64,000 bases of DNA from Candidatus Wolframiiraptor gerlachensis (lineage in GTDB: Archaea; Thermoproteota; Nitrososphaeria_A; Caldarchaeales; Wolframiiraptoraceae). The position numbers and the translations under genes are program-made. Shown here piece after piece: positions 1-64,000 of the stretch. The DNA lies in NCBI GenBank assembly GCA_021323375.2, contig JAJPCT020000018.1, forward strand, positions 55,079 through 119,078, written 5' to 3'. The notes beneath the pieces are model-generated. The model searched no databases. It worked only from the letters and a program-made list of their open reading frames with translations, and had not been told where the DNA came from. Position 1 is the first letter of the stretch, and each line of letters opens with the position of its first letter.

Positions 1-693
1 CAGGGCTATAGAGCGGTCTTCATAGCGACGGGCGCTGGCAGGTCAAACATCCCTCAAATGAAGGGGGTCGAGTTGGAGAGCGTTCACGCCGCGCTGGAGT
101 TTCTGAAGCTGGTCAAGGAGGGGAGGCTTAGATCCATGTCGGGTAAGGTCTGGGTTATAGGCGGGGGCAACACGGCGATAGATGCTGCTCGAACAGCCCT
201 TAGGCTAGGAGCAGAATCTGTCAGGATAATGTATCGGAGGAGTATGGAGGAGATGCCTGCTAGGAGGGAGGAGATTGAGGAGGCCCTCGATGAAGGAGTA
301 GAGATAATGTTCCTCACTCAGCCGATAGAGCTGATAGGTGAGGATGGCAGGCTCCGAAAAATAAGATGTATCAAGATGATGCTCGGGGAGCGGGGGCCTG
401 ATGGGAGGAGAAAGCCCGTGCCACTAGAGGGTTCTGAATTCGAGGTCGAGGCCGATCACGTGATATTTGCGACCGGTGAGCGCCCCTCAACCGAGTGGCT
501 CTCGGAACGGGATGGCATAGAGCTAATGGAGGATGGGAGGATAAAAGTGAATGAGAGGCTTGAGACCAGCAGGCGCGGCGTCTTCGCTGGGGGAGACGTT
601 GTTAGAGGACCATCGCTCTATAGCGTGGCCTCGGCTGATGGGATGAGAGCTGCCAAGGAGATTGACCGTTACCTGAGAAGCCTATCTTCCTAG
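1..693 (+). CDS. NAD(P)H-dependent FAD oxidoreductase of the glutamate synthase small-subunit family (GltD/SudA/NfnB-like), C-terminal part; 5' end is outside the window
   Basis: Frame 1 is open from base 1 (QGYRAVFIATGAGRS...) and runs into listed ORF 58..693. It has a second Rossmann motif VWVIGGGNTAIDAARTA and a C-terminal FAGGDVVRGPS motif typical of this family. Confidence 0.8.
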   Translation, partial: QGYRAVFIATGAGRSNIPQMKGVELESVHAALEFLKLVKEGRLRSMSGKVWVIGGGNTAIDAARTALRLGAESVRIMYRRSMEEMPARREEIEEALDEGVEIMFLTQPIELIGEDGRLRKIRCIKMMLGERGPDGRRKPVPLEGSEFEVEADHVIFATGERPSTEWLSERDGIELMEDGRIKVNERLETSRRGVFAGGDVVRGPSLYSVASADGMRAAKEIDRYLRSLSS

Positions 694-1379
694 CGATACT
701 CGAGGACGACCATGACATGATCGCGCTCATATGGCTCGAGTGATATGACCTCGATCGGCTTAAACCCATTCTTCTCGAGGATCTCAACCTCCCTCCTATA
801 GATTATCTCGGGCTCTTGGACGCTGTCGATGCTCCTTGCCTTGACGGCTAGGTATCCATGCCCCCCGCTCTTAAGCATGAGCCTAGCATTGTCCGAGAAT
901 AGCTTCGCCTGCTCTGGCTGGGCCACGTCGCAGTAGATCACGTCAACCTCGCCAACGATGGGCGCATAGGTCTCCGGCTTCCTAGCATCGCCAAAAATCG
1001 GAACCACGTTCATCCTCCTATCCGAGACATTACGCTTGAACTGTATCATGACCCTGGCCGCGAACTCGACCCCATATAGCACGCCCCGCTCCCCTATTAT
1101 ATCGGAGACATGGCTTGAGGTGGTTCCAGTCGCGGTTCCGAGATAGAGGACTCTCGAGCCAGGCTTTATGAACATGTTATCCATACCCTTTATTATTGCC
1201 GCGGCCAGCTTGCTCCGATAAGGTATCCAGCTACGATACTCCTCGCCCCTAACCCTGTAAAGCTTCTCACCATAAACTTGGACGCCTGGAACTAGATTCT
1301 TGGTCGCCAGCACCTTCTCCCCCTCATCCCTTATCCAGTAAACCCCCTCGAATCTCTCATGTGGAGTTAGCTCCACCAT
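690..1379 (-). CDS. flpA: Fibrillarin-like rRNA/tRNA 2'-O-methyltransferase
   Basis: 229 aa. SAM-binding block VLYLGTATGTTSSHVSDI and full-length resemblance to archaeal fibrillarin. Confidence 0.95.
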   Translation of the reverse strand: MVELTPHERFEGVYWIRDEGEKVLATKNLVPGVQVYGEKLYRVRGEEYRSWIPYRSKLAAAIIKGMDNMFIKPGSRVLYLGTATGTTSSHVSDIIGERGVLYGVEFAARVMIQFKRNVSDRRMNVVPIFGDARKPETYAPIVGEVDVIYCDVAQPEQAKLFSDNARLMLKSGGHGYLAVKARSIDSVQEPEIIYRREVEILEKNGFKPIEVISLEPYERDHVMVVLEYR

Positions 1380-1430
1380 GCTCCCTTACCACTCTACATC
1401 GTATACGGCTTCATAATTATCTTTCTCCCG

Positions 1431-3251
1431 TTAGAGGACCGTCACGCTCTTGGCGAGGTTTCTCGGCTTATCTGGATCCAGCCCCCTCTCCAGCGCCAGG
1501 TAGTATGCTAGGAACTGGAATGGGATGACGTAGATTATCGGGCTCAGGATCTCGTGAACCTTTGGAAGGCCGAGCCACCAGTCCACATTCTCCCTAAGCT
1601 CGTTATCGCCCTCGGTTCCAACACAGTATATCTTGGCACCTCGAGCCTTCATCTCCATAATATTCCCCAGTATATGCTTCCGAGTAGAGTCTGATGGGGC
1701 TATGAAGAATACGGGATACCCATCCTCGATGACGCTTATCGGCCCATGCTTGCTCTCTCCAGCAGGGTATGCTATGCAGGGGATATAGCTGAGCTCCATC
1801 ACCTTAAGCCTCGCCTCTAAGGCGGTTGCATAGCTTATCCCCCTCCCGAGGAAGAAGATGCTCCGCGCGTTCGCGAGCTCCTTTGCGAGATCTCGCATAG
1901 GCTTATCCGAGATCGCGAGGGTCTTCTCGACGAGCTCCGGGAGCTTCCTAAGCTCCTCCTCGAGCTCATCTATCTCGTATTGTGCGAGCTTTCCCCTCTT
2001 CCTTGCTAGGCGGAGGGCTAGCTGGGCGAGGACTGTGAGCTGGGCCGTGAAGGTTTTGGTCGCGGCGACCCCAATCTCCGGCCCGGAGTTCTGGAGGACG
2101 TATGCCCTCGACACCCTCGTCAGGGTTGAGCCCACGACATTTGTGACCGCGAGTATCGTCGCGGCCGTCATCCTAGCATGATCAACCGCCGCTAGGACAT
2201 CAGCGGTCTCCCCCGACTGGCTCACAGCCAATATGATCGAGTCTATGCCTATGGATCTACCATAGTTCTCTATGAACTCCGAGGCTATCACGGGGATCGT
2301 GGTCAGTCTAGCGATCTTCGAGAACATGTATGATGCGGCTATGCATGCGTTATGGGATGTTCCAGCCGCGAGGAGAAACACATCCCTACCACGGTCCAAG
2401 AACTCGGTTAAGAGGTCGAGATATTTCTCCTGCGCCTTGAGGGCCTCCCTAACCGTTTGAGGCTGCTCATATATCTCCTTCAACGTGAAATGTGGATAGC
2501 CAGATCTCTCCGCCTCCTCAATAGTCCACGTCAACTCTATTATCCTCTTATTGATCTCAACCCCGGAGTCGACCTTGAAGACCCTGACCTCTGAAGGTGT
2601 TATGTATCCCACCTCACCATTATCGATGAATATTGCTCTACGCGTATGCTCAATGAATGCGGCCACATCGCTCGCGATGAAGTTCACGCCATCCCCAAGC
2701 CCGATTATGAGCGGAGACTCATTTCTCGCGAAGACAATTTTATCCGGCTCCCTAGGCGATATAATGGCGAGCGCGTAGCTCCCCTTAAGCCTCTTGACCG
2801 CGGCGATTGTTGACTCTAGAAGGCTCTTCCCAGCCTCCAGCCCCTCCTCTATCAGATGGGCGATAACCTCAGTATCTGTCCTAGATCTAAAGAAATGCCT
2901 CCTATCAATGAGCTCTTCCTTTAGCTCGAGGAAGTTCTCTATCACGCCATTATGAACTACGGCCACAAGCCCATCACAGTCAATATGTGGGTGAGCATTA
3001 ACTTGGCTTGGTGCGCCATGGGTGGCCCATCTAGTATGAGCTATTCCTATGGATCCCGGAAGATCATCCAAGTTCAGCCTAGCATGTATCTCATCTATCT
3101 TCCCCGAGTCCTTTTTCAGATGTATCTTTCCATCATGTATTGTCGCGACTCCGGCTGAGTCATATCCCCTATACTCAAGCCTCATGAGGCCTTTACGGAG
3201 TATGGGCGCTGCGCTTCCATTCTTTAAGGCGCATCCTATGATCCCGCACAT
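1431..3251 (-). CDS. glmS: Glutamine--fructose-6-phosphate aminotransferase (isomerizing)
   Basis: MCGIIG N-terminal nucleophile Cys, two SIS domains and a C-terminal NLAKSVTV tail. I place the start at the Met directly before Cys (3251) rather than the ORF-track start at 3260. Confidence 0.95.
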   Translation of the reverse strand: MCGIIGCALKNGSAAPILRKGLMRLEYRGYDSAGVATIHDGKIHLKKDSGKIDEIHARLNLDDLPGSIGIAHTRWATHGAPSQVNAHPHIDCDGLVAVVHNGVIENFLELKEELIDRRHFFRSRTDTEVIAHLIEEGLEAGKSLLESTIAAVKRLKGSYALAIISPREPDKIVFARNESPLIIGLGDGVNFIASDVAAFIEHTRRAIFIDNGEVGYITPSEVRVFKVDSGVEINKRIIELTWTIEEAERSGYPHFTLKEIYEQPQTVREALKAQEKYLDLLTEFLDRGRDVFLLAAGTSHNACIAASYMFSKIARLTTIPVIASEFIENYGRSIGIDSIILAVSQSGETADVLAAVDHARMTAATILAVTNVVGSTLTRVSRAYVLQNSGPEIGVAATKTFTAQLTVLAQLALRLARKRGKLAQYEIDELEEELRKLPELVEKTLAISDKPMRDLAKELANARSIFFLGRGISYATALEARLKVMELSYIPCIAYPAGESKHGPISVIEDGYPVFFIAPSDSTRKHILGNIMEMKARGAKIYCVGTEGDNELRENVDWWLGLPKVHEILSPIIYVIPFQFLAYYLALERGLDPDKPRNLAKSVTVL

Positions 3252-3942
3252 CGCTCTCAATGACCCAAGAAGCTTATTTCTTCTCTTAAAATCTTATCAT
3301 GTTAGAAAATCTAGAACTTTGGTGAAGAAGCGATAATGGATGGGATGGGGTGGGCTGGCTGACGTATTCTCGCAGCCATAAAGGCCGCAGAGAAAAGCCT
3401 TAAAACCATCCATGGATTCATTAATCCTCCATGGTGGGATAACCATCCTAACCTTACCGACCCTTATGGCTCTTACTACCAGCCAGCCATCAAATTTGTT
3501 ATCACTAGCTATGTCAAAACGTTTTCAGCACCTTGTAAGAATTAATTAAATAATTCTAATTTGGGTATTGCCTGCCTCTTTGGCAAATAGAGGCCTTCTC
3601 ACGAAAAACTACAGACATTACTTCTATCCTATTGAGTTTGGATAACAGGAAGATAGTCAGGCCAGGTGTAGTAAAGATCAAGAGGGGGCTAGACTTCAAA
3701 ATGTTTAAAATGTTTACTCTACTAATCCTAGAGATCCGGGAGAGATCATTATATCGAGAGGACATCTACCTTATAGATCCATAGGTAGAAGTGTAATCCT
3801 AGAAACCTAAGCGGAAAATAAAAGACTTTTTTGAAACGGTTAGGGTAAAGAAGAAGTTATCAAAAACTTTTCCCTTTCCAACCGAATTTTGTTTTTATCA
3901 TTCTAGAGCTTCCTAGGTTAAGCTCTCCAAGGAGTAGAATCA

Positions 3943-6255
3943 CTAATCCGCTCCCAAGTATCCGGCGAAATAAACCTGTCCTACAGCTGCTCCACCATCC
4001 CCAGGCGGGATCATCCTATTTACGTGAATCCTGAACCCTGAGGCTCTTTCTATGGCTGAGAGGATTACATGGTTGACAGCGGCACCTCCTGAGACGTATA
4101 TAGCCTTGACTCCAAGCTCGCGGGCCTTCTCAGCGGCGACGGCCCCAAGACAACTCCCCAAGATATACTGCGCCGTGTAAGCTATATCATGTCTAGAGTT
4201 GTTGTCGAGGCTCTCCACTATGGCCCTCATGATCTCGCCAGTCATTATTGTGATCGCATCGCCCTTCTTGGAGACGAAGTCATCCGATGGATTACTGATT
4301 ATCAGCCTCCCGCCATAAGACGCCTCCTCAAGCATTATCGCCGGCTCGCCCTCATATGTCCTCTCGAGGCAGAGTGTTAGGAGGGCTGAGACGCTATCAA
4401 GAAATCTTCCAGTACTTGATGTCATAGGCCCTCTTCCCCGCCTTATTTGGGCTAGGACCGCCTCAAGCTCTCTAGACCCATGCTTGAACCCTCTCAGGAG
4501 GCCGCGCCTCCGGATGAAGGACCCGACCTCATCAAGATCCATGAACTTGGATAGTATTGAGGCGAGCATTCTGACGGGCCTATAGGCTGCTAGGTCGCCG
4601 CCCGGCATGAGCGAGTAGTCTAAGAATCCGGCGCGCTCGAATACTCCATCAGCCCATGCTAGGATCTCGCCTCCCCAGATCGCTCCATCGAGCCCATAGC
4701 CGGCTCCATCAATCATTATTCCCACGGCGGGCTCATCCAGGTCATGGCCTACCTCAGCCATAACCGATGCGAAGTGGGCGATGTGATGCTGAACAAGCTT
4801 AAGCTCGAGCCCCTTACCGGATGCGTATTTCTCCGCAGCCCTCCTTGAATAATAAGCTGGATGGAGATCCGCCGCGACGACTGGCCTTCTCTCAATTAAG
4901 CCATAGCATTCTGAGAGGAATTCGAGGTTGCCGACATGCTCCTCGAGCACCCTCGGATTATCCATGTCGCCCGAGTAGGGTGCCAAGATTATCTTATCAT
5001 CAAACCCTATTGCGCCATTAGTCTCGAGATCGCCCCCAAAGGCTATCACGGGCCTCTTAAGGGGATGCTTGAGCTTCATGATCCTCGGGGCATATCCCCT
5101 CCCATATCTCAGGATCACCGGACCGCCATGAGTCGGCCTAACAACCGAGTCATCAACCCTATGAACTATTTTCCTATTATGCGTCAGGATATAGTCTACT
5201 ATGCTCGTGAGCTCTTTTAGCCTCGAGTCATCGCTTATCATGGGGTCTCCATGCACGTTCCCGCTCGTCATTACTAGGAACTTGTCCCTTGTCTCCATAA
5301 GTAGAAGGTAGTGGAGGGGCGTATATGCGAGCATGAGCCCGAGGCTTCGAAGGGATGGGGCCACATAGTCGGAGACCGGGCAGTCCTCCCTCCTCAGCAG
5401 GATTATTATCGGCTTGATGAACCCCGTGAACAGGTCGATTAGGTCCTCGGGGATCTCGACAAGCTTCTCCGCGACCTCTAGGTTGAGCGCCATTATTGCG
5501 AAGGGCTTTCTAGGCCTCCTCTTCCTCCTCCTAAGCTCCAAGACAACCTCATCATCGCTCGCGAGGCATGCTATATGATAGCCGCCAATCCCCTTTACCG
5601 CGACAATCATCCCCTCGTCAATCAGCCTCGCAGCCTGCTTCACGGGATCATCGGCTTCAACTCTCTCAAAACTCCTATCTAGAAGGGATATTCTGGGGCC
5701 ACATCTAGGGCAGCTTATCCCTTGAGCATGATACCTCCTCTCATTCCAGAGATCATTATACTCGCTCAAGCACTCATCACATAACGGGAAATCCCTCATC
5801 GCCGTATTCTCCCTATCATAGGGCGGCTTGTAGATCATTGAATACCTGGGCCCGCACCAGGCGCAGCTATTAAACGGGTACCTATACCATCTGCTCGCGG
5901 GATTCACCACCTCTCCGAGGCAGTGCTCGCAGGCGGCAAGATCCTGAGGAATCTCGGATGCTATGATCCTCTCAATGCCGCTCTCAAGTATGATGAAGTC
6001 TTGGAGGCTGGAGGGCTTCACCTCTTCAACCTTTACAATCTCGAGCTTGGCTGGTGGGGGACGTCTCTCCATGAGTAGCCTGAGAAACTCGCCTACACGA
6101 CCCTCCTCCTCCGACTCGACAAATATCTCAACCTCCCCGCCGCCGAGGTTCCTCACATAGCCTCTCACGCCGGTGATCTTGGCTATCCTCCTGACGAATG
6201 GCCTGAAGCCGACACCCTGAACCATTCCAGTGACATATATTCTCAGAGCCTTCAT
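3943..6255 (-). CDS. hypF: [NiFe] hydrogenase maturation carbamoyltransferase HypF
   Basis: 770 aa. N-terminal acylphosphatase domain (VQGVGFRPFV), two CxxC-x18-CxxC zinc fingers, a YrdC-like domain and a Kae1-like C-terminal domain. Confidence 0.95.
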   Translation of the reverse strand: MKALRIYVTGMVQGVGFRPFVRRIAKITGVRGYVRNLGGGEVEIFVESEEEGRVGEFLRLLMERRPPPAKLEIVKVEEVKPSSLQDFIILESGIERIIASEIPQDLAACEHCLGEVVNPASRWYRYPFNSCAWCGPRYSMIYKPPYDRENTAMRDFPLCDECLSEYNDLWNERRYHAQGISCPRCGPRISLLDRSFERVEADDPVKQAARLIDEGMIVAVKGIGGYHIACLASDDEVVLELRRRKRRPRKPFAIMALNLEVAEKLVEIPEDLIDLFTGFIKPIIILLRREDCPVSDYVAPSLRSLGLMLAYTPLHYLLLMETRDKFLVMTSGNVHGDPMISDDSRLKELTSIVDYILTHNRKIVHRVDDSVVRPTHGGPVILRYGRGYAPRIMKLKHPLKRPVIAFGGDLETNGAIGFDDKIILAPYSGDMDNPRVLEEHVGNLEFLSECYGLIERRPVVAADLHPAYYSRRAAEKYASGKGLELKLVQHHIAHFASVMAEVGHDLDEPAVGIMIDGAGYGLDGAIWGGEILAWADGVFERAGFLDYSLMPGGDLAAYRPVRMLASILSKFMDLDEVGSFIRRRGLLRGFKHGSRELEAVLAQIRRGRGPMTSSTGRFLDSVSALLTLCLERTYEGEPAIMLEEASYGGRLIISNPSDDFVSKKGDAITIMTGEIMRAIVESLDNNSRHDIAYTAQYILGSCLGAVAAEKARELGVKAIYVSGGAAVNHVILSAIERASGFRIHVNRMIPPGDGGAAVGQVYFAGYLGAD

Positions 6256-6308
6256 GGAGGCGCCAGAAAGATGAAGGGGTTCGGAGAATAAAAACTAGAT
6301 CGCGCCAC

Positions 6309-7607
6309 TTACTCCCTGACTATCCTCAGCTTGATGGCGTGAACAGAGCATGAGATACATGGATCATAGTTTCTTATCGTAGTCTCTACTATGTGTTGCG
6401 CCTTTTCCGGGGGCCCACTCAAGATAAGATCCCCGACCTTGAATATGTCCTCCTCCATCGCGGCATAGTTCTGGGTTGTTGGCGGGACTATGTTCGCGTA
6501 GAGTATCCTACCCCTCTCATCTATCCTATAGCGGTGGTATAGCATCCCCCTCGGGGCCTCGACTATCGCAGCCGCCTCACCAGCCCTGACAACCGCCTCA
6601 ATATATGGAGCATGAGGTTCTGAATATTCCTCGATGAGCCTCCCTATCTCGATTATCGAGTGGAGGTTCTCGGCAGCCCTTGCCACGATGCTCTGATAAG
6701 TATTCTTGAGGGGGGCTTTGTATCCAGCCTTTTCTAGGATATCTTTAACCTCCGGCGCTAGGAGGTCGTAGTTTAGGTTGAACCTTGCGATGGGCCCGGT
6801 GATATATGACCTGCCATTCCTCAACCTGTAATGCAGGCCTGTGGAATACTTCTTCTGCTCAACAATGATGTTATCCTCGAAGGAGTCTTCCGGGAATTCC
6901 CAGCCCAAGTTGTTAGCAACCACGCCCTCGAGTATCGGGTACTCCTTCTTCCCCTTGAGGGACATAATGACCATGTCATACTCGATGTCCGGCAGATCTA
7001 GGTTTAGGATGAACTCGAGGAGCTTCTCGCCCTTCTTCCTAATCTCATCATAGTCGCGGGCCAGAGGTTCGAGCTCCTCTCTTCTTATGATCCTGTATAG
7101 ACCTCCAACCCTGAAGCCTATCGGGTGGATTGCGCGGCCCCCAATTATCTCTATTGCCCTATTACCCCAGCTCCTCACGGCGATGGCGTCCCTGACAAAG
7201 TCCGGGTAATCCCTCGCCATCTCGAGAGCGGAATGATATCCTAGGAAGTCCGGCGCATGGAGGAATGCGAAGTGCAGAACATGGCTCTCGATCCACTCGC
7301 CGTAGAAGGCTATCTTTCTAAGGATCTTTATCTCCTCTGGGATATCTATTCCGAGGATCTTCTCCATGGCCCTGCAGGCCGCAAAGATATAGGCGAGAGG
7401 ACATATGCCGCAGATCCTCGCTGTTATATCAGGCGCCTCAAGATAAGGTCTTCCGCGGAGAAATGCCTCAAAGAACCTCGGAGGCTCGAATATGTTGACC
7501 TCGACATAGTCTAACTTGCCATTCTTCACTCTTACCCAGACTCCTCCCTCACCCTCGACCCTCGCCAGCTGGCTGACCTTTATCTCGAAACTCTTACTCT
7601 CGCTCAT
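6309..7607 (-). CDS. hydA: NiFe hydrogenase large (alpha) subunit, cytoplasmic sulfhydrogenase type
   Basis: 432 aa. N-terminal RICGICPLAY and C-terminal DPCISCSVH Ni-binding motifs, with a 9-aa C-terminal extension for proteolytic maturation. It is the last gene of a B-G-D-A order operon. Confidence 0.9.
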   Translation of the reverse strand: MSESKSFEIKVSQLARVEGEGGVWVRVKNGKLDYVEVNIFEPPRFFEAFLRGRPYLEAPDITARICGICPLAYIFAACRAMEKILGIDIPEEIKILRKIAFYGEWIESHVLHFAFLHAPDFLGYHSALEMARDYPDFVRDAIAVRSWGNRAIEIIGGRAIHPIGFRVGGLYRIIRREELEPLARDYDEIRKKGEKLLEFILNLDLPDIEYDMVIMSLKGKKEYPILEGVVANNLGWEFPEDSFEDNIIVEQKKYSTGLHYRLRNGRSYITGPIARFNLNYDLLAPEVKDILEKAGYKAPLKNTYQSIVARAAENLHSIIEIGRLIEEYSEPHAPYIEAVVRAGEAAAIVEAPRGMLYHRYRIDERGRILYANIVPPTTQNYAAMEEDIFKVGDLILSGPPEKAQHIVETTIRNYDPCISCSVHAIKLRIVRE

Positions 7608-8379
7608 ACCTCTCCAGGAACCTCCTAATAGGATCAGACCAACCTGTAAAGCCTCTCAACCTAAGAATAACCTCCTCCTTTGGAAGGCCTATCTCCTCAA
7701 GCCTCCTAGCAAGCGCGTCGGGCTTCGGATCTATCATGGGGCCAAAGCATCCATAACATCCGCGGCCATAACTTGGGCAGAGGGCGCCGCATCCTTCAAC
7801 CATTATCGGTCCAAGGCATGGAATCCCCCGGGAAACCATCACGCAGACATTCCCCCCTCTCTTACACTCTTGGCACAAGCTCTCAAGCCTATGATAAGGC
7901 CTCCTACCAGTCAGCACCTGCTTCAAGACGCTGAAGAGCTGAAGCTCATTCACGGGGCATCCACTAACCTGATAATCCACCCTTATGTGGTCGGATACTG
8001 GCGTGGACTTCTCGAGGCTATTAATCCACTCCGGCTTCGGGTAAACCTGCTTGACAACATCCTGATAATTCATCCAGTTTCTCAACGACTGGATGCCGCC
8101 ATAGACAGCGCAAGTGCCTATCGCAATCACGATCCTCGAATTTTTCCTAATCTCCTTGACCAGCTCAACCTCATGCGGCGTTGAGACTGATCCCTCGATT
8201 AACGCGACGTCATATGGCCCCGGATCGATTCTGCTACTGGCCTCGAGGAAATACGCTATCTCGACCTTCTCAATTAGCGAGAGTAGGTTTTCTCCCAGAT
8301 CTATCAGCTTATCTTGGCACCCACTACATGACGAGAACTTGAAAACCGCTAACTTTGCTTTCTTATTATTCCCGCTCAT
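7594..8379 (-). CDS. hydD: NiFe hydrogenase small (delta) subunit
   Basis: 261 aa. Proximal-cluster Cys (FSSCSGC, GTCA, GCP) plus a C-terminal 8-Cys block CQEC-x6-C-x8-CLGP-x6-C-x3-C-x6-CYGC for two more 4Fe-4S clusters. Confidence 0.9.
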   Translation of the reverse strand: MSGNNKKAKLAVFKFSSCSGCQDKLIDLGENLLSLIEKVEIAYFLEASSRIDPGPYDVALIEGSVSTPHEVELVKEIRKNSRIVIAIGTCAVYGGIQSLRNWMNYQDVVKQVYPKPEWINSLEKSTPVSDHIRVDYQVSGCPVNELQLFSVLKQVLTGRRPYHRLESLCQECKRGGNVCVMVSRGIPCLGPIMVEGCGALCPSYGRGCYGCFGPMIDPKPDALARRLEEIGLPKEEVILRLRGFTGWSDPIRRFLERYERE

Positions 8380-9206
8380 ATCTCATCCACCCAGAAATAC
8401 TTCTTAATTAGCCAGTATGGGAATACGGGGCCATGTCTGCAGACGAAGTAGGGGCCCACTTGGCAGTGGCCGCAAAGCCCGATCCCGCACTTCATCCTCC
8501 TCTCTAGGGAGAAGTAGATCTGATTCTCCTTAAACCCGATCTGCTCAAGAGCCTTAACGGTGAACCTCATCATTATCTCGGGGCCGCAGACGAGGGCTAT
8601 AGTCCTCTCGACATCTATCCTCGCCATCGGTATAAGCTCTGTAACAACGCCGACATGATACCTCCAAGTCTCATCAGGGTGATCGACGGTAAGGAGGAAC
8701 TCCGTATTCGGTATCTCCCTATACCGGTCGAACTCATAGCGGTAGAGTAGGAGGCTGGGAGTTCTCGCTCCATAAAGTATCGTTAGCTTCCCATACTTCC
8801 CCCTATTCCTTTCAACCTCTAGGATGACTCCCCGGAGTGGCGCTAGCCCAATACCGCCAGCCACGATGAGCACATCCTTTCCAGCGAGCTTCTCGATTGG
8901 CCAGCCCTTACCATAGGGCCCCCTTATGCCAACCAAGTCGCCCTCACGCATCTTAAACAGGTAATCGGTCAATGCTCCAACAGATCTTACAGTCTGAACT
9001 AGGATCCCATCCTCCAACCCGCATATTGAGACGGGGGCCTCACCCACGCCTGGAACGTATACCTCGGTGAATTGCCCCGGCTTAGGCGCCTCAACGAGGC
9101 CCCCCTGTACTCTGAAGTAGAATGTCTTGGTATCTGGGGTCTCGGGGACTATCTTGACGATCTCGGCCCTAACCGGCACCATCGGAGTCCTGACTACCTC
9201 CTGCAC
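8376..9206 (-). CDS. hydG: Sulfhydrogenase gamma subunit (FAD/NAD(P)-binding oxidoreductase with 2Fe-2S)
   Basis: 276 aa. Ferredoxin-NADP reductase-like fold (LIVAGGIGLAPL) and a C-terminal CGIGLCGHCQVG cluster motif. It overlaps both neighbours. Confidence 0.85.
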   Translation of the reverse strand: MQEVVRTPMVPVRAEIVKIVPETPDTKTFYFRVQGGLVEAPKPGQFTEVYVPGVGEAPVSICGLEDGILVQTVRSVGALTDYLFKMREGDLVGIRGPYGKGWPIEKLAGKDVLIVAGGIGLAPLRGVILEVERNRGKYGKLTILYGARTPSLLLYRYEFDRYREIPNTEFLLTVDHPDETWRYHVGVVTELIPMARIDVERTIALVCGPEIMMRFTVKALEQIGFKENQIYFSLERRMKCGIGLCGHCQVGPYFVCRHGPVFPYWLIKKYFWVDEI

Positions 9207-10309
9207 CTCGTCTCCACCTCCTTCACCACATCTCTCACAACTTGCCTAAGATCTATTCCTGCGGGACACCAGGTTATGCACCTGCCGCATCCCACACATC
9301 CAAATGTCCCGAACTGCCTGATCCAATACACGAACTTGTGGAGAACCCAGTGCCTATACCTAGCGTAGAGGCTTTTCCTGAAGTGCCCCCCAGCGACCTG
9401 AGCATAGCTATAGCTATGGCATCCATCCCAGATCCTAATCCTCTTCGCGGATCCATCAAGCTCTGGCTCATCAATAACATCAAAGCAGAAGCATGTAGGG
9501 CATACCATATTACAATTAGCACAGCCGAAACATCTCTCAGCAATCTTCCTATAAACCTCCGAGTCTAATCCCATCTCGAGGGTCTCAGGAAGATTTTCCA
9601 GAGTGAACTCCGCTCGAGCCTTCTTAGACGCATCCAGCATGAGGTTTCTGAGGAAGTCAACCTGTTCATCCTCGGCAGGCCTGAGACTGAGCTCGCTGAG
9701 TATATCCACCCCGAGATCGCTCCCCGGCTGGAAGATTACAACGCCGCTGCCAACCCTAGTATAGGCCACATCGAATCCCTTGAAAGCAAACGGGCCCGTG
9801 CCCATGGTCGCGCAGAAGCATGTATCTCCAGGCTCCACGCAGTTCTCGACGATGAGAAGAAGGTTCTCCCTAACCTTCCGATAATACTCGTCTCCCAGCT
9901 CGCCCTGAACACCATCCATGACATTTATCGCAGCAAGATCACAAGGCTTTATACCGAAAAAGGCCGTCTTGTAGAACTCGAACCTCGGATATTCCACGCT
10001 CAGATCAGGCCTAATGATAAATAGGAGTAGCTCTGGGGGGTATAGGAACCTCTTTGGCGAGTCCGGGCCATGCCTGAACCTGCCGCCATTATTGACAACG
10101 CGATAATATCCAGGAGCCTGCTTATCCCCATAGCCATATGGGATCTCATTGAAATCATTTAATTGCTCAAGCCTTATGACGGAATTCACGAGCTTGGGCC
10201 CTATGACCCTATAACCTCTAGAAACCGCCACATTGAACAGCGACTTAAGGTCATCTTCCACACCGGAGTAGACCGACCCCCGGAACAACACTTGATCTGC
10301 GAAGATCAT
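9194..10309 (-). CDS. hydB: Sulfhydrogenase beta subunit (4Fe-4S dicluster protein)
   Basis: 371 aa. Motifs CFGCANCNMVCPTCFC and CVGCGRCITWCPAGI. It is the first gene of the four-gene operon. Confidence 0.85.
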   Translation of the reverse strand: MIFADQVLFRGSVYSGVEDDLKSLFNVAVSRGYRVIGPKLVNSVIRLEQLNDFNEIPYGYGDKQAPGYYRVVNNGGRFRHGPDSPKRFLYPPELLLFIIRPDLSVEYPRFEFYKTAFFGIKPCDLAAINVMDGVQGELGDEYYRKVRENLLLIVENCVEPGDTCFCATMGTGPFAFKGFDVAYTRVGSGVVIFQPGSDLGVDILSELSLRPAEDEQVDFLRNLMLDASKKARAEFTLENLPETLEMGLDSEVYRKIAERCFGCANCNMVCPTCFCFDVIDEPELDGSAKRIRIWDGCHSYSYAQVAGGHFRKSLYARYRHWVLHKFVYWIRQFGTFGCVGCGRCITWCPAGIDLRQVVRDVVKEVETRCRR

Positions 10310-10591
10310 AAAATCGTTATAATTTTAACCTTTCTAAAGAAAGCATTAGCCTCATTATGGAGAACCAGCTCTAGTTAAGTTTTGAGGTTGGAGGGGCTTT
10401 CGCGCGTTTTACCTGTTGAAGTTCTCCCGAATTCAGGTTGCTGTCAATTTTCCAAGTTTATTCAAGCTAACGCTTCCCACATTGACGAGGCTTGGATTCA
10501 GCTTAACACTCATGTCTATTATGATCTCTGCAATCTCGGCTGAAAGCTCGGCCTGCCTCTTCATACTCCATATAAATTGCGTGAAGTTGGG

Positions 10592-11527
10592 TCAAAGCAC
10601 GCTCACATCGCATTTAACCGATCTATACCTTAACCTATCGATAATTTCATTTTCGCCGAGTTCTATATCCTCGAGATATCTTCTTATCGCCTCGTTGGCC
10701 AGCCTAATATCCTTTGAAAATATGGCTCTTATGGCCTTTTCACGAATATTCCGGCAACGTTCATAATATTCCGTAAGTTTTTGAAGTGTCTCCTTATCAA
10801 GTTCCACCTCGCAGGTCAGTATTTTTAGAACGCTCTTGGCGCCGAGCTTGGATAAATCGGCCATTCTTTCAAGGCAGTAGCCCATTATCGCGAGGAAAGA
10901 TATCTCCAATGGTTGTGTTATCCCTAGATTCTCGGCAAAATTCCTCTTCTTATGAGCGGTTGAGAGGGCTCTGGAGAATAGATAGTAGAGCTTATTTACC
11001 TCCTCATCCCTCAATATCACCATCTTAGCTAGTTCGCGATTCCCCTCAATAAACGCCCTGAAATACTCCTCCTGCATGGATGAGACCAAGTTACAGATCC
11101 TCTCTAGAATTGAATAGATTGAGGACTTAAGGACATCTACTATACATTGTAGCACGACGTGCTGCTCAGTCTCATCCATTACAGAGACCCCTGTCAGCAA
11201 TTTTAACGCCTCCCGGATCTCCTTGATATGCCTATAGCTTAAGCGAGTTTTTGAGATAATCTCGATCATGTCGACACCGGCAATATAGCTCGCAACAATC
11301 AGCCTGTTTAGAAGCCCGGGCTGATCGCATAGATCCGCATTTATCCTGCAGGCTTCAAGGGTATGGTCTGCGTCCGATTTAGCGGGCCACAATCTTAACG
11401 AACCATCATTATATTCTTCGATAACTATGGCGTCCCCCTGCTTAAGACCATGCTCCCTAACCCACCAGTAGGGTAAGGAGATTGTTAAAGTGCCCTTACC
11501 AACACGCTGTATCTTACGCTGCTCCAT
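10592..11527 (-). CDS. AbrB/SpoVT-domain plus PhoU-domain regulator (archaeal phosphate uptake regulator family)
   Basis: 311 aa. N-terminal swapped-hairpin AbrB motif (RKIQRVGKGTLTISLPYWWVREHGLKQGD) followed by two PhoU-like helical repeats. Confidence 0.75.
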   Translation of the reverse strand: MEQRKIQRVGKGTLTISLPYWWVREHGLKQGDAIVIEEYNDGSLRLWPAKSDADHTLEACRINADLCDQPGLLNRLIVASYIAGVDMIEIISKTRLSYRHIKEIREALKLLTGVSVMDETEQHVVLQCIVDVLKSSIYSILERICNLVSSMQEEYFRAFIEGNRELAKMVILRDEEVNKLYYLFSRALSTAHKKRNFAENLGITQPLEISFLAIMGYCLERMADLSKLGAKSVLKILTCEVELDKETLQKLTEYYERCRNIREKAIRAIFSKDIRLANEAIRRYLEDIELGENEIIDRLRYRSVKCDVSVL

Positions 11528-11658
11528 GAAATCCCCCAGTAAAATAGCATAATTTTCGCTAGATAAGATTTATTGTCCGAGGCCTAGGAGAAATTTAGGG
11601 TAAATACCTTATATACTGGAATATTTTTTCTATTTCTCTAGGTATATATCAAGCTGGT

Positions 11659-12156
11659 TTGGTAAATGCTTGGGGTAAAATGAGTGGGAAGATATGTTCC
11701 GGCAATCTGATCGAATCTCTCCAAAGAATTCAAGAAAAGCAAGGATTCTTGCCGAGAGACTCATTAATAAAGCTTTCCCGGGATACGCGGAGCCCTCTAA
11801 GCAGGATATTCGGTGTAGCGACATTTTACCACCAGTTCAGGCTGGAACCGCCTGGAAAAGTAACGATTGCTGTTTGCATGGGGACTGCATGCCATCTTAG
11901 GGGGAATGCTGAGAACTATGAATTTCTAAGGAGATTCTTGGGTATACGGCCCGACAGATCGACGAGCGATGATGGCCTATTCTCCTTGGAGAAGGCTAGA
12001 TGCTTTGGCTGCTGTAGCCTAGCCCCAGTGGTGAAGATCGGTGATATGCTCGTCGGCAAGGCCACGCCTAGGGAGCTTCAAAAGGCGATCTCCCGCGTTA
12101 GGGAGTCGATTCTGAGGGAGGAGGCTGCTCGCGGGGCTGGGGGTGGTAAGACATGA
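11659..12156 (+). CDS. NuoE/HoxE/HydC-like thioredoxin-like [2Fe-2S] subunit
   Basis: 165 aa. Contains ATFYHQF, CMGTACHLRG and CFGCCSLAPVV, the NuoE 24-kDa family Cys pattern. Confidence 0.85.
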   Translation: MVNAWGKMSGKICSGNLIESLQRIQEKQGFLPRDSLIKLSRDTRSPLSRIFGVATFYHQFRLEPPGKVTIAVCMGTACHLRGNAENYEFLRRFLGIRPDRSTSDDGLFSLEKARCFGCCSLAPVVKIGDMLVGKATPRELQKAISRVRESILREEAARGAGGGKT

Positions 12157-14126
12157 TGAGGCAGGAGTACTGGACATTAATGGATCCATGTTGCGATTAT
12201 TGTCTTCATTCTCGGGACAATCCTTGCGCGAAGTATGTTGTCTGCAGAATGCGCGGGCCATTCTGTCACAGGAGTGTGGAGTGTAGGGAGAAGAGGCAGC
12301 GGAGGATCAGGGAGGTGCTTTACGGCTCGCAGGGCGTTAGAATTAATATCGGTGCATCGAGCTGCGGCTTGGCTGCTGGCGCCGAACGGGTCCTCGAGGC
12401 CGTGAAAGATGGTCTCAGATCAATGGGCGTGGAGGCGGAGGTTTCCGCGGTGGGCTGTCTGGGATTATGCTTCATGGAGCCCTTCATCGAGATTCAGAGC
12501 GAGGATGGTCCATCTCCGATCTATGGCTATGTATCGCCCGAGAATGTTGGCGATATTCTTGCCAGGTATTTTGAGGAGGGGAGCGTGGATGGCGCATTCG
12601 CGATCAGGAAGCGCACGGGCAGATTCAAGGACGAGGATAAGGTCCCCCTCTTGGATGAGCTTGATGTCTGGAGGAAGCAGGTGAAATGGGTTTCTAGAAA
12701 CTGTGGTGTGATTAACCCGGAGTCGATCGAGGAGTATATTGTTACAGGCGGTTATGAGGGGCTTTCAAGAGCGCTGACGATGAGGCCTGAGGAGGTTATC
12801 GAGGAGATTAGGCTGGCGGGGCTTAGGGGTAGAGGTGGAGCCGGGTTCCCAACATGGCTCAAGTGGAAGATATGCCGCGAGCAGCCATCAGAGGAGAAGT
12901 ATGTCATCTGTAATGCTGATGAGGGTGATCCGGGGGCTTTCATGAATAGGCTCTTGGCGGAGTCTGATCCACACAGGGTGCTGGAGGGCATCATAATAGC
13001 TGGATACGCGATAGGCGCTTCTCAGGGCGTGATTTTTGTCAGGGCGGAGAAGCCCCTGATGGCTGCCAGGCTTGAGAAGGCCGTGGAGGATGCTCGCCGA
13101 TGGGGGCTTCTGGGCGAGAATATCCTCGGATCGGGATTCAGCTTCGATGTGAGGGTGATGAGGAGTGCTGGGGCATTTGTATGCGGGGAGGAGACGGCTA
13201 TGATAGCGGCTATCGAGGGGAGGCGTGCGATGCCGCGGCAGCGGCCACCATACCCAGCCTCTAAGGGCCTTTGGGATAAGCCAACGGTGGTCAATAACGT
13301 CGAGACGCTGGCGCATGTCGCGACGATAATGGCGCATGGATGGCGGGAGTTCGCGAAATATGGGACTGAGCGGAGCAAGGGGACGAAGATGTTCTGCGTA
13401 ACCGGCGGCGTTAAGAGGACAGGCGCATTCGAGGTTCCAATAGGCACCACGATCAGGACCCTCGTGTATGATATAGCTGGGGGGCCGCATGAAGGCAGAA
13501 GGATAAAGGCGGTTCAGATAGGAGGACCCTCAGGCGGGTGCCTCCCAGAGAGGCTATTCGACCTACCTATCGATTATGAGAGCCTTCAGGAGGCTGGCGC
13601 GATAATGGGCTCCGGGGGCCTAGTGGTCATAGATGACACTAACTGCATGGTTGATGTGGCGAGATACTTCACTTCATTCACCTTAGCCGAGTCTTGTGGT
13701 AAGTGTATACCATGCAGGGTTGGCACGAAGGCGTTGTATGACCGCTTATCCGCGATAGTTGAGGGTATGAGTAGCCAAGAGGACCTACAATTGCTCGAGG
13801 AGATTGGGATTATGATGAAGGAGGCGGCTCTATGCGCCTTAGGCGGGACCGCGCCAAATCCGATCCTATCATCACTCAGGTACTTTAGAGATGAATATGA
13901 GGCCCATATATTGGAGAAGAGATGCCCGGCGAAAGTTTGTAGAAAGCTTGTCTCATATGCTATAAACCGGGAGCTTTGCGTCAAATGTGGATTATGTGCC
14001 AAGTCATGTCCTGTGGGCGCGATAGCAAAAACAGCTGATGGTTACTTCATGATAGATGAGTCTAGGTGCATCAGATGTGGCACGTGCGTTATCACGTGTC
14101 CGAGAGGTGCTGTTGAGAAGAGGTGA
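12153..14126 (+). CDS. NuoF/HoxF/HydB-like NAD(P)H- and FMN-binding subunit with extra Fe-S domains
   Basis: 657 aa. NuoF core (GRGGAGFPTWLKW, CGKCIPCRVG), a C-terminal 2x[4Fe-4S] domain (CVKCGLCAKSCP, CIRCGTCVITCP), an N-terminal thioredoxin-like domain and a Cys-rich leader. Confidence 0.85.
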   Translation: MMRQEYWTLMDPCCDYCLHSRDNPCAKYVVCRMRGPFCHRSVECREKRQRRIREVLYGSQGVRINIGASSCGLAAGAERVLEAVKDGLRSMGVEAEVSAVGCLGLCFMEPFIEIQSEDGPSPIYGYVSPENVGDILARYFEEGSVDGAFAIRKRTGRFKDEDKVPLLDELDVWRKQVKWVSRNCGVINPESIEEYIVTGGYEGLSRALTMRPEEVIEEIRLAGLRGRGGAGFPTWLKWKICREQPSEEKYVICNADEGDPGAFMNRLLAESDPHRVLEGIIIAGYAIGASQGVIFVRAEKPLMAARLEKAVEDARRWGLLGENILGSGFSFDVRVMRSAGAFVCGEETAMIAAIEGRRAMPRQRPPYPASKGLWDKPTVVNNVETLAHVATIMAHGWREFAKYGTERSKGTKMFCVTGGVKRTGAFEVPIGTTIRTLVYDIAGGPHEGRRIKAVQIGGPSGGCLPERLFDLPIDYESLQEAGAIMGSGGLVVIDDTNCMVDVARYFTSFTLAESCGKCIPCRVGTKALYDRLSAIVEGMSSQEDLQLLEEIGIMMKEAALCALGGTAPNPILSSLRYFRDEYEAHILEKRCPAKVCRKLVSYAINRELCVKCGLCAKSCPVGAIAKTADGYFMIDESRCIRCGTCVITCPRGAVEKR

Positions 14127-14791
14127 TGGTGATGAAGGTTAGGATAAATGGTTTGGAGGTGGAGGCAAGGGAGGGCGAGAGGATACTCGATGTCGCCAAT
14201 CGCCTGGGCATTAGGATACCAACCCTCTGCTATCTCAAAAATGTGTATGAGGGCGCCTCCTGCAGAATCTGCGTCGTCGAGCTAGGTAATGGAAAGTTGA
14301 TACCAGCCTGCGCCTATGAGGTGTCCGATGGCCTCACTATCAGCACCGATACTCCGAGGATTAGGGAGAGCAGGAGGGTGACGCTGGAGCTGCTGCTCTC
14401 TGCTCATAGGATTACGTGCCAGAATTGTCCCAAGAAGGGTGAGTGCACCCTAGTGGAGCTATGCTCCGAGTACGGTGTTGAGGGGATACCAGTATGCGCC
14501 GAGTGCCCTCTCCACGGAGAGGACTGCTTCATCGCGAGGAGCGAGATCTGCCTAGGCCCGATCACGGCTAGCGGATGCAAAGCTGAGTGTATTCGCGATG
14601 GGAGGACTTGCGAGGGCTGCAGGGGTCCAGTCACGAGGAGAGACGTGATAGAGTGGGCTAGAGGGATTTACATCGAGCATGGCATATCGTTGGAGGCGGT
14701 TCTTGAGAAGCTCAAGACATATTGTGCTTCATCACGCGAATTCGACCTAATTCGCGAGTATCTTGTGGTGAAGGAGGTGGTTGAGGGATGA
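14123..14791 (+). CDS. Fusion protein: 2Fe-2S ferredoxin + His-ligated 4Fe-4S module (HoxU/NuoG/HydA N-terminal type) + C-terminal half of a NiFe small subunit
   Basis: 222 aa. N-terminus has CYL...CRIC...C, then HRITCQNCPKKGEC. The C-terminal 8-Cys block CAEC-x6-C-x7-CLGP-x6-C-x3-C-x6-CEGC is nearly superimposable on the C-terminus of the in-window paralog at 7594..8379. Confidence 0.8.
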   Translation: MMVMKVRINGLEVEAREGERILDVANRLGIRIPTLCYLKNVYEGASCRICVVELGNGKLIPACAYEVSDGLTISTDTPRIRESRRVTLELLLSAHRITCQNCPKKGECTLVELCSEYGVEGIPVCAECPLHGEDCFIARSEICLGPITASGCKAECIRDGRTCEGCRGPVTRRDVIEWARGIYIEHGISLEAVLEKLKTYCASSREFDLIREYLVVKEVVEG

Positions 14792-16077
14792 TGAGTGTTC
14801 CTGGTATTGATAGGATAGTGGGCCACGCGACCCTGGACATAGATATGGAGAGAGGGGCGCTGGATGCGCGTTTCAAGGTCTTGAATGATCCACGCTTCAT
14901 AGAGGCCATAGTGCTAGGGAAGAAGTATTATGAGGTTCCATCAATTGTCTCTAGGATATGTGGGCCATGTAGCATAAGCCATACGATAACCGCTACGATG
15001 GCCATAGAGAAGGCTCTTGGAGTGAGCGTCCCGGAGCCGGTGAGAATTCTCAGGAGGATAGCTGTGCTTGGGGAAGTGGTTGAGAACCATCTCCTACATC
15101 TCACGCTGGTGTGCTTGCCGGAATACTTTGGATATGCCGATCTTATTGAGGTCGCCAAGTATAAGCCAGAGCTCCTCAAGAGCATACTGCTCATCAGGTC
15201 ACAGCTTTCCAAGATCATGGAAATGATCTCTGGGAGGCTCGTCCACCCGAACACGCTGATGATAGGTGGGTTCTCCAAGACCCTTGGGAAGACGAAGCTC
15301 GAGGAGGCGAGGAACATGTTAAGGGAGATCAGGGGCAAGATCATCGATATCGCGGAAATATTTCTCGAGATCGAGTTCCCCGAGTTCGAGGTGATAATGG
15401 AAGCATGCGCATCCCTGAGGGACGACTACCTCTACATCGGGGATGAGATAATCACCTCGGATGAACGGAGGGTTAGAGCGGAGGATTATAGGAAGGTGTT
15501 CATAGAGGATGTGCAGCCATATACGACTTCGAAGAGGGTGACGCTTGAGGGGCTGCCCGTATACGTTGGGGCTAGGGCGAGGGTGAACTTGAAGGCCGAC
15601 ATGCTCTCAGAGAGGGCTAAATCCTATCTCAAGGCGAGGAGATTCCCGCTGAGAAACCCGTTCGATAATCTAAGGGCGCAGGCCATAGAACTGATTCACT
15701 GCATGGATGCCATGGAAATGTTAATTGAGGAGGTTCTCAATATCCTCGAAGCCAAGTCAATTCATGTAGGATCAGGGATCATGATTAGGGAGGGTGCTGG
15801 TGTTGGGGTGTCTGAGGCCCCCCGCGGCATACTAATCCACCATTATGAGGTTAATTGCTGGGGCAACGTGGTCTATGCCAACGTGATAACGCCAACGACA
15901 ATAAATTGTAGGCACGTGGAGGTCGCGGCCCTGGAGCTTATCAGGCACTATTTCTACGAGGATGCACCGGCCACTGAGATAGAACGCTACCTGAGAAAGC
16001 TCGTGCAGGCATATGACCCATGTCTCGGCTGCGCAACCCACTCGGTCAAGATAAACATTAGGGGGTTGAAAGCATGA
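14788..16077 (+). CDS. NiFe hydrogenase large subunit (second hydrogenase)
   Basis: 429 aa. Motifs RICGPCSISH and C-terminal DPCLGCATH, followed by a 12-aa extension. Confidence 0.9.
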   Translation: MMSVPGIDRIVGHATLDIDMERGALDARFKVLNDPRFIEAIVLGKKYYEVPSIVSRICGPCSISHTITATMAIEKALGVSVPEPVRILRRIAVLGEVVENHLLHLTLVCLPEYFGYADLIEVAKYKPELLKSILLIRSQLSKIMEMISGRLVHPNTLMIGGFSKTLGKTKLEEARNMLREIRGKIIDIAEIFLEIEFPEFEVIMEACASLRDDYLYIGDEIITSDERRVRAEDYRKVFIEDVQPYTTSKRVTLEGLPVYVGARARVNLKADMLSERAKSYLKARRFPLRNPFDNLRAQAIELIHCMDAMEMLIEEVLNILEAKSIHVGSGIMIREGAGVGVSEAPRGILIHHYEVNCWGNVVYANVITPTTINCRHVEVAALELIRHYFYEDAPATEIERYLRKLVQAYDPCLGCATHSVKINIRGLKA

Positions 16078-17462
16078 GGATCGGCATATACTCATTCGGC
16101 GGATGCGAGGGCTGCAGATACTGGCTAATAGACTCGATGCTGAGAGTATGCGAGGAACTTGGCGCCGAGATAGTCTATGAGCCCCTCATCGGGCTTTCCA
16201 AGGAGAACCCCGAATACGATTTGGTAATCATCGAGGGGGCTGTCTGCACCGACGAGGACTCCGAGAAGCTCCAGAGACTGAGATCTCGAGCGAAGTATCT
16301 CGTCGCCCTAGGCTCCTGTGCCCTGCTCAGCGGTGTGCCAGGCCTTAAGAGGTTCACGGATCCACGCGCGGCCGAGATGGTCTACTTTGGCAAGCCGTTG
16401 CCGAAGAAGCCGGTTGACGTGAAGCCGATAACTGCCTATATTCATGTAGATTATTGGATCAGGGGATGCCCGCCGGATCGAGAGAACTTCGAGAGGCTCT
16501 TTAGGGCCATAATCTCCGGCATCGCCTCCGGGAGGCCTTTCAAGCTCCATGAGAGGAGACTGGAATTCTGCAGGGAGGAATTCACGAGCATCGAGGGAAG
16601 CGTGCTAAGGCTCGACGGCGACAAGTGCATGGTCTGCGGTAGATGTGTCGGCGCCTGCGAGAGGATGGGAGTCTACGCGATAGACTATGCGTACAGGAGC
16701 ATAAGCACAGTCGTGACAACGCCCTTCTCAATACCCTTCGATGAGAGCACATGTGTGCTATGCGGCCAGTGTACGCTCGTCTGCCCGGTCGGCGCGATCC
16801 GCGAGAGGAGTGACCTAGAAAAGGTTCAAAGAATTCTATCAAGGCCCACGGCGCTAAGAGCTTACATAGAGCCTGAGAGCCTAGCAGCTATGTCCAGCTA
16901 CTTCAACCGCGAGGTCGAGGTAATCATTGGAGCGCTTATCGCCAGAGGCTTTGAGAGCGTTGCAATATATGTGCCCGAGTATCACGCCGATGTCGAGAGA
17001 CCGCTGATCCCCGCGAGCGAGGCCGAAAGGAGATTTATCAACATATTCTATCCACAGCTAGCTGAACTATTGTCGGAGCCGCCGGCTCCGCCGGGAGGAT
17101 CATCAGTCCTGATAACGCCGTGCTTAGCTAAGAAGGCGCAGGCCCGTGAGGGATTAGTATTAACAACTCGCGAGGCGATCAAGCTAATCTCCAACATCGA
17201 CTTGGACGAGGTCGAGGGGACCCTCCCCATAATGCCCTCCAGAAAAAGCATCACCTTCAGGGAGGTTCATGGGCCGGATAACGTGATTAGGTTCCTAGAG
17301 GAATATACGAGGGGGGTGCGCGTCAAGGAGCCGATGATACTTAAGATGTGCCCAGGCGGATGCCTTGGAGGCGGAGGACAACCATACTATAACGAGGACC
17401 TCTATCGGAGGATGAATGAGGCGCTTGCGAGGATATCTTCCACGCTCCTAGTCATTGATTGA
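16074..17462 (+). CDS. Fusion protein: N-terminal half of a NiFe small subunit + 2x[4Fe-4S] ferredoxin + degenerate [FeFe]-hydrogenase H-cluster-like domain
   Basis: 462 aa. Residues 1-150 align with the N-terminus of 7594..8379 (FGGCEGC, GSCA, GCP). Next come CMVCGRCVGACE and CVLCGQCTLVCPVGAI. The C-terminus has FeFe-hydrogenase L2-like ITPCLAKKAQA and L3-like KMCPGGCLGGGGQP, but no L1 TSCCP. Confidence 0.8.
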   Translation: MRIGIYSFGGCEGCRYWLIDSMLRVCEELGAEIVYEPLIGLSKENPEYDLVIIEGAVCTDEDSEKLQRLRSRAKYLVALGSCALLSGVPGLKRFTDPRAAEMVYFGKPLPKKPVDVKPITAYIHVDYWIRGCPPDRENFERLFRAIISGIASGRPFKLHERRLEFCREEFTSIEGSVLRLDGDKCMVCGRCVGACERMGVYAIDYAYRSISTVVTTPFSIPFDESTCVLCGQCTLVCPVGAIRERSDLEKVQRILSRPTALRAYIEPESLAAMSSYFNREVEVIIGALIARGFESVAIYVPEYHADVERPLIPASEAERRFINIFYPQLAELLSEPPAPPGGSSVLITPCLAKKAQAREGLVLTTREAIKLISNIDLDEVEGTLPIMPSRKSITFREVHGPDNVIRFLEEYTRGVRVKEPMILKMCPGGCLGGGGQPYYNEDLYRRMNEALARISSTLLVID

Positions 17463-17930
17463 ATCCAGCTCGAGCAGGCGGGATATACTCTCCAATATTT
17501 TCGGGATCGCTTTCTCCACCTCCTCACTCAATCCTATTCCCGGACTTATCTCCTTGGCTCCCACGCCGACTAAGAGGATCCTGCGGGGCATTTTATCCCT
17601 GAAGAGCTCGTATCCCAGCCTGATAGCTGAGACCACGTCAATATCATGCAGCGATTGAATTTCACCGACATGCTCCTGAGACAGCCCACCCAGATCCACC
17701 ACGACCACCTCGCCCGGAGATAATCCGGATTTGACGACATCGACTATTATCAAGCCGTCAAATCCTGTGATCTCGTCCAGGAGCGTGAAGACGTCTAAGC
17801 CTGTTTCAAAGATCTTTACCTCGGCTGGTAGATCGCGCTTGAGAAGGATCTCGCCCACGACTAGGCCGAGAGCATCATCTTTCATGAGCCTGCTGCCAAC
17901 ACATAGTATCAGGATTTTTCGGGCCCTCAT
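17448..17930 (-). CDS. Hydrogenase maturation endopeptidase (HycI/HyaD family)
   Basis: 160 aa. N-terminal ILILCVGSRLMKDDALG matches the GNxxxxDDGxG-type motif. It lies beside hypE/hypD and converges on the hydrogenase operon. Confidence 0.8.
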   Translation of the reverse strand: MRARKILILCVGSRLMKDDALGLVVGEILLKRDLPAEVKIFETGLDVFTLLDEITGFDGLIIVDVVKSGLSPGEVVVVDLGGLSQEHVGEIQSLHDIDVVSAIRLGYELFRDKMPRRILLVGVGAKEISPGIGLSEEVEKAIPKILESISRLLELDSIND

Positions 17931-17983
17931 CCCGGGGTGGCCAAGACCTATTGAGCGATATAGCTATTCTAGAATCTTGGATG

Positions 17984-19051
17984 CTAGCAGATCCTGGGAA
18001 CCGGGTCTCCAAGGGGCATCGGCAGATATCTTAGCCCACCTATCTCGGTCTCAACGACGACCCCCTCAAGCTCATCGGAGAACCATCCTATTATCTCGGC
18101 CTCGCGGCCTAGTGGATGAGAGCGGAGGGCTTCCAAGACCTCCTCCGCGAACCTCTCGGAGACCGCTAGGACAACTCTTCCCTCGCATGCCAGTTCAAGC
18201 GGATCTATCCCCAGTATCTCGCAGCCGATTCTCACCTCATCGCGGACCGGTATAAGGGCTTCTTTCACGAGTATGCCGAGGCCCGTGGCCTCGCTCCACT
18301 CATTTAGAAGAGCCGCCAACCCCCCTCTAGTTGGATCCTTCGCCGCCACAACCCCTCCCACCTCGAGAGCCCTCTTCATGAGATGATTCAATGGCGCGGT
18401 ATCCGATTTTAGGCCCGGCGCCTCGAAGCCAAGCTCACCCCTAGCAGCTATAATTGTCATCGCATGGTCGCCGATGGGCCCCGAGACTATCAGCCTATCT
18501 CCCGGCCTCACATTCCGGGGATCAAGCCATCTCGATCTCAGGGATCTCCCATCAGATGCCACCCTCTCCAAGTTCTTATCCAAGTATGGGCTCCTCCCAC
18601 CGATGCCAGCCGTGTTGATTATCATCTCATCGAGCTTGCCCCTTTCCACGACCTTTGTGTCGCCTGTCACGATCTCGACGCCAGCCTCCTCAGCCGTCTC
18701 CTCCATGCTCGATAGAATCCTATCCAGCTTCTCTATCTCGAAGCCCTCCTCGATCACTAAAGCGCATGAGATTGCTATGGGCTCGCTTCCCACCACTGAG
18801 AGATCGTTCACGGTCCCGGAGACGCTGAGCCTCCCTATATCGCCTCCAGGGAAGAAGAGGGGCTTAACGGTATAGGAGTCTGTCGTGAACGCTATCCCAT
18901 CGACAACAGCCGAGTCGGCGAGGAGGGGGAGAGGGATCTCAATAACCCTCCTCTGCTTAAACCTTGGAAGAATATGCTCCCTGATAAGCTTATGCATGTA
19001 GAGGCCGCCAGCACCATGTGCTATGCTTATCCTATTATCCACGCCCACCAA
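17984..19051 (-). CDS. hypE: Hydrogenase expression/formation protein HypE
   Basis: 355 aa. AIR-synthase-like fold and the hallmark C-terminal PRIC. Confidence 0.93.
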   Translation of the reverse strand: MVGVDNRISIAHGAGGLYMHKLIREHILPRFKQRRVIEIPLPLLADSAVVDGIAFTTDSYTVKPLFFPGGDIGRLSVSGTVNDLSVVGSEPIAISCALVIEEGFEIEKLDRILSSMEETAEEAGVEIVTGDTKVVERGKLDEMIINTAGIGGRSPYLDKNLERVASDGRSLRSRWLDPRNVRPGDRLIVSGPIGDHAMTIIAARGELGFEAPGLKSDTAPLNHLMKRALEVGGVVAAKDPTRGGLAALLNEWSEATGLGILVKEALIPVRDEVRIGCEILGIDPLELACEGRVVLAVSERFAEEVLEALRSHPLGREAEIIGWFSDELEGVVVETEIGGLRYLPMPLGDPVPRIC

Positions 19052-19076
19052 AAATCACCCCACACTCACGATCTCC

Positions 19077-20252
19077 TCAGGGGCCTCGCCTCACGATTAA
19101 TCCACAGACCCCGCTCATACATCTGATATCCTTAACCAATATCCTGTTCTGAGCCCATATCCTGCATGTTCCCTCAATCCCAACCATCGCCGGGCCCACC
19201 GGAGTCGATGGGGTACACTTCTTCATGTATAGGGGGCAGTCCGGTGGATCAATAATCCCCTTTATTATCTCGGCGCATCTAGCCTCCGACGGGAAGCAGT
19301 CTCCTCCTCCATGCTCTAGGCCATAAGTCCTTCTAGCATCAACTTGGGAGAACATTTCCTTAAAGTTCATGGCACTTTCAGGTATTATCGCGACACCTCT
19401 CCAATAGCCATCCTCGAAATCGAAGACCTCTTGGAGAGCCTTCTGCGCCTTCAGGTTCCCCTCCCACGTCACAGATCTCACATACTCGTTCTCCATCCTC
19501 GGGGCGCGATCCCTTAGCTGCTTGAGAACCATGTAGATCGCCATCAAGACGTCTATGGGCTCGAAGCCCGCGAAGACCATCGGCTTGCCACACTTATCGA
19601 AATACGGCTTATACGCCTTCATACCGCTCACGGTCGAGGCGTGGCCCGGATTTATGAAAGCATCTATCTCGAGATCCTCGGATTCCGCTAGAAGCCCGAC
19701 AGCCGGCGGGACATACCTGTGGGCGGAGAGGACCTTAAGGTTTCTCGGAAGCCCCTTCAGGACGAAATAGGCCACGGTTGGCGCCGTGGTCTCAAAGCCT
19801 GCTCCAAGGAATACATACTCCTTATCCGGGTTACTGCTAGCGATCTTGACAGCATCCATGAAGCTATACACAACCCCAACCCTCCCACCCTCAGCAGCAC
19901 AATCCTCCAGCGAGATCATCCTAGAACCCTTAGCCCTAGACACATCACCATAGGTAAGCACATGGATCCCATCAAGCGCGAGCCCGACGGCCACATCTAT
20001 ATCAGATGCAGGGGTTATGCAGACTGGGCAGCCGGGTCCAGCCCTAACCTCAACATTATCCGGCAGAAGAGCCCTAATACCCCAATGAGTTATGGTCCAC
20101 TCATGAGTCCCACACACATGCATTATCCTAACCCTCGGAAGATCCCTAGCAACCTCCCAGATCTTCTCAACTAGCCTCCTAGCAAGAGCTGGATCCCTAT
20201 ATCTCGAAAGAATCACCCTCACACGATCCAAGGACCCCATACCATCTATCAC
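19077..20252 (-). CDS. hypD: Hydrogenase expression/formation protein HypD
   Basis: 391 aa. Contains the GPGCPVC motif, CGTHE and C-terminal Cys motifs. Confidence 0.93.
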   Translation of the reverse strand: MIDGMGSLDRVRVILSRYRDPALARRLVEKIWEVARDLPRVRIMHVCGTHEWTITHWGIRALLPDNVEVRAGPGCPVCITPASDIDVAVGLALDGIHVLTYGDVSRAKGSRMISLEDCAAEGGRVGVVYSFMDAVKIASSNPDKEYVFLGAGFETTAPTVAYFVLKGLPRNLKVLSAHRYVPPAVGLLAESEDLEIDAFINPGHASTVSGMKAYKPYFDKCGKPMVFAGFEPIDVLMAIYMVLKQLRDRAPRMENEYVRSVTWEGNLKAQKALQEVFDFEDGYWRGVAIIPESAMNFKEMFSQVDARRTYGLEHGGGDCFPSEARCAEIIKGIIDPPDCPLYMKKCTPSTPVGPAMVGIEGTCRIWAQNRILVKDIRCMSGVCGLIVRRGP

Positions 20253-20358
20253 GCAGTCATATAAAACCCAGCGCCACGATAATAAAGATTTAACCCTGTA
20301 AAATTGGCAGCAGACTTAACTAAAATAACGAGGTTTAGCGGAATGGGGCATCGGTTTT

Positions 20359-21333
20359 TCAGTCATAAAGATGGCAGGCTACTAAGTGCCCCGGTTGATA
20401 CTGCCTGAGCTCAGGAATCACCTGCTTGCATACGTCCATTACATATGGGCATCTCGGGTGAAATCTACATCCCGCCGGGGGGTTAGATAAGTCGGGTGGC
20501 TCACCTTTAATCACCTCCCTGATCTTAAATCTGTTTGAGGGATCCGGGTCGGGAATAGCATCTATCAGTGCCTTAGTATATGGGTGTAACGGATTCTTCA
20601 ACAGTGTAGAGGAGGGCCCCAATTCTATTATCTTTCCAGCATACATCACCGCGATTCTCTCGGAGAAGTATTTTGACGTGGCGATATCATGTGTTATGTA
20701 AAGGTATGATAGATTATGCTTCCTCTGAAGTTCCCTCAACAATAAAAGTATCTCCACCCTGACAGAAGCATCTAGCATAGAGACTGGCTCGTCAGCCACT
20801 ATGAAGTCCGGCCTAAGAACCAGCGCCCTAGCGATAGCCACCCTCTGCCTTTGGCCGCCGCTGAGCATGTGTGGGTATTTTCTCGCGAACTCCTCGGGAG
20901 GTATAAGCCTCACCTCCTCTAGGGCCCTCATAACAAGCTCAGCCCGCTCCTCCCTCGTCCCAATACTATGTATCTCTAGAGGCTCCTCTATCACCTTAAA
21001 AACACTGTAACTGGGGTCGATGCTCGCATATGGATCTTGGAAGATCATTGCCATGTGTCTCCTGAGCTTCTTCATCTCGTTATAATTTGTGTTTGTGATC
21101 TCTTGACCCTTGAAGAAGATCTTGCCAGCAGTCGGCTCAATTATTCTCAATAATGTCTTTCCAAGAGTTGTTTTACCGCAGCCGCTTTCACCCACCAATG
21201 CCAGTGTTTCACCGGGATAAATCTCGAGGCTAACTCCATCAACTGCCCTAACATAACCAGCTATCCTGAACAAGCCTTTTCTAACAGGGAAATAGGTTTT
21301 AAGATCTATCGCCCTTATGACAGGATCACTCAT
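20359..21333 (-). CDS. Peptide (Opp/Dpp-type) ABC transporter ATP-binding protein
   Basis: 324 aa. Walker A GESGCGKTT, signature LSGGQRQR, Walker B FIVADEP and a C-terminal CRFHPRCP oligopeptide-transporter domain. Confidence 0.9.
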   Translation of the reverse strand: MSDPVIRAIDLKTYFPVRKGLFRIAGYVRAVDGVSLEIYPGETLALVGESGCGKTTLGKTLLRIIEPTAGKIFFKGQEITNTNYNEMKKLRRHMAMIFQDPYASIDPSYSVFKVIEEPLEIHSIGTREERAELVMRALEEVRLIPPEEFARKYPHMLSGGQRQRVAIARALVLRPDFIVADEPVSMLDASVRVEILLLLRELQRKHNLSYLYITHDIATSKYFSERIAVMYAGKIIELGPSSTLLKNPLHPYTKALIDAIPDPDPSNRFKIREVIKGEPPDLSNPPAGCRFHPRCPYVMDVCKQVIPELRQYQPGHLVACHLYD

Positions 21334-22307
21334 GCACCTTCACCTCCATACAGCCAACAAACAACATAATGCCCTCCTCCGATATCGAACTCAGGAGGCT
21401 CCTCAACATCACACTTGCCTTTTATCATGTAGGGGCATCTTGGATGGAATCTACATCCTGAAGGTGGATTTCTTAAGTCGGGCGGCGCGCCCGGTATGAA
21501 TGATGGTGGGATATCCTGTCTTAACCTCGGGATACTATTGAGTAGCAGTTTCATATATGGATGGGCGGGGGAAAGATAAACGTCATCAGCTGGCCCGCGT
21601 TCGACAATCTTTCCAGCATACATAACTGCGACAGAGTCTGCCAGCTCACTGCTCAACGCGAGGTCATGTGTTATGAAAATATAGGATAAGCCTCGTTCCT
21701 GCTTCAGCTGCTTTAAGAGATTGATTATGTTGGCCTGGGTTATTATGTCGAGTGCCGACGTTGGCTCATCGAGGATAACTATCTTCGGCCTAGTCACTAG
21801 GGCCATTGCGATACAGACTCTTTGCTTCATCCCACCGCTGAGCTCGTGAGGATATCTTTCAGAAACTCCTTTAGGCAGTCCAACCTCCTCTAGAGCCTCC
21901 TCAGCTATCGCTAGCGCGTCTTTCTTATTAAGACCAAAATTATGAATTAGGGGCTCAGCCACCTGAAATCCGACCTTCAGCACCGGGTTTAGGGCGTTCA
22001 TAGCTCCCTGAAATACTATAGATATGATCCTCCACCTTACATTTCTTCTGAACTCCTCCTCAGGGAGCTTCATGACATCTAATCCATTCATGTAAATCTC
22101 GCCTTCGTATCTTGCGGTATTTGGTGGAAGCAGGCGCATCAATGCCATGGCTGTGGAGCTCTTCCCGCACCCGCTCTCCCCAACTAAAGCTATAGCACGT
22201 CTACTCTGAAGCTCAAAGAATATTCCGTCAACTGCTCTTACAATAGATCTTCCGGACCTATAATGCAGAAAAAGCTTTTTAACACTTAATACCTGCGGCT
22301 CGCTCAT
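21330..22307 (-). CDS. Peptide (Opp/Dpp-type) ABC transporter ATP-binding protein
   Basis: 325 aa. Walker A GESGCGKSS, signature LSGGMKQR and a C-terminal CRFHPRCP domain. Confidence 0.9.
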   Translation of the reverse strand: MSEPQVLSVKKLFLHYRSGRSIVRAVDGIFFELQSRRAIALVGESGCGKSSTAMALMRLLPPNTARYEGEIYMNGLDVMKLPEEEFRRNVRWRIISIVFQGAMNALNPVLKVGFQVAEPLIHNFGLNKKDALAIAEEALEEVGLPKGVSERYPHELSGGMKQRVCIAMALVTRPKIVILDEPTSALDIITQANIINLLKQLKQERGLSYIFITHDLALSSELADSVAVMYAGKIVERGPADDVYLSPAHPYMKLLLNSIPRLRQDIPPSFIPGAPPDLRNPPSGCRFHPRCPYMIKGKCDVEEPPEFDIGGGHYVVCWLYGGEGA

Positions 22308-22321
22308 CTCATTTCACCATA

Positions 22322-23752
22322 CTAGCCGGTTCTGAGTCTAGGATTAACAACAGGTTCCATTCCAAGTGCTATAAGTACGAATGTAAAGGCTGTTAAAACG
22401 ATCATGACCCCCGGCGGGATTATCCACCACCATAATCCCAGATATATCGCGCCATTCCTGAATCCAAGCTCCAGCATCTGCCCCCATGTTGGAAGTGATG
22501 GATCTCCAAGCCCGAGGAAGCTGAGCGCGGCTTCAAGCAGGATAAACGTCGGTACATAGAATATCATTTGAGCCACGATAAATGGCATCACTTGGGGTAG
22601 CATATGCCTGAAGATTATTCTCCAAGGTGAACTGCCGAAGGATTTTGCAGCCTCAATATATTGCGCCTCCTTTAATTGCAGCGTTATTGATCTTGTAACT
22701 ATTGTCAGTCCTGGCCAACCGAACACTATTAAGAGGAGAACGATGTTCCAAATACTCGAGCCCATCAGGAAGATGAGAAATATTGTTAGCGGGAGAAGAG
22801 GAAGATTATAAACTATGTCGGATGTTCTCTGGGTAATCTCATCTATCTTGCCGCCGAAGTATCCGCCTATAATACCTAGGAGACATCCAATTAAAGTCAC
22901 TATTACGGAGGTTATAATTCCTATGAAGAGCGATGTCGGGAAGCCCAATAAGACGCCAATCGCAATATCTCGCCCAATTACATCGGTGCCGAGTAGCCCG
23001 TAAACGCTTCCGCCAAGAATTAGGGAGATATCGTCTACTGAGTCCCTCTCATTATATGCCGTCACAGCAACCTCGAACCTATATCTCCCCTTTAATGGGG
23101 AGGAGAAATTGCCTTCGATGGGGGATCCAAAGATAAATCGCTCTGGGTTCCTACCAATCTCGGATGGACTAAAGCTTAATCCATAGCTCTCTTTCAGGAA
23201 TAATGAGACGCTTCTCCAGACATTTACATCAGAATCTATCTTCAAGATAAATGGCTCTTCTCCATAACGCAAGTAGGGAGGCTTCTCCCCCTCTCTTGGA
23301 GATGGCACTATGAATGACGTCAGCTCAACAGCCTTTCCATCGGGTCTCAGGAGTTTAAGCGCGATAATTGGTGGAGATTTCCAGTATCTCACGTCTCTCA
23401 CCAACATTGAGAAGAACTTTGGAAATTCGTCTGAGTCATAATCTAGGTCAAAGTAATAGAGTTTCTTGATTGTTCCATCCGGCACCCTAAATACTACTGG
23501 TTCACGGGCCTCCAGTATTTTGTGCTCGAAGAGCTTGGATTGTGTGAAAAAGTTCACCCATGAAGGTGGGGCAGATTTCGGGTAATTCTCCCAGGCTTTT
23601 GGATTGTTCCAGACAAGTTTCCCATAGTCCGGCGGAAATGCCACTAATGCATAGATTGAGAATGCCAGCAGGATTATCAGGAGCACTACTCCCAGCTTTG
23701 AGACCGAGCTCGAAAAGAATACTTGGAGCATCTCTTTCCTCGATGAGATCAT
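22322..23752 (-). CDS. Peptide ABC transporter permease (OppC/DppC type) with long N-terminal extracytoplasmic extension
   Basis: 476 aa. N-terminal TM helix, a roughly 230-aa loop, then a BPD-transporter core containing the EAA-like motif YIEAAKSFGSSPWRIIFRHMLP. Confidence 0.85.
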   Translation of the reverse strand: MISSRKEMLQVFFSSSVSKLGVVLLIILLAFSIYALVAFPPDYGKLVWNNPKAWENYPKSAPPSWVNFFTQSKLFEHKILEAREPVVFRVPDGTIKKLYYFDLDYDSDEFPKFFSMLVRDVRYWKSPPIIALKLLRPDGKAVELTSFIVPSPREGEKPPYLRYGEEPFILKIDSDVNVWRSVSLFLKESYGLSFSPSEIGRNPERFIFGSPIEGNFSSPLKGRYRFEVAVTAYNERDSVDDISLILGGSVYGLLGTDVIGRDIAIGVLLGFPTSLFIGIITSVIVTLIGCLLGIIGGYFGGKIDEITQRTSDIVYNLPLLPLTIFLIFLMGSSIWNIVLLLIVFGWPGLTIVTRSITLQLKEAQYIEAAKSFGSSPWRIIFRHMLPQVMPFIVAQMIFYVPTFILLEAALSFLGLGDPSLPTWGQMLELGFRNGAIYLGLWWWIIPPGVMIVLTAFTFVLIALGMEPVVNPRLRTG

Positions 23753-24795
23753 ATTCTCACCCTAGGATCAAGCATGACATAAAAGATCTCGAGCACAAAC
23801 CTAGCTATGACATAGACAAGTGTGAAGACATAGACTAAACCTAGGATCAGGGCTTCATCACCCGAGACTATTGCTTGGTAGAAGAGCAGGCCCATACCAG
23901 GCCATCCGAAAACCGTCTCCGTCAAGATGGCGCCACCTATGGATCCGGCCAAACCCAGTATTAGCTGGGTTAAGATTGGTGGTGCTGCAACTCTCGCGAT
24001 ATATCTCCATCTGACTATGCGCTCTGGTAGCCCTTTAGCCCTAGCTGCTAGTACGAAATCCTCCTGAGCTATATTCATGACCACAGTTCTAGTAACGTAA
24101 ATGTTGGAGCCGACTGTAGCTAGAACTAGGACTATGATCGGGAGTGTTGCATGCCAGAGGAGGTCGAGAAACCTTGCTAATACATCATCGGGCGGGGGGA
24201 TGCTATACATCCCTCCCGGCGGGAAGATCCTAAGATAGAAGTAGAATATGAGTATGAAGATTATCCCAGTCCACCATGTTGGTAGAGCATATGAAATTGC
24301 GGAGAAGTATGTAAGTGCTCTATCGAGCTTTGAGCCTATGGCTGTCGCTAATTTAACCCCCACTAAGAGACCAATTATGAAGGATAATACGGTTGCGGTT
24401 GTAACGAGGAGAATCGTGTTAGGTAGTCTCTCCATTATTAGATCCACAACCTTATTGCTACCAGAGAATGTTTGGAGTGACTTGGAGACTCCTAAGTCGA
24501 GGAATATTATCCTCCTAAACATATCTCCGATTCTGGTGTACCATGGTTTATCAAGCCCATAGGCCTTTATCAGCTCCTGCCGGTAGGTCTCAACGGCTTT
24601 CTCCAGGGCCTCGGGATCGGTTATCGTTCTAGAGATTGCTTGTCTGTAGGTGCTTACCTCTTGCCTGACTATAGACATCAATATCTTGTCGGAGGTTCCA
24701 GTTGCACCTATTATTACGACAACTAGAAAGAGTACTAAAAGGAGGACGAGTAGAAGGTTTACGGCCCGGATGGCCAGTGTCTTTGCCAGCCCCAT
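23749..24795 (-). CDS. Peptide ABC transporter permease (OppB/DppB type)
   Basis: 348 aa. Multi-TM protein with the EAA-like motif FVLAARAKGLPERIVRWRY. Confidence 0.85.
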   Translation of the reverse strand: MGLAKTLAIRAVNLLLVLLLVLFLVVVIIGATGTSDKILMSIVRQEVSTYRQAISRTITDPEALEKAVETYRQELIKAYGLDKPWYTRIGDMFRRIIFLDLGVSKSLQTFSGSNKVVDLIMERLPNTILLVTTATVLSFIIGLLVGVKLATAIGSKLDRALTYFSAISYALPTWWTGIIFILIFYFYLRIFPPGGMYSIPPPDDVLARFLDLLWHATLPIIVLVLATVGSNIYVTRTVVMNIAQEDFVLAARAKGLPERIVRWRYIARVAAPPILTQLILGLAGSIGGAILTETVFGWPGMGLLFYQAIVSGDEALILGLVYVFTLVYVIARFVLEIFYVMLDPRVRI

Positions 24796-24842
24796 TATTT
24801 TCGTTAAAAAAATAAAGGGGTAAAGTAATAAACCTTGCAGCG

Positions 24843-25028
24843 CTAGGACATCCTTCGCTGCCTTATAATGGCGACTGCGGACAATGCGACAGCAATTATC
24901 GAGATCACCAGCACGATAGTTGCTATTATTAATAGGTTCTGGACAGCATCTCTTAGATCAGAGGTCTCTTTATGTAACACCGCGACATTGGCGCCCAGTT
25001 CTGATAGTGACTTGCTGATATCGCTCAT
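24843..25028 (-). CDS. 61-aa helical segment plus C-terminal TM anchor; probably the detached C-terminal anchor of the substrate-binding protein
   Basis: One TM helix (LLIIATIVLVISIIAVALSAVAII) followed by RQRR. It is in the same frame as 25056..26669, separated only by TAA plus 9 sense codons. Confidence 0.5.
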   Translation of the reverse strand: MSDISKSLSELGANVAVLHKETSDLRDAVQNLLIIATIVLVISIIAVALSAVAIIRQRRMS

Positions 25029-25055
25029 TGTTGCGGTCGTCCTGCTCTCGAGATT

Positions 25056-26669
25056 TTAAACCGCCGTATTCACCGTGGTAACGCTTTCCACAGTCTTTCC
25101 AATTGCGCTTTCAACGCCCTTAAGAGCATCCGCAAGGTCTTTTGATAATTCTTCAATTCTTCGGGCGACATCCTCTGATACAACCTTAACCGACTCCTCG
25201 ACGCCCCTCTTTAGCGGCTCTATGTTTAGGACGTCAACGAATTCCTTAACCGCGGCCACGAAAGCAACTTCATCACTATATGCGGCAATGGTGAACTCGT
25301 AGAGCCCTCCAGGCCTCAGCTTAGCGGTGAAGTCCGGATCTAGTTTAATAGCAAACCTTGTTGGCGTGACCCTATCTCCCTCGCCAACTTTTACTACGCT
25401 GCCCGTCAGCGGATCCTTAACGAGATACTTCACGTGGAGTGCTCCAGGTCCTTTAACATCAACTATTAGTGTTGATTCGCCACCTGGGACTATTGTGGAT
25501 TTTCCAACGCTTACTATCTCAACAGGCTCTGGCAGGCCCCAGTAATTATCTCCGGGCTTGAATGGATAATTCTCATCCCTATATGCGGTGAACTCAGCAT
25601 ACTGCGCCGCCGGATCGAATTTTGTTAACATGAATGGGCCGTTGCCTATCCACATCAGGCCATAGGCCTCATACCACTTTAATGCAGCATCATATCTCGC
25701 CATCGCGTTATCCGCGGTTTCATAGGTTTTGCCATTTATGGTGAACCAGCTCTCTGGGAAGAATGCAGCCGACTTCATCTCCTTAATCACATCGGCAACC
25801 GCGGCCGCATGATCTTTAAGCACTAGGCTCAGCCATGGTATTCCAAGCTTTGTTGCGGCAGTGTCACTATATGCGTAGGTCTTCTTCTCGAAGACGAGCT
25901 TATCCATGGCGGCCCACACCTCCCAGGGCACGGTCATGCAGGGAGCAGAGGCCGGCCAGATAATAGCAGCTTGATCGGCTATGTAAGCTGGCTCAAAGTG
26001 CCAATAGTCAATGTAAACCTCCACCCTCTCGTCAGGTAGTATTCTTATCCCCCTTATCAGCTCGAAGGCTGGAGCAATTCTAGAAGCTATAGCAGGTTCT
26101 ATTGCGCTTTTCTCCGGGTCCATGGCTAGATCCCATAATGCCGCTAAGTTATGTATCATGTCGGCGAGTGATATCTGAATTCCATGATGCCACTTGGCCT
26201 TGAATAGCTTGGAGAAGTCAAAAGTCACCTTACTGGTTGCCTTTGTCCCCGCTGGAACATTAATCCACCTATCATTCACCGCGTCCCAGACGACAGCATC
26301 AGAAGGAACGTTAAGTTTTCCATCGGGCCCAGCGGTCTCAACATCATAGGAAGCTCGAATGGCAATCGGCAATCCATTAAAGGGATGACGGGCCATTACT
26401 GGATCACACGTGGAGGCAGCAAGGTCTACAGAGTATACATCTTCGAACCCCCCAACAGGGTTCCATGTCGTTCTCTCCGTCCAAATCCATAGATGTCCAA
26501 CTACCAGTGTATCCTTTCCCGGGATGTAGGCGTTTCTAACAACATGCCAAGCTCTAATCCCGGCTCCGATATCATTAGTTATGCCCGTGACTTCCGCCCT
26601 CGTCGGATACGCCTCCATTCTCGTGATTCCCCAAATCCTTATCGACTCCTGTATCGACATCTCGGACAT
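25056..26669 (-). CDS. Peptide ABC transporter substrate-binding protein (family 5), central/C-terminal fragment
   Basis: 537 aa with family-5 SBP-like sequence. It is in frame with the upstream fragment 26781..27632 across a single TGA. Confidence 0.75.
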   Translation of the reverse strand: MSEMSIQESIRIWGITRMEAYPTRAEVTGITNDIGAGIRAWHVVRNAYIPGKDTLVVGHLWIWTERTTWNPVGGFEDVYSVDLAASTCDPVMARHPFNGLPIAIRASYDVETAGPDGKLNVPSDAVVWDAVNDRWINVPAGTKATSKVTFDFSKLFKAKWHHGIQISLADMIHNLAALWDLAMDPEKSAIEPAIASRIAPAFELIRGIRILPDERVEVYIDYWHFEPAYIADQAAIIWPASAPCMTVPWEVWAAMDKLVFEKKTYAYSDTAATKLGIPWLSLVLKDHAAAVADVIKEMKSAAFFPESWFTINGKTYETADNAMARYDAALKWYEAYGLMWIGNGPFMLTKFDPAAQYAEFTAYRDENYPFKPGDNYWGLPEPVEIVSVGKSTIVPGGESTLIVDVKGPGALHVKYLVKDPLTGSVVKVGEGDRVTPTRFAIKLDPDFTAKLRPGGLYEFTIAAYSDEVAFVAAVKEFVDVLNIEPLKRGVEESVKVVSEDVARRIEELSKDLADALKGVESAIGKTVESVTTVNTAV

Positions 26670-26780
26670 CCTTCGATATAATTCATCTCTCTCTGTCTTG
26701 CTCTTGAACTGGCCTTGATAGATTCTCAGCCCTAGATCATCTATAGTAGAGTTCTCATATTGCCAGTAGCCCGCCTCCTG

Positions 26781-27632
26781 TCATCCGGGCATAAAGCCGA
26801 ACCATGGTGCATTGAATTGGTTTATTGTCCCAATATCATATTTCTCAGGAGCTGTCTTGCCCCAGCCCTCCGTGTATAGGTGCCACTCGAAGTCCTTTGG
26901 ATCCGTGCCATACACCTTCTCAATCGCTACTCCAAACGGCGCATAAATCCTCTCAATAGTAAATCCAAGCCTCTCAAGCTCTGTTGCAAACGTGTCGCCG
27001 ATCTCTCTCCTCTCATCCTCGATCCTTATTATGAACTTTAAGGTAACAGGCTTGCCATTGTAATACCATTTTCCGCCGATTTTCTCAGCACCCATTCTCG
27101 TCATTTCCTCATCAACTATTTGAGCAGCTAGAGCTGGATCATACTTGAAATCATACTTCGCGATTATGTCGAATATTGTCGTGTAGTCTGGGTCATACGT
27201 TGATAGGAATGTTACCATCGGCGCGGCGAACCCCTCGTAGATATTGGTCACGATGAACTCCCTGTTGAATGCGTACTGGAGGGCTAGCCTAATCCTCTTA
27301 TTGGCCAATGGATTTAATTCTCCTGCGGGAGCTGGCGCCGGGTTCAAAATGATGTCAACAAGGCCGGCTGGAGCCATGTAAAGCCTTACATTGGGATCGC
27401 CCATCAATGCCTTAGCTTGAGCAGGTCTCAGGGCAAACTGATACATATCGATATCGCCGGCTTGAATAGCCTTTGGTGCCAGATCGACAGGAACCCGCTT
27501 ATAGATCACCTTCTCAACGGCTGGCCCCGGCATTGTATGAGGAGCTCTATACTGAGCAAGCGCCGGCGAGATCATCAGAGACACCGCCAAGATCACTAGC
27601 AGGGACAAGAGGAATATTTTCCTAGAATTCAT
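26781..27632 (-). CDS. Peptide ABC transporter substrate-binding protein (family 5), N-terminal fragment with signal peptide
   Basis: 283 aa. Signal sequence MNSRKIFLLSLLVILAVSLMISPALA. It ends at a TGA that is followed by 37 open in-frame codons leading into the next fragment. Confidence 0.75.
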   Translation of the reverse strand: MNSRKIFLLSLLVILAVSLMISPALAQYRAPHTMPGPAVEKVIYKRVPVDLAPKAIQAGDIDMYQFALRPAQAKALMGDPNVRLYMAPAGLVDIILNPAPAPAGELNPLANKRIRLALQYAFNREFIVTNIYEGFAAPMVTFLSTYDPDYTTIFDIIAKYDFKYDPALAAQIVDEEMTRMGAEKIGGKWYYNGKPVTLKFIIRIEDERREIGDTFATELERLGFTIERIYAPFGVAIEKVYGTDPKDFEWHLYTEGWGKTAPEKYDIGTINQFNAPWFGFMPG

Positions 27633-28896
27633 CGTTATTACTCTTATCAGCTTGTTTATTAGTATTTTTATACTTTCTCACGGACTTACTTCTTTTCTGA
27701 GAAATCATTCTCATCACTGAGAATGGTATTCCTGCTAGCATTATTGTTGCTTGGGTTTGGAAGGCCTCTGCGATGGCGTTGGTAAGGTTGCTTGCCGCGA
27801 TATTTTCCCCAATGTTTGCTGTTCTCTCCATTATTATTAGCTGTGTGGCGGCTTCGTATGAAGTTGCTTGGACGAGTGATATTACTGCTATGTTTAGGCT
27901 TATCAGGAATCCTATGTTGAAGGAGAGGGTTCTTATGGCTGAGGCGACCCCCCTCCTTTCTGGTGGAACGGATGTCATTATTGAGCTGGTGTTGGGCGAG
28001 ATGAAGAGGCCCCCGCCAATGCCGAGGATTATCGTCGCGGTTATCACATGGGCTAGGCTTGTCGCGGCGCTTATCTTGGATAGCATGAGCAGGCTCGCTC
28101 CCGCGAGTAGTAGCCCTGTTGTGGTCGGCATCTCGAACCCCTTCTTATCAGATATTCGGCCGCCCACGACCCCGAAGACTAGGAATGAGAGTTCGAAGGG
28201 TGTTATCAGTAGTCCTGTTAAGGATGCTGAGTAATTTTCCAAGACTTCGAGAAAGATTACTATTAGGGTTAATGATGCACCGAAGCCCATGGAGTAGAGG
28301 AGCTGGGCTATTATCCCTCCCGTGAATTGAAGATTCCTGAATATTGATAGGTCGAGTGCCCTGCATCTGCCACGTCGCTCATGAGCTATGAAGAGCGCGA
28401 ATAGTATTGTTGCGAGGATCATGGAGAGTATTGCCTCGCTGAGCCACTGGGCGGCATTCATCATCATCGTCAAGCCCATGGCCATGGAGAATAGGAATGA
28501 TGTGAATAGCAGGAATCCGGGAATGTCGAGGCAAGTCTTCTGCGGGGGCTTATATGTTTCTCTCAGGGTTCTCATGCTCCATATGAAGGCGGCGAATCCC
28601 ATGGGGACGTAGAATAGGTAGATCCATCTCCATCCCAGCATGTCTATTATAATTCCGCTTAGCGTCAGCCCTAGGAGCGCTCCTACTCTCCAAGCGATCT
28701 GGTTTACGCCGAGCCATGTCCCCAAGACGCTGCGGGGGAGATTATCCGTCAGGATTGTTACGCTAAGAGTCATTAGGAATGCAGAGCCCACCCCCTGCAG
28801 GATCCTTGATGCTATCAGCATTTGTGGGCTTAATGCTAGTCCTGATGCCAGGCCGCCGAGCGTGAAGATCAGCAAGCCCGCGTTAAAGAGCCTCAC
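27622..28896 (-). CDS. MFS transporter (DHA2/EmrB-like); 5' end probably frameshifted
   Basis: 424 aa from a GTG start. The same frame stays open upstream to 29127 and encodes TM1-TM2 plus MFS motif A (GDLADLFGR), but with no start codon. See findings. Confidence 0.8.
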   Translation of the reverse strand: MRLFNAGLLIFTLGGLASGLALSPQMLIASRILQGVGSAFLMTLSVTILTDNLPRSVLGTWLGVNQIAWRVGALLGLTLSGIIIDMLGWRWIYLFYVPMGFAAFIWSMRTLRETYKPPQKTCLDIPGFLLFTSFLFSMAMGLTMMMNAAQWLSEAILSMILATILFALFIAHERRGRCRALDLSIFRNLQFTGGIIAQLLYSMGFGASLTLIVIFLEVLENYSASLTGLLITPFELSFLVFGVVGGRISDKKGFEMPTTTGLLLAGASLLMLSKISAATSLAHVITATIILGIGGGLFISPNTSSIMTSVPPERRGVASAIRTLSFNIGFLISLNIAVISLVQATSYEAATQLIIMERTANIGENIAASNLTNAIAEAFQTQATIMLAGIPFSVMRMISQKRSKSVRKYKNTNKQADKSNNDEF

Positions 28897-29243
28897 TCTG
28901 CCGAATAGGTCGGCGAGATCCCCGACAACCAGCTGTATGATTGTGGATCCTATTAGGAAGCCCTGAATTATCCATAATGCCTCATCAAATCCTGCTCCGA
29001 GTTCATGTGCGATGATTGGGAATCCGACGAGGGCGAGTCTAACATTTAAGCCAGTTAGAAATGATGCTAGAGTTGTAACGGATAAGACCGTTAATACCCT
29101 CCCGCGCTCAGGCCCATCCGTCCCTACTCACCTTATGCTTGCCAGTTAGGAATCGCGGTTACATCTTATACTATAAGCCTTGCCGAGATCAATAGCAACC
29201 CTCCTAACATCATTTTTCAGAAATGCGGCTCAGAGGCTACGGG

Positions 29244-29570
29244 TTATTGCCCGGCGTCTTTCTTCCTTTTCCTAGCATGATACTCGATGGATGCTATCTC
29301 CTTCTCCGTCTCCTCTATGATTCTGCTAGGCCTGCTTGCCAGGTAATGAAAGGCTAGGCCGATGCCCCATCCCGCGAGGATGAAGGGGAACCATAAGGAG
29401 CCAGGGCTTGTCCAAAGGTTGATGAAGATGAGGAAGGCATTCACGATTACGTATGCTGCGAGATGGCTGACGAAACCTCTTCTAGCCTCGGTCACCCGAA
29501 GCTCCTTTAAGGCCTCCTTGAAATTCTCGAGAGATATCTCTTCACCCATCTTCTTGCGAGCGTTAATCAT
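29244..29570 (-). CDS. Small membrane protein with 2TM domain
   Basis: 108 aa. Two TM helices with FVSHLAAYVIVNAFLIFINL and WFPFILAGWGIGLAFHY, typical of the 2TM family. Confidence 0.6.
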   Translation of the reverse strand: MINARKKMGEEISLENFKEALKELRVTEARRGFVSHLAAYVIVNAFLIFINLWTSPGSLWFPFILAGWGIGLAFHYLASRPSRIIEETEKEIASIEYHARKRKKDAGQ

Positions 29571-29933
29571 GGATCATGGTATATAAGCTTTCACGAGCAT
29601 CAGTCTTGCTCCGCTCGACCTCGACGGCTGTTCCATATGATGAGACTAGAACTACGGTCTGGAACACTTCCGTGGTCCCGAAGTCTATTCCCACGACGGC
29701 GTTCGCGCCGAGCTTTCTAGCCTCTTCAACAATCCTTCTTAAAACCTCCTCCTGGCCTTCTGCATCTCCTTGGTGATTGCTGAGACCTCTCAGCCAAAGG
29801 CCGTCTGTATGCTGGCTATAAACCCGCCACCAACACCGCGAGTCCTCGCTGTCATCCCATGAACCACCCCGAGAATCCTCTTAACCCTATAACCCAGAAT
29901 ACTCGGCGTCATAACGAGAATCACTTCGCTCAT
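29563..29933 (-). pseudogene. YbjQ/UPF0145-family gene disrupted by one in-frame TGA and one frameshift
   Basis: Hand translation gives MSEVILVMTPSILGYRVKRILGVVHGMTARTRGVGGGFIASIQTAFG-TGA-EVSAITKEMQKAR, then a frame change in an AGGAGGAGG run. The new frame reads EEVLRRIVEEARKLGANAVVGIDFGTTEVFQTVVLVSSYGTAVEVE. This is collinear with E. coli YbjQ-type proteins. It is not in the ORF track because it is broken. Confidence 0.8.
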
Positions 29934-30026
29934 GATCCTTCACAGCTCATGGATGATGATCGGATATAGCCTTTTTTCCATGATTAGGAAAAATCTAAAC
30001 TCGGGGCTATGCCTTAGTCACATGGA

Positions 30027-31271
30027 ATGAGCAGGGTTCTCCTAATTCCTGTCGCATCTCCACTACATGATCCAGCGGCCGTGAGAAGGATCCTTGAGGA
30101 GTATCGCAACTGTTTGCAGGGGGAGGTTGATGAGATTCTCCCACTGATTACCGAGAAGAAGCAGTTGGATGGACTCAAGTCCATTAGGGACAGCCTGGCC
30201 GTGGTCGTCCCGCTGACGGGCGGCACAGAACACGTGATTCAAGCGATCTTTGAGCTTGTTGGCGAGCAGGGCTTCCTCCTCCTATCCCCCAGCCCCATGA
30301 TGAATAGCCTTCCAGCAGCCTTAGAGGCATTCTCAGCCCTGAGAAGCTCTGGGAGAGCATGGATTGTCGCCGAGTGGCCTCCCGGCGCGAGAATACGGAG
30401 ATTCATGAAGGCCTGGAGGGCGATTCAAGGAATTAGGAGCATGAAGATCGGGCTTATCGGGGAACCATCTCCATGGCTCATATACAGCTCCGGGCCCCCC
30501 GTCAAGGAGGGCTTAATGAGTATGTTTGAGAGCTTAAGGCTCATCAGGCTCGGCCTCGAGGAGCTCTACAGCGAGATGGATAAGCCTCTTGATGATTACT
30601 TGGTTGATGAGGTGGCGGGGAGGGCGCTCTCCCTCAGGGTTCCCCGAGGAGATGTTGAGAGGGCCATGAGAGTATATTTGGCGTTGAGGAGGCTTTTCGA
30701 GGAGTATCGACTGGATGCTGTCTCGATCAGATGCTTCGACTTAATCGGGCGCGTTGATACGACGGCATGCCTCGCCGCATCACTTCTCAATAGCGAGCTG
30801 AGGATTGTCGGGTGCGAGGGGGATCTGCCGGCGCTCATAACCATGCTGCTTTTCTCCAAGCTCACGGGCTCATCCTCCTTCATGGGAAACATTACGTGGA
30901 TCGAGGATAATATCATCACAATCGCCCACTGCTCAGCCCCCATATCCATGCTCAGAGGATTCGAACTCGACACGCATTACGAGTCCGGGAGAGGTGTGGG
31001 GGTAAAGGGATGGTTTGATGAGGGTCATCCAGTTACTTTGGGGAGGCTCGACCCCCTAACAAGAACCCTTAGATACATGGTTGGCGTGGTGCTGGAGACT
31101 GCTCCCAGCGAAGGTGCGTGTAGGACTCAGCTCAGGGTGAGGGTTTCGGGGAGTACCCGCGTAATCATCGAGGAGGCAATCGGCAACCACTATGTGATCG
31201 TGCTGGCCGACCTATCCGAGGAGCTGAGATACGTGGCGCGAATATTAAACGTAAAGTTGGATGGGACATAA
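30027..31271 (+). CDS. L-fucose/L-arabinose isomerase-family protein (putative sugar isomerase)
   Basis: 414 aa. Contains GCEGDLPALITM, HYESGRG and a C-terminal GNHYVIVLAD block, as in the FucI/AraA-like family. Substrate unknown. Confidence 0.55.
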   Translation: MSRVLLIPVASPLHDPAAVRRILEEYRNCLQGEVDEILPLITEKKQLDGLKSIRDSLAVVVPLTGGTEHVIQAIFELVGEQGFLLLSPSPMMNSLPAALEAFSALRSSGRAWIVAEWPPGARIRRFMKAWRAIQGIRSMKIGLIGEPSPWLIYSSGPPVKEGLMSMFESLRLIRLGLEELYSEMDKPLDDYLVDEVAGRALSLRVPRGDVERAMRVYLALRRLFEEYRLDAVSIRCFDLIGRVDTTACLAASLLNSELRIVGCEGDLPALITMLLFSKLTGSSSFMGNITWIEDNIITIAHCSAPISMLRGFELDTHYESGRGVGVKGWFDEGHPVTLGRLDPLTRTLRYMVGVVLETAPSEGACRTQLRVRVSGSTRVIIEEAIGNHYVIVLADLSEELRYVARILNVKLDGT

Positions 31272-31341
31272 GAGTGGGGATATGCCAATAAGATCTTCTG
31301 CGTAGAGCTTGAAAAGTTACCACATTATTCTTCACATCCTT

Positions 31342-32271
31342 CTAGGATTTCTCGAATCTTCTTCTTAGCTCCATAATTAGCTCCTCTAGGCTTGTGTACG
31401 TATCTTTTCTTAGCTGTTTTAGTATGACGCTTGCCGGGACCCGTGTCTTAGGATCTATGTCTATCAGCTTCCACCCATGCATTTTGATGAGCTCCTGCTT
31501 TGTCGCCGGGAATCTTGCGCCCCTCAGGACCTCCTCAAGCGAGTCTATTCCGAACTTTGATGTGACGGGTGGAAGCTCGCCCCTCTTCAGGAACTTCTCC
31601 ATTCTCGCTGCATCGAGATACATCGCTATCCCATGGAAGCTCAGGTATACCTTCTTGGATTTCCTCCTCTCAGCCCTCTCCCTGATCTCCTTTAAGTCCT
31701 CATCCGTGAGCTGGTATATGTTATGCTCACCCTTCCCAAATATCCTGCTATAAGCTATCTCCTCATCATCATATGGTGGATCCTCCCTCGAGTAGTCCGC
31801 GACAGGTATAATGTTCATGCTCTTTAGGGCTTCTATGGTTTCAGTTGAGCCCGCCGCCCACCCGCATCTGGGCTCGAGGACGAGCCTGACATCCCCCAGA
31901 TCCACATGATCGAGGATCCTTGAGAGGTTTATCTCGATCTCCTTGAGATTCATGCTTCTCGGGACCTCCAGCACTATTATCCTCGATCCCAGTATCCTGC
32001 ATAGTTCTAGGTGCTTCTCCAGCAGCTCTATAAGTTGACTTGATGGTGTAAGCCTCCACTTATGGGTGATGAGCCTATTGGCCTTTATCGAGAACTCGAA
32101 GCTGCTTGGAACCCTCCTTCTCCATGAGGCGACGATCTCGATCTTCGGGAGGCTGTAGAACGTGGAATTCACCTCGACGAATCTAAATGCTAGAGAGTAG
32201 AGTTTCAATGGATCCTCGCCCAGCGCCTGGAAATAGCTCCAACCACCACATCCAATGATTATCTCTGCCAT
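31342..32271 (-). CDS. DUF72 (YecE/UPF0759) family protein with C-terminal DUF2795-like domain
   Basis: 309 aa. DUF72 N-terminus (IIGCGGWSYF ... VEVNSTFYSLP). The C-terminal roughly 70 aa (RGARFPATKQELI ... YTSLEELI) resemble DUF2795. Confidence 0.7.
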   Translation of the reverse strand: MAEIIIGCGGWSYFQALGEDPLKLYSLAFRFVEVNSTFYSLPKIEIVASWRRRVPSSFEFSIKANRLITHKWRLTPSSQLIELLEKHLELCRILGSRIIVLEVPRSMNLKEIEINLSRILDHVDLGDVRLVLEPRCGWAAGSTETIEALKSMNIIPVADYSREDPPYDDEEIAYSRIFGKGEHNIYQLTDEDLKEIRERAERRKSKKVYLSFHGIAMYLDAARMEKFLKRGELPPVTSKFGIDSLEEVLRGARFPATKQELIKMHGWKLIDIDPKTRVPASVILKQLRKDTYTSLEELIMELRRRFEKS

Positions 32272-32363
32272 ACCCGGCGCATCCCGCCGGCTCTATCTAG
32301 TCAAATAAGCCTTCGGAGATTTATATTCATAGGGCTCAAGCTTCATGATGGGGCTCCCGAGGG

Positions 32364-33539
32364 TTGATTAGGATAGGGACGAGTGGGTGGAGTTATAAGG
32401 ATTGGGAGGGTGTCTTCTATGAACCGGGCGAGAGCAAGCTCCAGAAGTATTGCAGGGTTTTCGACACCGTTGAGATAGACTCGACCTTCTACTCGTATCC
32501 CAGTCCGGATGTCGTGGAGAGGCTGGCCCGCCATACTCCAAGGAACTTCATATTCGCGGCCAAGATACCGTTGGTGATAACCCATGATAAGAAGCTCGAT
32601 CCAAGTAAGGGTGCTCTGAAGGATTTAAGCAGGTTCTTGGAGCTTTTGAGACCTCTTAGGGACTCGAGGAAGCTCGGCCCCCTGCTCATCCAGCTGCCGC
32701 CGAAGTTCGAGTATGAGAAGCATGCCGAGGTCCTCGAAAGGTTTCTAGCGGAGCTGCCGGGCGAATACATGTTCGCGGTCGAGTTTCGGGATGAATCATG
32801 GCTGAGGGATGATGTGATGAGGATATTATCGAGGTATAATGTTGCATACACGATCGTTGATGAGCCTCTCCTCCCGCCGGAGACGCATGTAACCGCGGAC
32901 TTCGCCTACATAAGATGGCATGGTAGGGGGAGGAGCCCATGGTACTATTATCATTATAGCAGGGAGGAGCTGGAGGCGTGGAAGCCCAAGATAATCGAGG
33001 TATCAGGGAGGGTGAAGAGCGTCTACGGGTACTTTAACAACCACTTCAAGGGGTATGCTGTTCATAACGCATTACAAGTGCTTGAGATCCTTGGCGTGAT
33101 AACCCCGGCTCAGAGGAGGGTTCTCGAGGAGGTGGAGAGGAATCTGAGGCATGGTGTTATGGAGCAGCCCAAGCTATCACAGATCCTCCCGCCGGAGAAG
33201 ATCCCGGATAACGTTGAGGACATGTTGAAGCTCCTGACGAATCAGGCTAGGCTCAGGAGGGCTAAGGAGATAGGCGGCGGGGAGATAGAGGTTCTTGAGA
33301 GGACGGAGAGCACGTTGTCGGCGAGGGTTAAAGAATATAGAGTTTTCATAGACCTGGAGAGGAGGATGATCATCCATGATTGCGCTGACTGGGCGAGGGT
33401 CAAGGATGTGCTGAGCTTCTGTAAGCATCTAGCAGCCCTAATGCTCAGGCTCGAGCCAGATTACTCGAAGAGGATCCTGAGGGAGATACTGATGGATAGG
33501 GCTTCATGGACTTTCGCCGATTATCTAGATTCCTCCTAA
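32364..33539 (+). CDS. DUF72 (YecE/UPF0759) family protein with C-terminal SWIM-like zinc-finger domain
   Basis: 391 aa with a TTG start. DUF72 N-terminus (IRIGTSGWSYKDW ... VEIDSTFYSYP). C-terminal HDCADW...FCKHLAAL is a SWIM-like H/C...CxH motif. Confidence 0.7.
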   Translation: MIRIGTSGWSYKDWEGVFYEPGESKLQKYCRVFDTVEIDSTFYSYPSPDVVERLARHTPRNFIFAAKIPLVITHDKKLDPSKGALKDLSRFLELLRPLRDSRKLGPLLIQLPPKFEYEKHAEVLERFLAELPGEYMFAVEFRDESWLRDDVMRILSRYNVAYTIVDEPLLPPETHVTADFAYIRWHGRGRSPWYYYHYSREELEAWKPKIIEVSGRVKSVYGYFNNHFKGYAVHNALQVLEILGVITPAQRRVLEEVERNLRHGVMEQPKLSQILPPEKIPDNVEDMLKLLTNQARLRRAKEIGGGEIEVLERTESTLSARVKEYRVFIDLERRMIIHDCADWARVKDVLSFCKHLAALMLRLEPDYSKRILREILMDRASWTFADYLDSS

Positions 33540-33587
33540 GCCCTAAATGCTTAATGAGGACTAGAGTGATATCTATGGTGTGGGAGC

Positions 33588-33983
33588 TTGAGCGAGGATG
33601 TTGAGCAGGCTCTAAGAGATCTTCTAAGGTCGGTTGATAAGGGAATCATCGAGAGAACCGCAGCTGATATCCTGAAGGCTCTTCTCCTCCTCTATGGCTC
33701 TGCTTGGGAGGGCGACTTGATGGATACATTGGCCGGTTTATGGAGTGTTAGGGGGATGGGGTTGAAGGAAATGGGAGAGGCCGAGGCGGCTGTACCCGAG
33801 GCTGAGAAGCTCCTTGTGGAGAAAGGGCTGATAAGGGTTGAGAAGAGGTATAGGGCTGATCTCGGCGAGAGCGGCCCCATATTGGAAAAATTCATCTCGA
33901 CAGATCACCTACTCCTATTGATGAGGGTGTTTAGCGGGGATATCGAGCTGGATAGATACAGGTATCAGATGATGCAGGGCTAG
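33588..33983 (+). CDS. Hypothetical protein, possible winged-helix DNA-binding fold
   Basis: 131-aa ORF. The pattern ILKALLLLYGSAWEGDLMDTLAGL ... AEKLLVEKGLIRVEKR resembles wHTH regulators. I recognise no family. Confidence 0.4.
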   Translation: MSEDVEQALRDLLRSVDKGIIERTAADILKALLLLYGSAWEGDLMDTLAGLWSVRGMGLKEMGEAEAAVPEAEKLLVEKGLIRVEKRYRADLGESGPILEKFISTDHLLLLMRVFSGDIELDRYRYQMMQG

Positions 33984-34036
33984 AGTACTGGTGGTAAGGC
34001 TTATTCGATTCTCGAGCATCTCTTATTTTTCGGGAT

Positions 34037-34507
34037 ATGAGACTCTATCTCGTCCAGCATGGTGAGGCGAGGCGCGAGGAAGAGGACCCATCTAGGCCGC
34101 TGACGGAGGGTGGGAGGATCGAGGTTGAACGTGTCGCGGAGTTCCTAGCGAGGGCTGGCGTGAAGGTTGATAGAATTCTTCATAGCGGGAGGCTTAGAGC
34201 GGCTCAGACGGCGGAGATACTCGCGAGACATTTAAGGCCATCTAAGGGTGTGGAGGGCGCTGAGGGGCTTGACCCACTCGCGGATCCAAGTATATGGGCT
34301 GGGAGGCTTAGAGAGGTGGATGAGGACTTGATGATAGTCGGCCACCTGCCACATCTCGCCAAGCTCGCAAGCCTGCTCACATTTGGAAACCCTGAACCCC
34401 AGATCATCGAATTCAGATATGGAGGGGTCGTATGCCTTGAGAGGAAGGCCAGCGGCTCATGGAGCATCCTGTGGATAATCAGGCCCGATATAATCCCGAG
34501 CAGGTAA
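34037..34507 (+). CDS. sixA: Phosphohistidine phosphatase SixA-like (histidine phosphatase superfamily)
   Basis: 156 aa. N-terminal LYLVQHGEA (RHG-type motif variant), then RPLTEGG and HSGRLRAAQTAE. Confidence 0.75.
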   Translation: MRLYLVQHGEARREEEDPSRPLTEGGRIEVERVAEFLARAGVKVDRILHSGRLRAAQTAEILARHLRPSKGVEGAEGLDPLADPSIWAGRLREVDEDLMIVGHLPHLAKLASLLTFGNPEPQIIEFRYGGVVCLERKASGSWSILWIIRPDIIPSR

Positions 34508-34525
34508 GCCGCAAATAATTTAAAG

Positions 34526-34942
34526 GTGGGGGCGGGGAACCTATGCGGGATGGACAGGATTGAGAATATGAGGCAGCGGCTGGCGAAGATACATCTCACA
34601 CTAAAGGCTCCGCCAGAGCGCATTGAGAAGATCTTGACTGAGGTTCTGGAGGCAGGGAGATCGGTTGGTCTAAGTCCCGAGAGGAGGGCTGAGGGCTATG
34701 CCCTCATACCATCACGCGAGGCAGCAGTCATAGGTCTCCCGCATCTAAGAGTTGCTATCATAAGTGATCTTCTAACAGTATGGGTTAGAGCACCGTATTC
34801 ATTGGATGAGGAGAGATGTGTAATCGCGGGGATAAATGCTGGAGAGCTATACGAAATGATCCTAGCTGGAGCGATGAGGATAGCCGAAGTCATGAGAAAG
34901 CATTCTACCAGTGGAGAATTCCTCCAAATATCTTTGCCATAG
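34526..34942 (+). CDS. Hypothetical protein
   Basis: 138-aa ORF from GTG, or 130 aa from the ATG at 34550 (MDRIENMRQRL). No recognisable family. Confidence 0.4.
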   Translation: MGAGNLCGMDRIENMRQRLAKIHLTLKAPPERIEKILTEVLEAGRSVGLSPERRAEGYALIPSREAAVIGLPHLRVAIISDLLTVWVRAPYSLDEERCVIAGINAGELYEMILAGAMRIAEVMRKHSTSGEFLQISLP

Positions 34943-35009
34943 GCTTGGATCACTAGTCATGGCAATTGGCCGGGGAGGCTATCCAGATTCCCCGGGCTCG
35001 GGCACAAAA

Positions 35010-35159
35010 TTCTCCAGGAAACATTTACCACATCGCAATCTCACGGATCTACAGTATTCCTTCCTGCTCAAGCAAGATCGTTCAAAGCGGATCCTGAAGG
35101 AGATACTGGTAGATAGGTCTTCATGGACCTTTGCTGACTACTCCTCGGATATCTCCTAA
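35010..35159 (+). pseudogene. Decayed remnant of a SWIM-domain gene 3' end (paralogous to the tail of 32364..33539)
   Basis: FSRKHL...SKRILKEILVDRSSWTFADY compares with SFCKHL...SKRILREILMDRASWTFADY. By hand alignment, 47 of 57 nt are identical between 35085..35141 and 33468..33524. The SWIM Cys is replaced by Arg and there is no upstream DUF72 body. Confidence 0.6.
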
Positions 35160-35301
35160 AAACCAGCCTTGTAGCTCAGGATAATCAAGCTCGGACATGG
35201 GAAGGTTGCATGCCTTGATAAAATGCAAACAATCCTTTTGTGATTAGAAGTCTGGCAGGCATTATCCTTGATTCTCCCCTCTCTAGGTCTGGAGTTTTTG
35301 A

Positions 35302-35413
35302 TGGCGCCGGGGGCGGGATTTGAACCCGCGCGGCCCCGAGGGGCCACGGGCTATCTCTCATGAAAATGTTTTAGCTCAAGGCCCGCGCCTTATCCTGGCT
35401 TGGCTACCCCGGC
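35302..35413 (-). tRNA. tRNA-Ser (anticodon UGA) with a roughly 22-nt intron at the canonical 37/38 position and encoded CCA
   Basis: Minus-strand sequence: GCCGGGG TA GCCAAGCCAGGATAAGGC G CGGGC CTTGAG[CTAAAACATTTTCATGAGAGAT]A GCCCG TGGCCCCTCGGGGCCGC GCGGGTTCAAATCCCGC CCCCGGC G CCA. It has a 7-bp acceptor stem, a long variable arm, discriminator G and a T-loop TTCAAAT. Confidence 0.9.
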
Positions 35414-35454
35414 TCGGCCTATGCTGAATCGGCCCTAGCTTTAATCATTTCCGG

Positions 35455-36777
35455 CTATTTCGAGCCTGGTTCCCAGCTTCTCAGGTAGTTGATCTGCTCT
35501 GGGGTGAGCTCCTCGACCTCGGCTCCCATGGATTCTAGCTTGAGTTTTGCGACGAGTTCATCGAGCTCCCTCGGCACGTTTAGGACGTCTATCGGGAGTT
35601 TTCCCCGGTTTCTCGCGAGGTATTCCGCTGATAGGGCTTGTAGGCTGAAAGACATATCCATCACATCGCTTGGATGGCCCTCTGCACAGACGAGATTCAC
35701 GAGCCTGCCCTCGCCCAGTAGATAGAGCCTCCTACCATCCTCAAGAACATACATATCTATGCATGGCAGTATCCTCTCCCTTTTAATGCTCATGGCCTCG
35801 AGATCCCTCTTGTCTATCTCGACATCAAAGTGGCCGGCGTTCGCTAGGATCGCGCCATCCCTCATGAGTTTGAAATGTTCTCTCCTTATCACCGAGATGT
35901 TGCCGGTCGCGGTTATGAAGAGCTCGCCGTGCGCCGCCGCCTTCTTCATGCTCTCGACCGCGAATCCTTCCATGAGCGCTCTCAGTGCTCTTATCGGGTT
36001 TGCCTCGACCACGGTTACCCTCGCGCCCATCCCCCTGAGCCTCTGAGCTATCCCGGAGCCAACATTCCCGTAACCGACCACGACGACATCCCTCCCTGCG
36101 AGGAGCATCCCCGTCGCCCTGATAACGCCGTCAAGAGCAGACTGGCCCGTGCCGATCGGGTTATCAAAGAGCTTCTTCGACTCCGCGTCATTCACCGCGA
36201 TCACAGGGTAGAGGAGCTTCCCATCCCTCGCGAGAGCCCTCAGTCTGAGGACGCCTGTCGTCGTCTCCTCGCATCCACCAATCATCCGGCCTAAAAGCTC
36301 CCTAACATCGAGATCCCCGATTATGGGCCTCACATACTTGAGCTCCTCGGACTCGATACCATAATAGAGCTTATGGATCGTGGAGATAAGATCGGCGCCA
36401 TCATCTATCGTTATCTGAGGCTCGTCGGCGAGGACATGGCCTATACACTCGTAGTATTCCCGGGTGGTCTGGCCCCTGAAGGCGTAGACCCTAGTCCCGC
36501 GAGCGGCGAGCGCCGCCGCGACATCATCCTGCGTGCTCATGGGGTTCGAGGCGCAGATGCTCACCTCGGCCCCACCCTCCTCAAGAACCTCGACAAGAAT
36601 CGCGGTCTCAGTCGTGACATGGAGGCAGGCTCCAATCCTCACACCGTTTAGCGGCTTCTCCCTCCTAAACCTCTCAAGGATCCTCATGAGAACCGGAGTG
36701 AAATTCTTCGTCCACTCAATCCTCCTCTCACCAACCTCGGCCAGGCTCGGATCCCTAATCCAGCTCGTTCCCCTCAT
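35455..36777 (-). CDS. ahcY: Adenosylhomocysteinase
   Basis: 440 aa. NAD-binding VVVGYGNVGSGIA and full-length AhcY-like sequence. Confidence 0.93.
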   Translation of the reverse strand: MRGTSWIRDPSLAEVGERRIEWTKNFTPVLMRILERFRREKPLNGVRIGACLHVTTETAILVEVLEEGGAEVSICASNPMSTQDDVAAALAARGTRVYAFRGQTTREYYECIGHVLADEPQITIDDGADLISTIHKLYYGIESEELKYVRPIIGDLDVRELLGRMIGGCEETTTGVLRLRALARDGKLLYPVIAVNDAESKKLFDNPIGTGQSALDGVIRATGMLLAGRDVVVVGYGNVGSGIAQRLRGMGARVTVVEANPIRALRALMEGFAVESMKKAAAHGELFITATGNISVIRREHFKLMRDGAILANAGHFDVEIDKRDLEAMSIKRERILPCIDMYVLEDGRRLYLLGEGRLVNLVCAEGHPSDVMDMSFSLQALSAEYLARNRGKLPIDVLNVPRELDELVAKLKLESMGAEVEELTPEQINYLRSWEPGSK

Positions 36778-36906
36778 CGGCGCTATACAGCAATTCTCGG
36801 GGAATTAAGCCTTAGATCTAAAAGCCCGCCAGCGGCCGAGAATAACTAGTGGATAGCAAAGTGCTGGTTTATTAGCTGCCGAGCCTCAGGTAGGCTCGCT
36901 GAGAGG

Positions 36907-37344
36907 TTGAGCTGGGAGGAGCTTATCAGGACGAAGGAAGGTTATCTTAGGATTCTAGATGAGGTTTTCTCGGCCCTCCCGAGATCTGCTAAGGGGGCCG
37001 GTGATAGGGTGATAGTCCTCAACCCGGAGATACTTCATGAGAGTAGGAGGACTATTGTGACGAATTTCAAGGATTTAGCGGACAAGCTTAACAGGGATCC
37101 ATCGCATATCGCGAAGTTCATAGCGAGGGAGTCGGGTAGGCCGAGCTCCATAGAGGGCGAGAGGCTAATAATCCAGGGCAGGCTCTCGATGGAGGAGCTG
37201 AGAAAGCTCCTAGAACTATATGTCAGGGAGTTCGTGAAATGTCCGATCTGCGGAGGCCTCGATACGAAGATAGTGTCTGAGAGAAGGTTAAGGTTCTTGG
37301 TATGTGAGATCTGCGGCGCTAAGAACCCGGTTCGAAAGCTCTAG
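36907..37344 (+). CDS. eif2b: Translation initiation factor aIF-2 beta subunit
   Basis: 145 aa with a TTG start. C-terminal zinc ribbon CPICGGLDTK...CEICGA. Confidence 0.9.
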   Translation: MSWEELIRTKEGYLRILDEVFSALPRSAKGAGDRVIVLNPEILHESRRTIVTNFKDLADKLNRDPSHIAKFIARESGRPSSIEGERLIIQGRLSMEELRKLLELYVREFVKCPICGGLDTKIVSERRLRFLVCEICGAKNPVRKL

Positions 37345-37393
37345 CAATTGGAGAATTTTTAAGAAGAGGGCTTCCGGCGCTTATCATGGGAGG

Positions 37394-38104
37394 ATGCCGA
37401 AAAGCAGGCCGCCGCTGGCCATAGAGGTCCTAGATCTTCTGAATCTAGCACGGCTTACGATGGGTATGACAGAGATCCAGCCGCTTTTCTGGCTCTTCGA
37501 GCATGGAGATAGGCTGATCCTCGGAAGCCTCCTCTCAATACCATATTGGCGTGGAGGCTTGCCAATATTCGCATATACACGGGTCTCGGAGGAGGTGCGG
37601 AGCGCGTGCTACTTGGCATATACTAGCATAGAGCGTGAGGAGGTGTTTTTCACGCGAAGCACCGATAGCAGCCGATACGCCTATGGCCCCATAATAGATG
37701 TGGAGAATCCACCCAAGCCCTTTATCGAGGCCCTCTCCACGAGGCAGCCCCTAAAGCCCAAGCCCATACCGACTAGAGCAAGGAGTCTCTCATCGCTTTT
37801 AAGGGCTCTTACGACGCTGAGCGATGAGGTTGCCTCACCCCCGATATGGCATTATGAGGCTGGGGCGAGGAGGCATATACTCGGCCTACTGACTCTCCTC
37901 TACGATTATTATGACGCCGACGCCCTCCCAATATTCCTATATGTCGAGGTTGAGGAGAGGCCGGGCCCATTCATAAGATACCTAGCACTGGATGGCGAGG
38001 AGATAATAGAATACTCCTCGAGCATGTCCACGCCAAAATACCTGTATGGTAGGGTGGTGACGGTTAAGCAGATGCCCTTCCTAAAATCCTCGGCCAACCG
38101 ATAG
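37394..38104 (+). CDS. Hypothetical protein built from two tandem copies of a roughly 100-aa domain
   Basis: Start moved to the ATG at 37394, which is preceded by GGAGG; the ORF-track start at 37304 overlaps the aIF-2 beta 3' end. The two halves align (LPIFAYTRVSEE/LPIFLYVEVEE, SSRYAYGPIIDV/TPKYLYGRVVTV). No family recognised. Confidence 0.6.
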   Translation: MPKSRPPLAIEVLDLLNLARLTMGMTEIQPLFWLFEHGDRLILGSLLSIPYWRGGLPIFAYTRVSEEVRSACYLAYTSIEREEVFFTRSTDSSRYAYGPIIDVENPPKPFIEALSTRQPLKPKPIPTRARSLSSLLRALTTLSDEVASPPIWHYEAGARRHILGLLTLLYDYYDADALPIFLYVEVEERPGPFIRYLALDGEEIIEYSSSMSTPKYLYGRVVTVKQMPFLKSSANR

Positions 38105-38109
38105 TCTAT

Positions 38110-38253
38110 CTATTGTTTCCAGAGCTCTTTTTTCAATAAATCTCTGACGGCGGTGCGCATTACAGCGCTTCTACTAGGATAGGCCCCCCTCCTCACGAGC
38201 TCGTCCATCCCCTCAATTAATGCCTCAGGCATCTTAACCGAGATGAGCTTCAT
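38110..38253 (-). CDS. Ribbon-helix-helix (CopG/RHH_1) DNA-binding protein, 47 aa
   Basis: Hand translation: MKLISVKMPEALIEGMDELVRRGAYPSRSAVMRTAVRDLLKKELWKQ. This is the classic RHH pattern (beta strand, then LIEGMDELV, then SRSAVMRTAVRDLL). It is below the ORF-track size cutoff. Confidence 0.7.
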   Translation of the reverse strand: MKLISVKMPEALIEGMDELVRRGAYPSRSAVMRTAVRDLLKKELWKQ

Positions 38254-38468
38254 ATGCGGATCACCTCGCGTCCCCTAGTATTATCCCGGTCTCTCATAAA
38301 ACTTTCCAGGGAGCATACGCTCACAGCCCTCAGCATACGGTAATACGTGATCGCCGCATCATCAAAAGCTATCAGAAAACGAGAATTTCCTAGAGAATTC
38401 CTAATCGCTTGAAACAGCCACGATATTAGCCCTTCGCTCTCGGCTCTTAAATCTCGCGCTATCTTAGG

Positions 38469-38478
38469 TTTATAAATA
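38469..38478 (+). promoter_or_regulatory. Putative TATA box of the thermosome gene
   Basis: TTTATAAATA lies about 56 nt upstream of the ATG at 38534. A Shine-Dalgarno-like GGAGGTGA sits at 38517..38524. Confidence 0.5.
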
Positions 38479-38533
38479 ACCCCTGCCCACATCATCCCCG
38501 GAGATATAGATTGTGTGGAGGTGAAGAGTGAAT

Positions 38534-40177
38534 ATGGCGGCGGAAATTCCCGTAATAATTCTCCGTGAAGGGACTAAGAGGGCAAGCGGGAGAGAGGCTC
38601 AGCTTAACAATATAATGGTTGCGAAGGTGATTGCTGAGGCGATGCGCTCCTCCCTGGGGCCAAGGGGCATGGATAAGATGCTTGTTGACAGCTTCGGCGA
38701 TGTGACGATAACGAGCGACGGCGCCACGATACTGAAGGAGATGGAGGTTGAGCACCCGGTCGCGAAGATGCTTGTTGAGGTGGCCAAGGCGCAGGACGCT
38801 GAGGTTGGAGATGGAACAACAACCGTTGTAGTCCTTGCAGGAGAGCTGCTGGCAAAGGCCGAGGAGCTCCTCGAGAAGGAGGTCCACCCATCAATAATAA
38901 TAGATGGGTACAAGAAGGCGGCTGTAAAGGCTCTCGAGGTTTATGATCAGATAGCTATCCCGGTCTCGATAGAGGATAGAGAGACTCTTAAGAAGATTGC
39001 GAAGACGGCGATGTCGGCTAAGGTCGTCTCGGAAGACGCGGACTACCTAGCTGGGATAGTTGTTGACGCGGTTCTAAGGGTTGCTGAGCAGGTTAATGGG
39101 AAATGGACCGTCGACTTGGATAACATAAAGCTGGAGAAGAAGGAGGGCCAGTCGATAAGGGATACATCAATAATTGATGGGATAGTGTTGGATAAGGAGG
39201 TCGTCCACCCAGGAATGCCTAAGATAGTGCATGATGCGAGGATAGCTGTGCTCGACTGCCCGCTTGAGATAGAGAAGACTGAGTTCGATGCCAAGCTCCA
39301 TATAGAGACGCCGGAGCAAATGAAGGCCTTCATGGAGCAGGAGGAGCAGATGCTCAAGGAGATGGTGGATAAGATTGCCGCGGCGGGCGCGAACGTGGTT
39401 ATATGCCAGAAGGGCATAGATGATGTGGCACAGCACTTCCTGGCTAGAAGGGGAATATTGGCCGTGAGGAGGGTGAAGAGATCTGATATCGAGAAGGTCG
39501 CTAAAGCCACCGGGGCGAGGATAATCACAAGAATAGAGGAGATCTCGGAGAAGGATCTCGGAAGGGCGAAGCTCGTTGAGGAGAGGAGGGTTGGCGAGGA
39601 CAAGATGGTCTTCATAGAGGGATGCGAGAACCCGAAGGCGATAACTATCCTAATCAGAGGTGGGACGAAGAGGCTCGTGGATGAGGCTGAGAGGTCGATA
39701 AAGGATGCGCTGAATGTGGTGAAGGACGTGATCGTCGAGCCCAAGATAGTGGCTGGTGGAGGAGCGCCGGAGATAGAGGTTTCTCTAGCGCTGAGGGACC
39801 ATGCGAAGACATTGCCCGGCAAGGAGCAACTGGCTGTTGAGAAGTTCGCTGAGGCCGTGGAGATAGTTCCGGCGCAGCTAGCGGAGAACGCAGGCCTGGA
39901 TCCGATCGAGGCGCTCGTGAACCTGAGGGCGAAGCATAAGGAGGGCCAGAGATGGGCTGGGATAAACGTCTTCGAGGGCAAGATCGATGACATGTATAAG
40001 CTCAATGTCTTGGAGCCGGTGCTGGTCAAGAAGCAGGCGATAAAGTCCGCGGTAGAGGCTGCCGCAATGATACTCAGGATTGATGACATAATAGCGGCAT
40101 CGAGGCTGGAGGAGAAGAAGGGCGGCAAGGGTAAAGAGGAGAAGGAAGAGGAAGAGACGTCGACATCCACGGACTGA
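38534..40177 (+). CDS. ths: Thermosome subunit (group II chaperonin)
   Basis: Contains [18 protein letters not shown] and [16 protein letters not shown], with a charged C-terminal tail. I prefer the ATG at 38534 over the GTG at 38528. Confidence 0.95.
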
Positions 40178-40187
40178 GGATAAGAAA

Positions 40188-40445
40188 ATGAGCGAGGACC
40201 CCTATAGAACACGTCCCCTCACTAGATATGAGAAGGCTAGGATAATTGCTGGAAGAGCCCTGCAGCTGGCGCTCGGGGCATTCCCGCTCGTTCCAGTAAA
40301 GCCCGACGACACGCCGATAGAGATAGCCAAGAGGGAGTTTGAAGCAGGAGTCCTTCCGATCATAATCAGGAGGAGAAGGCCTGACGGAAGCTATGTCGAC
40401 ATACCGCTGAAGGATTTGCTGAAGCCCATCGAGGAGGTCGCATGA
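40188..40445 (+). CDS. rpoK: DNA-directed RNA polymerase subunit K (Rpo6/Rpb6 homolog)
   Basis: 85 aa. LTRYEKARIIAGRALQLALGA and the IAKREFEAGVLPIIIRRRRPDG core. Confidence 0.9.
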   Translation: MSEDPYRTRPLTRYEKARIIAGRALQLALGAFPLVPVKPDDTPIEIAKREFEAGVLPIIIRRRRPDGSYVDIPLKDLLKPIEEVA

Positions 40446-40456
40446 GAAACTTCTCA

Positions 40457-40468
40457 TTTTTCTTTTTT
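40457..40468 (+). terminator. Oligo-T tract, putative archaeal intrinsic terminator after ths-rpoK
   Basis: TTTTTCTTTTTT lies 12 nt downstream of the rpoK stop. A further T5 tract is at 40485..40489. Confidence 0.5.
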
Positions 40469-40574
40469 CAAGCCTTTGTGAGAATTTTTCTTCCTCGGGT
40501 GTTACCCGGGTATCTATACGGGGATCCTTTCATACGCATAGTTTAATTCCCGGAGGTGCGTGGTTAGGCCATAG

Positions 40575-41657
40575 ATGTATCGTGCGGGGTTAAGGGAGCT
40601 CAAGCTCATCTACTCCTCGAAGCCTAGATGGTATTTCAGGCAGGCTGAGAGGGTTCTGACAGCGATACTCGAATCGTATCTCTCGATCTTCGAGCCTAGA
40701 AAGTTTCTGAGGGCTCTCGCCTCACCGACATTTTTCGATGGGCTAGTCGCCTCCGCCTCCTTAGATGAGCTGGGAGGCGGGGCCACAACCATAGTCGCGG
40801 CGACTCTTAAGAACTTCGTAAGGCCGGACTCGGGCCTCGCTGTTGTTGGAGGAAAGAAGCCTCATGGCTATAGGGTTCCGGAGGAGCTGGATGAGCTCGC
40901 GAGCATCTTCGGGTTCGATGAGAGGATGTTGGAGAAACTGAAGTATGCAAGCAGGATGGTTGCAAAGGTTGATAACGCGGCGATACAGGATGGCTTCCAG
41001 CTCTATCTGCATATAATGATCGTGAGCTGGGATGGGGAGTGGGTGATAATCCAGCAGGGGCTGAAGCCCATGACAAACCTCGTCAGGAGATATCATTGGA
41101 TCTCGATGGGGCTGAGGAGCTTCGTCGAGGAGCCTCATAGCGGGATAGTCTCGGCGGCGAGGGAGGAGGTCGTGCTCGATATGACGAGCCGGGATAGCCG
41201 CGAGTCTAGGAAGGCGTGCGTCGAGGCCGTGAATCATGACATAGACGCGCTCAAGAGATTCAGCAGGGGGATCTCGAGAGGCCAGTCAACGCTCATGGAG
41301 TTTGATGCCATTGAGCCGAGAAAGTTCCCGTTAAGCATACCGAAGGTAAGCTGCTCATCCCTCCTAGCGATTCATGAGACTTCTCCGAGGGATTATGAGG
41401 AGCTCTTGGCAATCCGGGGCGTCGGCCCGAGCATGGTGAGGTTTTTAGCGGCGGCCGCCGCGGCCCTCTATGATGCTCCACCAAGCTTCAGGGATCCCGC
41501 GATGTTGTTCAGCGAGCTTCCTGTGAGGATGGGCGCCGACAAGCCGCTATATGAGCTCGTTGAGGCGATAAAGGCATCTAGGCTGAGCTTCGCCGAGAAG
41601 AGCAAGTCTCTTAGTAGGTTGACATCAGTCTTCAGGTCGCTTGAGGAGGCTTCGTGA
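40575..41657 (+). CDS. DUF763-family protein
   Basis: 360 aa. SRMVAKVDNAAIQDGFQLYLH...WVIIQQGL...VRRYHW and a C-terminal HhH-like LLAIRGVGPSMVRFLAAAAAALYDAPPSFRDP match my recollection of DUF763. The N-terminal motifs look diverged. Confidence 0.55.
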   Translation: MYRAGLRELKLIYSSKPRWYFRQAERVLTAILESYLSIFEPRKFLRALASPTFFDGLVASASLDELGGGATTIVAATLKNFVRPDSGLAVVGGKKPHGYRVPEELDELASIFGFDERMLEKLKYASRMVAKVDNAAIQDGFQLYLHIMIVSWDGEWVIIQQGLKPMTNLVRRYHWISMGLRSFVEEPHSGIVSAAREEVVLDMTSRDSRESRKACVEAVNHDIDALKRFSRGISRGQSTLMEFDAIEPRKFPLSIPKVSCSSLLAIHETSPRDYEELLAIRGVGPSMVRFLAAAAAALYDAPPSFRDPAMLFSELPVRMGADKPLYELVEAIKASRLSFAEKSKSLSRLTSVFRSLEEAS

Positions 41658-41659
41658 TT

Positions 41660-42739
41660 TTAGCGCTCCCTCTTCCCAGCTATAAACTCCTCAACCATTT
41701 GTCTCGCGACATCGTCCGGGTACTGGATTGGCGGACTTTTCATGAAGTAGGCTGATGGGCTGATTAGGACCCCGGCGATACCCCGATCCTTCCCAATCTT
41801 CGCGCAGCGGATAGCATCTATAACCACGCCGGCGGAGTTCGGGCTATCCCAAACCTCGAGCTTCGCCTCGATGTTTAGCGGGCAGCCTCCGAAAGCCGTG
41901 CCCTCGATCCTGATATAACACCACTTCCTATCCTTCAGCCATGGCACATAATCGCTTGGCCCTATGTGGATATTCTCCTCGCCTATATCATATGGTATCA
42001 AGCTCGTGACAGCAGTTGTCTTGGAGATCTTCTTAGAGGTCAGCCTCTCCCTCTCAAGCATGTTCAGGAAGTCCGTGTTGCCGCCGAAGTTGAGTTGATA
42101 AGTCCTCTCGATCTTGACCCCCCTATCGACTAGGAGCTTTATGAGGACTCTATGGAGTATTGTGGCGCCGACCTGGCTCTTCACATCATCCCCTATAAGC
42201 GGGACCCCACGCCTCTCAAATATCTCCTGCCACCTAGGCTCTCTTGCTATGAAGACGGGGATGCCATTGACGAAAGCGGCGCCGGCGTCGAGAACCTGCT
42301 CGACATACCACTTCGTGGCCGACTCGCTTCCAACTGGGAGGAAGTTCACAACGACATCAGCGCCGGTGCTCTTCAACACATCAGCGACGTCAACTGTTGG
42401 TGATGGATGCTTCTCTATCACACCTTGGAGATATTTTCCAAGGCTATCATGCGTCATCCCCCTCATGACCTCGACGCCGAGCTTCGGGACATCAGCGAAC
42501 TTCATGGTGCAGTTTGGGGGAGCGAAGATCGCCTCCGATAGATCCTTCCCAACCTTATTCTTATCAATATCGAATGCAGCAACGAACTCGATATCGCCGA
42601 CATGATATGGGCCCAGCCTCACATGCATCAATCCCGGGACGAACTCATTCTCATCCGCATCCCTGTAATAATAAACGCCTTGAACAAGAGCTGAGGCGCA
42701 GTTACCCACACCTATAATCGCAACCCTAACCTTCGGCAT
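41660..42739 (-). CDS. ino1: myo-Inositol-1-phosphate synthase (archaeal type)
   Basis: Contains [20 protein letters not shown] and a full-length MIPS-like sequence. I prefer the ATG at 42739 over the TTG at 42745. Confidence 0.88.
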
Positions 42740-42769
42740 ACACAAATATTATTCTCGGGGCATATATAG

Positions 42770-42791
42770 CTATTTCATGAGCATGAAATAG
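42770..42791. promoter_or_regulatory. Perfect 10+2+10 palindrome next to the ino1 TATA box; candidate operator
   Basis: CTATTTCATG-AG-CATGAAATAG lies between the PadR stop (42792) and the TATA-like CTATATATG (42761..42769, minus strand). That TATA is about 25 nt upstream of the ino1 ATG. Confidence 0.45.
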
Positions 42792-43133
42792 TCAGAGCCT
42801 CTCCGCCAGCTCCTTCAGAAAATCTCTAGCCATCTTGAGGGCTTTCTCGCCCTCCCGCGTCAAGATGTAGTATTTTCTCTGGGGGCCCTCGCTATCAGCT
42901 CCGGTGCTGGCAGATGTTATCAAGCCCTCGGATTGCAGCTTATGGAGGACGATATAACAGGTCACCCTGCCCGGCTTAAAGCCAAACCTCTCCTCAATTC
43001 TCTTCGCAACCTCATAGCCGTAGAGCGGCCCCTCCTTCAGCAAGCTCAAAACATAGAGCCAGAGATTCTCGACTGTCAGCTTACGCACGAGCCTCCTATA
43101 AGCCGCGGTCTCCTGCAACCCTTCCTCAAACAA
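42792..43133 (-). CDS. PadR-family transcriptional regulator
   Basis: 113 aa. wHTH block LYGYEVAKRIEERFGFKPGRVTCYIVLHKLQSEGLI. Confidence 0.85.
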   Translation of the reverse strand: MFEEGLQETAAYRRLVRKLTVENLWLYVLSLLKEGPLYGYEVAKRIEERFGFKPGRVTCYIVLHKLQSEGLITSASTGADSEGPQRKYYILTREGEKALKMARDFLKELAERL

Positions 43134-43216
43134 GCTCCCATATAGGTGGATAAAAAGCCTGCCCGCGTGGAGCTTAACTCTTTAAGATGCCTTAATCAGC
43201 CGGCGAATGGGATGCG

Positions 43217-44008
43217 ATGAGGTATCGTGGGATGATAATGGACTTGGATGGCTGCGTCTACCGCGACTATGTGCCAACTGAGGGCGCTGTGGAGGCGTTG
43301 AATAGGCTTAGAAGACTCGGGGTCAGGGTTATCTACGTCACAAATAACCCGGAGACGACATCCGAAGAGCTGGCTGAGAGGCTTCATGGCCTTGGCGTAG
43401 AATGCTCGCCCGAGGACTTCATAACAGTCGGCGAGGCAGCTGCATCCTACATTTACTCTAGATCGGGGACGAGCAGGGTCCTAGTTATTGCAGGGGATGG
43501 CGTTAAGAAGTATTGCATGCGCATGGGCCACAGGGTCCTCGACATGGATGAGTGGGATAAGGCCGAGTATGTTGTCGTCGGCTTTGATCGCGAGATAAAT
43601 TACCAGAAGCTCGTGGCAGGGTTAAGAGCAATATTGAATGGCGCGATCTTCATAGGTACGAATCCCGATGCCGTTCACCCTGGGAAGAATGGCTTAGAGC
43701 CCGGATCCGGAGCCTTCGTCATCATGTTCGAATATATGACGGGCGTCAAGCCAATAATAGTTGGAAAGCCGTCCAAGATAATAATGGAGCAGGCTTTGAA
43801 GAAGTTGGGAATGAGTCCTGAGGAGGTTCTCGTGGTGGGTGATAGGGTTGACACGGATGTTAGGGCTGGGAAACTCGTCGGGGCTGACACAGCCCTTATC
43901 CTAACAGGGATAACAAGGGAGAAGGATCTACCAAATATACCGCCTGAGCTCAGGCCCACCTATGTATTCAGGAACTTGCGGGAGCTCGTGGAGAGCCTCT
44001 ATACTTGA
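43217..44008 (+). CDS. HAD-superfamily hydrolase, subfamily IIA (NagD-like sugar phosphatase)
   Basis: 263 aa. Motif I is DLDGCVY; also TNNP, GKP and a C-terminal VGDRVDTDV motif. Confidence 0.8.
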   Translation: MRYRGMIMDLDGCVYRDYVPTEGAVEALNRLRRLGVRVIYVTNNPETTSEELAERLHGLGVECSPEDFITVGEAAASYIYSRSGTSRVLVIAGDGVKKYCMRMGHRVLDMDEWDKAEYVVVGFDREINYQKLVAGLRAILNGAIFIGTNPDAVHPGKNGLEPGSGAFVIMFEYMTGVKPIIVGKPSKIIMEQALKKLGMSPEEVLVVGDRVDTDVRAGKLVGADTALILTGITREKDLPNIPPELRPTYVFRNLRELVESLYT

Positions 44009-44484
44009 GCTTGCCTAGCCTGCCTGCTTAATACTGGGAGCTTGTAATCCTCCTTCACGGTTCTTAAGACAATCTTCGTCTCAGTGGATGCCACGCCATC
44101 AAGTTTCCCTATCTCATCTAGGATCCTGGCCAGCTCCTCATTACTCCTAGCCCTAACCTTGATGAGGCAGTAATGCTCGCCCGTGACATCATGCACCTCT
44201 AGGATCTCAGGCATTATAGAGAGCTTCTCGAGCACCTCCTCATACTTGGGTGGCCTAACGGTGACAGCGATAAAGGCGGTCACGGTGTAGCCGAGCTTCT
44301 CCGCATCCACAATAGCTTGTATCTTCTTGATCACGCCGAGGCTGATCAGCTTCTTGATTCTAGAGTAGACGGCTGCCTCACTCATCCCAACCCTCTTCGC
44401 GATCTCGGAGTATGATGCTCTACCATCCTCCTGCAGGATCTCGATGATCTCCAAGTCCTTCTGATCCAGGACCTCCTTCCTCAT
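43999..44484 (-). CDS. Lrp/AsnC-family transcriptional regulator
   Basis: HTH block LDQKDLEIIEILQEDGRASYSEIAKRVGMSEAAVYSRIKKL plus a RAM domain. The start is set at MRKEVLDQ (44484); the ORF-track start at 44556 overlaps the divergent gene. Confidence 0.85.
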   Translation of the reverse strand: MRKEVLDQKDLEIIEILQEDGRASYSEIAKRVGMSEAAVYSRIKKLISLGVIKKIQAIVDAEKLGYTVTAFIAVTVRPPKYEEVLEKLSIMPEILEVHDVTGEHYCLIKVRARSNEELARILDEIGKLDGVASTETKIVLRTVKEDYKLPVLSRQARQAQV

Positions 44485-44602
44485 CCAACAATATCTCCAC
44501 AGCATACCCGATATATTTTTATTGGCGGTAAGACCGCCTGTGATAGAGGCCCCCATAATAGTTGGAAGAGGCTTAAGCGGGGGTCGAAGGGGCGCGGCTT
44601 AC

Positions 44603-45562
44603 ATGAGCTGTAAAGTTGGGATTGCATGGGGTGAAGAGCTCCTAGACTACAGCTTCCCATTTCCACATCCATTTAGGAGGGAGAGAGCGTTAGCCTTTTA
44701 TCAGGAGCTGAGCAACCTCGCGGAGCATCTGGCAGACTCAATAATAGTGGTAAAGCCCGAGCAAGCATCCCTAGAGGATCTCCTCCTCTTCCACGAGGCA
44801 GGCTACGTGGATTTTGTCAGGAGGAGGTCGGAGGAGGGCCGCGGATACCTGGACTACGGTGATACGCCCGCGTTCAAGGGATGCTATGAGGCATCACTCT
44901 ACGTGGTTGGGGCGACGCTAAAGCTCGTCAAGCTAATACTCGCTGGCGAGATCAATCATGGATTCAATCCGGTCGGCGGGCTTCACCATGCTAGGAAGGG
45001 TTCAGCAGCCGGGTTCTGCATATTCAACGACGCGGCCATAGCGATAGAATACCTTCTGAGGAAGGAGAGACTATCGGAGATCCTATACGTGGACATAGAT
45101 GCTCATCATGGCGACGGTGTCTTTTACAGCTTCTATGGCGATGCCCGCGTCAGGATCCTCGATGTCCACCAGAATGGGAGGACGCTCTATCCTGGGACCG
45201 GGTTCCCACATGAGCGGGGCGCTGGCAACGCCGTGGGGACGAAGCTGAATATAACGCTCCTGCCCGGAGCTGGGGACAAGGAGTTCATGGAGGCGTGGAA
45301 CGAGATGGCTGAGGATTTTCTAGCGGACTCGAGGCCAGAGTTCATAATACTCCAGGCTGGGGCTGATGGCCTCGCAGGAGACCCGCTTACAGGCCTAAAC
45401 TACACTGAGGAGGTTCATGCTTTCGTGGCTTCGAGGCTCCACAAGCTCGCTCATGAGAGATGCGATGGCAAGCTTCTCGCCCTCGGCGGGGGAGGCTATG
45501 ACATCTCCAATGTGGCCAAAGCATGGACTGCAGTGGTAAAGGCCCTCGCTACTCGATCCTAA
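44603..45562 (+). CDS. Histone deacetylase-family protein (AcuC/acetylpolyamine amidohydrolase-like)
   Basis: DIDAHHGDGV and GGLHHA motifs. The start is set at MSCKVGIAWG (44603). Confidence 0.85.
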   Translation: MSCKVGIAWGEELLDYSFPFPHPFRRERALAFYQELSNLAEHLADSIIVVKPEQASLEDLLLFHEAGYVDFVRRRSEEGRGYLDYGDTPAFKGCYEASLYVVGATLKLVKLILAGEINHGFNPVGGLHHARKGSAAGFCIFNDAAIAIEYLLRKERLSEILYVDIDAHHGDGVFYSFYGDARVRILDVHQNGRTLYPGTGFPHERGAGNAVGTKLNITLLPGAGDKEFMEAWNEMAEDFLADSRPEFIILQAGADGLAGDPLTGLNYTEEVHAFVASRLHKLAHERCDGKLLALGGGGYDISNVAKAWTAVVKALATRS

Positions 45563-45965
45563 TCTTATACCCTGTAATCTTCTTCTTCGCAATCACCTCT
45601 AGGACTCCTTCCTTGTATCTTGCCTTTACGGATTGTGGATCTATCTTCGCCGGGAGCCTCACGTGGAGGACGTATCTCCTGCCCTCGCCACCTCTTAGGA
45701 GCGACCTGCATGGAGCTTCTATTCTCAGATAATCCTCCCCAGCGATCAGCCCTATCTCCTCCTTGCTTGCTCCCGGGAGGTCCGCAGTCAGCCTAACCTC
45801 ATCCCCCGACTCGTAAATGTTGTAGAGCGGTGTTATGCAGCCGCTCCTCTCCTCGGCCTCCCTCATGAGTCTGAAGAACTCGTCCTCCATCCTGCTTATC
45901 TCGGCCTCAACCCTCCTAAACTCCTCCAAGATTCTTCTCCAAATATTCCTCCTCCACTCCTCCAT
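45549..45965 (-). CDS. Small heat-shock protein (Hsp20/alpha-crystallin family)
   Basis: 138 aa. Alpha-crystallin domain with LTADLPGASKEEI and KARYKEGVLEVI. Confidence 0.85.
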   Translation of the reverse strand: MEEWRRNIWRRILEEFRRVEAEISRMEDEFFRLMREAEERSGCITPLYNIYESGDEVRLTADLPGASKEEIGLIAGEDYLRIEAPCRSLLRGGEGRRYVLHVRLPAKIDPQSVKARYKEGVLEVIAKKKITGYKIRIE

Positions 45966-45977
45966 CCCCGGATCACC

Positions 45978-46739
45978 TCACAGGTAGACTGGTGGGAGCT
46001 CAAGCTCCTTGGACTTCTGAATCCCACGCATCACCTGATCGGTCCTCATCATTAGATCCCTAAGCCTGAGCCTAAGCTCCTCGGCACTCTCAAGCAGAGG
46101 CTTAACATCTATCTCGATTCCCAGAAGCTTCGAGAGATAGGATACTACCTGGCCAGCGGCTCCCGGATCCGGGTAATTATAATGTGCCTGGGCTAGGATT
46201 ATGGCGGCGTCGAGCCCAGCCCTCACAGCATCCCTCAGGAGCATCCCCTTTATCCCAGCGATGAAGCCATCCTTAAACCTATTAGCCCCATTAAGCTTGA
46301 CAAGCATCTCAGTTATCTCTGGCCTGCTCCCCAGAACATAGATCTCTGGCTTTTCTATGTCAAGTCTATTCGGCTCAGGTATCCCGGAGACCGATATGAG
46401 GAGCTTTCCATCCTTCCGCTTAATCCAGCTCACGAGGCTATGTGAGAGCGGCCTAATCATGTGCGGCGGTATCGGGATATCGGATGTTATCGCGACGATC
46501 CTATCTCTATGATAGATCCTGATAAGCTCCTTTATCTGCTCATTCCTCACGGAGATCAGGGGCGGCAGGAACTCCGCGTCTATATAGCCGACCTCCCTCA
46601 TCTCAAGCCTATCAACTATGTAGGATGCGGCTATGGCCCCGACGAGCCCCACATCCGGGAACCCCTCGATAAATATCAGGTCGCGCCCCTGGATGGGCTC
46701 AACCTCAATTATGCTTATCTCCTCAGCCTCTGACATCAA
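45978..46739 (-). CDS. PAC2-family proteasome assembly chaperone (PbaB-like)
   Basis: 253 aa. N-terminal IFIEGFPDVGLVGAIAASYIV and a C-terminal ...PPVYL tail, which is HbYX-type. Confidence 0.75.
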   Translation of the reverse strand: MMSEAEEISIIEVEPIQGRDLIFIEGFPDVGLVGAIAASYIVDRLEMREVGYIDAEFLPPLISVRNEQIKELIRIYHRDRIVAITSDIPIPPHMIRPLSHSLVSWIKRKDGKLLISVSGIPEPNRLDIEKPEIYVLGSRPEITEMLVKLNGANRFKDGFIAGIKGMLLRDAVRAGLDAAIILAQAHYNYPDPGAAGQVVSYLSKLLGIEIDVKPLLESAEELRLRLRDLMMRTDQVMRGIQKSKELELPPVYL

Positions 46740-46838
46740 TTAACCCTCGGAGGCCCCCTAGATAAACTTGCCCAGAAGGATTAGAGAAAATACTTTTTAG
46801 TAGGACTTCTTCACCGCATCATCGGATGGTGAATTCTC

Positions 46839-48839
46839 ATGAGTGAGACCCCTGTTAGCAGCTCCTCAGTAGCATCGGCGGAGGCCAGCAAGAGGTATTA
46901 CGGGCATAAGCTGAAAGAGATTTGGTCAAAATCCCTAGAGAATCCTGAGGCATTCTGGAGTGAGGTCGCGGAGAACATTGTTTGGTTCAAGAAGTGGGAC
47001 AAGGTCTATGAATGGGATCCACCATTCGCGCGATGGTTTATCGGCGGGATCCTCAACGCCTCCTACAACGCTCTTGACGTGCACTTGAAGAGGGGCCTGA
47101 AGAACAAGGTCGCGATATTCTGGGAGGGCGAGGAGGGTGCTTCCAAAGCCCTGACATACTATCAGCTCTGGAGGGAGGTTAACAAGTTCGCTAACGCTCT
47201 GAAGAAGCTGGGCGTCAAGAAGGGTGATAGGATCTCGATATACCTGCCCATGATACCGGAGCTCCCAATAGCGATGCTCGCTTGCGCCAGGATAGGCGCT
47301 ATACACAGCGTTGTCTTCTCGGGATTCAGTGCGACGGCGCTAGCCGATAGGATAAATGACGCGGAGGCGAAGATCCTCATCACGGCGGATGGATTATACA
47401 GGAGGGGCAAGATAGTCCCCTTAAAGACGACGGCGGATGAGGCGCTCGCCATGACGAAGACCATTGAGAAGGTCATAGTCGTGAGGAGGGTTGGTCTCGA
47501 GAATACACCAATGAAGGAGGGCAGGGACCTATGGTGGCATGATGTCGTCAAGGATGTTGAGCCTTATTGCCCGCCCGAGCCCATGGAGTCGACGGACCCG
47601 CTCTTCATCCTCTACACGAGCGGGACGACTGGTAAGCCAAAGGGCGTGGTCCATAGCACTGGAGGATATCTCGTCTGGGTCTGGGCAACACTTAAGTGGG
47701 CATTCGACCCGCAGCCCGATGACATCTGGTGGTGCACGGCTGACATAGGCTGGATAACAGGCCACAGCTACGTGGTCTATGGCCCGCTAATGCATGGGCT
47801 GACGCAGATAATGTATGATGGAGCCCCCGACTACCCGGCCCCCGACAGATGGTGGGAGATAATCGAGAAGTATGGCGTGACGGCCTTCTACACCGCCCCA
47901 ACAGCCATCAGGATGCATATGAAGTTCGGCGAAGAGTGGGCCAAGAAGCATGATCTCAGCAGCCTCAGAATACTCGGATCTGTTGGCGAGCCGATCAACC
48001 CAGAGGCTTGGAGATGGTTCTACGAGGTCATAGGTGGCGGAAGATGCCCGATAATAGATACTTGGTGGCAGACTGAGACCGGGGGATTCATGATCTCGCC
48101 GGCCGCCGGAATAGAGCTCGTCCCACTCAAAGCCGGATCCGCAACATTCCCGCTGCCCGGGGTTCATGCTGAGGTAGTAGATGAAGATGGTAGACCGGTC
48201 AAGCCCTTCGAGAGAGGATACCTCGTAATCCTAGCCCCGTGGCCCGGAATGCTGATGACACTGTGGAGAGACCCTGAGCGCTACAAGGAGGTCTACTGGT
48301 CCAAGTTCCAGCCGAACAAGTATCTCCAGTTCAAGATAACCCCGCCGGCAATCTACTACACCGGAGACTATGCGATGAAGGATGATGAGGGATACTTCTG
48401 GCTCATGGGAAGAGCTGATGACGTGATAAAGGTGGCGGGACACAGGATTGGCACGGCAGAGCTTGAGAGCGCTTTCGTCAGCCATCCAGCTGTCGCGGAG
48501 GCAGCGGTGATAGGGAAGCCGGACCCGGTGAAGGGCGAGAGCATAGTCGCCTTCGTCATCCTGAAGTCAGGACATCAGCCCACCGACGAGCTCAGGGACG
48601 AGCTGAAGATGCATATCAGGAAGACCATCGGCCCTGTTGCCACGCCCGATGCGATCTTCTTCGTCTCATCCCTACCAAAGACGAGGAGCGGCAAGATAAT
48701 GAGGAGGGTCCTGAAGGCGGTGGTAAGCGGGGGACAGCTAGGAGATATCACGACGCTTGAGGATGCAGCCTCGGTCGAGGAGGCAAAGAAAGCGGTTGAG
48801 ATGCTGAGAAAAGCCATGGAAGAGGCAACCAAGAAGTAA
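46839..48839 (+). CDS. acs: Acetyl-CoA synthetase (AMP-forming)
   Basis: 666 aa. Contains [11 protein letters not shown], the TGD motif and C-terminal [13 protein letters not shown]. Confidence 0.93.
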
Positions 48840-48929
48840 GCCCCCTCAAAAGATCATTTTTAATTCTTTAATCCTAGACAAATCTTTTCCCCTTAATCCT
48901 CCAAAGTCTCCCATATTTGGTGGTTTGGA

Positions 48930-49769
48930 TTGGTGAAGGTTGGGATAGTTGGGGCTGGAAGGGTTGGGAGCACAGCCGCCTATACGCTTCTATCCCTCAT
49001 GGATCTTGATGAGCTTGTTCTCGTGGATGTCTTGGGTGATCTAGCTGAGGGGGAGGCCCTAGACCTGATGCATGCGGCTTATGCTCTCGGGAAGCGGACG
49101 AGGATACATGGAGGCTCTGATTATGATCTTTTAAGGGGCTCAAACCTGATAATAGTCACGGCTGGCGCGGCGAGGAAGCCGGGGATGTCGAGGCTCGATC
49201 TGCTTAAGACGAACGCGGAGATAATGAGACGAGTCGCCGCAAGCCTCAAGGATGTTTGTGGTGACGCGGTGATAATGGTGGTCTCAAATCCCGTGGACCT
49301 GATGACATATCTTCTCTGGAGGGAGCTCGGGATCCCAAGGCATAGGATAATGGGAATGGGAGGCATCCTCGATACAGCGAGGCTCTGGAGCATCCTCGGG
49401 CAAAGGAGCGATGACATGGTTCTAGGAGAACATGGCGATAGCATGTTCATCCGCGGCGGGCATCATGATCTCGAAGAACAGCTCAAGGGCCTGGCGATGG
49501 AGGTGATAAGGAGGAAAGGCGCGACAGTCTACGGGCCCGCGGCTTCAATCTATATACAGGCAAAAGCGATCCTCGCAGACTCCCAAGAGATTCTGCCAGT
49601 CTCCGCGATCCTAGATGGGGAGTATGGTCTCAGGAATATAGCCGTCGGGGTTCCAGCGAGAATAGGCCGAGAAGGAATAATCGAGATAATAGAGTATGAG
49701 GATGCTCGTGATGGGATCATCCGCTCGGCATCCATTCTTAGGGAGAGGCTCCATGAAGCTGGCTACTAA
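48930..49769 (+). CDS. mdh: Malate dehydrogenase (LDH-like family)
   Basis: 279 aa with a TTG/GTG start. Contains GIVGAGRVGS, AARKPGMSRLDL (Arg at the substrate-discriminating position) and the catalytic GEHGDS. Confidence 0.8.
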   Translation: MVKVGIVGAGRVGSTAAYTLLSLMDLDELVLVDVLGDLAEGEALDLMHAAYALGKRTRIHGGSDYDLLRGSNLIIVTAGAARKPGMSRLDLLKTNAEIMRRVAASLKDVCGDAVIMVVSNPVDLMTYLLWRELGIPRHRIMGMGGILDTARLWSILGQRSDDMVLGEHGDSMFIRGGHHDLEEQLKGLAMEVIRRKGATVYGPAASIYIQAKAILADSQEILPVSAILDGEYGLRNIAVGVPARIGREGIIEIIEYEDARDGIIRSASILRERLHEAGY

Positions 49770-49810
49770 GTTAGAAAGCTTTAAGCTAGGTTTTGTCACA
49801 TTTGAGCGCG

Positions 49811-51091
49811 ATGGAGAGGACGAGTAGGATCCCGGGCTTTTACAAGCTCACGGTAGAGGAGAGGCTTAGGATAGTTGCAGAGTTTGCTGGGCTAAGTGAG
49901 GAGGAGGTTGAGCTCTTGAGGAAATATGCGGCGCTCGATAAGGATACTGCTAACAGGATGATCGAGAATGTGGTTGGGACGTTCCAGCTCCCGCTTGGGA
50001 TAGCCGTGAACTTCCTGATTAATGGCAGGGATTACATGGTCCCCATGGTTATTGAGGAGCCGTCCGTGGTCGCGGCCGCCTCGAATGCCGCGAGGATGAC
50101 GAGGGAGGGTGGCGGAGTCTTCGCCCAGAGCACGGAGTCCCTGATGATAGGCCAGATACAGCTCGTCGGGATCAAAGACCCGTATGCCGCGAGGCTTGAG
50201 GTCTTGCGAAACAAGGAGGAGATACTGGCGATAGCTAACGAGCAGGACCCAGTCCTCGTCAATCTCGGAGGAGGGGCGAGGGATCTCGAGGCGAGGGTGA
50301 TCGAGACGAGGCTCGGCCCCATGCTGATAGTCCACTTGATCGTTGATGTGAGGGATGCGATGGGAGCTAATGCCGTGAATACGATGGCTGAGGCTGTTGC
50401 ACCAAGGCTCGCCTCGATAACAGGCGGAAGATACAGGCTCAGGATAATATCGAACCTAGCCGATAGGAGGCTTGTTAGGGCTTGGACGAGGATCCCGCCT
50501 GAGGCTGTCGGCGGGAGGGAGGTTGCTGAGGGGATTGTTGAGGCGTGGGCATTCGCGGACGCCGACCCATATCGCGCCGCGACGCATAATAAGGGGATAA
50601 TGAATGGCGTTGACGCGGTTGTAATCGCGACCGGGAATGACTGGAGGGCTGTCGAGGCTGGGGCGCACGCATACGCCTGTAGATTCGGCACATATAAGCC
50701 GCTCAGCACCTGGGAGATTGATGAGAGGGGAAATCTCGTCGGGAGCTTGGAGATGCCGTTGGCAGTTGGGATAGTTGGCGGCGCGATTAGGACGAACCCG
50801 CTTGCGAGGATATGCTTGAAGATTCTCGGCGTTAAGACTGCTAGGGAGCTTGCAGAGGTGATAGGCGCGGTTGGCCTCGTCCAGAACTTGGCGGCGCTAA
50901 GGGCCCTAGCCGCCGAGGGCATACAGGCGGGCCACATGTCGCTTCACGCGAAGAATATAGCGATCATGGCGGGAGCTGTGGGCGATGAGATAGATCAGGT
51001 GGCCGAGATCATGGTGCGGGAGAAATGTATCAGGCTGGATCGCGCGAAGGAGATACTTGAAAAGCTGAGAAGAGAGAGGGAGAGGAAGTAG
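49811..51091 (+). CDS. hmgA: Hydroxymethylglutaryl-CoA reductase, class II-like
   Basis: ENVVGTFQLP, INGRDYMVPMVIEEPSVVAAASNAA and LVNLGGGARD are collinear with Pseudomonas mevalonii-type class II HMGR. ATG at 49811; the ORF-track TTG is at 49793. Confidence 0.85.
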   Translation: MERTSRIPGFYKLTVEERLRIVAEFAGLSEEEVELLRKYAALDKDTANRMIENVVGTFQLPLGIAVNFLINGRDYMVPMVIEEPSVVAAASNAARMTREGGGVFAQSTESLMIGQIQLVGIKDPYAARLEVLRNKEEILAIANEQDPVLVNLGGGARDLEARVIETRLGPMLIVHLIVDVRDAMGANAVNTMAEAVAPRLASITGGRYRLRIISNLADRRLVRAWTRIPPEAVGGREVAEGIVEAWAFADADPYRAATHNKGIMNGVDAVVIATGNDWRAVEAGAHAYACRFGTYKPLSTWEIDERGNLVGSLEMPLAVGIVGGAIRTNPLARICLKILGVKTARELAEVIGAVGLVQNLAALRALAAEGIQAGHMSLHAKNIAIMAGAVGDEIDQVAEIMVREKCIRLDRAKEILEKLRRERERK

Positions 51092-51110
51092 AGCTGGTCG
51101 AGGAAGGCTG

Positions 51111-51704
51111 TTGATGAGCAGTTATCCCACGGCTGTCCAGAAGAAGGGTGTTAGGGTTCTAGGCGTGGCGGAGAGCTTTAGGAAGGATATTGGGGGGAAG
51201 GCAGCCCTAGCCGGGGTTGTCATGCGCGGCGACCTCATCATAGATGGCGTGGTGTTCGGCGAGTGCACAGTCGGTGGTATGGACGCGACAGACAGCATTC
51301 TCGAGATGTATAGGTCGCTTGGGAGGGAGGATATTATGCTCCTGATGCTGAATGGCTGCATAATAAGCAGGTTCAACGTGATCGATCTTCAGAGGCTCCA
51401 TGAGGAAACAGGGCTCCCCGTGATCTCCGTGACATACAACCCGAGCGCCGGGATCAGGGAGTATTTCATCAAGTATTTCCCCGATGACTGGAGGAAGAGG
51501 ATCGAGGTCTATGAGAGGAATGGGCCGAGGATCGAGATGACGAATAAGAATGGCTTCAAGATCTATTTCAGGTCTGTGGGGCTGGATCCAGGCGACGCAG
51601 CCAAGATAATAGATCGATATACGATCTTCGGGAGGGTGCCCGAGCCGTTGAGGGTTGCAAGGATCCTCGCTCACGGCCTCCTCGAGCACATGAGGAAAAG
51701 ATGA
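51111..51704 (+). CDS. DUF99/UPF0215-family protein
   Basis: 197 aa. Contains VLGVAESF ... LAGVVMRGD..IDGV ... GGMDATD ... PVISVTY, as in archaeal UPF0215 proteins. Confidence 0.7.
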   Translation: MMSSYPTAVQKKGVRVLGVAESFRKDIGGKAALAGVVMRGDLIIDGVVFGECTVGGMDATDSILEMYRSLGREDIMLLMLNGCIISRFNVIDLQRLHEETGLPVISVTYNPSAGIREYFIKYFPDDWRKRIEVYERNGPRIEMTNKNGFKIYFRSVGLDPGDAAKIIDRYTIFGRVPEPLRVARILAHGLLEHMRKR

Positions 51705-51739
51705 TTACACAGCTGCTAGCGAGTCATGCTTGAAGAATC

Positions 51740-52783
51740 ATGGCGCTTTATCTTGTTGGGCTGGGCCTCGGGAGCAGCGGCTACCTGACGAGGATGGCTA
51801 TGGAGGTTATTGCGAAATCGGATAAGGCTTACTTGGATACTTATACGAGCTTCCTCGAGCCGGAGCTCATCGAGGAGCTGAGGATTATCCTAGGCTCTAG
51901 GCTCATCGAGGCTGATAGAAGGCTCTTAGAGGAGGATGTCTCGCGCATAGTTGAGGAGGCTGGAGAGAGGGATATCGCGATTCTTGTCCCGGGAGACCCC
52001 CTGATAGCCACCACGCATATCTCGATCATCATTGAGGCTGCTCGCAGGGGCGTCAAGTATCATGTGATCCATGGCGTCTCAGCCCATTCGGCCCTCATCT
52101 CCGCCTCATGTCTCCAGGCATACAAGTTCGGGAAGATCGTGACCATTCCTAGGAGCGGTGTTGGCGTCGAGACATGCTATAGGGCGATCCTGGAGAACAT
52201 GGAGCGCGGCCTTCACACTCTCATACTCCTCGACACGGCGGATGGAGGCCTAGACATACCATCAGCGATAAAAATGCTTATGCGGGTTGAGGACGAGTTT
52301 GGGATGGGCTTGATAACGCCTGAGAGGCTGGTAATATGCTTAGCTAGGATAGGGTTTGGGGATGAGTTCAGGTGGGCTGGAAGTCTTGCCGAGGCGCTTG
52401 AGAGAAACTACCCGCCGCCACCACATAGCATAATCTTCCCGGGAAGCCTCCATTTCTCTGAGGCAGAGGCGTTGGAGACCCTGCTGGGCGCGAGCCCTAG
52501 AGTGATTGAACAGCATAAGCCGCCTTGGATCATCTGGCAGAGGCTACAGAGGTATATCGAGAATGTCGAGAACGCGCTGAGGGGGCTCGAGCTCATAGAC
52601 CAATCAAGCGAGGTTAAGGAGGTCTTGGATCTAGTGGAGAGATATCTTGATGATTCGAGGAGGTTTCTCTCGGGCGGCCGCGGCCTCGACTCCTTGGCCG
52701 CGATCTCTTATGCCGAGGGGCTGTTAGACTGCCTCAGGATGCTCGGCAGGGTCAGGTTCTCATGGAGCTCAAGACAAGGCTAG
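51740..52783 (+). CDS. dphB: Diphthine synthase with a roughly 90-aa C-terminal helical extension
   Basis: 347 aa. Tetrapyrrole-methylase fold (MALYLVGLGLG, VPGDPLIATTH). Canonical archaeal DphB is about 255-265 aa; the extra tail starts near residue 258. Confidence 0.85.
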   Translation: MALYLVGLGLGSSGYLTRMAMEVIAKSDKAYLDTYTSFLEPELIEELRIILGSRLIEADRRLLEEDVSRIVEEAGERDIAILVPGDPLIATTHISIIIEAARRGVKYHVIHGVSAHSALISASCLQAYKFGKIVTIPRSGVGVETCYRAILENMERGLHTLILLDTADGGLDIPSAIKMLMRVEDEFGMGLITPERLVICLARIGFGDEFRWAGSLAEALERNYPPPPHSIIFPGSLHFSEAEALETLLGASPRVIEQHKPPWIIWQRLQRYIENVENALRGLELIDQSSEVKEVLDLVERYLDDSRRFLSGGRGLDSLAAISYAEGLLDCLRMLGRVRFSWSSRQG

Positions 52784-53487
52784 ATCGTGATAAAGGACTC
52801 GATCGGTATATTGAACTCCTCCATGAGCCTCTCCTTAACCCCTCTCAGGGCTATTATCGAGAACATTCCCGAGATATTCGCCTTAAGCTCCTTGCATAGG
52901 GCTATCATCGCCCTCATGGTGCCACCCGTCCTGATTATATCATCTACAAGGAGGACATACTCCCCCTTCTTCACGAGGCCTTTCGGGAGGTAGATGTATC
53001 GGTATGCCCCCGACTCGAATATCTGCTTAACCTCCACGAAGTCCCTTACGCCGATCTTCTTGCTCTTCCTCGCGATCGCTAAGCCTACTCCGAGGATTAA
53101 GGCCAGCTGATATGCGACCGGAATGCCGTCGGACTCCATCGTCATCACCCTATCAACCTTGAAACCCATGAGCTTCTCGAGCTCAGCTAGGACTATCTGC
53201 TTCAATAAAAGCGGGTCATGGATTATCTCGCTCGTGTCTATTGCCCCGACCTCATCTCTTGCGAGCCTCCGCCTAACCTCATCCAGCAGGAACTCTCTCT
53301 TGAAGGCCGCCATGATGGCCCTAGACTTCTCGGGGCTCGGGAGAACATGCCCATTCACGTATCGCGAGAGGACGGCTGGCGGGAGGCCGAGGATGGAGGA
53401 GAGCCTCTCATAGGACATGTGCTTCTTGAGCATCCTAAGAGCCTCGATCGAGTTGAGCCTATACCAGAGCTCATCCAGCCTTCTCAA
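52780..53487 (-). CDS. HTH-domain plus phosphoribosyltransferase-domain protein (PRTase-type regulator, GfcR/PyrE-like)
   Basis: HTH block YERLSSILGLPPAVLSRYVNG and PRPP motif YVLLVDDIIRTGGTM. I place the start at the TTG at 53487 (ATG alternatives are 53433 and 53418). The ORF-track N-terminus up to 53802 is antisense to ribL and looks spurious. Confidence 0.75.
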   Translation of the reverse strand: MRRLDELWYRLNSIEALRMLKKHMSYERLSSILGLPPAVLSRYVNGHVLPSPEKSRAIMAAFKREFLLDEVRRRLARDEVGAIDTSEIIHDPLLLKQIVLAELEKLMGFKVDRVMTMESDGIPVAYQLALILGVGLAIARKSKKIGVRDFVEVKQIFESGAYRYIYLPKGLVKKGEYVLLVDDIIRTGGTMRAMIALCKELKANISGMFSIIALRGVKERLMEEFNIPIESFITI

Positions 53488-53584
53488 CTCCCAGGCACCT
53501 AGAGAAGGTGGGCTTGGCTTGGAATTAAAACCTCCACCAAGCAAGCTGATCAATGGATAAATATGGTGGACCTGGATTTGTGCG

Positions 53585-54055
53585 GTGATGGAGGAAAGGG
53601 CTGGGAAGCGCGTCTTAGCATCCGGGGCATTCGAGCTCCTCCATCCGGGCCATGTTAGGTTTCTTGCAGAGGCTAAGCGTGTTGGAGGCGAGGGCTCGAG
53701 GCTTATAGTCGTCGTGGCCAGGGATGAGACGATTAAGAGGAGGAAGGGGAGGGAGCCGATCCTTGGGGAGGAGGCTCGGAGGGAGATAATCTCAATGCTC
53801 AAACCCGTTGATGAGGTGATCCTCGGCCACGTCCCATTCTCATTTGAGAGGGTGATTGAGGAGGTGAAGCCGGATATAGTGGTCTTCGGATATGATCAAG
53901 AAGACTTGATGAGGGAGTTCATGAGGTTTATCGAGTCCAGGGGGTTGAATGTAAAGGTCGTCAAGCTCGGGAAGTTCTCATCACATGGCCCATCCAGCAC
54001 ATCGGAGCTTATCAGGCGGGCGGCGGAGATCATGGGCAAGGGCTCATCATGCTAG
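53585..54055 (+). CDS. ribL: FAD synthetase, archaeal RibL type (cytidylyltransferase fold)
   Basis: 156 aa. Contains VLASGAFELLHPGHVRFL (HxGH) and VVVARDETI. Confidence 0.85.
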   Translation: MMEERAGKRVLASGAFELLHPGHVRFLAEAKRVGGEGSRLIVVVARDETIKRRKGREPILGEEARREIISMLKPVDEVILGHVPFSFERVIEEVKPDIVVFGYDQEDLMREFMRFIESRGLNVKVVKLGKFSSHGPSSTSELIRRAAEIMGKGSSC

Positions 54056-54742
54056 GTCGAGTGGGCTCAAGCTCACCTTTACACACACAATATCCCCATC
54101 CCTCAGCCCAAGCTTCTCCCTAATGCAGACTGGCGACAGTATCTCGATAACCTCCCTCGGATAATGCGTCCTCTCTATGAAGAGTATAGCGGCCTCCTCG
54201 TCCCCGACGCGCGCCTTGATACATCTCGCGCCGCCATAGGATCTCCTTCCATTACTAAACCTCTCTATCTCTATTCTAGCAGCCCTCTCCACCAGAGTCC
54301 TCTTCAATATATCGTCCCTACTAATTAGCCTCAGGTTCAGTGTTCCGGGATAGGGCTTGAACCCGAGCTTCTCCTCAAACTGCTTCATATAGAATGGTAT
54401 CTGGACATAGTAGGCGCCCTCCCCCAGCCCGGTAAAGACCCTACCCGTGAGGATAATCTCGGACGGCCTCTCAAGAACCTCCTTTAACTTGGCGTGAAGC
54501 GATAGCATTAGGTCGAGCGCCTTATCCGTCAGCCTTATAACAGTGCCTCTCCCCGAGGCCTCCCTCTCAATAAGCCCCTCCCTTTCAAGCTCTATCAAGA
54601 GCCTTGAGGCAGATTGCTGTGAGATCCCGATCTCCTCGGCGAGCTTTGCTGTAGAAATCCTGACGCCGCTGACTAGGGCATTCTCTTGGGCTAGGCGGAG
54701 GATAATCCTACCCCTACTGCTGAGGATCTCCTCAAGCGGCAT
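54047..54742 (-). CDS. ribK: CTP-dependent riboflavin kinase fused to an N-terminal wHTH (RbkR-type)
   Basis: 231 aa. N-terminal wHTH (TAKLAEEIGISQQSASRLLIELEREGLI). The C-terminal archaeal RibK motifs are GLGEGAYYV and YPGTLNL. Confidence 0.85.
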   Translation of the reverse strand: MPLEEILSSRGRIILRLAQENALVSGVRISTAKLAEEIGISQQSASRLLIELEREGLIEREASGRGTVIRLTDKALDLMLSLHAKLKEVLERPSEIILTGRVFTGLGEGAYYVQIPFYMKQFEEKLGFKPYPGTLNLRLISRDDILKRTLVERAARIEIERFSNGRRSYGGARCIKARVGDEEAAILFIERTHYPREVIEILSPVCIREKLGLRDGDIVCVKVSLSPLDLA

Positions 54743-55348
54743 TCAGATGCTTATGGTCTCGTTTAGCTTTAAGCCCTCTTCCGAGAAAAGTAGAAGGTCT
54801 ATGCCGTTCCCGCTCGCCGCATCCCTCGCTATCGCCGCCTTTATCGCCTTTATCGCAAGAGCTCTAACATCCCCTGGTGATAGGTCGGGCCTATACTCAG
54901 CCTCGATCACGCCGATGGCTATCTCGGCGCCGGAGCCCACAACCGCGTAATCATCCTCTATCATGGAGCCTAGAGGATCGAGGACTATGATATGCGGCCC
55001 GGTATCATCGAACCCACCAACAATGGTCTCCGCGATATAGGGTATAAACCTGCTATCGAACAGGTAGTTTGAGAGGACCTTCGCGACGGAGACGACCTTA
55101 GGCTCCTTCCTATACGTGTATCTGTAGATGTTTATCTCGGCCTGAGCACCCTTCACTAGGATCTGCATGTCGCCGACTAGGCCTGCGCAGGCGGCTCCTA
55201 TCTTTGGGGTTATCTGGAAGACCTTCCTAACATTTTTGCTCATCACGAAGTAGCCGTAGGTTAGCCTCTTCTCCGAGGCCAGGACGACGGCGTCAGCTGT
55301 CTTTATGCCAATCGTGGTAGCGCCGGGGAGCGGGTAACGTAATGCCAT
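54743..55348 (-). CDS. psmB: Proteasome beta subunit
   Basis: 201 aa. A short propeptide is followed by the active-site TTIGIK. Confidence 0.92.
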   Translation of the reverse strand: MALRYPLPGATTIGIKTADAVVLASEKRLTYGYFVMSKNVRKVFQITPKIGAACAGLVGDMQILVKGAQAEINIYRYTYRKEPKVVSVAKVLSNYLFDSRFIPYIAETIVGGFDDTGPHIIVLDPLGSMIEDDYAVVGSGAEIAIGVIEAEYRPDLSPGDVRALAIKAIKAAIARDAASGNGIDLLLFSEEGLKLNETISI

Positions 55349-55394
55349 ACTAACCGATTAGTGTTGGGTTTCCTAGTTCTTAACCTTTCGCACA

Positions 55395-56690
55395 CTAGCC
55401 ATGGCGTCCCACTAGAAGGTTCTCCAAGAACCTCCTCCTCTCCTCTATCGTCTCCTCGTAAAGCCTTCGATAGAGCTTTTTCTCGGCCTCGCTCATCCCG
55501 TAACCCCTCCTAGCCATCATCCTCTCAGCGGCCTCGATCATGCGGTTCACGTCGACCCAGTCCCATACCCTCCCCTTAACATACCACGTGAATGGCGGCA
55601 CATACTTGGGGTAGGGCTCGCCCGACGTGACGAGGTTGCACATTATGCCTATCATGGAGCCTGTTGAGAGGAGGGAGCCGATCCCGGTCTTCGTGTGATC
55701 GCCTATAAATGCGCCCAGCTTGATCATCCCAGTGTCCATGAGCTTTCCAGCAGCCGGAGCCCTGACAGGCCCATAATCATTCTTTAGATCGCTGGTTGTT
55801 GTTAATGCTCCGAGATTCACCCACTCGCCGATATAGCTGTGGCCCACGAAGCCCGCATGATACTTGTTCGAGAATCCTTGGAATATCGTCTCCTCAACCT
55901 CTCCACCAACCCTGCATACGGGCCCTAACGAGGAGCTAGTGATCCTCCCGCCCACGATCCAAGATCCTCTCCCAATATAGCATGGTCCGACAATATAGCT
56001 ATGCGGGAAGATCACGGCATCATCATCGATTATTATTGGGCCGCTTGTCGAGTCTAAGACGACGCATGGATAGATCTTGGCGCTTCCTGAGACCATGACA
56101 TCCTCCCTATCTCCCACCACGTAGATGCCCTCGCCGCCTGGTCTCACCCAGGGCTTAAGCCACCTAAGCCTCTCCAAATCCCTCTCAAGCTCGAGCCGAT
56201 GATATCTCACAAGATCCCATGGATACTTTACGAGCCTTGCCCCCTCAATCCCATGGGCTCCAAGCTCGCGCTCAGCCCTCTCAAGCACATCTCCAACGTT
56301 CCTGCACCCTATCAGAATCCTCTTGATATCATTCTTTCTGATGAACGCGTAGACTGGCTCGACATCCCCAATCGCGACGCCATCCTCAAGCTTGAGGAGA
56401 TTCTGGTCGAAGAGCCATCTGCCATTAACGAGGAGGAGATCCTCGCCTCTCATGAGCGCCTTGACATCATCAAGCGCATGGACCTCACCGATGCCCCCAA
56501 GCCTCTCGCGAGCAACATCAAGCAACATGCTCCTAACATAGAAGACTATATGGCCCTCGACGCCTGACAGGATCTTTTCATAAAGCATGCTCGCGCCGCA
56601 TCTAAGGGTATAGACCGGCCTTGCCAGCGTGAGGGGCCTTAGGAACTTCTCGGAATCATCCTCATAGACCGCCACGAGCACGCTAGACAC
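55395..56690 (-). CDS. GlmU-like protein: nucleotidyltransferase-like N-domain plus left-handed beta-helix acyltransferase domain
   Basis: 431 aa. The N-terminus VAVYEDD...LRPLTLARPVYTLRCGA is typical of the putative sugar nucleotidyltransferase (alternative GlmU-like) family. Hexapeptide repeats fill the C-terminal half. Confidence 0.6.
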   Translation of the reverse strand: MSSVLVAVYEDDSEKFLRPLTLARPVYTLRCGASMLYEKILSGVEGHIVFYVRSMLLDVARERLGGIGEVHALDDVKALMRGEDLLLVNGRWLFDQNLLKLEDGVAIGDVEPVYAFIRKNDIKRILIGCRNVGDVLERAERELGAHGIEGARLVKYPWDLVRYHRLELERDLERLRWLKPWVRPGGEGIYVVGDREDVMVSGSAKIYPCVVLDSTSGPIIIDDDAVIFPHSYIVGPCYIGRGSWIVGGRITSSSLGPVCRVGGEVEETIFQGFSNKYHAGFVGHSYIGEWVNLGALTTTSDLKNDYGPVRAPAAGKLMDTGMIKLGAFIGDHTKTGIGSLLSTGSMIGIMCNLVTSGEPYPKYVPPFTWYVKGRVWDWVDVNRMIEAAERMMARRGYGMSEAEKKLYRRLYEETIEERRRFLENLLVGRHG

Positions 56691-56697
56691 CCACTTC

Positions 56698-57534
56698 TCA
56701 AGGGCTTAAGTCTTCTCCAAGAACCCTCCTCAAGACCCTCTCAACACGATCTATGTCCATGGTATATGTTAGGTCGAGGACCCATGAGTCTAGCGGGATA
56801 ACTTTTACCCCGCAGAGACCCTCATCTATCATGAGCTGGACGGCTGCTGTCAGCTCAAGCTCCCCCCTGACGGGATGAGGCTTAACGCGCCTACAAGCTT
56901 CGAATATCACCGGGCTAAACCTCCAGAGATTCATGTTCACGAGCATGCCATATCTCGTCCTATACGCCTCCGGGTTTTTGGGCTTCTCAATTATCCTGAC
57001 GAGGTTTAGGTCATCATTAATCTCCATGACCGCAAAAGATCTAATCCTCTCGAGCCCGAAGTTCCCAGATGAGAGCAGGGATTCCAGCTTGAAGCCGCCA
57101 ACATAGCATATGCCGTGATCTTCTGCCCTGATCACGGGCTCAAGGGCATCCCTCGGGTAAAAATTATCACCATTCAACACGAGGAAGACGTCATCTTCGG
57201 CGAATTCCTTGGCGGCATAGACGGCGTCAGCGGTCCCAAGAGGCCTCTCTTGGATCGCGAAGCTGATAGAGATCCCCAGCTCCCGGCCAACCTCATCAAA
57301 ATAGCTCCTTAGCTCAAGATGCTCCGGCCCAATGACGAGGCAGATCTCATGGACCTCAAGCCCTGCGAGAACCTTCAGCTGATGATAGATGAATGGCTTT
57401 CCGGAGATGGGAATAAATGGCTTCCAGCCGAGCCTTGCGAACTTCTCAACCTGTGGGTCGAGGGGTACCTGGTCCAAGCTGCTCCTCATCCTCTTGCCCA
57501 TTCCACGCGCGAGGATCACGGCTTTGCCGATCAA
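56698..57534 (-). CDS. Sugar-phosphate nucleotidyltransferase (NTP_transferase family)
   Basis: 278 aa. N-terminal AVILARGMGKRMRS (GxGxR motif), then LGTADAV and NGDNF. Confidence 0.8.
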   Translation of the reverse strand: MIGKAVILARGMGKRMRSSLDQVPLDPQVEKFARLGWKPFIPISGKPFIYHQLKVLAGLEVHEICLVIGPEHLELRSYFDEVGRELGISISFAIQERPLGTADAVYAAKEFAEDDVFLVLNGDNFYPRDALEPVIRAEDHGICYVGGFKLESLLSSGNFGLERIRSFAVMEINDDLNLVRIIEKPKNPEAYRTRYGMLVNMNLWRFSPVIFEACRRVKPHPVRGELELTAAVQLMIDEGLCGVKVIPLDSWVLDLTYTMDIDRVERVLRRVLGEDLSP

Positions 57535-57540
57535 CCTTGA

Positions 57541-58341
57541 TCACCTCACTTTGGTGATCCTAAGCTTATCACCCGGCTTAAGCCCGAAGATCTCCGCAGC
57601 GTTTCCACGATTCACCGAGAGCTCGAGATATCCCCATCCCCCAACCGTGAGCAGCGGCTGTCCAGCCTCCACGAAGCCATAAGACCTCACATACCTGCAT
57701 CTAAGCTCTCTACACGGAACGCTCACGAGGGCCTCGTCGCCAAGCTCTAGGCCGAGCTGCATGGGCTTGAGATTCGTCACGAGATTACCGAACCTATCCA
57801 CATGCATTATCGTCGTCTCGGCTGAATCGCCTTCGATAACGGGTTCCGGTAGCCTCATGGCCGCATAGGACTCGATCCTCCTGCCGAGGCTTGAGGGCTT
57901 CTCTCCCCGGGCAAGCCTGCCGACGACATGAGCGAAGACATCCCTCGCATGGAATGTCTCAGCATTCCTGGGAGGAAGATTAGACTCATCAATCTCATAG
58001 GCCGCGGATACCCCGAGGATCTCGGCGGCTGGCGCCATGAAGCCCGTATCAGGGCCGATGAATACATCACCCCTCACGGTCTCCAGGATTATCCCCCTCC
58101 TCCTAGTCCCAACTCCCGGATCAACGACGCAGAGATGGATCGTGGCCGGAGGCATGTATGGCACGCTCACTCTCAGGATGAAGGCCGCTTGAAGCTCGTT
58201 AAACGGCATAACCTCATGCGTTAGATCAATTATCACCGCATCCCTGCAGTACGATAGTATAACGCCCTTCACCTGCCCCACGTATGGATCCGCAAGCCCG
58301 AAGTCCGTGAGGATCGAGATAACAGGCCTAGTGCCCATCAT
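57541..58341 (-). CDS. SAM hydroxide adenosyltransferase (DUF62, chlorinase/fluorinase-like family)
   Basis: 266 aa. N-terminal ISILTDFGLADPYVGQVKGVI and VVDPGVG motifs. Confidence 0.8.
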   Translation of the reverse strand: MMGTRPVISILTDFGLADPYVGQVKGVILSYCRDAVIIDLTHEVMPFNELQAAFILRVSVPYMPPATIHLCVVDPGVGTRRRGIILETVRGDVFIGPDTGFMAPAAEILGVSAAYEIDESNLPPRNAETFHARDVFAHVVGRLARGEKPSSLGRRIESYAAMRLPEPVIEGDSAETTIMHVDRFGNLVTNLKPMQLGLELGDEALVSVPCRELRCRYVRSYGFVEAGQPLLTVGGWGYLELSVNRGNAAEIFGLKPGDKLRITKVR

Positions 58342-58360
58342 CCCAAGCCGATATTATGAT

Positions 58361-58420
58361 GCGCGCTCAGAGCTTTTAACCATCCTCATCTCATCAGGTA
58401 GCCAGGACTCATCATCGCTG
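58361..58420 (-). ncRNA. Candidate C/D box sRNA (2'-O-methylation guide)
   Basis: The minus strand reads cagcg ATGATGA GTCCTGGCTAC CTGA TGAG ATGAGGA TGGTTAAAAGCT CTGA gcgcgc. That gives a perfect C box, D' CTGA after 11 nt, a 6/7 C' box and D CTGA after 12 nt. GC-rich flanks could form the terminal stem. It is intergenic, just upstream of 57541..58341. Confidence 0.45.
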
Positions 58421-58509
58421 AGACATGATCAGCGGACTAGCATATTAATTCAGCCCCTTCCATGGGCTAGTGGAAGCGTTTATTCCTAGGTGGCGGCATT
58501 TGATAGGGC

Positions 58510-59352
58510 GTGATAAGGGTTAGAAAGGCTGATGGCAGGCTTGAGCCCTATGATGGCTCTAAGGTGCTAAGGACAGCCCTCTACCTCGGGCTGGACCGGG
58601 CTGATGCGGAGAGGATAGAGAGGGAGGTTTCCGAGAGGGTTTATGATGGGATTCCGACATCCGAGATTCTTACGATGATCCGCGGGCTCGCGGAGGAGGT
58701 TAGGCCCGAGCTCTCTCACTTGAGAGATATCAGGGAGGCGATCTCGGCTATGAGGCCGAAGCCAGATTTCGAGGATTATGCCAGGATTATCTTAAGGGAG
58801 GTTGGATACCTCGTCGAGCCGGGGAGGGTTCTCGAGGGCAGATGCGTGAGCCACGAGATAGATGGCATAGCGTTTAAGGGCGATGAGGTCTTCGTCGTCG
58901 AGGTGAAGCATCACTTCAACCATCACACGTATACTGGGCTCGGCACGATACTTGAACTATGGGCCGCATTAGAGGATCTCAGGGAGGGTTATAGGCTGGG
59001 CTTCCACCCATATGCCTTCACATCCGCCATCCTAGTCTGCAACACGAAAATCTCCCAGCATGCGGAGCAGTATGCGAGATGTAAGGGGATAATGTATATG
59101 GGATGGAGGTATCCGAGAGCATTCGCGCTCAGCGACATCGTCTCGAGCAAGAGAATCTATCCGATAACGATGCTCAAGGAGCTTCCCGCTGATATGATCG
59201 CGAAGCTCGGCGACCGGGGAATAGTGACTTTGAACCAGCTGATTAAGCTCCGGGCGAATGAGGTGGCCGAGATACTCGGGGCGAGCATTGAAGAGGCGGA
59301 GCGGGTTAGGGAGGTCGCGGAGAAGATCCTCTCAAGCCCGCGTCAAAGCTAA
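58510..59352 (+). CDS. ATP-cone domain plus PD-(D/E)xK (Mrr-like) nuclease domain protein with C-terminal HhH
   Basis: 280 aa with a GTG start. The N-terminus VRKADGRLEPYDGSKVLRTAL is ATP-cone-like. The nuclease core is HEIDGIAF...VFVVEVKHH, and the C-terminus has LNQLIKLRANEVAEILG. Confidence 0.65.
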   Translation: MIRVRKADGRLEPYDGSKVLRTALYLGLDRADAERIEREVSERVYDGIPTSEILTMIRGLAEEVRPELSHLRDIREAISAMRPKPDFEDYARIILREVGYLVEPGRVLEGRCVSHEIDGIAFKGDEVFVVEVKHHFNHHTYTGLGTILELWAALEDLREGYRLGFHPYAFTSAILVCNTKISQHAEQYARCKGIMYMGWRYPRAFALSDIVSSKRIYPITMLKELPADMIAKLGDRGIVTLNQLIKLRANEVAEILGASIEEAERVREVAEKILSSPRQS

Positions 59353-59360
59353 AACAAAGA

Positions 59361-60458
59361 ATGCTGGAGATGATGCTCGGCATGGAGCTGATCGAGATAG
59401 ATGGATCAATGGGTGAAGGCGGCGGCCAGATCCTCAGAAACGCGGTCTCACTCTCCGCCGTCTTGATGAAGCCGATAAGGGTCTATAATATCAGGGCTAA
59501 GAGGAGTAATCCGGGGCTGAGGCCGCAGCATCTCACGGGTGTTAAGGCTGTTGCAACCCTCTCATCAGCGGAGGTCTCGGGTCTCTATGTCGGCTCCAAG
59601 GAGATAATCTTTAGGCCGAGGGCGCTCAAGGGCGGTAGAATGAGTTTCGACGCGGGAACCGCCGGTAGCACAACGCTCATACTCCAGAGCCTCATGCCGG
59701 TTATGGCCTTTAGTAGCGAGTCTGTTGAGGTGGAGCTTAGAGGTGGGACGAACAATCCTATGGCCCCACCCGTCGAATACTTTCAATACGTCTTGATACC
59801 GATCTTGGATAGGATGGGCTGCAGCTTCGAGGTCGAGCTCCTGAGGAGGGGTTTCTACCCGAGGGGCGGCGGCGTTGTTAGAGCGAGGTCGAAGCCTGTT
59901 GAGAGGCTCAAGCCGATAAGATTGATGGAGTCTGGTGGCGTGAGGAGGATACGCGGCCTAAGCTATAGCTGCAGACTGCCGGCGCATATTGTAGAGCGCA
60001 TGGCCTCGACTGCTGAGAGGATCCTTAAAGGCGCAGGATATGGAGATGTTCATGTTGAGAGGCAGGCCCTCCAGCCCGGAGACAGCGCATGCTCCCTCGA
60101 CCCGGGCTGCGGGATAATCTTGGTGGCGGAGCTGGAATCAGGCGCCGTAATGGCCTCTGATAACCTCGGGAAGATCGGTGTCCCAGCGGAGAGGATTGCG
60201 GAGGAGGCTGCTCAAAGCCTCATAAAACAGCTCGAGACAGGGGCACCCGTGGATAGGCATCTAGGCGACCAGCTCGTGATATGGGCAGCACTCGCATCCG
60301 GGGTCTCCGAATACAAGGTCGCAGAGCTAACAATGCATACGACAACGAGCATAGACCTATGCAAGATCATGGCCGGCATAAACGCCGAGATCGATGGAAG
60401 GCTTGGAGAACCCGCGACTATAAGAATCACGGGGATAGGCTATGTGAGGCCCGGCTGA
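59361..60458 (+). CDS. rtcA: RNA 3'-terminal phosphate cyclase
   Basis: Contains IEIDGSMGEGGGQILRNAVSLSAV and the catalytic-His region. The true start may be the ATG at 59382 (MELIEIDG). Confidence 0.9.
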   Translation: MLEMMLGMELIEIDGSMGEGGGQILRNAVSLSAVLMKPIRVYNIRAKRSNPGLRPQHLTGVKAVATLSSAEVSGLYVGSKEIIFRPRALKGGRMSFDAGTAGSTTLILQSLMPVMAFSSESVEVELRGGTNNPMAPPVEYFQYVLIPILDRMGCSFEVELLRRGFYPRGGGVVRARSKPVERLKPIRLMESGGVRRIRGLSYSCRLPAHIVERMASTAERILKGAGYGDVHVERQALQPGDSACSLDPGCGIILVAELESGAVMASDNLGKIGVPAERIAEEAAQSLIKQLETGAPVDRHLGDQLVIWAALASGVSEYKVAELTMHTTTSIDLCKIMAGINAEIDGRLGEPATIRITGIGYVRPG

Positions 60459-60533
60459 AGTTAATATTTTAAAGATGCTCAAGCCCCAGACCGTGTAAAG
60501 CTGTGGCATAAGGGCTGGAGGCTGAGTAGAGAC

Positions 60534-61052
60534 TTGAGAAGGGGGCTTTTTGTCGGCAGGTTTCAGCCACCTCATCTGGGCCATGTTCATGCTATTAAGA
60601 CAGTCCTAGCTGAATGTGATGAGCTTGTGATAGTTGTGGGAAGCGCGCAGTATAGTCATACGCTTGAGAACCCGTTCACGGCTGGTGAGCGGGTTGAGAT
60701 GATCCGCCAAGCCCTAGCAGAGGAGAACATAGACCTAGCGCGCGTCTATATAATCCCGGTCCCCGATGTTGGCGAGCACTCGGTCTGGGTTGCGAGGGTC
60801 AAGTCCTTCTGCCCAAGCTTCCACGTGGTCTACACGAATAACCCACTGGTGAGGAGGCTCTTCGAGGAGGGGGGTTATGAAGTGAAGCCTGTAAATCTCT
60901 ATCAGAGAGACCTAGAGATGGGGGCGAGGATAAGGGAGCTTATGCTGAGGGGAGGCGACTGGGAGAGCCTCGTGCCGCGTAGCGTCGCCGAATACATCAA
61001 GAGGATAGGAGGTGTTGAGAGACTCAGGACAATAGCCCAGAAAGATTATTGA
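60534..61052 (+). CDS. nadM: Nicotinamide-nucleotide adenylyltransferase (archaeal NMNAT)
   Basis: 172 aa with a TTG start. Motif GLFVGRFQPPHLGH. Confidence 0.88.
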   Translation: MRRGLFVGRFQPPHLGHVHAIKTVLAECDELVIVVGSAQYSHTLENPFTAGERVEMIRQALAEENIDLARVYIIPVPDVGEHSVWVARVKSFCPSFHVVYTNNPLVRRLFEEGGYEVKPVNLYQRDLEMGARIRELMLRGGDWESLVPRSVAEYIKRIGGVERLRTIAQKDY

Positions 61053-61073
61053 GCCATCCTCTCGAGTGGAATC

Positions 61074-61439
61074 ATGTTGAGGGAGTTCAGGTATAAGCAG
61101 GCAATACTCGTGAGGGCGGATCTGAGGATGAGTAGGGGGAAGATAGCGGCTCAAGCCGCTCATGCAGCCGTCTCAGCTGCCGAGGAGTGTAGGAGGCTTA
61201 GGCCCGACTGGCTTGAGGCATGGCTATCTGAGGGCCAGAAGAAGGTGGTCCTGAGGGTTGAGAGCGAGGATGAGCTTAGGAGATTCTATGAGGAGGCGAG
61301 GAGGATGGGGCTTCCGGCGAGCTTGATAGAGGATGCGGGGCTGACGGAGATCCCGCCGGGAACATTAACCGCGTGCGGGATTGGGCCAGCGCCCTCTGAG
61401 ATCCTCGACAAGCTAACAGGAAGGCTTAAGCTCCTTTAA
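61074..61439 (+). CDS. pth: Peptidyl-tRNA hydrolase, archaeal Pth2 type
   Basis: 121 aa. Contains [26 protein letters not shown] and [14 protein letters not shown]. Confidence 0.9.
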
Positions 61440-61469
61440 TCTCCCGGGGCAAGATTTCTCCGTGAGTGG

Positions 61470-62861
61470 ATGATGCTGGGAATCCTCGCAAGCCTAACCC
61501 CCGAGTCTGTTGAGAAGTTCATTGGTATAGAGTATTATCTGACGCGGGGTGGTGGGGTGGGCGGCGTCATAAAATCATCCCCGGAGGATTTTCAGACGTG
61601 GGAGCAGCTTGTGGATGGTCTTGACGCGAGATTCGCATATGAGTCTTGGACGGGTTTGAGGGAGGGGTTTGGGGATCAGCTGCTCGCGGTGATGTGGAAG
61701 AGAGGCGTGGATACGATAAGGGCTTGCACGATTCTCGCGAAACAGCTTGGGATAAGGCCAGCACAGATTGGCGTATGCGGCATCAAGGATAAGGTGAGCG
61801 TGAGCTGGCAGTTCATAACGCTTCCAGCATGGAGCATTAGGCCGGAAAGAGTCGAGGTTGGAGGCGTGATAAAAATTCTCCCGATAATGCATGTGGGCTG
61901 GAGGATAAGCTCCGAGAGGCTTGCGAGAAACATGTTTGAAATCGTGATCCGGGGGCCGAGTGATGGGGCTGAGGCCGCTCAAAGGATCTTGGAAGAGCTT
62001 AGGCTCAGGGGGATTCCCAACTTCTATGGCCATCAGAGGTTCGGAATTTCGAGGCCGATAACTCCCATAGTTGGGAGGCTGATGATCGAGGGGAGGATCG
62101 AGGAGGCTGTCAAGGCTTTTCTCGCAGAATACTCCCCGCTCGAGAGCAGTGAGAATAGGATGGCGAGAATGAGGCTTCTCGAGGACTTCGATCCGGCGAG
62201 GGCGCTGGAATACTTCCCGAGGATACTGAGATATGAGCGGGCGATCCTAAGACATCTAGCGAGAAGGCCTGGAGACTATCTCGGCGCTCTGAGATCAATT
62301 CCACTCAGGCTTAGAAGGCTTTTCGTCGAGTCGGTCTCAGCCCTGATATTCAATAAGGCCCTATCCAGGGTGATCGCGGAGGATCTCTTGGGCGTGGTCG
62401 AGGTTGGAGACCTCGTTGTGAGGCTCGATACTTTTGGGAGGCCGGAGCCGGGCAGGCCGATAATGGTCTCGGAGGCGAATATACAGCAGGTCGAGAGGCT
62501 CATATCGCGTGGAAAGCTAGCGGTCGCGCTGCCAGTGCCGGGATACCTCTCCCCAATACCGAGAAGCAGGAAGGGTGAGATACTCCTCAGCATCCTAGAT
62601 GAGATGGGCTTGGAGCCGAATGCATTCCGGCTGAAAATATGCCCAGAGGCCTCGACTAGGGGCTCACTCCGCCCAATAAAGATCACGAGATGGAGCTGCA
62701 GGATATCAGAGCTGGATGATGGCTCAATAAAGCTGAGCATCGAGCTCCCACCCGGATCATACGCGACGATCCTGCTGAGGGAGATAATGAAGCCCGAGAG
62801 CCCGCTCGCATTCATCGGAGGGGGAAATGTTAATAGCCGTGAGCCTAGAGACATTATGTAA
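61470..62861 (+). CDS. truD: tRNA pseudouridine synthase TruD/Pus7 family
   Basis: 463 aa. Contains PEDFQTWE, the catalytic-Asp block VCGIKDKVSVSWQFITL and NFYGHQRFG. Confidence 0.85.
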   Translation: MMLGILASLTPESVEKFIGIEYYLTRGGGVGGVIKSSPEDFQTWEQLVDGLDARFAYESWTGLREGFGDQLLAVMWKRGVDTIRACTILAKQLGIRPAQIGVCGIKDKVSVSWQFITLPAWSIRPERVEVGGVIKILPIMHVGWRISSERLARNMFEIVIRGPSDGAEAAQRILEELRLRGIPNFYGHQRFGISRPITPIVGRLMIEGRIEEAVKAFLAEYSPLESSENRMARMRLLEDFDPARALEYFPRILRYERAILRHLARRPGDYLGALRSIPLRLRRLFVESVSALIFNKALSRVIAEDLLGVVEVGDLVVRLDTFGRPEPGRPIMVSEANIQQVERLISRGKLAVALPVPGYLSPIPRSRKGEILLSILDEMGLEPNAFRLKICPEASTRGSLRPIKITRWSCRISELDDGSIKLSIELPPGSYATILLREIMKPESPLAFIGGGNVNSREPRDIM

Positions 62862-63520
62862 TGGAGGGTTACGTAATCAGCACGCCAAGCGCTAGGGCCA
62901 CGTGGATTATAATTGGTATGAACACGATCATAGGCTTGGCTACATTCGCGACCCAGCTGGCGAACCCCCGCCTCTTCGATGAGATTATCCTTAGCTTCTC
63001 CGCGATACCCTTTCTCACGATACTGGGGAGGGAGCCGTATAGGCTGATAACATCCATGTTTCTCCATGGAGATCTTATCCACCTATTCTTGAACATGTTC
63101 GCCCTCCTCATATTCGGCCCGGATGTTGAGAGGGTTCTCGGGAGGGTGAAGTATCTCATCCTCTATTTTGCCAGCGGCATCGCAGCCGACTATGCTCATG
63201 CATATTTTATCCTGACATTCTACCCGGCTAAGCAGCTCCTACTCACGCCATCGATCGGGGCCTCGGGCGCGATCTTCGGCATCATGGCGGCCTACGCCGT
63301 CCTCTTTCCGCTGAGGAGGGTCGTGTTCTTCATGTGGTTCCCGGTCGTTGCCCCCGCCATAGTCGCGATACTCATAATGGCATTACTCCAGGTCTTCTAC
63401 GCCCTCTTAATGCCCTTCTCGCGGGTAGCTTATGCAGCCCATCTCGGCGGATTCATCGCGGGGCTTGTCATCACGCTCATCTACAGGCCCATGCTGAGAA
63501 GGGTGCGTATCGGGTTTTAA
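62861..63520 (+). CDS. Rhomboid-family intramembrane serine protease
   Basis: 219 aa. Contains FLHGDLIHLFLNM, the catalytic GASGAIFG and AHLGGFIAG. Confidence 0.85.
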   Translation: MEGYVISTPSARATWIIIGMNTIIGLATFATQLANPRLFDEIILSFSAIPFLTILGREPYRLITSMFLHGDLIHLFLNMFALLIFGPDVERVLGRVKYLILYFASGIAADYAHAYFILTFYPAKQLLLTPSIGASGAIFGIMAAYAVLFPLRRVVFFMWFPVVAPAIVAILIMALLQVFYALLMPFSRVAYAAHLGGFIAGLVITLIYRPMLRRVRIGF

Positions 63521-63963
63521 TCAGATCCCATGACCCTGACATAGACCCTCCTGCTCCTCGGCCCATCGAACTCCGCGAGGAATATGCTCTGCCAGGTCCC
63601 GAGCATTAGCCTCCCACCCTCGACTGGCACCGCGAGCGATGCTCCCAAGATTATAGATCTTAGATGAGCATACGCGTTATAATCCACTTCATCATGCATG
63701 TATCCTCCTTTCTCCGGGATGAGCTTCTCCAGGATCCTTTCAAGATCCCTCTTCAGCCCGCCCTCATCCTCATTCATGAATATGCCTGTCGTCGTGTGCG
63801 GCGTGAATATTATTGCGACGCCGCTCTTGATCCCACTCTCCCTAACAGCCTCCTCAACCTCCCGCGTGATATCCCTGAACTCGACCCTGCCACTAGTCTT
63901 TATGGAAAGTTCCTTGAGGAACGTCCTCATCTCATGCAGGCTGGCGCCGCCAAGATTTAACAT
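63517..63963 (-). CDS. YjbQ/UPF0047-family protein (secondary thiamine-phosphate synthase-like)
   Basis: 148 aa. Contains HTTTGIFMNE, NAYAHLRS and LGTWQSIFLAEFDGPR. Confidence 0.8.
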   Translation of the reverse strand: MLNLGGASLHEMRTFLKELSIKTSGRVEFRDITREVEEAVRESGIKSGVAIIFTPHTTTGIFMNEDEGGLKRDLERILEKLIPEKGGYMHDEVDYNAYAHLRSIILGASLAVPVEGGRLMLGTWQSIFLAEFDGPRSRRVYVRVMGSD

Positions 63964-64000
63964 TAGCCTTAAGACTACCCGTATACAAGGTATCTCGTGA

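Follow-up and report, generated by a model that had tools for sequence, protein, structure and literature searches.

Five open reading frames on the plus strand of the window, the whole 64-kb stretch of DNA analyzed here, form one co-directional operon consisting of hydC, hydB, hydD, hyhL, and an hyhS::hydA fusion (Table 1). Consecutive genes overlap in the start/stop sequences ATGA, GTGA, ATGA, and ATGA, in this order, as the initial annotation had described for every junction. A TATA-like TATATAT is located at 11643-11649, 5' of hydC, and the true start of hydC may be the ATG at 11680 instead of the TTG at 11659. Downstream, a maturation endopeptidase gene is convergent with gene 5, overlapping it by 15 bp, and hyhL is neighbored by genes for this protease, hypE, hypD, and hypF. 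Divergent from hydC, a gene for a PhoU-like protein lies between two hydrogenase operons and is a candidate regulator judged solely by this position; a group 3b NiFe sulfhydrogenase copy adjoins the operon (window 6309-10309). No hydE, hydF, or hydG was found within the window. The nearest genome is that of Ca. Wolframiiraptor allenii (87-95% identity), and the five-gene order is kept in ten further loci, nine from named Thermoproteota (Wolframiiraptor, Desulfurococcales/Desulfurococcaceae, Thermofilaceae/Thermofilum, and Pyrobaculum) and one from an unclassified archaeal MAG.

Table 1. Genes and domains of the hydrogenase operon and its flanks, in window coordinates
Feature	Coordinates	Strand	Basis
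Candidate regulator, PhoU-like domain	10592-11527	-	weak TIGR02135 PhoU match, E 1.3e-8
hydC (BfuC/NuoE-like), C1 [2Fe-2S]	11659-12156	+	PF01257, E 2.6e-37
hydB (BfuB), 657 aa	12153-14126	+	NuoF FMN, SLBB, and NADH_4Fe-4S domains; solved-structure matches
hydD, whole gene	14123-14791	+
hydD N-half, like HydA/NuoG N terminus	14123-14485	+	PF13510, PF10588; 7q4v_A, 8a6t_A, 7t2r_A
hydD C-half, like C-terminal half of group 3 NiFe small subunit	14486-14791	+	BLASTP, NCBIfam, 9nez_A
hyhL, NiFe large subunit, 429 aa	14788-16077	+	PF00374; best solved-structure match 5yxy_A
hyhS::hydA fusion (gene 5), whole gene	16074-17462	+
hyhS N-half, flavodoxin-like small-subunit domain	16074-16574	+	PF01058, E 2.2e-20
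HydA-type 2x[4Fe-4S] ferredoxin-like domain, residues ~175-250 of gene 5	16596-16823	+	8a6t_A, 7p5h_A
Probable remnant [FeFe]-hydrogenase H-domain, residues ~238-462 of gene 5	16785-17462	+	PF02906, 24.7 bits
NiFe hydrogenase maturation endopeptidase	17448-17930	-	TIGR00072, E 1.4e-29
hypE, NiFe cofactor maturation	17984-19051	-	TIGR02124, E 7e-112
hypD, NiFe cofactor maturation	19077-20252	-	TIGR00075, E 2.9e-117

The flavin module, described earlier as a NuoE-type 2Fe-2S protein and a HydB/Bfu-type NuoF with three additional parts, was recovered in full. HydC carries the candidate [2Fe-2S] ligands C73, C78, C115, and C119 (counting residues from the TTG). HydB begins with a CCxxC prefix (residues 8-55; NCBIfam NF040902 'NuoF_pre_CCxxC', 63.5 bits, cut-off 45) and a thioredoxin-like B5 domain (64-139), followed by the FMN/NAD(H) domain (219-390) with the Bfu signature GDPGAFMNR (258-266), an SLBB domain, cluster B1 [4Fe-4S] (C515, C518, C521, and C561), a B2/Zn site (C498, H585, C591, and C596), and the C-terminal B3/B4 2x[4Fe-4S] at 603-653. 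Its top seven solved-structure matches are all subunits of electron-bifurcating complexes (618-701 bits), led by the archaeal NfnB 9n5u_B (701 bits) and the Acetomicrobium mobile NiFe-HydB 7t2r_B (673 bits), compared to about 400 bits for plain NuoF and 259 bits for HoxF. The B2 His/Cys site, B3/B4, the B5 domain, and PGAFM are reported to be absent from nonbifurcating homologs (Schut et al., PMC9304861); HydB has all of them, in line with both PMC9304861 and PMC12018979, and the ligand comparison with bifurcating and nonbifurcating homologs found every sequence-testable Bfu-specific residue in place. At the position of the A. mobile B2 residue C476, HydB has Val, in agreement with the Zn-type B2 of other Bfu enzymes known to be active, which have Thr there (PMC12018979). 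The assignment of gene 2 as a Bfu/HydB-type flavin subunit is therefore well supported by sequence.

Genes 3 to 5 had been credited with HydA-type clusters and a complete NiFe module; both are there, and what was overlooked is that the small subunit is split and that gene 5 ends in an FeFe-like domain. The N-half of HydD carries ligands for a [2Fe-2S] cluster (C36, C47, C50, and C63) and a His-ligated [4Fe-4S] cluster (H95, C99, C102, and C108); matches to 7q4v_A, 8a6t_A, and 7t2r_A span residues 4-127, and Foldseek matches span the N-terminal 117 aa. Its C-half aligns with residues 168-255 of the neighboring canonical delta subunit (BLASTP, E 4e-11), with the NCBIfam ShyD/HydD C terminus (E 2.5e-13) and, over residues 161-245, with 9nez_A. 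The eight invariant cysteines of this half (125, 128, 135, 143, 152, 156, 163, and 166) would bind the medial and distal [4Fe-4S] clusters, and all 16 HydD ligands are invariant among 30 homologs. The complementary half forms residues 1-167 of gene 5, with the proximal [4Fe-4S] at C11, C14, C82, and C132; it aligns with residues 9-173 of the same delta subunit (BLASTP, E 5e-18) and matches 7t2r_E, which is HydS. Both halves map exactly onto the delta subunit, and by this alignment the NiFe small subunit is divided between two genes, with the N-half in gene 5 and the C-half in gene 3 after the HydA N-terminal clusters.

HyhL has the motifs RICGPCSISH (56-65), APRG (344-347), and DPCLGCATH (410-418) and retains the four Ni-ligand cysteines, the APRG arginine, and a cleavable 11-aa C-terminal extension. 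It scored 214 bits against the group 3b alpha subunit (5yxy_A), 132 bits against Hox (HoxH), and 119 bits against A. mobile HydL, with ShyA as the best NCBIfam match (274 bits); the large and NuoF-like subunits thus do not group with Hox enzymes, and it was a firm grouping with Hox that the initial annotation had named as contrary to its reading. The canonical proton-gate glutamate is replaced by V11 (DRIVGH), and Val, Phe, or Ala takes the place of this "universal proton-gate" residue throughout the HyhL clade, whose named matches come from Nitrososphaerota, Thermoprotei, Bathyarchaeia, and Asgard lineages. The NiFe site may therefore work slowly, or protons may follow a different path. No published description of this loss was found in the article texts examined.

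In gene 5 (462 aa), the small-subunit N-half is followed by a HydA-type 2x[4Fe-4S] domain with ligands C185, C188, C191, and C195 and C227, C230, C233, and C237, invariant in alignment A2, which matches 8a6t_A residues 131-255 (81 bits) and also 7p5h_A, and then by the H-like domain. The latter keeps motif 2 as PC350LAKK and motif 3 as MC426PGGC430LGGGGQP (MCPGGCLGGGGQP), and C350, C426, C430, and GGGQP are strongly conserved; the motif-1 position reads P313-A-S-E-A-E318, and three of the four cluster cysteines are retained. The AlphaFold2 model, with mean pLDDT of 76-97 over 10-residue blocks from 241 to 460, suggests that it folds confidently as an H-domain, and the best Foldseek matches of the model are FeFe hydrogenases (8a6t_A, E 1.5e-17). 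The domain measures about 225 aa, compared to about 370 aa in bacterial HydA; no published description of such a domain with three cysteines was found in the article texts examined. It is most likely a noncatalytic remnant.

The layout, regarded in the initial annotation as uncharacterized in archaea, had been described before. In 2022, Schut et al. (PMC9304861) predicted NiFe-Bfu enzymes in archaea, and the archaeal set of hydC, hydB, hydD, hyhL, and hyhS::hydA was reported by Greening et al. (2024, Cell, PMC11216029), whose AlphaFold2 model of the five-subunit hybrid predicts a bifurcating complex. The operon type is this published "hybrid hydrogenase" (group F [FeFe] plus group 3f [NiFe]), with which it shares all five products, including a four-cluster HydD; the main text of PMC11216029 does not mention Caldarchaeales or Nitrososphaeria. 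What sets the operon apart from the known type is the shrunken, apparently dead FeFe domain and the unusual nickel subunit. Compared with one Thermoplasmata representative (L081), HydD is collinear, including the small-subunit C-half (47% identity), whereas the gene order is C-B-D-L-SA instead of C-B-SA-D-L, HydB is a full 657-aa BfuB with the CCxxC prefix instead of a 413-aa plain NuoF, and the fusion protein is 462 aa instead of 576 aa with a larger H-domain. L081 also has a cysteine in motif 1 (ATWCPAA) and keeps the proton-gate Glu (RIEGH), both lost in Wolframiiraptor.

In A. mobile NiFe-HydABCSL (7T2R/7T30), a proven NAD and ferredoxin bifurcating/confurcating hydrogenase whose H-domain has lost H-cluster binding (Feng et al. 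2022, PMC8880783), a Bfu core of HydB and HydC is likewise joined to NiFe via HydA-type clusters. However, it has a single 692-aa HydA, a free-standing 179-aa HydS whose sole cluster is the proximal one, a Hox-like HydL, and a five-ligand B2 site with C476, while in Wolframiiraptor both HydA and the small subunit are divided, with the pieces fused crosswise, the two-cluster small-subunit C-half is retained, HyhL is nearest group 3b, and B2 is of the 3Cys+His type. Bifurcating FeFe-HydABC enzymes (T. maritima 7P5H, T. kivui 8A6T, and A. woodii 7Q4V) share HydC and HydB (618-637 bits), and genes 3 and 5 find their best matches, in sequence as in structure, in the N-terminal clusters and the 2x[4Fe-4S] domain of HydA; the Wolframiiraptor complex differs in its incomplete catalytic H-cluster site and in having, as insertions, a NiFe large subunit and the two halves of a small subunit. 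The archaeal Nfn-BfuABC of Thermococcus sibiricus (9N5U, PMC12018979) has the same Zn-type B2 site, but its third substrate is NADP(H), via a modified BfuA, and not H2. The group 3b sulfhydrogenases of P. furiosus and T. kodakarensis provide the best HyhL matches; still, HyhL is just 30% identical to the neighboring group 3b alpha subunit, beta/gamma (AsrA/AsrB-like) subunits are missing from the operon, and the NCBIfam matches fall far short of equivalog cut-offs. HoxEFUYH, the bidirectional NAD-linked type of group 3d, also combines a NuoE/F/G-type diaphorase and a NiFe dimer in one operon, but HoxF lacks the B2-B5 features of HydB.

Because HydB has all the sequence-testable Bfu signatures, bifurcation or confurcation with NAD and ferredoxin is the best-supported predicted function of the complex. 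On balance, we lean toward reading the whole as a cytoplasmic five-subunit Bfu (HydABC-type) hydrogenase of a fermentative thermophilic archaeon from hot springs, with a bifurcating core and a noncatalytic H-like domain. Gene structure, domains, and ligand sets are read directly from the sequence, and cluster order and the bifurcation mechanism are deduced from homology with solved Bfu structures. H2 would be made or split at the HyhL NiFe site, from which electrons would pass to the proximal cluster of the HyhS N-half, the two small-subunit C-half clusters on HydD, the His-ligated [4Fe-4S] that precedes these in HydD by only about 15 residues, the HydA-type 2x[4Fe-4S] of gene 5, the HydD [2Fe-2S], HydB cluster B1, and FMN. 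There, FMN, B1, and the HydC [2Fe-2S] would split or merge electron pairs, one branch leading to NAD(H) and the other to ferredoxin through the mobile domain of HydC and clusters B3/B4 of HydB (2 H2 + NAD+ + 2 Fd(ox) <-> NADH + 2 Fd(red) + 3 H+). For a sugar fermenter with many ferredoxin-reducing tungsten enzymes, confurcating H2 production is the likely direction. The H-like domain probably holds a [4Fe-4S] cluster on three Cys and a non-Cys ligand, forming a dead-end side branch like A. mobile cluster A5.

In the dual-site model of Greening et al., H2 is activated at the FeFe-type domain as well as at the NiFe site, and both supply a single bifurcating core. The shared components, the PF02906 match, the Foldseek matches, and the conserved motifs 2 and 3 with the bridging C430 and K353 are consistent with it, and HydEFG is missing anyway in most archaea with FeFe hydrogenases (PMC11216029). 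Such conservation, together with the confident fold and rare relatives retaining one or two motif-1 cysteines (L082 and L083), leaves room for a catalytic or cofactor role. We nevertheless consider this model unlikely here: the motif-1 Cys is absent in 30 of the 33 family clusters, and residues 238-349 contain no Cys at all, which removes one [4Fe-4S]H ligand together with the relay position next to it. EPE occupies the positions aligned with bacterial APS, T is aligned with the residue that precedes the motif-2 Cys, and the domain falls below the size of the active 33-kDa 'ultraminimal' enzyme (PMC11216029).

The two remaining readings concern the flavin and nickel modules. A nonbifurcating, Hox-like NAD(H)-linked soluble hydrogenase, with merely structural extra HydB domains, is the least probable of all: NuoE/NuoF/NuoG-type modules do occur in nonbifurcating Hox, Fdh, and complex I, and the plain NuoF of the Thermoplasmata hybrid, with its non-Bfu PGTFK signature, indicates that nonbifurcating versions of the scaffold exist, but the Bfu-specific features and scores of HydB and the affinities of HyhL point the other way. 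An impaired or regulatory NiFe module, with the complex working mainly as a ferredoxin:NAD(H) oxidoreductase or as a redox valve that senses H2 or is gated by it, and not as a fast hydrogenase, ranks a little below the dual-site model in probability. It would fit the clade-wide loss of the proton-gate Glu, given the defective proton transfer of Escherichia coli Hyd-1 E28Q (PMC8020662), the clade members without the C-terminal extension (L009, L010, and L013), and the three Bathyarchaeia loci where hyhL is missing inside the cluster. Against it, Wolframiiraptor HyhL still has its Ni ligands, the Arg, and a cleavable tail, hyhL lies beside maturation genes and is tightly coupled translationally inside the operon, and the conservation of the HyhL clade across several archaeal lineages argues for a selected function.

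The five ORFs of the operon, hydC, hydB, hydD, hyhL and a hyhS::hydA fusion (genes 1 to 5), were recovered on the plus strand with the coordinates of the initial annotation, and so were the overlaps at all four gene junctions (ATGA, GTGA, ATGA and ATGA), which form a translational-coupling pattern. A TATA-like box at 11643-11649 suggests that hydC may start at ATG 11680 rather than at TTG 11659; a scan for sigma-70 promoters and terminators was disregarded as not meaningful for an archaeon. The operon sits within a hydrogenase island, and the window also carries archaeal housekeeping genes, among them those for fibrillarin, thermosome and proteasome.

Coordinates of the hydrogenase island and of other features discussed in the window
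Feature	Coordinates	Strand	Remark
hydC (gene 1)	11659-12156	plus	
hydB (gene 2)	12153-14126	plus	
CCxxC prefix domain of HydB	12174-12317	plus	HydB residues 8-55
hydD (gene 3)	14123-14791	plus	
hyhL (gene 4)	14788-16077	plus	
hyhS::hydA (gene 5)	16074-17462	plus	
Group 3b beta-gamma-delta-alpha operon with hypF	3943-10309	minus	complete; upstream, divergent from the studied operon
Group 3b sulfhydrogenase-like beta	9194-10309	minus	
Group 3b sulfhydrogenase-like gamma	8376-9206	minus	
Group 3b canonical delta small subunit	7594-8379	minus	
Group 3b sulfhydrogenase-like alpha	6309-7607	minus	only 30% identity to HyhL
hypF	3943-6255	minus	follows group 3b alpha
Maturation protease, hypE, hypD			downstream, convergent with the studied operon
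283-aa and 537-aa ORFs	25056-27632	minus	beside an Opp-type ABC transporter
DUF72 paralogues	31342-33539	minus, plus	divergent, 309 aa (minus) and 391 aa (plus)

As far as sequence can tell, the flavin module is of the bifurcating type. Pfam and NCBIfam searches bore out the earlier reading of gene 1 as a NuoE/HoxE-type [2Fe-2S] protein and of gene 2 as a NuoF-type flavoprotein with a C-terminal 2x[4Fe-4S] domain, an N-terminal thioredoxin-like domain and a Cys/His leader. HydC matched PF01257 with candidate C1 [2Fe-2S] ligands at Cys 73, 78, 115 and 119, as expected of BfuC, the HydC of the HydABC-type electron-bifurcating (Bfu) family. The four-domain architecture that defines BfuB, namely, a 51K FMN domain, SLBB, the NuoF 4Fe-4S region and a ferredoxin-type 4Fe-4S domain (Schut 2022, PMC9304861), was present in HydB (PF01512, PF10531, PF10589 and PF00037, each above cut-off). 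Its seven best matches among solved structures were all BfuB from bifurcating complexes, with 618-701 bits; A. mobile HydB scored 673 bits, compared to approximately 400 for plain NuoF and 259 for HoxF of Hox enzymes.

Comparison of the cluster ligands of HydB with bifurcating and non-bifurcating homologues, a check proposed in the initial annotation, revealed a B2 site and a PGAFM signature of Bfu type. The His and Cys of the B2/Zn site (A. mobile H525, C438, C531 and C536) are absent in non-bifurcating homologues (Schut 2022, PMC9304861), and HydB C498, H585, C591 and C596 align with A. mobile C438, H525, C531 and C536. The fifth A. mobile B2 ligand, C476, corresponds to V536; T. sibiricus Nfn-Bfu and the FeFe-HydABC enzymes, whose site holds Zn, have Thr there (PMC12018979). 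The Bfu-specific PGAFM signature (A. mobile A202 and M204) is kept as GDPGAFMNR at HydB residues 258-266, the comparison of Bfu residues in the FMN/NADH domain covering A202 and M204, with F182, the third residue named in Schut 2022, unmappable in PDB numbering. Clusters B2-B5 are missing from non-bifurcating homologues (Schut et al., PMC9304861), and HydB has sequence features for each of these clusters. The leader of HydB is the named NCBIfam domain NF040902, NuoF_pre_CCxxC, with 7 Cys and 2 His that most homologues from Thermoproteota and Bathyarchaeia share. This prefix, absent from the Pyrobaculum locus (L011), from L012, L082 and L083, and from all solved Bfu structures, could bind an extra cluster or zinc.

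Genes 3-5 contain the HydA-type clusters and the NiFe module proposed for them in the initial annotation, which had missed an [FeFe]-like domain and a split of the small subunit. Gene 5 (462 aa) begins with the N-terminal, proximal-cluster half of a group 3 NiFe small subunit (residues 1-167; PF01058 at residues 11-144), continues with the 2x[4Fe-4S] domain of a HydA-type [FeFe] hydrogenase (residues approximately 175-250), and ends in a shrunken [FeFe] H-domain reaching residue 462 (PF02906 at residues 344-434, motif 2 PCLAKK and motif 3 MCPGGCLGGGGQP). It thus joins a C-terminal HydA H-domain to an N-terminal NiFe small-subunit domain as in the hybrid hydrogenases, and Foldseek supports the fold assignment. 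The N-terminal part of gene 3 (222 aa), which carries a [2Fe-2S] and a His-ligated [4Fe-4S] cluster, corresponds to the HydA/NuoG N-terminus, and its C-terminal part, with eight Cys, to the C-terminal half of the small subunit. As an internal control, the neighboring group 3b delta subunit was aligned to both genes, giving matches of delta residues 9-173 with gene 5 (E 5e-18) and of delta residues 168-255 with gene 3 (E 4e-11). Both HydA and the small subunit are therefore divided in two, their halves being cross-fused on either side of the large-subunit gene. In 30 homologues of gene 3, none of the 16 cluster ligands varied; in 20 homologues of gene 5 the ligands of the two ferredoxin-type clusters were invariant, as were C82 and C132 of the proximal cluster, with C11 and C14 nearly so. 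In the gene 3 sequence the His-cluster motif adjoins the small-subunit C-half, an adjacency along the chain that would fit delivery of electrons from the NiFe module to the core through the His-ligated cluster. Among the top 50 Foldseek matches of the gene 3 model, all were confined to the N-terminal 117 aa, so the assignment of this C-half comes from sequence comparison.

The C-terminal [FeFe]-hydrogenase-type part of gene 5, here the H-like domain, comprises approximately 225 aa versus approximately 370 aa in bacterial HydA. Its motif 1 is an almost invariant P-x-S-E-A-E, which reads P-A-S-E-A-E in the window protein, and no Cys occurs between residues 238 and 349. C350, C426 and C430 are the only cluster Cys left invariant in the domain. 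The full H-cluster Cys set, by which Greening 2024 defines a true [FeFe] catalytic subunit, was absent, and for this reason gene 5 was not classed as a genuine [FeFe] hydrogenase of group F. Bacterial-type motif 1 was TSCSPGW in 88 and TSCCPGW in 27 of the 116 motif-bearing matches, the Ser aligning with CpI residue 300; the loss of a ligand does not depend on which bacterial motif-1 Cys ligates, since that segment of the window protein is wholly devoid of Cys. Three of the 33 family clusters have a Cys at the x position (LVPCSIA, LIPCSEA and IIPCCYSA); a secondary loss of the ligand in most lineages, including the present one, is therefore probable. The AlphaFold2 model of gene 5 gave mean pLDDT values of 76-97 for 10-residue blocks from 241 to 460 and matched [FeFe] hydrogenases best (8a6t_A, E 1.5e-17, Foldseek), so the H-domain fold is retained. 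We regard the H-like domain as a probable remnant, and not as another catalytic centre; it probably still binds a simple cluster, like A. mobile A5. Within the 64-kb window, as distinct from the whole genome, no hydE, hydF or hydG was found.

The large subunit HyhL departs from the standard catalytic [NiFe] set at one point. Both Cys pairs (RICGPCSISH and DPCLGCATH), that is, the four Cys, the canopy Arg (APRG) and a cleavable tail of 11 residues are kept, and the N-terminal R-x-E-G-H motif has Val in place of Glu (DRIVGH, V11). In E. coli Hyd-1 this Glu is E28 and has been called 'a universal proton gate' (PMC8020662). The 24 closest HyhL clusters that cover the motif (P0294-P0319, at least 36% identity) read RxVGH or xVFGH, two further close clusters being truncated before it, and Val, Phe or Ala occupies the gate position at genome loci L001, L003, L005, L006, L008-L013, L082 and L083. 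The gate Glu is kept in 28 of the 29 more distant matches (the exception, P0330, has Phe), in the neighboring group 3b alpha subunit and in Thermoplasmata HyhL. Co-variation of this loss with that of the motif-1 Cys was rejected, as L082 and L083 keep the Cys yet have RIVGH and RVVGH. At three loci (L009, L010 and L013) HyhL ends exactly at the His (…CSVH, …CAVH) without an extension; the window protein, by contrast, has its tail and a maturation protease gene next door.

Membership in group 3b was rejected, with ShyA at 274 bits against a cut-off of 700 and AsrA/AsrB-like beta and gamma genes in the neighboring operon only. Hox (group 3d) membership was rejected as well, as neither a HoxF-type diaphorase devoid of B2-B5 nor a HoxH-type large subunit was found. 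The initial annotation had named firm clustering with Hox enzymes as the outcome that would speak against bifurcation; HydB and the large subunit were not Hox-like.

The closest genome locus, from Candidatus Wolframiiraptor allenii, shared 87-95% protein identity over the five genes. The gene order C-B-D-L-SA (hydC, hydB, hydD, hyhL and the fusion) was found in ten further loci, one in an unclassified archaeal MAG and nine in named Thermoproteota MAGs (Wolframiiraptor, Desulfurococcales/Desulfurococcaceae, Thermofilaceae/Thermofilum and Pyrobaculum), and named protein matches came from Njordarchaeales, Odinarchaeota, 'Asgardarchaeia', Bathyarchaeia and Nitrososphaerota. With roughly 30 clusters, the family of gene 5 is a small one. 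Three Bathyarchaeia loci (L004 at 7300-13934, L007 and L014) have the order hydC-hydB-hydD-hyhS::hydA', in which the fusion follows hydD without an intervening hyhL; in L004 a convergent HdrA/MvhD-MvhG-MvhA (group 3c) operon lies immediately downstream instead.

Electron-bifurcating hydrogenases enable anaerobes to produce or consume H2 close to the limit set by thermodynamics. To our knowledge, only one NiFe bifurcating hydrogenase has been characterized, a bacterial one. A full Bfu core lies beside a NiFe module in Wolframiiraptor, and since W. gerlachensis is cultured, an archaeal NiFe-Bfu enzyme could be experimentally reachable. The initial annotation had also suggested novelty for an archaeal version. 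This claim falls: 'hybrid hydrogenases', encoded by a hyhS::hydA fusion and contiguous genes for HyhL, HydB, HydC and a four-cluster HydD, were described in 21 archaeal genomes and predicted from an AlphaFold2 model to form a bifurcating or confurcating complex (Greening 2024, PMC11216029), archaeal NiFe-Bfu enzymes were predicted by Schut et al. 2022 (PMC9304861), and the structure and biochemistry of the bacterial A. mobile NiFe-HydABCSL are characterized (PMC8880783). The window operon has the same contiguous hydC, hydB, four-cluster hydD and hyhL. Caldarchaeales and Nitrososphaeria are not mentioned in the main text of Greening 2024 (PMC11216029), and the Wolframiiraptor papers do not discuss this enzyme. 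In A. mobile (Bfu Type 3), a single HydA carries A1-A5, a separate HydS has one cluster, and the NiFe module feeds the core via the His-ligated A3; in the window operon, both HydA and the small subunit are divided between genes 3 and 5, and the C-half of the small subunit is kept.

At most two points appear to be new, the clade-wide loss of the gate Glu and an inverse pairing of [FeFe] and Bfu features relative to one Thermoplasmata locus. The next-best relatives, found with the family profile against 1.84 billion representatives, were fusions of 563-580 aa, one of them in a cluster named Thermoplasmata; they keep the motif-1 Cys (ATWCPAA, TSWCPSA) and motifs 2 and 3, a set consistent with the 'true H-cluster domain' of Greening 2024, and Thermoplasmata fusions read (S/T/F)WCP or FCP at motif 1. 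The Thermoplasmata hybrid locus L081 (2427-7830) has the order C-B-SA-D-L, in contrast to C-B-D-L-SA, and its HydB is a plain 413-aa NuoF with the non-Bfu PGTFK and without the thioredoxin-like domain, the B2 tail or the 2x[4Fe-4S] domain. By the sequence features of Schut it would not be a Bfu-type bifurcator, whereas the published model treats hybrids as bifurcating. The window clade is the reverse, with a complete BfuB and a degenerate [FeFe] domain as opposed to a plain NuoF and a fuller [FeFe] domain that has the motif-1 Cys, so being 'hybrid' and being 'bifurcating' may be properties of different enzymes. The comparison sharpens the published picture of hybrid hydrogenases.

The best-supported reading, which we hold with modest confidence, is that H2 activation at HyhL is linked by a cluster relay to FMN-based coupling of NAD(H) and ferredoxin. 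H2 would be activated at HyhL, and electrons would pass via the proximal cluster on gene 5, then, on gene 3, the two clusters of the small-subunit half and the His-ligated cluster beside them, then the 2x[4Fe-4S] of gene 5 and the [2Fe-2S] of gene 3 to B1 and FMN. An FMN/B1/C1 'flavobicluster' would couple NAD(H) and ferredoxin in the manner of the solved Bfu enzymes, with ferredoxin predicted to bind near B3/B4. The ligand sets can be read directly from the proteins; the cluster order and the bifurcation mechanism are predicted by homology. The host type is a fermenter rich in ferredoxin-reducing tungsten enzymes (PMC9246946), so confurcating H2 production is the likely direction.

Two Thermoplasmata fusion proteins made H2 after artificial maturation (Greening 2024, PMC11216029). 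A true dual-site hybrid, with a working [FeFe] site beside the NiFe one, would fit the retained H-domain fold; with the motif-1 ligand gone from gene 5, it is rather unlikely here. The substituted gate Glu makes it less certain that the NiFe site functions as textbooks describe, and an impaired or regulatory NiFe module would accommodate it; this is unlikely, the four Cys, canopy Arg and tail of HyhL all being kept. A non-bifurcating NAD-linked enzyme could also use a NuoE/NuoF-type pair, and is improbable beside the B2-B5 features of HydB.

Both candidate H2 sites of the Thermoproteota/Asgard/Bathyarchaeia clade are non-canonical, the [FeFe]-like one lacking a cluster Cys and the NiFe one lacking the gate Glu, the latter a testable anomaly for the NiFe mechanism. 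It is conceivable, as a long shot, that the [FeFe]-like remnant and the NiFe subunit co-evolved into one functional unit: the acidic motifs SEAE and EPE, which are invariant in the remnant, could supply a proton path or gating element for NiFe, or a non-standard cofactor could be held by 3 Cys and Glu. Either would be a new way to run NiFe catalysis inside a bifurcating complex.

Two unusual variants of the fusion were encountered. Locus L083 (GCA_017601265.1, JAFNJA010000037.1, 3412-8464) encodes a short-family fusion with a CC pair at motif 1 (IIPCCYSA) and motifs 2 and 3, next to a 558-aa HydB that has the B2 site and lacks the C-terminal 2x[4Fe-4S], and may be an intermediate form. The cluster representative P0138 (859 aa), from the representative search, is a HyhS::HydA-type fusion with motif 1 LSWCKGA, an N-terminal response-regulator receiver and a histidine-kinase domain, which suggests a sensory version.

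Elsewhere in the window, the 283-aa ORF beside the Opp-type ABC transporter matched the middle of the SBP_bac_5 profile only and the 537-aa ORF had no Pfam match; together they may represent a split or diverged substrate-binding protein. The two DUF72 paralogues lie side by side.

Follow-up and report, generated by a model that had tools for sequence, protein, structure and literature searches.

The operon and its neighbourhood

The window analysed here, a stretch of 64 kb from Ca. Wolframiiraptor gerlachensis, carries on its forward strand a translationally coupled operon of five genes, HydC, HydB, ORF3, HyhL, and ORF5, with successive overlaps of 4 nt each. The ORFs were found where a preliminary description of this DNA had placed them. 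HydC/BfuC (11659..12156) is a NuoE/HoxE-like subunit with a thioredoxin-fold [2Fe-2S] domain (Pfam 2Fe-2S_thioredx, E 2.6e-37; NCBIfam matches to HoxE/NuoE), whose true start is probably the ATG at 11680. HydB/BfuB (12153..14126) is an FMN- and NAD(H)-binding, NuoF-like subunit (Pfam Complex1_51K, NADH_4Fe-4S, and Fer4). It has the layout of the bifurcating (Bfu) type: the chain opens with a CCxxC prefix, includes a thioredoxin-like [2Fe-2S] domain, and ends in a 2x[4Fe-4S] domain. HydB matches the NCBIfam profile NuoF_pre_CCxxC (E 1.2e-17) and, over nearly its full length, the solved bifurcating NfnB 9n5u_B (E 1e-209), while its residues 71-656 align to positions 16-596 of NiFe-HydB 7t2r_B (E 6e-201).

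HyhL (14788..16077) is a group 3b-like [NiFe] large subunit (Pfam NiFeSe_Hases). The NiFe ligands are intact (C58/C61 in RICGPC and C412/C415 in DPCLGCATH), and the C-terminus carries an extension of 11 residues on which a processing protease could act. A [NiFe] large-subunit maturation endopeptidase of the HycI/HyaD family (17448..17930, minus strand; Pfam HycI; TIGR00072, E 1.4e-29) is encoded convergently with ORF5, overlapping its 3' end, and genes for HypD, HypE, and HypF are also located near the operon. HyhL matches the ShyA profile with an E of 2.7e-81, under the equivalog cut-off (NCBIfam), and shares 30% identity with the alpha subunit of a group 3b sulfhydrogenase, whose operon lies in the same window (6309-10309, minus strand). 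The unsplit small subunit of that sulfhydrogenase (7594-8379, minus strand) served as the internal reference for the analysis of ORF3 and ORF5.

Two chimeric proteins and their parents

The analysis confirms that a [NiFe] small subunit is cut in two at this locus and that its halves have the two halves of an [FeFe]-hydrogenase-like Fe-S protein as fusion partners. ORF3 (14123..14791) likely starts at the ATG at 14132, which gives a product of 219 aa; the Shine-Dalgarno-like GAGGTGAT lies upstream of this codon, and the homologue P0001 begins MKVRI. Residues 1-120 (14123..14482) form a HydA/HoxU/NuoG-type N-terminal part with the Pfam domains Fer2_4 (residues 5-77) and NADH-G_4Fe-4S_3 (84-121), ligands for a [2Fe-2S] cluster (C36, C47, C50, C63), and ligands for a His-ligated [4Fe-4S] cluster (H95, C99, C102, C108). 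This part aligns with the NCBIfam profiles FeFe_hydrog_A6 (positions 2-124) and HoxU (1-132), with NiFe-HydA 7t2r_A (6-123), and, at residues 4-122, with the same positions of T. kivui HydA1 (8a6t_A). Residues 121-222 (14483..14791) correspond to the C-terminal domain of a group 3b/3c [NiFe] small subunit, as had been proposed for the medial/distal half including its tail. They match ShyD (residues 121-201 to positions 157-238 of 240, E 2.5e-13), the HydD profile (122-208 to 164-252 of 261, E 4.8e-13), VhuG, and the delta subunit of the P. furiosus sulfhydrogenase, 9nez_A (122-204 to 161-245, E 5.5e-13). Residues 124-214 share 37% identity with positions 168-255 of the in-window small subunit (BLASTP, E 4e-11). 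The eight cysteines of this domain (C125, C128, C135, C143, C152, C156, C163, C166), which represent the medial and distal [4Fe-4S] clusters and are followed by a helical tail, all show little or no variation across 48 homologues, and the dN/dS of the module is 0.09. The spacing reported earlier as CLGPI-x5-C is x4 in both sequences, which leaves the alignment unaffected. The assignment of a small-subunit fold to residues 121-222 draws on sequence profiles, because Foldseek with the full-length model returned the N-termini of HydA, CpI, and NuoG as top matches and the listed matches cover the N-terminal half only.

ORF5 (16074..17462) provides the complementary pieces. Its residues 1-160 (16074..16553) are the N-terminal, flavodoxin-like domain of a [NiFe] small subunit (Pfam Oxidored_q6, E 2.2e-20), and the ligands of the proximal [4Fe-4S] cluster (C11, C14, C82, C132) are invariant among 23 homologues. 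The earlier placement of the proximal-cluster half downstream of the large subunit is borne out by matches to ShyD 1-155 (ORF5 1-154), HydD 6-148, VhuG 6-174, 9nez_A 4-145 (ORF5 1-141), and 7t2r_E 8-169, and by the alignment of residues 2-167 with positions 9-173 of the in-window small subunit (26% identity; BLASTP, E 3e-18). A flexible linker, with low pLDDT at residues 157-169, and a 2x[4Fe-4S] ferredoxin-like domain (C185, C188, C191, C195; C227, C230, C233, C237) follow at residues 161-260 (16554..16853). The ferredoxin-like domain matches FeFe_hydrog_A6 137-223, HoxU 140-211, and 8a6t_A 131-255, and TIGR02512 (positions 3-110) aligns from here onward into the third part, a reduced [FeFe]-hydrogenase H-domain-like module (residues 261-462; 16854..17462). 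Residues 170-291 and later stretches together match T. kivui HydA1 131-517, so that the middle domain takes up the HydA F-domain where ORF3 breaks off.

Since ORF3 and ORF5 align to positions 168-255 and 9-173 of the in-window subunit, respectively, their pieces tile one small subunit with the junction at its first C-terminal CxxC. The preliminary description had regarded the fused partners merely as other Fe-S modules. The fusions themselves hold, but the modules are not arbitrary: by their profile matches, they are the two halves of one HydA/HoxU-like protein. The pattern is that of a reciprocal exchange, in which two parent proteins received a single cut each and swapped halves. We consider it probable that the operon encodes the catalytic and electron-conducting core of a soluble five-subunit hybrid hydrogenase, which builds on a Bfu/HydABC-type flavin core and arose by this exchange. 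An unlikely alternative is that no small subunit was split. ORF5 1-240 would then be a complete FrhG-type small subunit, in which a proximal cluster is joined by medial and distal clusters of the ferredoxin type; a bare H-domain would be attached to it, and the eight-cysteine block of ORF3 would be an extra conduit module recruited from a 3b/3c small subunit. Indeed, TIGR03294 (FrhG) positions 3-218 of 228 align to ORF5 2-240 (E 4.7e-19), and 3zfs_B and 9r51_C align over residues 2-238. However, the FrhG score of 69 bits is no higher than those obtained by the N-domain alone with ShyD, HydD, and VhuG (66-75 bits), and the ferredoxin part therefore contributes little. ORF5 170-291 fits HydA much better (81 bits), in an alignment that covers the 2x[4Fe-4S] domain, continues unbroken into the H-domain, and begins within about 10 residues of the point where that of ORF3 ends (HydA 122, then 131). 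Moreover, ORF3 121-214 matches the small-subunit C-terminal domain including the helical tail past the cysteines, which also argues for the split.

The H-like domain and conservation in other archaea

The H-like domain of ORF5 scores 24.7 bits against Pfam Fe_hyd_lg_C (cut-off 22.1), and its model resembles CpI (Foldseek E 1.2e-15). The motifs P2 (TPC350LAKK) and P3 (MC426PGGC430LGGGGQP) are kept, but P1, TSCCP, is replaced by the cysteine-free P-x-SEAE, and only three cysteines are invariant in domains of this type. A motif scan detected no TSCC motif among the 14 homologues it recovered (the window and 13 other loci). The Fe_hyd_lg_C score falls from 79 bits in P0196 (TSWCP) to 47 in P0186 (PCSEAA) and 24.7 in ORF5 (PASEAE), a series that suggests decay of the H-domain. 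Most likely, the ORF5-type domain has no H-cluster and holds at most a 3-Cys Fe-S cluster. Without the TSCCP cysteines, the [NiFe] center is therefore probably the sole H2-activating site in the Wolframiiraptor-type clade. As a fourth ligand in place of cysteine, the invariant S315 or E318 could support a cluster or even an unusual H-site. Such a ligand is central to the rather unlikely possibility of a hybrid with both [FeFe] and [NiFe] H2 sites, in which Ser or Glu of P-x-SEAE replaces cysteine and the domain binds the H-cluster or a variant of it. The conservation of P2 and P3, including K353 and GGGQP, the similarity of the model to CpI, and purifying selection on the domain (dN/dS 0.12) would fit this scenario, and one artificially matured group F protein produced H2 (Greening et al., 2024; PMC11216029). 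Against it, both TSCCP cysteines are missing in 21/21 aligned sequences of the clade, and deletions have removed about 110 H-domain residues, among them the SPQQ region and the loop preceding P3. [quoted passage not shown]

At least 22 archaeal species keep the two-chimera arrangement, and dN/dS values of 0.04-0.12 in every module of the operon show that purifying selection on it is strong. Of the 22 GTDB species, 13 show the full order C-B-[A_N+S_C]-L-[S_N+A_C] (Ca. Wolframiiraptor, Desulfurococcales, Sulfolobales, Zestosphaera, and Pyrobaculum), and six more, whose contigs end early, are consistent with it. The notion that the halves flank the large-subunit gene applies to this clade but not to its relatives: three Bathyarchaeia of the 22 species have no large-subunit gene between the chimeric genes, and relatives with fusion proteins of about 570 aa show the order fusion-HydD-HyhL and a short, plain NuoF-type HydB. 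Relatives with a full-size H-domain carry both chimeric proteins, too. The arrangement is no assembly artefact, because an independent metagenome contig covers 11600-17950 with three differences and no joints, and the separate MAG L001 has the identical gene order and also contains the endopeptidase gene. That the chimeric ORFs are decaying relics or frameshift products while a normal small subunit elsewhere serves HyhL is close to excluded by intact ORFs with ligands invariant in 48 (ORF3) and 23 (ORF5) homologues, synteny across 22 species, the low dN/dS values, the identical arrangement on independent contigs, and the content of the 64 kb window, where the only other small subunit belongs to the sulfhydrogenase operon.

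Known relatives and a proposed electron route

The five-gene system matches the archaeal hybrid group F [FeFe]/group 3f [NiFe] hydrogenase type, a complex of a HyhS-HydA fusion, HydD, HyhL, HydB, and HydC (Greening et al., 2024, Cell; PMC11216029). The window thus contains no new kind of enzyme, contrary to the earlier impression that no such hydrogenase had been described. Shared features are the five-gene set, the defining fusion protein, which begins with a [NiFe] small-subunit domain and ends with an [FeFe]-hydrogenase-like one, the group 3 large subunit, and HydD, the ORF3 homologue, a NuoG-like conduit of about 220 aa with four Fe-S clusters. An AlphaFold2 model with the same subunit set has been published (PMC11216029). 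The family ranges over Thermoproteota, Bathyarchaeia, and Asgard archaea, but Caldarchaeales hosts are missing from the classes listed in that article, and relatives of about 570 aa keep TSWCP, in contrast to the H-domain of about 200 aa in ORF5. The article does not name the C-terminal half of HydD as the missing small-subunit half; the fission is implicit in the Methods, where 5ODC chain E, a small subunit, was the template for placing the HydD clusters, and is never spelled out.

The enzyme is also related to a bifurcating complex of Acetomicrobium mobile, NiFe-HydABCSL (PDB 7T2R/7T30; PMC8880783; Bfu family, PMC9304861). Both have the BfuB/BfuC core, a HydA-like cluster chain whose H-site is (in ORF5 probably) unused in catalysis, and a single electron branch that ends in a [NiFe] module, for which cryo-EM revealed the path S1-A3-A2-A1-FMN in A. 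mobile (PMC8880783, PMC9304861). However, A. mobile HydA is one chain of 692 aa, whereas the HydA-like chain is cut in two here, and HydS is a group 3d-like protein of 179 aa with the proximal cluster only. The [NiFe] module of Wolframiiraptor is 3b-like, and its medial and distal clusters have been retained and moved onto the HydA N-terminal fragment. Group 3b sulfhydrogenases (P. furiosus SHI/SHII; PDB 9NEZ, 9E15; the in-window operon) provide the best profiles for the large subunit (ShyA) and both small-subunit halves (ShyD, HydD), although all scores are far under the equivalog cut-offs. Instead of beta/gamma (HydB/HydG-type) partners the operon encodes NuoE/NuoF/HydA-like ones, and its small subunit is divided between two polypeptides. 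The peripheral arm of complex I (NuoE, F, G, I, B, D) shares the modular ancestry: NuoG (N1b/N5) is the counterpart of the ORF3 N-terminus, NuoB (N2) that of the ORF5 N-terminus, and NuoD that of the large subunit, with a two-cluster connector between the His-ligated cluster and the N2-equivalent. In the hybrid enzyme, however, this connector is a small-subunit C-terminal domain on a NuoG-like fragment rather than the NuoI ferredoxin, and the enzyme, which is soluble and lacks a membrane arm, contains a NiFe active site.

From the homology, tiling, ligand conservation, synteny, and purifying selection described above, we infer how the complex assembles, conducts and bifurcates electrons, and serves the cell. 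Its parents would be a three-cluster [NiFe] small subunit and a HydA-like protein with a [2Fe-2S], a His-[4Fe-4S], two further [4Fe-4S] clusters, and an H-domain. ORF3 joins the HydA N-terminus to the small-subunit C-terminal domain, and ORF5 the small-subunit N-terminal domain to the remainder of HydA. The halves of each parent may re-associate non-covalently in the assembled complex, so that the chimeric chains would lock the [NiFe] and diaphorase modules into each other. Electrons from H2 at the NiFe site of HyhL would first reach the proximal cluster in the N-terminal part of ORF5, then the medial and distal clusters in the C-terminal part of ORF3 and the His-ligated [4Fe-4S] cluster of the same protein. 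The ferredoxin-type clusters midway along ORF5 and the [2Fe-2S] cluster near the ORF3 N-terminus would carry them on to the FMN of HydB, where they may be bifurcated or confurcated, with NAD(H) and ferredoxin as the two partners. This putative route resembles the N5-N6a-N6b-N2 segment of complex I. The window thus adds a further case of the hybrid hydrogenase and sharper detail on the split of its small subunit. In a sugar-fermenting, Wolframiiraptor-like archaeon, the likely physiological role of this enzyme would be H2 evolution from NADH and reduced ferredoxin.

The operon and its hydrogenase island

Five plus-strand ORFs, overlapping by 4 nt at every gene junction, extend from 11659 to 17462. 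They code for a NuoE/HoxE-like [2Fe-2S] protein (HydC, 11659-12156), a NuoF-like flavoprotein (HydB, 12153-14126) with a CCxxC prefix domain, a [2Fe-2S] domain of the thioredoxin-like type and a 2x[4Fe-4S] domain at the C-terminus, the HydD homologue ORF3 (14123-14791), the [NiFe] large subunit HyhL (14788-16077), and ORF5 (16074-17462). A gene for a HycI-family maturation protease (17448-17930) is convergent with ORF5. HyhL contains RICGPC (C58, C61) and DPCLGCATH (C412, C415, H418), which fit the general [NiFe] motifs RxCGxC and DPCxxCxxH; with the invariant proximal-cluster ligands and the protease, the general hallmarks of a [NiFe] hydrogenase are present. The operon lies in a hydrogenase island (3943-20252) that also comprises, on the minus strand, hypF (3943-6255), a complete four-gene group 3b sulfhydrogenase operon (6309-10309), a PhoU-domain protein gene (10592-11527), hypE (17984-19051), and hypD (19077-20252). 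In the Wolframiiraptor genome paper, the metabolic model is built on the membrane-bound Mbh and the hybrid enzyme is unmentioned (PMC9246946).

An independent metagenome contig spans 11600-17950 with three substitutions, no indels, and no joints. Minor contigs from two hot-spring metagenomes (X2 and X4) diverge from the window just upstream of 11663 and have a common 30-nt consensus, which suggests that the hydC promoter or 5' region varies between strains. None of the sequencing runs carrying the locus was of RNA type. Translation of ORF3 probably starts at the ATG at 14132 (219 aa) and not at the listed GTG at 14123: the homologues begin with MKV or MVKV, and a Shine-Dalgarno-like GAGGTGAT is located upstream of this ATG. 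The start of HydC is probably the ATG at 11680, not the TTG at 11659.

Reciprocal halves on ORF3 and ORF5

According to the preliminary description, the [NiFe] small subunit is split into two ORFs. Profile searches, solved protein chains, and BLASTP within the window all confirmed this. Residues 1-120 of ORF3 consist of the Pfam domains Fer2_4 and NADH-G_4Fe-4S_3, and residues 121-201 match the C-terminal third of the ShyD profile (157-238 of 240, E 2.5e-13). The same C-terminal block matches the HydD profile (164-252 of 261, E 4.8e-13) and the solved delta subunit of P. furiosus sulfhydrogenase I (9nez_A 161-245, E 5.5e-13). For ORF5 1-154, the matches lie at the N-terminal end of these models and chains (ShyD 1-155; 9nez_A 4-145). 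In BLASTP, ORF5 2-167 aligns with residues 9-173 of the unsplit small subunit encoded in the window (E 3e-18), and ORF3 124-214 with its residues 168-255 (37% identity, E 4e-11). Together the pieces cover one small subunit, and their junction lies at its first C-terminal CxxC. The eight Cys of the ORF3 block are invariant or nearly so in 48 homologues, as are the four proximal-cluster Cys of ORF5 in 23; the ligands of ORF3 (4+4+8) add up to four Fe-S clusters. The motifs reported earlier were correct apart from one spacing: in both proteins, CLGPI-x5-C has x4 in place of x5.

At the end of the N-terminal small-subunit half (S_N), the stretch ERRLEFCRE of ORF5 (160-168; window 16554-16580) aligns with HRLESLCQEC of the unsplit subunit. 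ORF5 C166 and ORF3 C125 thus pair with one reference Cys, so that the halves overlap slightly at the break; C166 is kept in most homologues, but not in all. When the unsplit subunit was added to a MAFFT alignment, its CQEC-x6-C was wrongly paired with the His-cluster motif CQNC-x5-C of ORF3; the placement of the C-terminal half (S_C) rests on the BLASTP and HMM alignments, not on MAFFT. Among the 50 PDB matches listed by Foldseek for the full-length ORF3 model, only matches to the N-terminal half were found and none over 121-222.

The fusion partners resemble a HydA-like protein. ORF3 4-122 aligns with T. kivui HydA1 (8a6t_A) 4-122, and the N-terminal half of ORF3 also with NiFe-HydA (7t2r_A 6-123). 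ORF5 170-291 aligns with HydA1 131-255, and ORF5 346-379 and 392-447 match HydA1 350-390 and 462-517. The HoxU profile is divided in the same way, with positions 1-132 found on ORF3 and positions 140-211 on ORF5. Together with the tiling of the small subunit, these two-piece matches imply that both parents were cut once and their halves exchanged. ORF3 represents the N-terminal half of the HydA-like protein (A_N) followed by S_C, ORF5 represents S_N followed by the C-terminal half (A_C), and the fusion partners of the small-subunit halves are themselves the two halves of one HydA-like protein. An alignment with FrhG covers ORF5 2-240 (E 4.7e-19), as if this region were a complete FrhG-like small subunit. 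However, the score is no higher than S_N alone gives with other small-subunit models, and the ferredoxin domain of ORF5 matches HydA better and is contiguous into the H-domain. This reading is thus improbable, and a FrhG-type classification was rejected.

ORF3-type proteins of Thaumarchaeota/Nitrososphaerota, Bathyarchaeia, and Asgardarchaeia (214-236 aa, 85-99% query coverage) make up approximately 50 clusters at 90% identity, and their sole annotation is "2Fe-2S iron-sulfur cluster-binding protein". Among GTDB species representatives, 22 loci were counted in which the ORF3 match extends well past the N-terminal half. They include Ca. Wolframiiraptor allenii (93% identity); other hosts are Desulfurococcales, Sulfolobales, Zestosphaera, Pyrobaculum, Thermoprotei, and Bathyarchaeia MAGs. 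The complete order C-B-[A_N+S_C]-L-[S_N+A_C] is found in 13 of these loci; in six the contig ends before the last gene, with a consistent order as far as present, and in three, all from Bathyarchaeia, the chimeric genes are direct neighbours and no large-subunit gene intervenes. These three loci (L007 5995-8018, L008 1061-3157, L021 322-2335) have a separate conventional pair of small and large subunits nearby, adjoining a gene of about 825 aa; in L007 this pair is on the opposite strand. An exhaustive HMMER search with ORF5 revealed a second tier of relatives of about 570 aa, whose operons encode HydC, a short plain NuoF, [S_N+A_C], [A_N+S_C], and HyhL. Their HydD also carries S_C (HydD profile 164-255, E 5.7e-17), so the reciprocal split is common to the whole family of hybrid hydrogenases (archaeal group F [FeFe]/group 3f [NiFe]; Greening et al., 2024).

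The survey of archaeal operons thus recovered the same split in relatives. The halves do flank the large-subunit gene in the window, as first described, but this is the gene order of one clade only. A Campbell-type event, in which a circular element with hyhS and hyhL integrated into hydA, would yield A_N-S_C-L-S_N-A_C directly but is not favoured: relatives are arranged as [S_N-A_C]-[A_N-S_C]-L or lack an L gene between the chimeras, and the gene order is therefore no record of the original event. The dN/dS values of 0.04-0.12 in all modules, calculated against the Ca. W. allenii orthologues, exclude the possibility that the ORFs are non-functional relics.

A degenerate H-domain in ORF5

ORF5 combines Oxidored_q6 (11-144) and Fe_hyd_lg_C (344-434, above the gathering score) on one chain, which is the fusion that characterizes the hybrid family. 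The complementary gene set, HyhL, NuoF-like HydB, NuoE-like HydC, and a NuoG-like HydD with four clusters, is also present and contiguous. Conservation of all Cys ligands of the H-cluster, the mark of a true [FeFe] catalytic domain, is a further trait expected of the hybrid family, and here ORF5 departs from it. Its H-domain-like module (ORF5 261-462; 16854-17462) keeps the P2 and P3 motifs, but the P1 motif TSCCP is replaced by PASEAE, without any Cys. P-x-SEAE is conserved in 14 homologues in a motif scan and in 21 aligned sequences, with S315 and E318 invariant. Only C350, C426, and C430 are still invariant Cys in the H-like domain of the ORF5 clade, which is shorter by about 110 residues, and the first ferredoxin motif of the homologues ends in CE, not CP. 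With gene set and fusion present and the P1 Cys lost, the enzyme is a hybrid-family member by architecture with a degenerate H-site.

The relatives form a series in size and motif. Proteins of about 570 aa retain TSWCP, P2, and P3 and span the entire H-domain (P0196 177-546 aligns with 8a6t_A 135-523, E 1e-38). Two intermediates of about 490-500 aa (487-501 aa) carry PCCYSA and PCSEAA, and proteins of about 430-470 aa carry PxSEAE. Along this series the Fe_hyd_lg_C score falls from 79 over 47 to 24.7 bits. In the AF2 model of ORF5 (mean pLDDT 76.9), the 10-residue blocks of 241-460 score 83-97 with one at 77, and the model resembles the [FeFe] hydrogenase CpI (Foldseek E 1.2e-15). The dN/dS of the H-like domain (0.12) reflects purifying selection. 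We infer that this domain is kept for a structural role or to hold a simple Fe-S cluster, and not for an H-cluster, which would leave the [NiFe] center as the sole H2 site in the ORF5 clade. It is conceivable, at slightly less than an even chance, that the clade from Caldarchaeales, Thermoproteia, and Asgard archaea descends from a two-site hybrid, whose [FeFe] H-domain was whittled down to three Cys plus P-x-SEAE, leaving a [NiFe]-only bifurcating hydrogenase bound together by the obligate reciprocal swap between small subunit and HydA-like protein. Read backwards, the series could represent pre-H-cluster scaffolds and, if so, would bear on the origin of [FeFe] hydrogenases.

Two observations concern other members of the family. 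In two operons with a full-size H-domain (L082 5225-10731; L084 2427-7830), HydB has 413-431 aa and is of the plain NuoF type, lacking the N- and C-terminal cluster domains specific for the bifurcating HydABC-type (Bfu) enzymes. This sequence difference suggests another kind of coupling, possibly a non-bifurcating one. One homologue (P0197, 859 aa) carries a response-regulator receiver and a histidine-kinase ATPase ahead of S_N, 2x[4Fe-4S], and an H-like module with the motifs LSWCKGA and YPCFKKCLTGGGNYP; P0200-P0204 are of the same motif subtype. P0197 may derive from the hybrid fusion and serve as a sensor of redox state or H2.

Affiliation and proposed function

Two other assignments were rejected. 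Group 3d Hox enzymes (HoxEFUYH) have HoxU as one chain ([2Fe-2S] plus 3x[4Fe-4S]) and a HoxY with the proximal cluster only; the window differs in both, as the HoxU profile is split over ORF3 and ORF5 and the medial/distal domain S_C is present, and HyhL is closest to group 3b instead. Group 3b sulfhydrogenases are heterotetramers whose small subunit is one chain with three clusters and whose partners are beta/gamma subunits (FAD, NADPH), whereas here the small subunit lies on two genes, the operon has no beta/gamma genes, and the ShyA, ShyD, and HydD scores are far under the equivalog cut-offs. The flavin core is shared with the Bfu enzymes, including the FMN/NAD site, the N-terminal [2Fe-2S], the C-terminal 2x[4Fe-4S], and a BfuC-type HydC. 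HydB aligns nearly end to end with the BfuB subunits of solved bifurcating enzymes (9n5u_B, E 1e-209; 7t2r_B, E 6e-201; 9bov_B; 7q4v_B), including the HydB proteins from A. woodii, T. maritima, and T. kivui. However, the related bacterial NiFe-HydABCSL has an unsplit HydA and a HydS with the proximal cluster only (PMC8880783; PMC9304861), whereas the HydA-like chain of the window is cut in two.

The anatomy outlined in the preliminary description holds, but its novelty was overstated, because this enzyme class has already been published (Greening et al., 2024). These authors credit three [4Fe-4S] clusters on the fusion protein to "the [NiFe] hydrogenase component", and their Methods place the HydD cofactors with 7T2R chain A and 5ODC chain E, the latter a small subunit; that S_C resides on HydD is never stated (PMC11216029). 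Given this template, the published work implies the split without spelling it out. By its architecture, the window operon is a new addition to the published family from a Wolframiiraptor-like Caldarchaeales genome, and two refinements over the prior description emerge: the explicit reciprocal split and a widespread clade whose H-site is degenerate.

An electron route can be drawn by homology with complex I and with A. mobile NiFe-HydABCSL (7T2R), where electrons pass from NiFe via S1, A3, A2, and A1 to FMN (PMC9304861). Electrons from the NiFe site would enter the proximal cluster on ORF5, proceed to the medial and distal clusters in the C-terminus of ORF3 and then to the His-[4Fe-4S] of ORF3, and continue through the ferredoxin-type clusters of ORF5 and the [2Fe-2S] of ORF3 to FMN, where bifurcation or confurcation would couple NAD(H) and ferredoxin. 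With the distal-cluster domain fused immediately C-terminal to the His-cluster domain, the NiFe module would be held in a fixed docking position, and the crossing of the ORF3 and ORF5 chains would make assembly obligate.

Wolframiiraptor-like Caldarchaeales thus contain a hybrid-type hydrogenase that is probably electron-confurcating. With the reciprocal exchange of halves made explicit, there is a concrete rationale for the wiring of the NiFe module and for its attachment to the flavin core. The existence of a large, widespread branch without the TSCCP Cys tempers the view that all hybrid complexes have two H2 sites, and the family offers a natural series in which to study the loss, or the origin, of the H-domain.

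Follow-up and report, generated by a model that had tools for sequence, protein, structure and literature searches.

We analyzed a 64,000-nucleotide stretch of DNA from Candidatus Wolframiiraptor gerlachensis (hereafter the window, with coordinates counted from its first letter), which probably encodes a soluble archaeal NiFe hydrogenase of five subunits with an electron-bifurcation scaffold of the HydABC (Bfu) type. In this enzyme, an H-domain of [FeFe] hydrogenase ancestry would most likely carry a plain [4Fe-4S] cluster on a side branch. The fusion architecture has been known since 2024, when Greening et al. (2024, Cell; PMC11216029, cited here and below for parts of its text) gave the fusion and its five-gene operon the name group F [FeFe]/group 3f [NiFe] hybrid hydrogenase, and the window contains a further member of this hybrid family.

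Operon organization and the split NiFe small subunit

The fusion is encoded on the + strand by the ORF 16074..17462 (462 aa) and comprises three domains. Domain 1 (16074..16553) is the N-terminal, proximal-cluster half of a NiFe small subunit with Cys11, Cys14, Cys82, and Cys132; it matches Pfam PF01058 at aa 11-144 (E 2.2e-20), the PDB sulfhydrogenase delta subunit 9e1j (phmmer, E 1.2e-18) and, over fusion residues 2-167, residues 9-173 of the canonical delta subunit encoded nearby (BLASTP, E 5e-18). Domain 2 (16596..16811) is a 2x[4Fe-4S] F-domain of the HydA type (Cys185/188/191/195 and Cys227/230/233/237), which is recognized by Fer4 Pfam models and by positions 137-223 of NCBIfam NF040763 and has its best PDB stretch in residues 131-255 of HydA1 8a6t (i-E 7e-22). 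Domain 3 (16812..17459; aa 247-462) is a minimised H-domain of 216 residues, supported by PF02906, AlphaFold, and Foldseek. Matches to PF01058 (aa 11-144) and PF02906 (aa 344-434) thus lie in one ORF with the predicted fold in agreement, as befits a hybrid fusion. A frameshift or an assembly chimera was rejected as the origin of the fusion, since the same architecture, at lengths of 427-501 aa, recurs in more than 40 independent protein clusters from independent assemblies.

The four preceding genes of the operon are also on the + strand. The first one, hydC (11659..12156), encodes a NuoE-HoxE-like thioredoxin-fold [2Fe-2S] subunit of 165 aa (Pfam PF01257, E 2.6e-37; NCBIfam HoxE/NuoE models) and opens the operon in each of the 11 related loci whose sequence includes this part. 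The hydB gene (12153..14126) encodes a NuoF-like flavoprotein of 657 aa (PF01512, E 2.8e-47; PF10589; NCBIfam nuoF_fam, 1e-137), which combines an N-terminal CCxxC prefix (NF040902), an FMN/NAD(H) site, an SLBB domain, an N3-type [4Fe-4S] site, and a C-terminal 2x[4Fe-4S] ferredoxin domain (two Fer4 matches at aa 603-653). HydB is the best conserved product of the operon, with 57-68% identity in distant loci. Its extra clusters, namely the CCxxC prefix and the C-terminal 2x[4Fe-4S] domain, are typical of bifurcating BfuB, and together with the PF01512, PF10589, and PF01257 matches they mark HydB and HydC as Bfu-type subunits. The hyhL gene (14788..16077) encodes a NiFe large (catalytic) subunit of 429 aa (Pfam PF00374; NCBIfam ShyA, 2.7e-81) that has both metal-binding motifs, RICGPCSISH (aa 56) and DPCLGCATH (aa 410), and extends C-terminally past His418; it is 30% identical to the neighboring group 3b large subunit.

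The hydD gene (14123..14791) encodes a composite protein. Its N-terminal half (14123..14482) carries the N-terminal modules of HydA (PF13510, PF10588; NF040763 positions 2-124, E 3.3e-36), with [2Fe-2S] ligands Cys36/47/50/63 and a His-ligated [4Fe-4S] site formed by His95 and Cys99/102/108. Its C-terminal half (14483..14764) corresponds to the C-terminal half, with the medial and distal cluster sites, of a NiFe small subunit of the group 3b type and contributes eight cysteines (125-166), so that the ligands of the whole protein (four, His plus three, and eight) are enough for four clusters. This half matches the NCBIfam sulfhydrogenase delta models NF040831 (positions 157-238 of 240, E 2.5e-13) and NF040836 (positions 164-252 of 261), and residues 124-214 of HydD align with residues 168-255 of the neighboring canonical delta subunit (37% identity, BLASTP E 4e-11). 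Judged from these alignments, the NiFe small subunit is split between the N-terminus of the fusion and the C-terminal half of HydD. The arrangement resembles a reciprocal splice: the N-terminal half of the small subunit is joined to the C-terminal part of HydA, the N-terminal part of HydA is joined to the C-terminal half of the small subunit, and the large-subunit gene lies between the two chimeric genes.

An earlier reading of the window from its sequence only had proposed that the operon holds every module of a HydA-type [FeFe] hydrogenase and that a NiFe catalytic unit sits inside this scaffold. The profile matches bear out both parts: NF040763 is spread over HydD (positions 2-124) and the fusion (137-223), which also covers positions 124-245 of PF02906, and the two metal-binding motifs of HyhL are intact, with genes for HycI, HypD, a HypE candidate, and HypF alongside. 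The gene order HydC-HydB-HydD-HyhL-fusion is conserved in 9 out of 14 GTDB loci, which belong to Caldarchaeales, Desulfurococcales, Thermofilaceae, Pyrobaculum, and one unclassified archaeon; three Bathyarchaeia loci have all operon genes except hyhL.

The maturation genes are encoded on the opposite strand. Adjacent to the operon are the NiFe large-subunit maturation endopeptidase of the HycI family (17448..17930; Pfam PF01750, E 2.2e-18), which is syntenic in loci L001 and L002, and a segment (17984..20252) with hypD (Pfam PF01924, E 7.5e-124) and an adjoining ORF that matches AIRS/AIRS_C only and is a candidate HypE by its AIR-synthase fold and position. On the other side, HypF and a canonical four-subunit group 3b NiFe hydrogenase (beta, gamma, delta, and alpha) occupy 3943..10309 on the - strand (Pfam, BLASTP). 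The canonical sulfhydrogenase-type copy itself, at 6309..10309, corresponds, in unsplit form, to the NiFe parts of the hybrid. A HypF/group 3b neighborhood is also present at the Brockarchaeota-type locus L084.

Homology, fold, and selection of the H-like domain

The C-terminal 210 aa or so of the fusion had been described as a shortened H-domain of [FeFe] hydrogenases, and the profile search and structure prediction proposed as checks of this claim both agree with it. The large-subunit C-terminal model PF02906 (Fe_hyd_lg_C) matches aa 344-434 over profile positions 124-245 of 245, that is, its second half only, with 24.7 bits against a gathering score of 22.1; with the 210-aa stretch alone the match reaches 27.7 bits (E 2.6e-6). 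In a phmmer search against PDB the best matches are the bifurcating HydA1 of T. kivui (8a6t, E 3e-28), T. maritima HydA, and CpI, the aligned stretches being fusion aa 170-291 and 392-447. The full-family models score far lower than their cut-offs (NCBIfam TIGR02512, 86 bits against 406; NF040763, 103 bits against 765 for the window). An AlphaFold2 model of aa 247-462 alone has a mean pLDDT of 89.7, and the best 50 Foldseek matches of this domain-only model in PDB are all [FeFe] hydrogenase H-domains (E 1e-10 to 1e-7; query TM-scores 0.65-0.73, with 0.72 at an E of about 1e-10), while the full-length model gives E values of about 1e-17.

The alignment to CpI reveals deletion of segments 277-292, 327-346, 365-375, 404-458, and 536-574, and hence the domain is without the Phe417 segment (404-458) and without Glu279 and Glu282 of the proton path (Glu279, Glu282, and Ser319) of a full-length H-domain. 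This shortening is not a private decay of the window gene, since it is common to all 41 fused homologs and most of it also occurs in bacterial HydA-like proteins of about 440 aa. Moreover, the dN/dS ratio against W. allenii is 0.12 for the H-like domain, next to 0.11 for the small-subunit domain; the H-like domain is therefore maintained, under purifying selection.

Putative ligand residues of the H-like domain

The motif pairs of the sequence-only reading were reproduced by a MAFFT alignment with CpI: FYPQLAELL aligns with YYPELLNNL, ITPCLAKK with MPCTSKK (Cys350 with Cys355), VLTTREAIKLI with VITTRELAKMI, and KMCPGGCLGGGGQP with VMACHGGCVNGGGQP (Cys426 with Cys499 and Cys430 with Cys503), while PMFTSCCPG is replaced by PLIPASEAE. 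At the L1 site, PASEAE (aa 313-318; 17010..17027, + strand) stands in place of S-C-C-P-G-W, with Ala314 at the relay position Cys299 and Ser315 at Cys300; a TSC[CS]PxW motif with the relay cysteine is thus absent. The L2 remnant LITPCLAKKAQ (17109..17141, + strand) preserves Cys350 and Lys353 (CpI Lys358), with Met353 changed to Thr and Glu361 to Gln, and the L3 remnant LKMCPGGCLGGGGQP (17340..17384, + strand) preserves both cysteines, with Met497 changed to Lys. The ligand cores PCxxK of L2 and CxxGCxxGGGQP of L3 are therefore present, and the L3 Glu is absent. The absence of TSCCP, claimed earlier, holds for the whole domain: it contains only three cysteines (350, 426, and 430) with no intact L1 that had been overlooked, and TSC[CS]P is found in no fused homolog.

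We tabulated the pocket residues of the 41 fused homologs in CpI numbering. Cys355, Cys499, and Cys503 are conserved in 100% of them. At position 300, 38 members have Ser and 3 have Cys. A Cys at position 299 is found in only 7 out of 41, including Brockarchaeota with the full Cys-Cys pair. Positions 353 and 497 are never Met, the Lys358 position is occupied by K, R, or W (Arg or Trp in most members), and alignment gaps take the place of Glu279 in all 41 proteins, of Glu282 in 40 (P0128 has Leu), and of Phe417, Gly418, and Val423 in all. Segment 404-458, with Phe417 and the GGVMEAALR helix, is deleted in every fused member. The most divergent members, P0023 and P0136, have lost the GGGQP loop and keep the three cysteines.

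The sequence-only reading held that three of the cubane Cys ligands survive and that the pair made up of the relay and fourth-ligand cysteines is gone. The three cysteines and the loss of relay Cys299 stand; the fourth position, however, is not vacant but occupied by Ser315. This residue is in the register of Cys300 (Ser315 plus 12 is Pro327 as Cys300 plus 12 is Pro312, ungapped to a conserved Tyr-Pro), and Pro313, Ser315, and Glu318 are invariant in a 20-sequence alignment (A2) made before the three Cys-300 members were added. The alignment thus places Ser315, Cys350, Cys426, and Cys430 at the four cubane-ligand positions (Cys or Ser at 300, with Cys355, Cys499, and Cys503), which are among the few invariant columns of the H-like domain. 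In A. woodii HydA1, a serine is the experimentally observed fourth ligand of the [4Fe-4S]H cubane (PMC10021017), and 80 out of the 97 closest [FeFe] hydrogenases have TSCSP. Because of this register, the prevalence of Ser in the family (38/41), the A. woodii precedent, and the frequency of TSCSP, the cubane site looks complete and the di-iron half alone looks degenerate; Ser315 would then be a cluster ligand and the H-like domain may well be occupied by a cluster.

Proposed electron path and alternative roles of the H-like domain

By analogy with characterized complexes, H2 would be made or split at the NiFe site of HyhL, and electrons would pass to the proximal [4Fe-4S] cluster in the N-terminal domain of the fusion. 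The next carriers would be the medial and distal clusters, predicted on the C-terminal half of HydD, given the distribution of the small subunit over two genes, followed by a HydA-type Y-junction formed by the His-ligated [4Fe-4S] and [2Fe-2S] clusters of HydD and the 2x[4Fe-4S] domain of the fusion. The path would end at the FMN of HydB, where NAD(P)(H) would be coupled with ferredoxin via the clusters of HydC and HydB; the complex would thus presumably bifurcate. The H-domain keeps the putative cubane ligands Cys350, Cys426, Cys430, and Ser315 and has lost the parts that hold and operate the di-iron site, namely Cys299, Met353, and Met497 together with the proton path through Glu279/Glu282 and the loop (404-458) that covers the site. 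Because of this loss, it would most likely carry a plain [4Fe-4S] cluster that ends a side branch, as a structural and/or electron-storage module and not a second catalytic site.

The published group F interpretation takes the domain as a true minimal [FeFe] catalytic site with a full H-cluster or a related cofactor, supplied by an unknown archaeal pathway, which would give the complex two H2 sites; we consider it unlikely for the window. Some of its support is experimental: in lysate, H2 production by the artificially matured fusion protein Th1, from Thermoplasmata SG8-5, reached about 5% of that of CrHydA1. Th2 (Thermoplasmata) was nearly inactive after the same treatment, and in the cited text H2 production is reported for these two Thermoplasmata proteins only (PMC11216029). 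In addition, the H-cluster cysteines are described there as conserved and in place in AlphaFold models of a Thermoplasmatota member of group F. Within our family, the strict conservation of Cys355, Cys499, the equivalent of the bridging Cys503, and the GGGQP loop (the losses in P0023 and P0136 aside), the purifying selection, and the retention of Cys299 in 7 out of 41 members including the Cys-Cys pair of Brockarchaeota are also consistent with catalysis. Against it stand the Ala at relay position 299 of the window, the methionines that never occur at 353 and 497, the Arg or Trp at Lys358 in most members, and the loss of segment 404-458 in all 41 proteins along with Glu279 (41/41) and Glu282 (40/41). 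Variants of CpI and CrHydA1 at Cys299/Cys169 are nearly inactive; PDB entries for C299A and C299D are among the structure matches of our full-length model. Loop loss alone is no proof of inactivity, since the ultraminimal enzymes of group E (about 286 aa) have condensed loops and still show activity.

The absence of maturases bears on the same question. As claimed earlier, no hydE, hydF, or hydG is apparent in the window: no ORF of at least 120 aa has CxxxCxxC in its first 150 residues, as a radical-SAM candidate such as HydE or HydG would. P-loop ORFs occur in the window only in a putative oligopeptide-type transporter cluster and by eye resemble its ATPases. A radical-SAM gene beside the Brockarchaeota-type operon, at one locus, is of the SPASM type (TIGR04084) and not HydE/G. 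This counts against a catalytic site with little weight, since most archaea with active [FeFe] hydrogenases lack hydEFG (PMC11216029, in the part cited). That the minimised domain, with its 3-Cys plus 1-Ser cubane and no relay cysteine, still assembles a catalytic or H2-binding iron cofactor is decidedly improbable. If it did so, in a host apparently without HydEFG, two chemically different H2 sites would share one bifurcating scaffold, and the domain would offer the smallest known H-cluster pocket, of about 215 residues.

We regard it as very unlikely that the H-domain is an empty structural relic which binds no metal cluster and serves as a docking surface for subunits or the dimer. The equivalent arm of the A. 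mobile enzyme lies in the dimer interface and was judged non-functional for electron transfer (PMC8880783), and the missing GGGQP loop of P0023 and P0136 would fit such a role, but even these two proteins keep the three cysteines. Three Cys and a Ser are retained in essentially all 41 members, drawn from Thermoproteota, Bathyarchaeia, Brockarchaeota, and Asgard archaea (Odin-, Njord-, and Asgardarchaeia), and the four ligand positions stand out among the few invariant columns of a domain with a mean pairwise identity of only 36%. A role in H2 sensing like that of group C/D HydS-type proteins, tuning the bifurcating NiFe enzyme to the H2 partial pressure, is extremely unlikely. Sensory [FeFe] hydrogenases typically lack Cys299 and Met497 too, but they keep a full-length H-domain and di-iron pocket, and the pocket-forming segments are deleted here. 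Pfam and NCBIfam identify neither a PAS or kinase domain nor any other output domain in the protein or the operon, and the closest relatives of the protein by sequence and structure are group A bifurcating HydA proteins and not group C.

Occurrence and implications

At least half of the sampled words of the gene were found in ten DNA runs, nine from hot-spring metagenomes and one labeled with an organism; in 4 out of these 10 runs, at least 95% of the words were present. The gene was found in none of the RNA runs searched for transcription.

In the 2024 description, the hybrid family served as evidence for cooperation of [FeFe] and [NiFe] hydrogenases within a single complex (PMC11216029, in the part cited). 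The 41 homologs have a consistent residue pattern: most are without the relay cysteine, none has the methionines or the cover loop, and all have the three Cys with Ser or Cys. Therefore, the question of one or two catalytic sites is now sharp and testable with members that have Ala-Ser, Cys-Ser, or Cys-Cys at positions 299-300. In genome annotation, a gene of this kind should be checked at position 299 and in segment 404-458 before it is counted as an [FeFe] hydrogenase.

Comparison with known hydrogenases

The window operon shares with the group F/3f hybrids a single chain that begins with a group 3 NiFe small-subunit domain and ends with a HydA domain, the same five contiguous genes (ORFs 11659..16077 match HydC, HydB, HydD, and HyhL), and an archaeal, anoxic, geothermal setting. 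All fused proteins that we found form one family, more than 100 bits apart from group A matches; a profile search with 25 diverse members added one new member only, and the genome scan, which found 14 full- or near-full-length relatives, revealed none in Thermoplasmatota. The Brockarchaeota protein P0131 (487 aa) is a clear full-length member, and P0270, which is 80% identical to it, is encoded in the same operon type. The case for equating this family with group F as a whole is built on its architecture, its operon, and the member from Brockarchaeota. The host lineage, Wolframiiraptor, presumably belongs to Caldarchaeales. This group is not among the classes listed for group F in the cited part of the 2024 paper, which does name the class Brockarchaeia (PMC11216029). 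The window carries the CxxxC used there as a filter. That text describes a bona fide catalytic H-domain with all Cys ligands, whereas the window, with Ala314 and Ser315 for the first two of the H-cluster cysteines C1-C5 (CpI 299, 300, 355, 499, and 503), and 34 out of 41 members are without the relay cysteine. It also treats HydD as a NuoG-like conduit and the three relay clusters of the fusion as small-subunit clusters; in the window, however, the medial and distal half is on HydD and the two extra clusters of the fusion belong to the HydA F-domain.

For the NiFe parts, HyhL and both small-subunit halves, the nearest type is the group 3b sulfhydrogenase (P. furiosus SHI/SHII type), according to the ShyA and ShyD/HydD delta models and BLASTP, with all scores far below the equivalog cut-offs. 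The window differs in that the beta/gamma diaphorase subunits are replaced by HydB, HydC, and HydA-type modules and the delta subunit is divided in two near residue 168. For the F- and H-domains, the best match in sequence and structure is HydABC of the TSCSP type (A. woodii HydA1, PDB 7Q4V; NF040763 'group A6'), which has HydB and HydC partners and a Ser at the fourth cubane-ligand position as well; its HydA, however, is one catalytic chain of 570-600 aa with a full H-domain, the relay cysteine, and all pocket residues.

Bacterial HydA-like proteins of 430-450 aa (such as P0137, P0138, P0160, and P0177) give continuous single-stretch matches to the profile of the window domain (E 1e-16 to 1e-10). 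They also lack CpI segments 277-290, 364-373, 405-455, and the C-terminal tail, with 327-341 (the 327-346 gap) deleted in some only, and they share the missing relay cysteine and the retained L2 and L3 cysteines. Unlike the window protein, they have Cys at position 300 (xCPA), their own chain includes the HydA N-terminus, and they are devoid of a NiFe small-subunit domain. The P0137 locus, the one locus inspected, encodes a NuoF-like protein, a small ferredoxin, an FAD oxidoreductase, and a TRAP transporter, and no hydrogenase.

The closest structural precedent is the one named in the sequence-only reading, the NiFe-HydABCSL complex of Acetomicrobium mobile (PDB 7T2R/7T30; Feng et al., 2022; PMC8880783), in which a NiFe catalytic pair is likewise grafted on a HydABC bifurcating core with HydB and HydC of the same type. 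There a [4Fe-4S] cluster, A5, takes the place of the H-cluster. Electrons follow the path FMN-B1-A1-A2-A3-S1-NiFe, and the A4/A5 arm, which lies at the dimer interface, is a dead end (PMC8880783); by this analogy, the cluster of the window H-domain would most likely be the equivalent of A5. In A. mobile, HydA (692 aa), HydS (with one cluster), and HydL are separate and unsplit, whereas the small subunit in the window has three cluster sites and is split and reciprocally fused to the HydA halves. The ferredoxin part alone matches 7t2r_A (E 4e-6), and the H-like domain has no detectable sequence similarity to the A. mobile C-terminal domain. Because it is nearer to true [FeFe] HydA and has no similarity to the A. 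mobile domain, the sequence comparison suggests that the H-like domain of the window arose independently.

Organization of the hybrid hydrogenase locus

The hybrid hydrogenase of Candidatus Wolframiiraptor gerlachensis, which we take to belong to the order Caldarchaeales, is encoded by five overlapping ORFs on the forward strand. These encode a NuoE/HoxE-like [2Fe-2S] protein (HydC, 11659..12156); a NuoF-like flavoprotein that carries a CCxxC prefix at its N-terminus and a 2x[4Fe-4S] domain at its C-terminus (HydB, 12153..14126); a 222-aa iron-sulfur protein (HydD, 14123..14791); a NiFe large subunit, in which the NiFe-binding motifs RICGPCSISH and DPCLGCATH are both present (HyhL, 14788..16077); and, as the last gene, a 462-aa fusion protein (16074..17462). 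Downstream, on the opposite strand, are a HycI-type maturation protease, a HypE candidate known solely from its AIR-synthase fold match, and HypD. The hyp genes are followed by an oligopeptide/dipeptide-type ABC transporter cluster (20359..26669, reverse strand), in which two genes for ATPases, two for permeases, and one for a probable binding protein were recognized by eye only; in Ca. Wolframiiraptor allenii, this transporter set also borders the operon.

Upstream, a complete canonical group 3b sulfhydrogenase with its four subunits (beta, gamma, delta, and alpha) directly adjoins the hybrid operon and has HypF beside it; together they span 3943..10309 on the reverse strand. The NiFe parts of the hybrid probably stem from a gene set of this type. 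A complete canonical group 3b sulfhydrogenase likewise adjoins the hybrid operon in a distant Brockarchaeota-type locus (L084 9983..13886), and the pairing may be conserved. A candidate regulator, a PhoU-domain protein whose N-terminus is AbrB/SpoVT-like (10592..11527, reverse strand), is encoded between both hydrogenase gene sets and divergently from the hybrid operon.

Domain composition of the fusion protein and HydD

The fusion protein comprises three domains. Residues 1-160 are the proximal-cluster half of a NiFe small subunit (PF01058, E 2.2e-20), and residues 175-246 form a 2x[4Fe-4S] domain with its best PDB match in the F-domain of the bifurcating HydA1 (8a6t residues 131-255). Residues 247-462 match positions 124-245 of the Pfam profile Fe_hyd_lg_C with 24.7 bits, against a gathering score of 22.1. 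AlphaFold2 modeled this H-like domain alone with high confidence (pLDDT 89.7), and the best 50 Foldseek matches of the model in PDB are all H-domains of [FeFe] hydrogenases (E down to 1e-10, query TM-score ~0.72); the alignments cover ~330 target columns, thus the targets carry ~115 extra residues. A profile of the H-like domain retrieved 891 of 1.84 billion representative proteins at E <= 0.001, and the matches listed outside the fused family are mostly [FeFe] hydrogenases, as judged by their L1 and L3 motifs. Together, the profile, model, and Foldseek matches place the similarity to [FeFe] H-domains far beyond chance. The sequence-only reading had recognized this domain by aligning motif pairs with the Clostridium hydrogenase CpI; MAFFT reproduced every pair, and the observation as a whole was correct and well read.

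HydD is a second chimera. Its residues 5-126 correspond to the HydA N-terminus with the [2Fe-2S] and His-ligated [4Fe-4S] clusters (NF040763 positions 2-124), while residues 121-208 resemble the C-terminal half of the sulfhydrogenase delta subunit, which harbors the medial and distal clusters (NF040831 positions 157-238/240, E 2.5e-13). The intact delta subunit, whose gene lies 6 kb upstream (7594..8379, reverse strand), served as BLASTP reference: its residues 9-173 align with residues 2-167 of the fusion protein (E 5e-18), and residues 168-255 align with HydD 124-214 (37% identity, E 4e-11). Thus, a group 3b NiFe small subunit is split at approximately residue 168 and cross-fused with both HydA halves, resulting in the layout HydA(N)+delta(C) / NiFe large subunit / delta(N)+HydA(C). 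This arrangement resembles an insertion of a "deltaC-alpha-deltaN" cassette into hydA, with the His-cluster module on one side and the F-domain on the other, which supports and makes more precise the earlier proposal that a NiFe unit was inserted into a HydA scaffold. The Brockarchaeota-type HydD shows the same split.

Residues of the H-cluster site

We compared the CpI positions that ligate the H-cluster or lie around it across 41 proteins of the same three-part architecture (427-501 aa), with CpI numbering taken from HMMER alignments to PDB chains. Cys355, Cys499, and Cys503 are present in all 41 proteins. Position 300 is Ser in 38 of them and Cys in the other three, which are Brockarchaeota-type; the proton-relay position 299 is Cys in only seven and Ala in the window protein. 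Neither Met353 nor Met497 is kept as Met in any member, and Lys358 corresponds to Lys, Arg, or Trp. The window protein further lacks CpI segments 277-292 (with Glu279 and Glu282), 327-346, 365-375, and 404-458 (including Phe417 and the GGVMEAALR helix), as well as the C-terminal tail 536-574. No Cys besides 350, 426, and 430 occurs in the entire sequence of its H-like domain.

The earlier conclusion that the fourth cubane ligand is gone is contradicted by the alignment, in which Ser315 stands in the exact register of CpI Cys300: both are followed without gaps by a conserved Tyr-Pro whose Pro is at +12, and positions 299-300 are exactly where the Brockarchaeota-type members carry Cys-Cys. Of the 97 [FeFe] hydrogenases nearest to the window protein, 80 carry TSCSP in place of TSCCP, as does A. 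woodii HydA1, where, by cryo-EM, Ser301 substitutes for one Cys ligand of the [4Fe-4S] subcluster and the H-cluster spectra are unaffected (PMC10021017). Based on this register, the TSCSP relatives, and the A. woodii precedent, the cubane site looks complete with three Cys and one Ser, and only the di-iron half of the H-site is degenerate.

Distribution of the fused family and related proteins

The fused family is rare: 5.8 billion proteins include ~45 of its clusters at 90% identity. The members with a named lineage belong to Njordarchaeales, Odinarchaeota, Asgardarchaeia, Bathyarchaeia, and Brockarchaeota, and the GTDB loci to Wolframiiraptor, Desulfurococcales, Thermofilaceae, a Pyrobaculum MAG, and Bathyarchaeia. 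The gene order HydC-HydB-HydD-HyhL-fusion is kept in 9 out of 14 loci; three Bathyarchaeia loci have no large-subunit gene between hydD and the fusion gene (L004 9306..11143, L007 6958..8970, and L014 322..2335), and of the last two, one is on a short contig and the other on a contig beginning inside the operon. L004 has a divergent pair of large and small subunits downstream on the other strand.

The Brockarchaeota-type HydB (L084 4440..6095) has 551 aa versus 657 aa in the window, and neither the CCxxC prefix nor the C-terminal 2x[4Fe-4S] domain of the window HydB has a match in it; some family members may not be able to reduce ferredoxin and so may not bifurcate. Upstream of this operon (L084 927..3891) are a radical SAM/SPASM protein, a HycI protease, and a double-GAF protein. 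We rejected the first of these as a HydE or HydG maturase, since it belongs to the TIGR04084 family (E 4e-127).

The next-best matches of the H-like profile beyond the fused family are bacterial HydA-like proteins of 430-450 aa, which have most deletions in common with the window H-domain and similarly lack the relay Cys. In eight of them (P0137, P0138, P0142, P0160, P0165, P0177, P0183, and P0185), TSCCP is replaced by an xCPA motif. In the one locus examined, that of P0137 (L081 2059..7344), the HydA-like gene is accompanied by genes for a NuoF-like protein, a small ferredoxin, an FAD oxidoreductase of 703 aa, and a TRAP transporter, with no hydrogenase; this set looks like a non-hydrogenase electron-transfer complex. 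The minimized cubane-only H-domain thus seems to be a recurrent electron-transfer module; it may be older than the archaeal fusion. The representative library also contains a giant predicted protein of 4122 aa, P0122, built from tandem copies of a complete minimal HydA of the algal type. The copies repeat every 444 residues and share an identical L3 motif at least six times, so that P0122 represents either a poly-hydrogenase or an artefact of assembly or gene calling.

Proposed function and comparison with known hydrogenases

The fusion of a small subunit with HydA defines the "group F [FeFe] hydrogenases" of Greening et al. (Cell 2024, PMC11216029), who described this five-gene cluster from 21 archaeal genomes and suggested group F and group 3f as names. 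The window represents a further member, from a Caldarchaeales-like lineage absent from their list; the accessible part of their text does not describe the HydD chimera with its small-subunit split. The sequence-only reading was unaware of the published architecture; apart from this and the fourth ligand, its interpretation was mostly right.

Greening et al. read the domain as a true catalytic site, which would act in addition to the NiFe site, and reported that one of two artificially matured Thermoplasmata fusion proteins produced H2. The residue pattern across the fused proteins argues that this reading would fail for most members, including the window protein, for which we consider two catalytic sites unlikely. 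Compared with the Ca. W. allenii orthologue (87% identity), the H-like domain has a dN/dS of 0.12, close to the 0.11 of the small-subunit domain, and the ferredoxin part has 0.04; the H-like domain is maintained and not decaying. That it is an empty relic appears quite improbable, and a sensory role would be more surprising still.

In the complex, the NiFe large subunit is intact, the three cluster sites of the small subunit are distributed over two proteins, every accessory-cluster module of HydA is present, HydB and HydC are a pair of the bifurcation type, and a cubane site is conserved in an H-domain devoid of its pocket. We propose, as the probable joint mechanism, NiFe-only H2 turnover with bifurcation-type coupling and a non-catalytic [4Fe-4S] cluster in the H-site. 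H2 turnover would be confined to the NiFe site, and electrons would pass through the proximal, medial, distal, His-ligated, F-domain, and [2Fe-2S] clusters to the HydB FMN, so that the enzyme would couple NAD(P)(H) and ferredoxin; the H-site cluster may be structural, for storage, or a dead end. The best mechanistic precedent for this complex is NiFe-HydABCSL of A. mobile, in which a [4Fe-4S] cluster (A5) occupies the H-cluster site on an arm that forms a dead end at the dimer interface, while the path of the electrons is FMN-B1-A1-A2-A3-S1-NiFe (PMC8880783).
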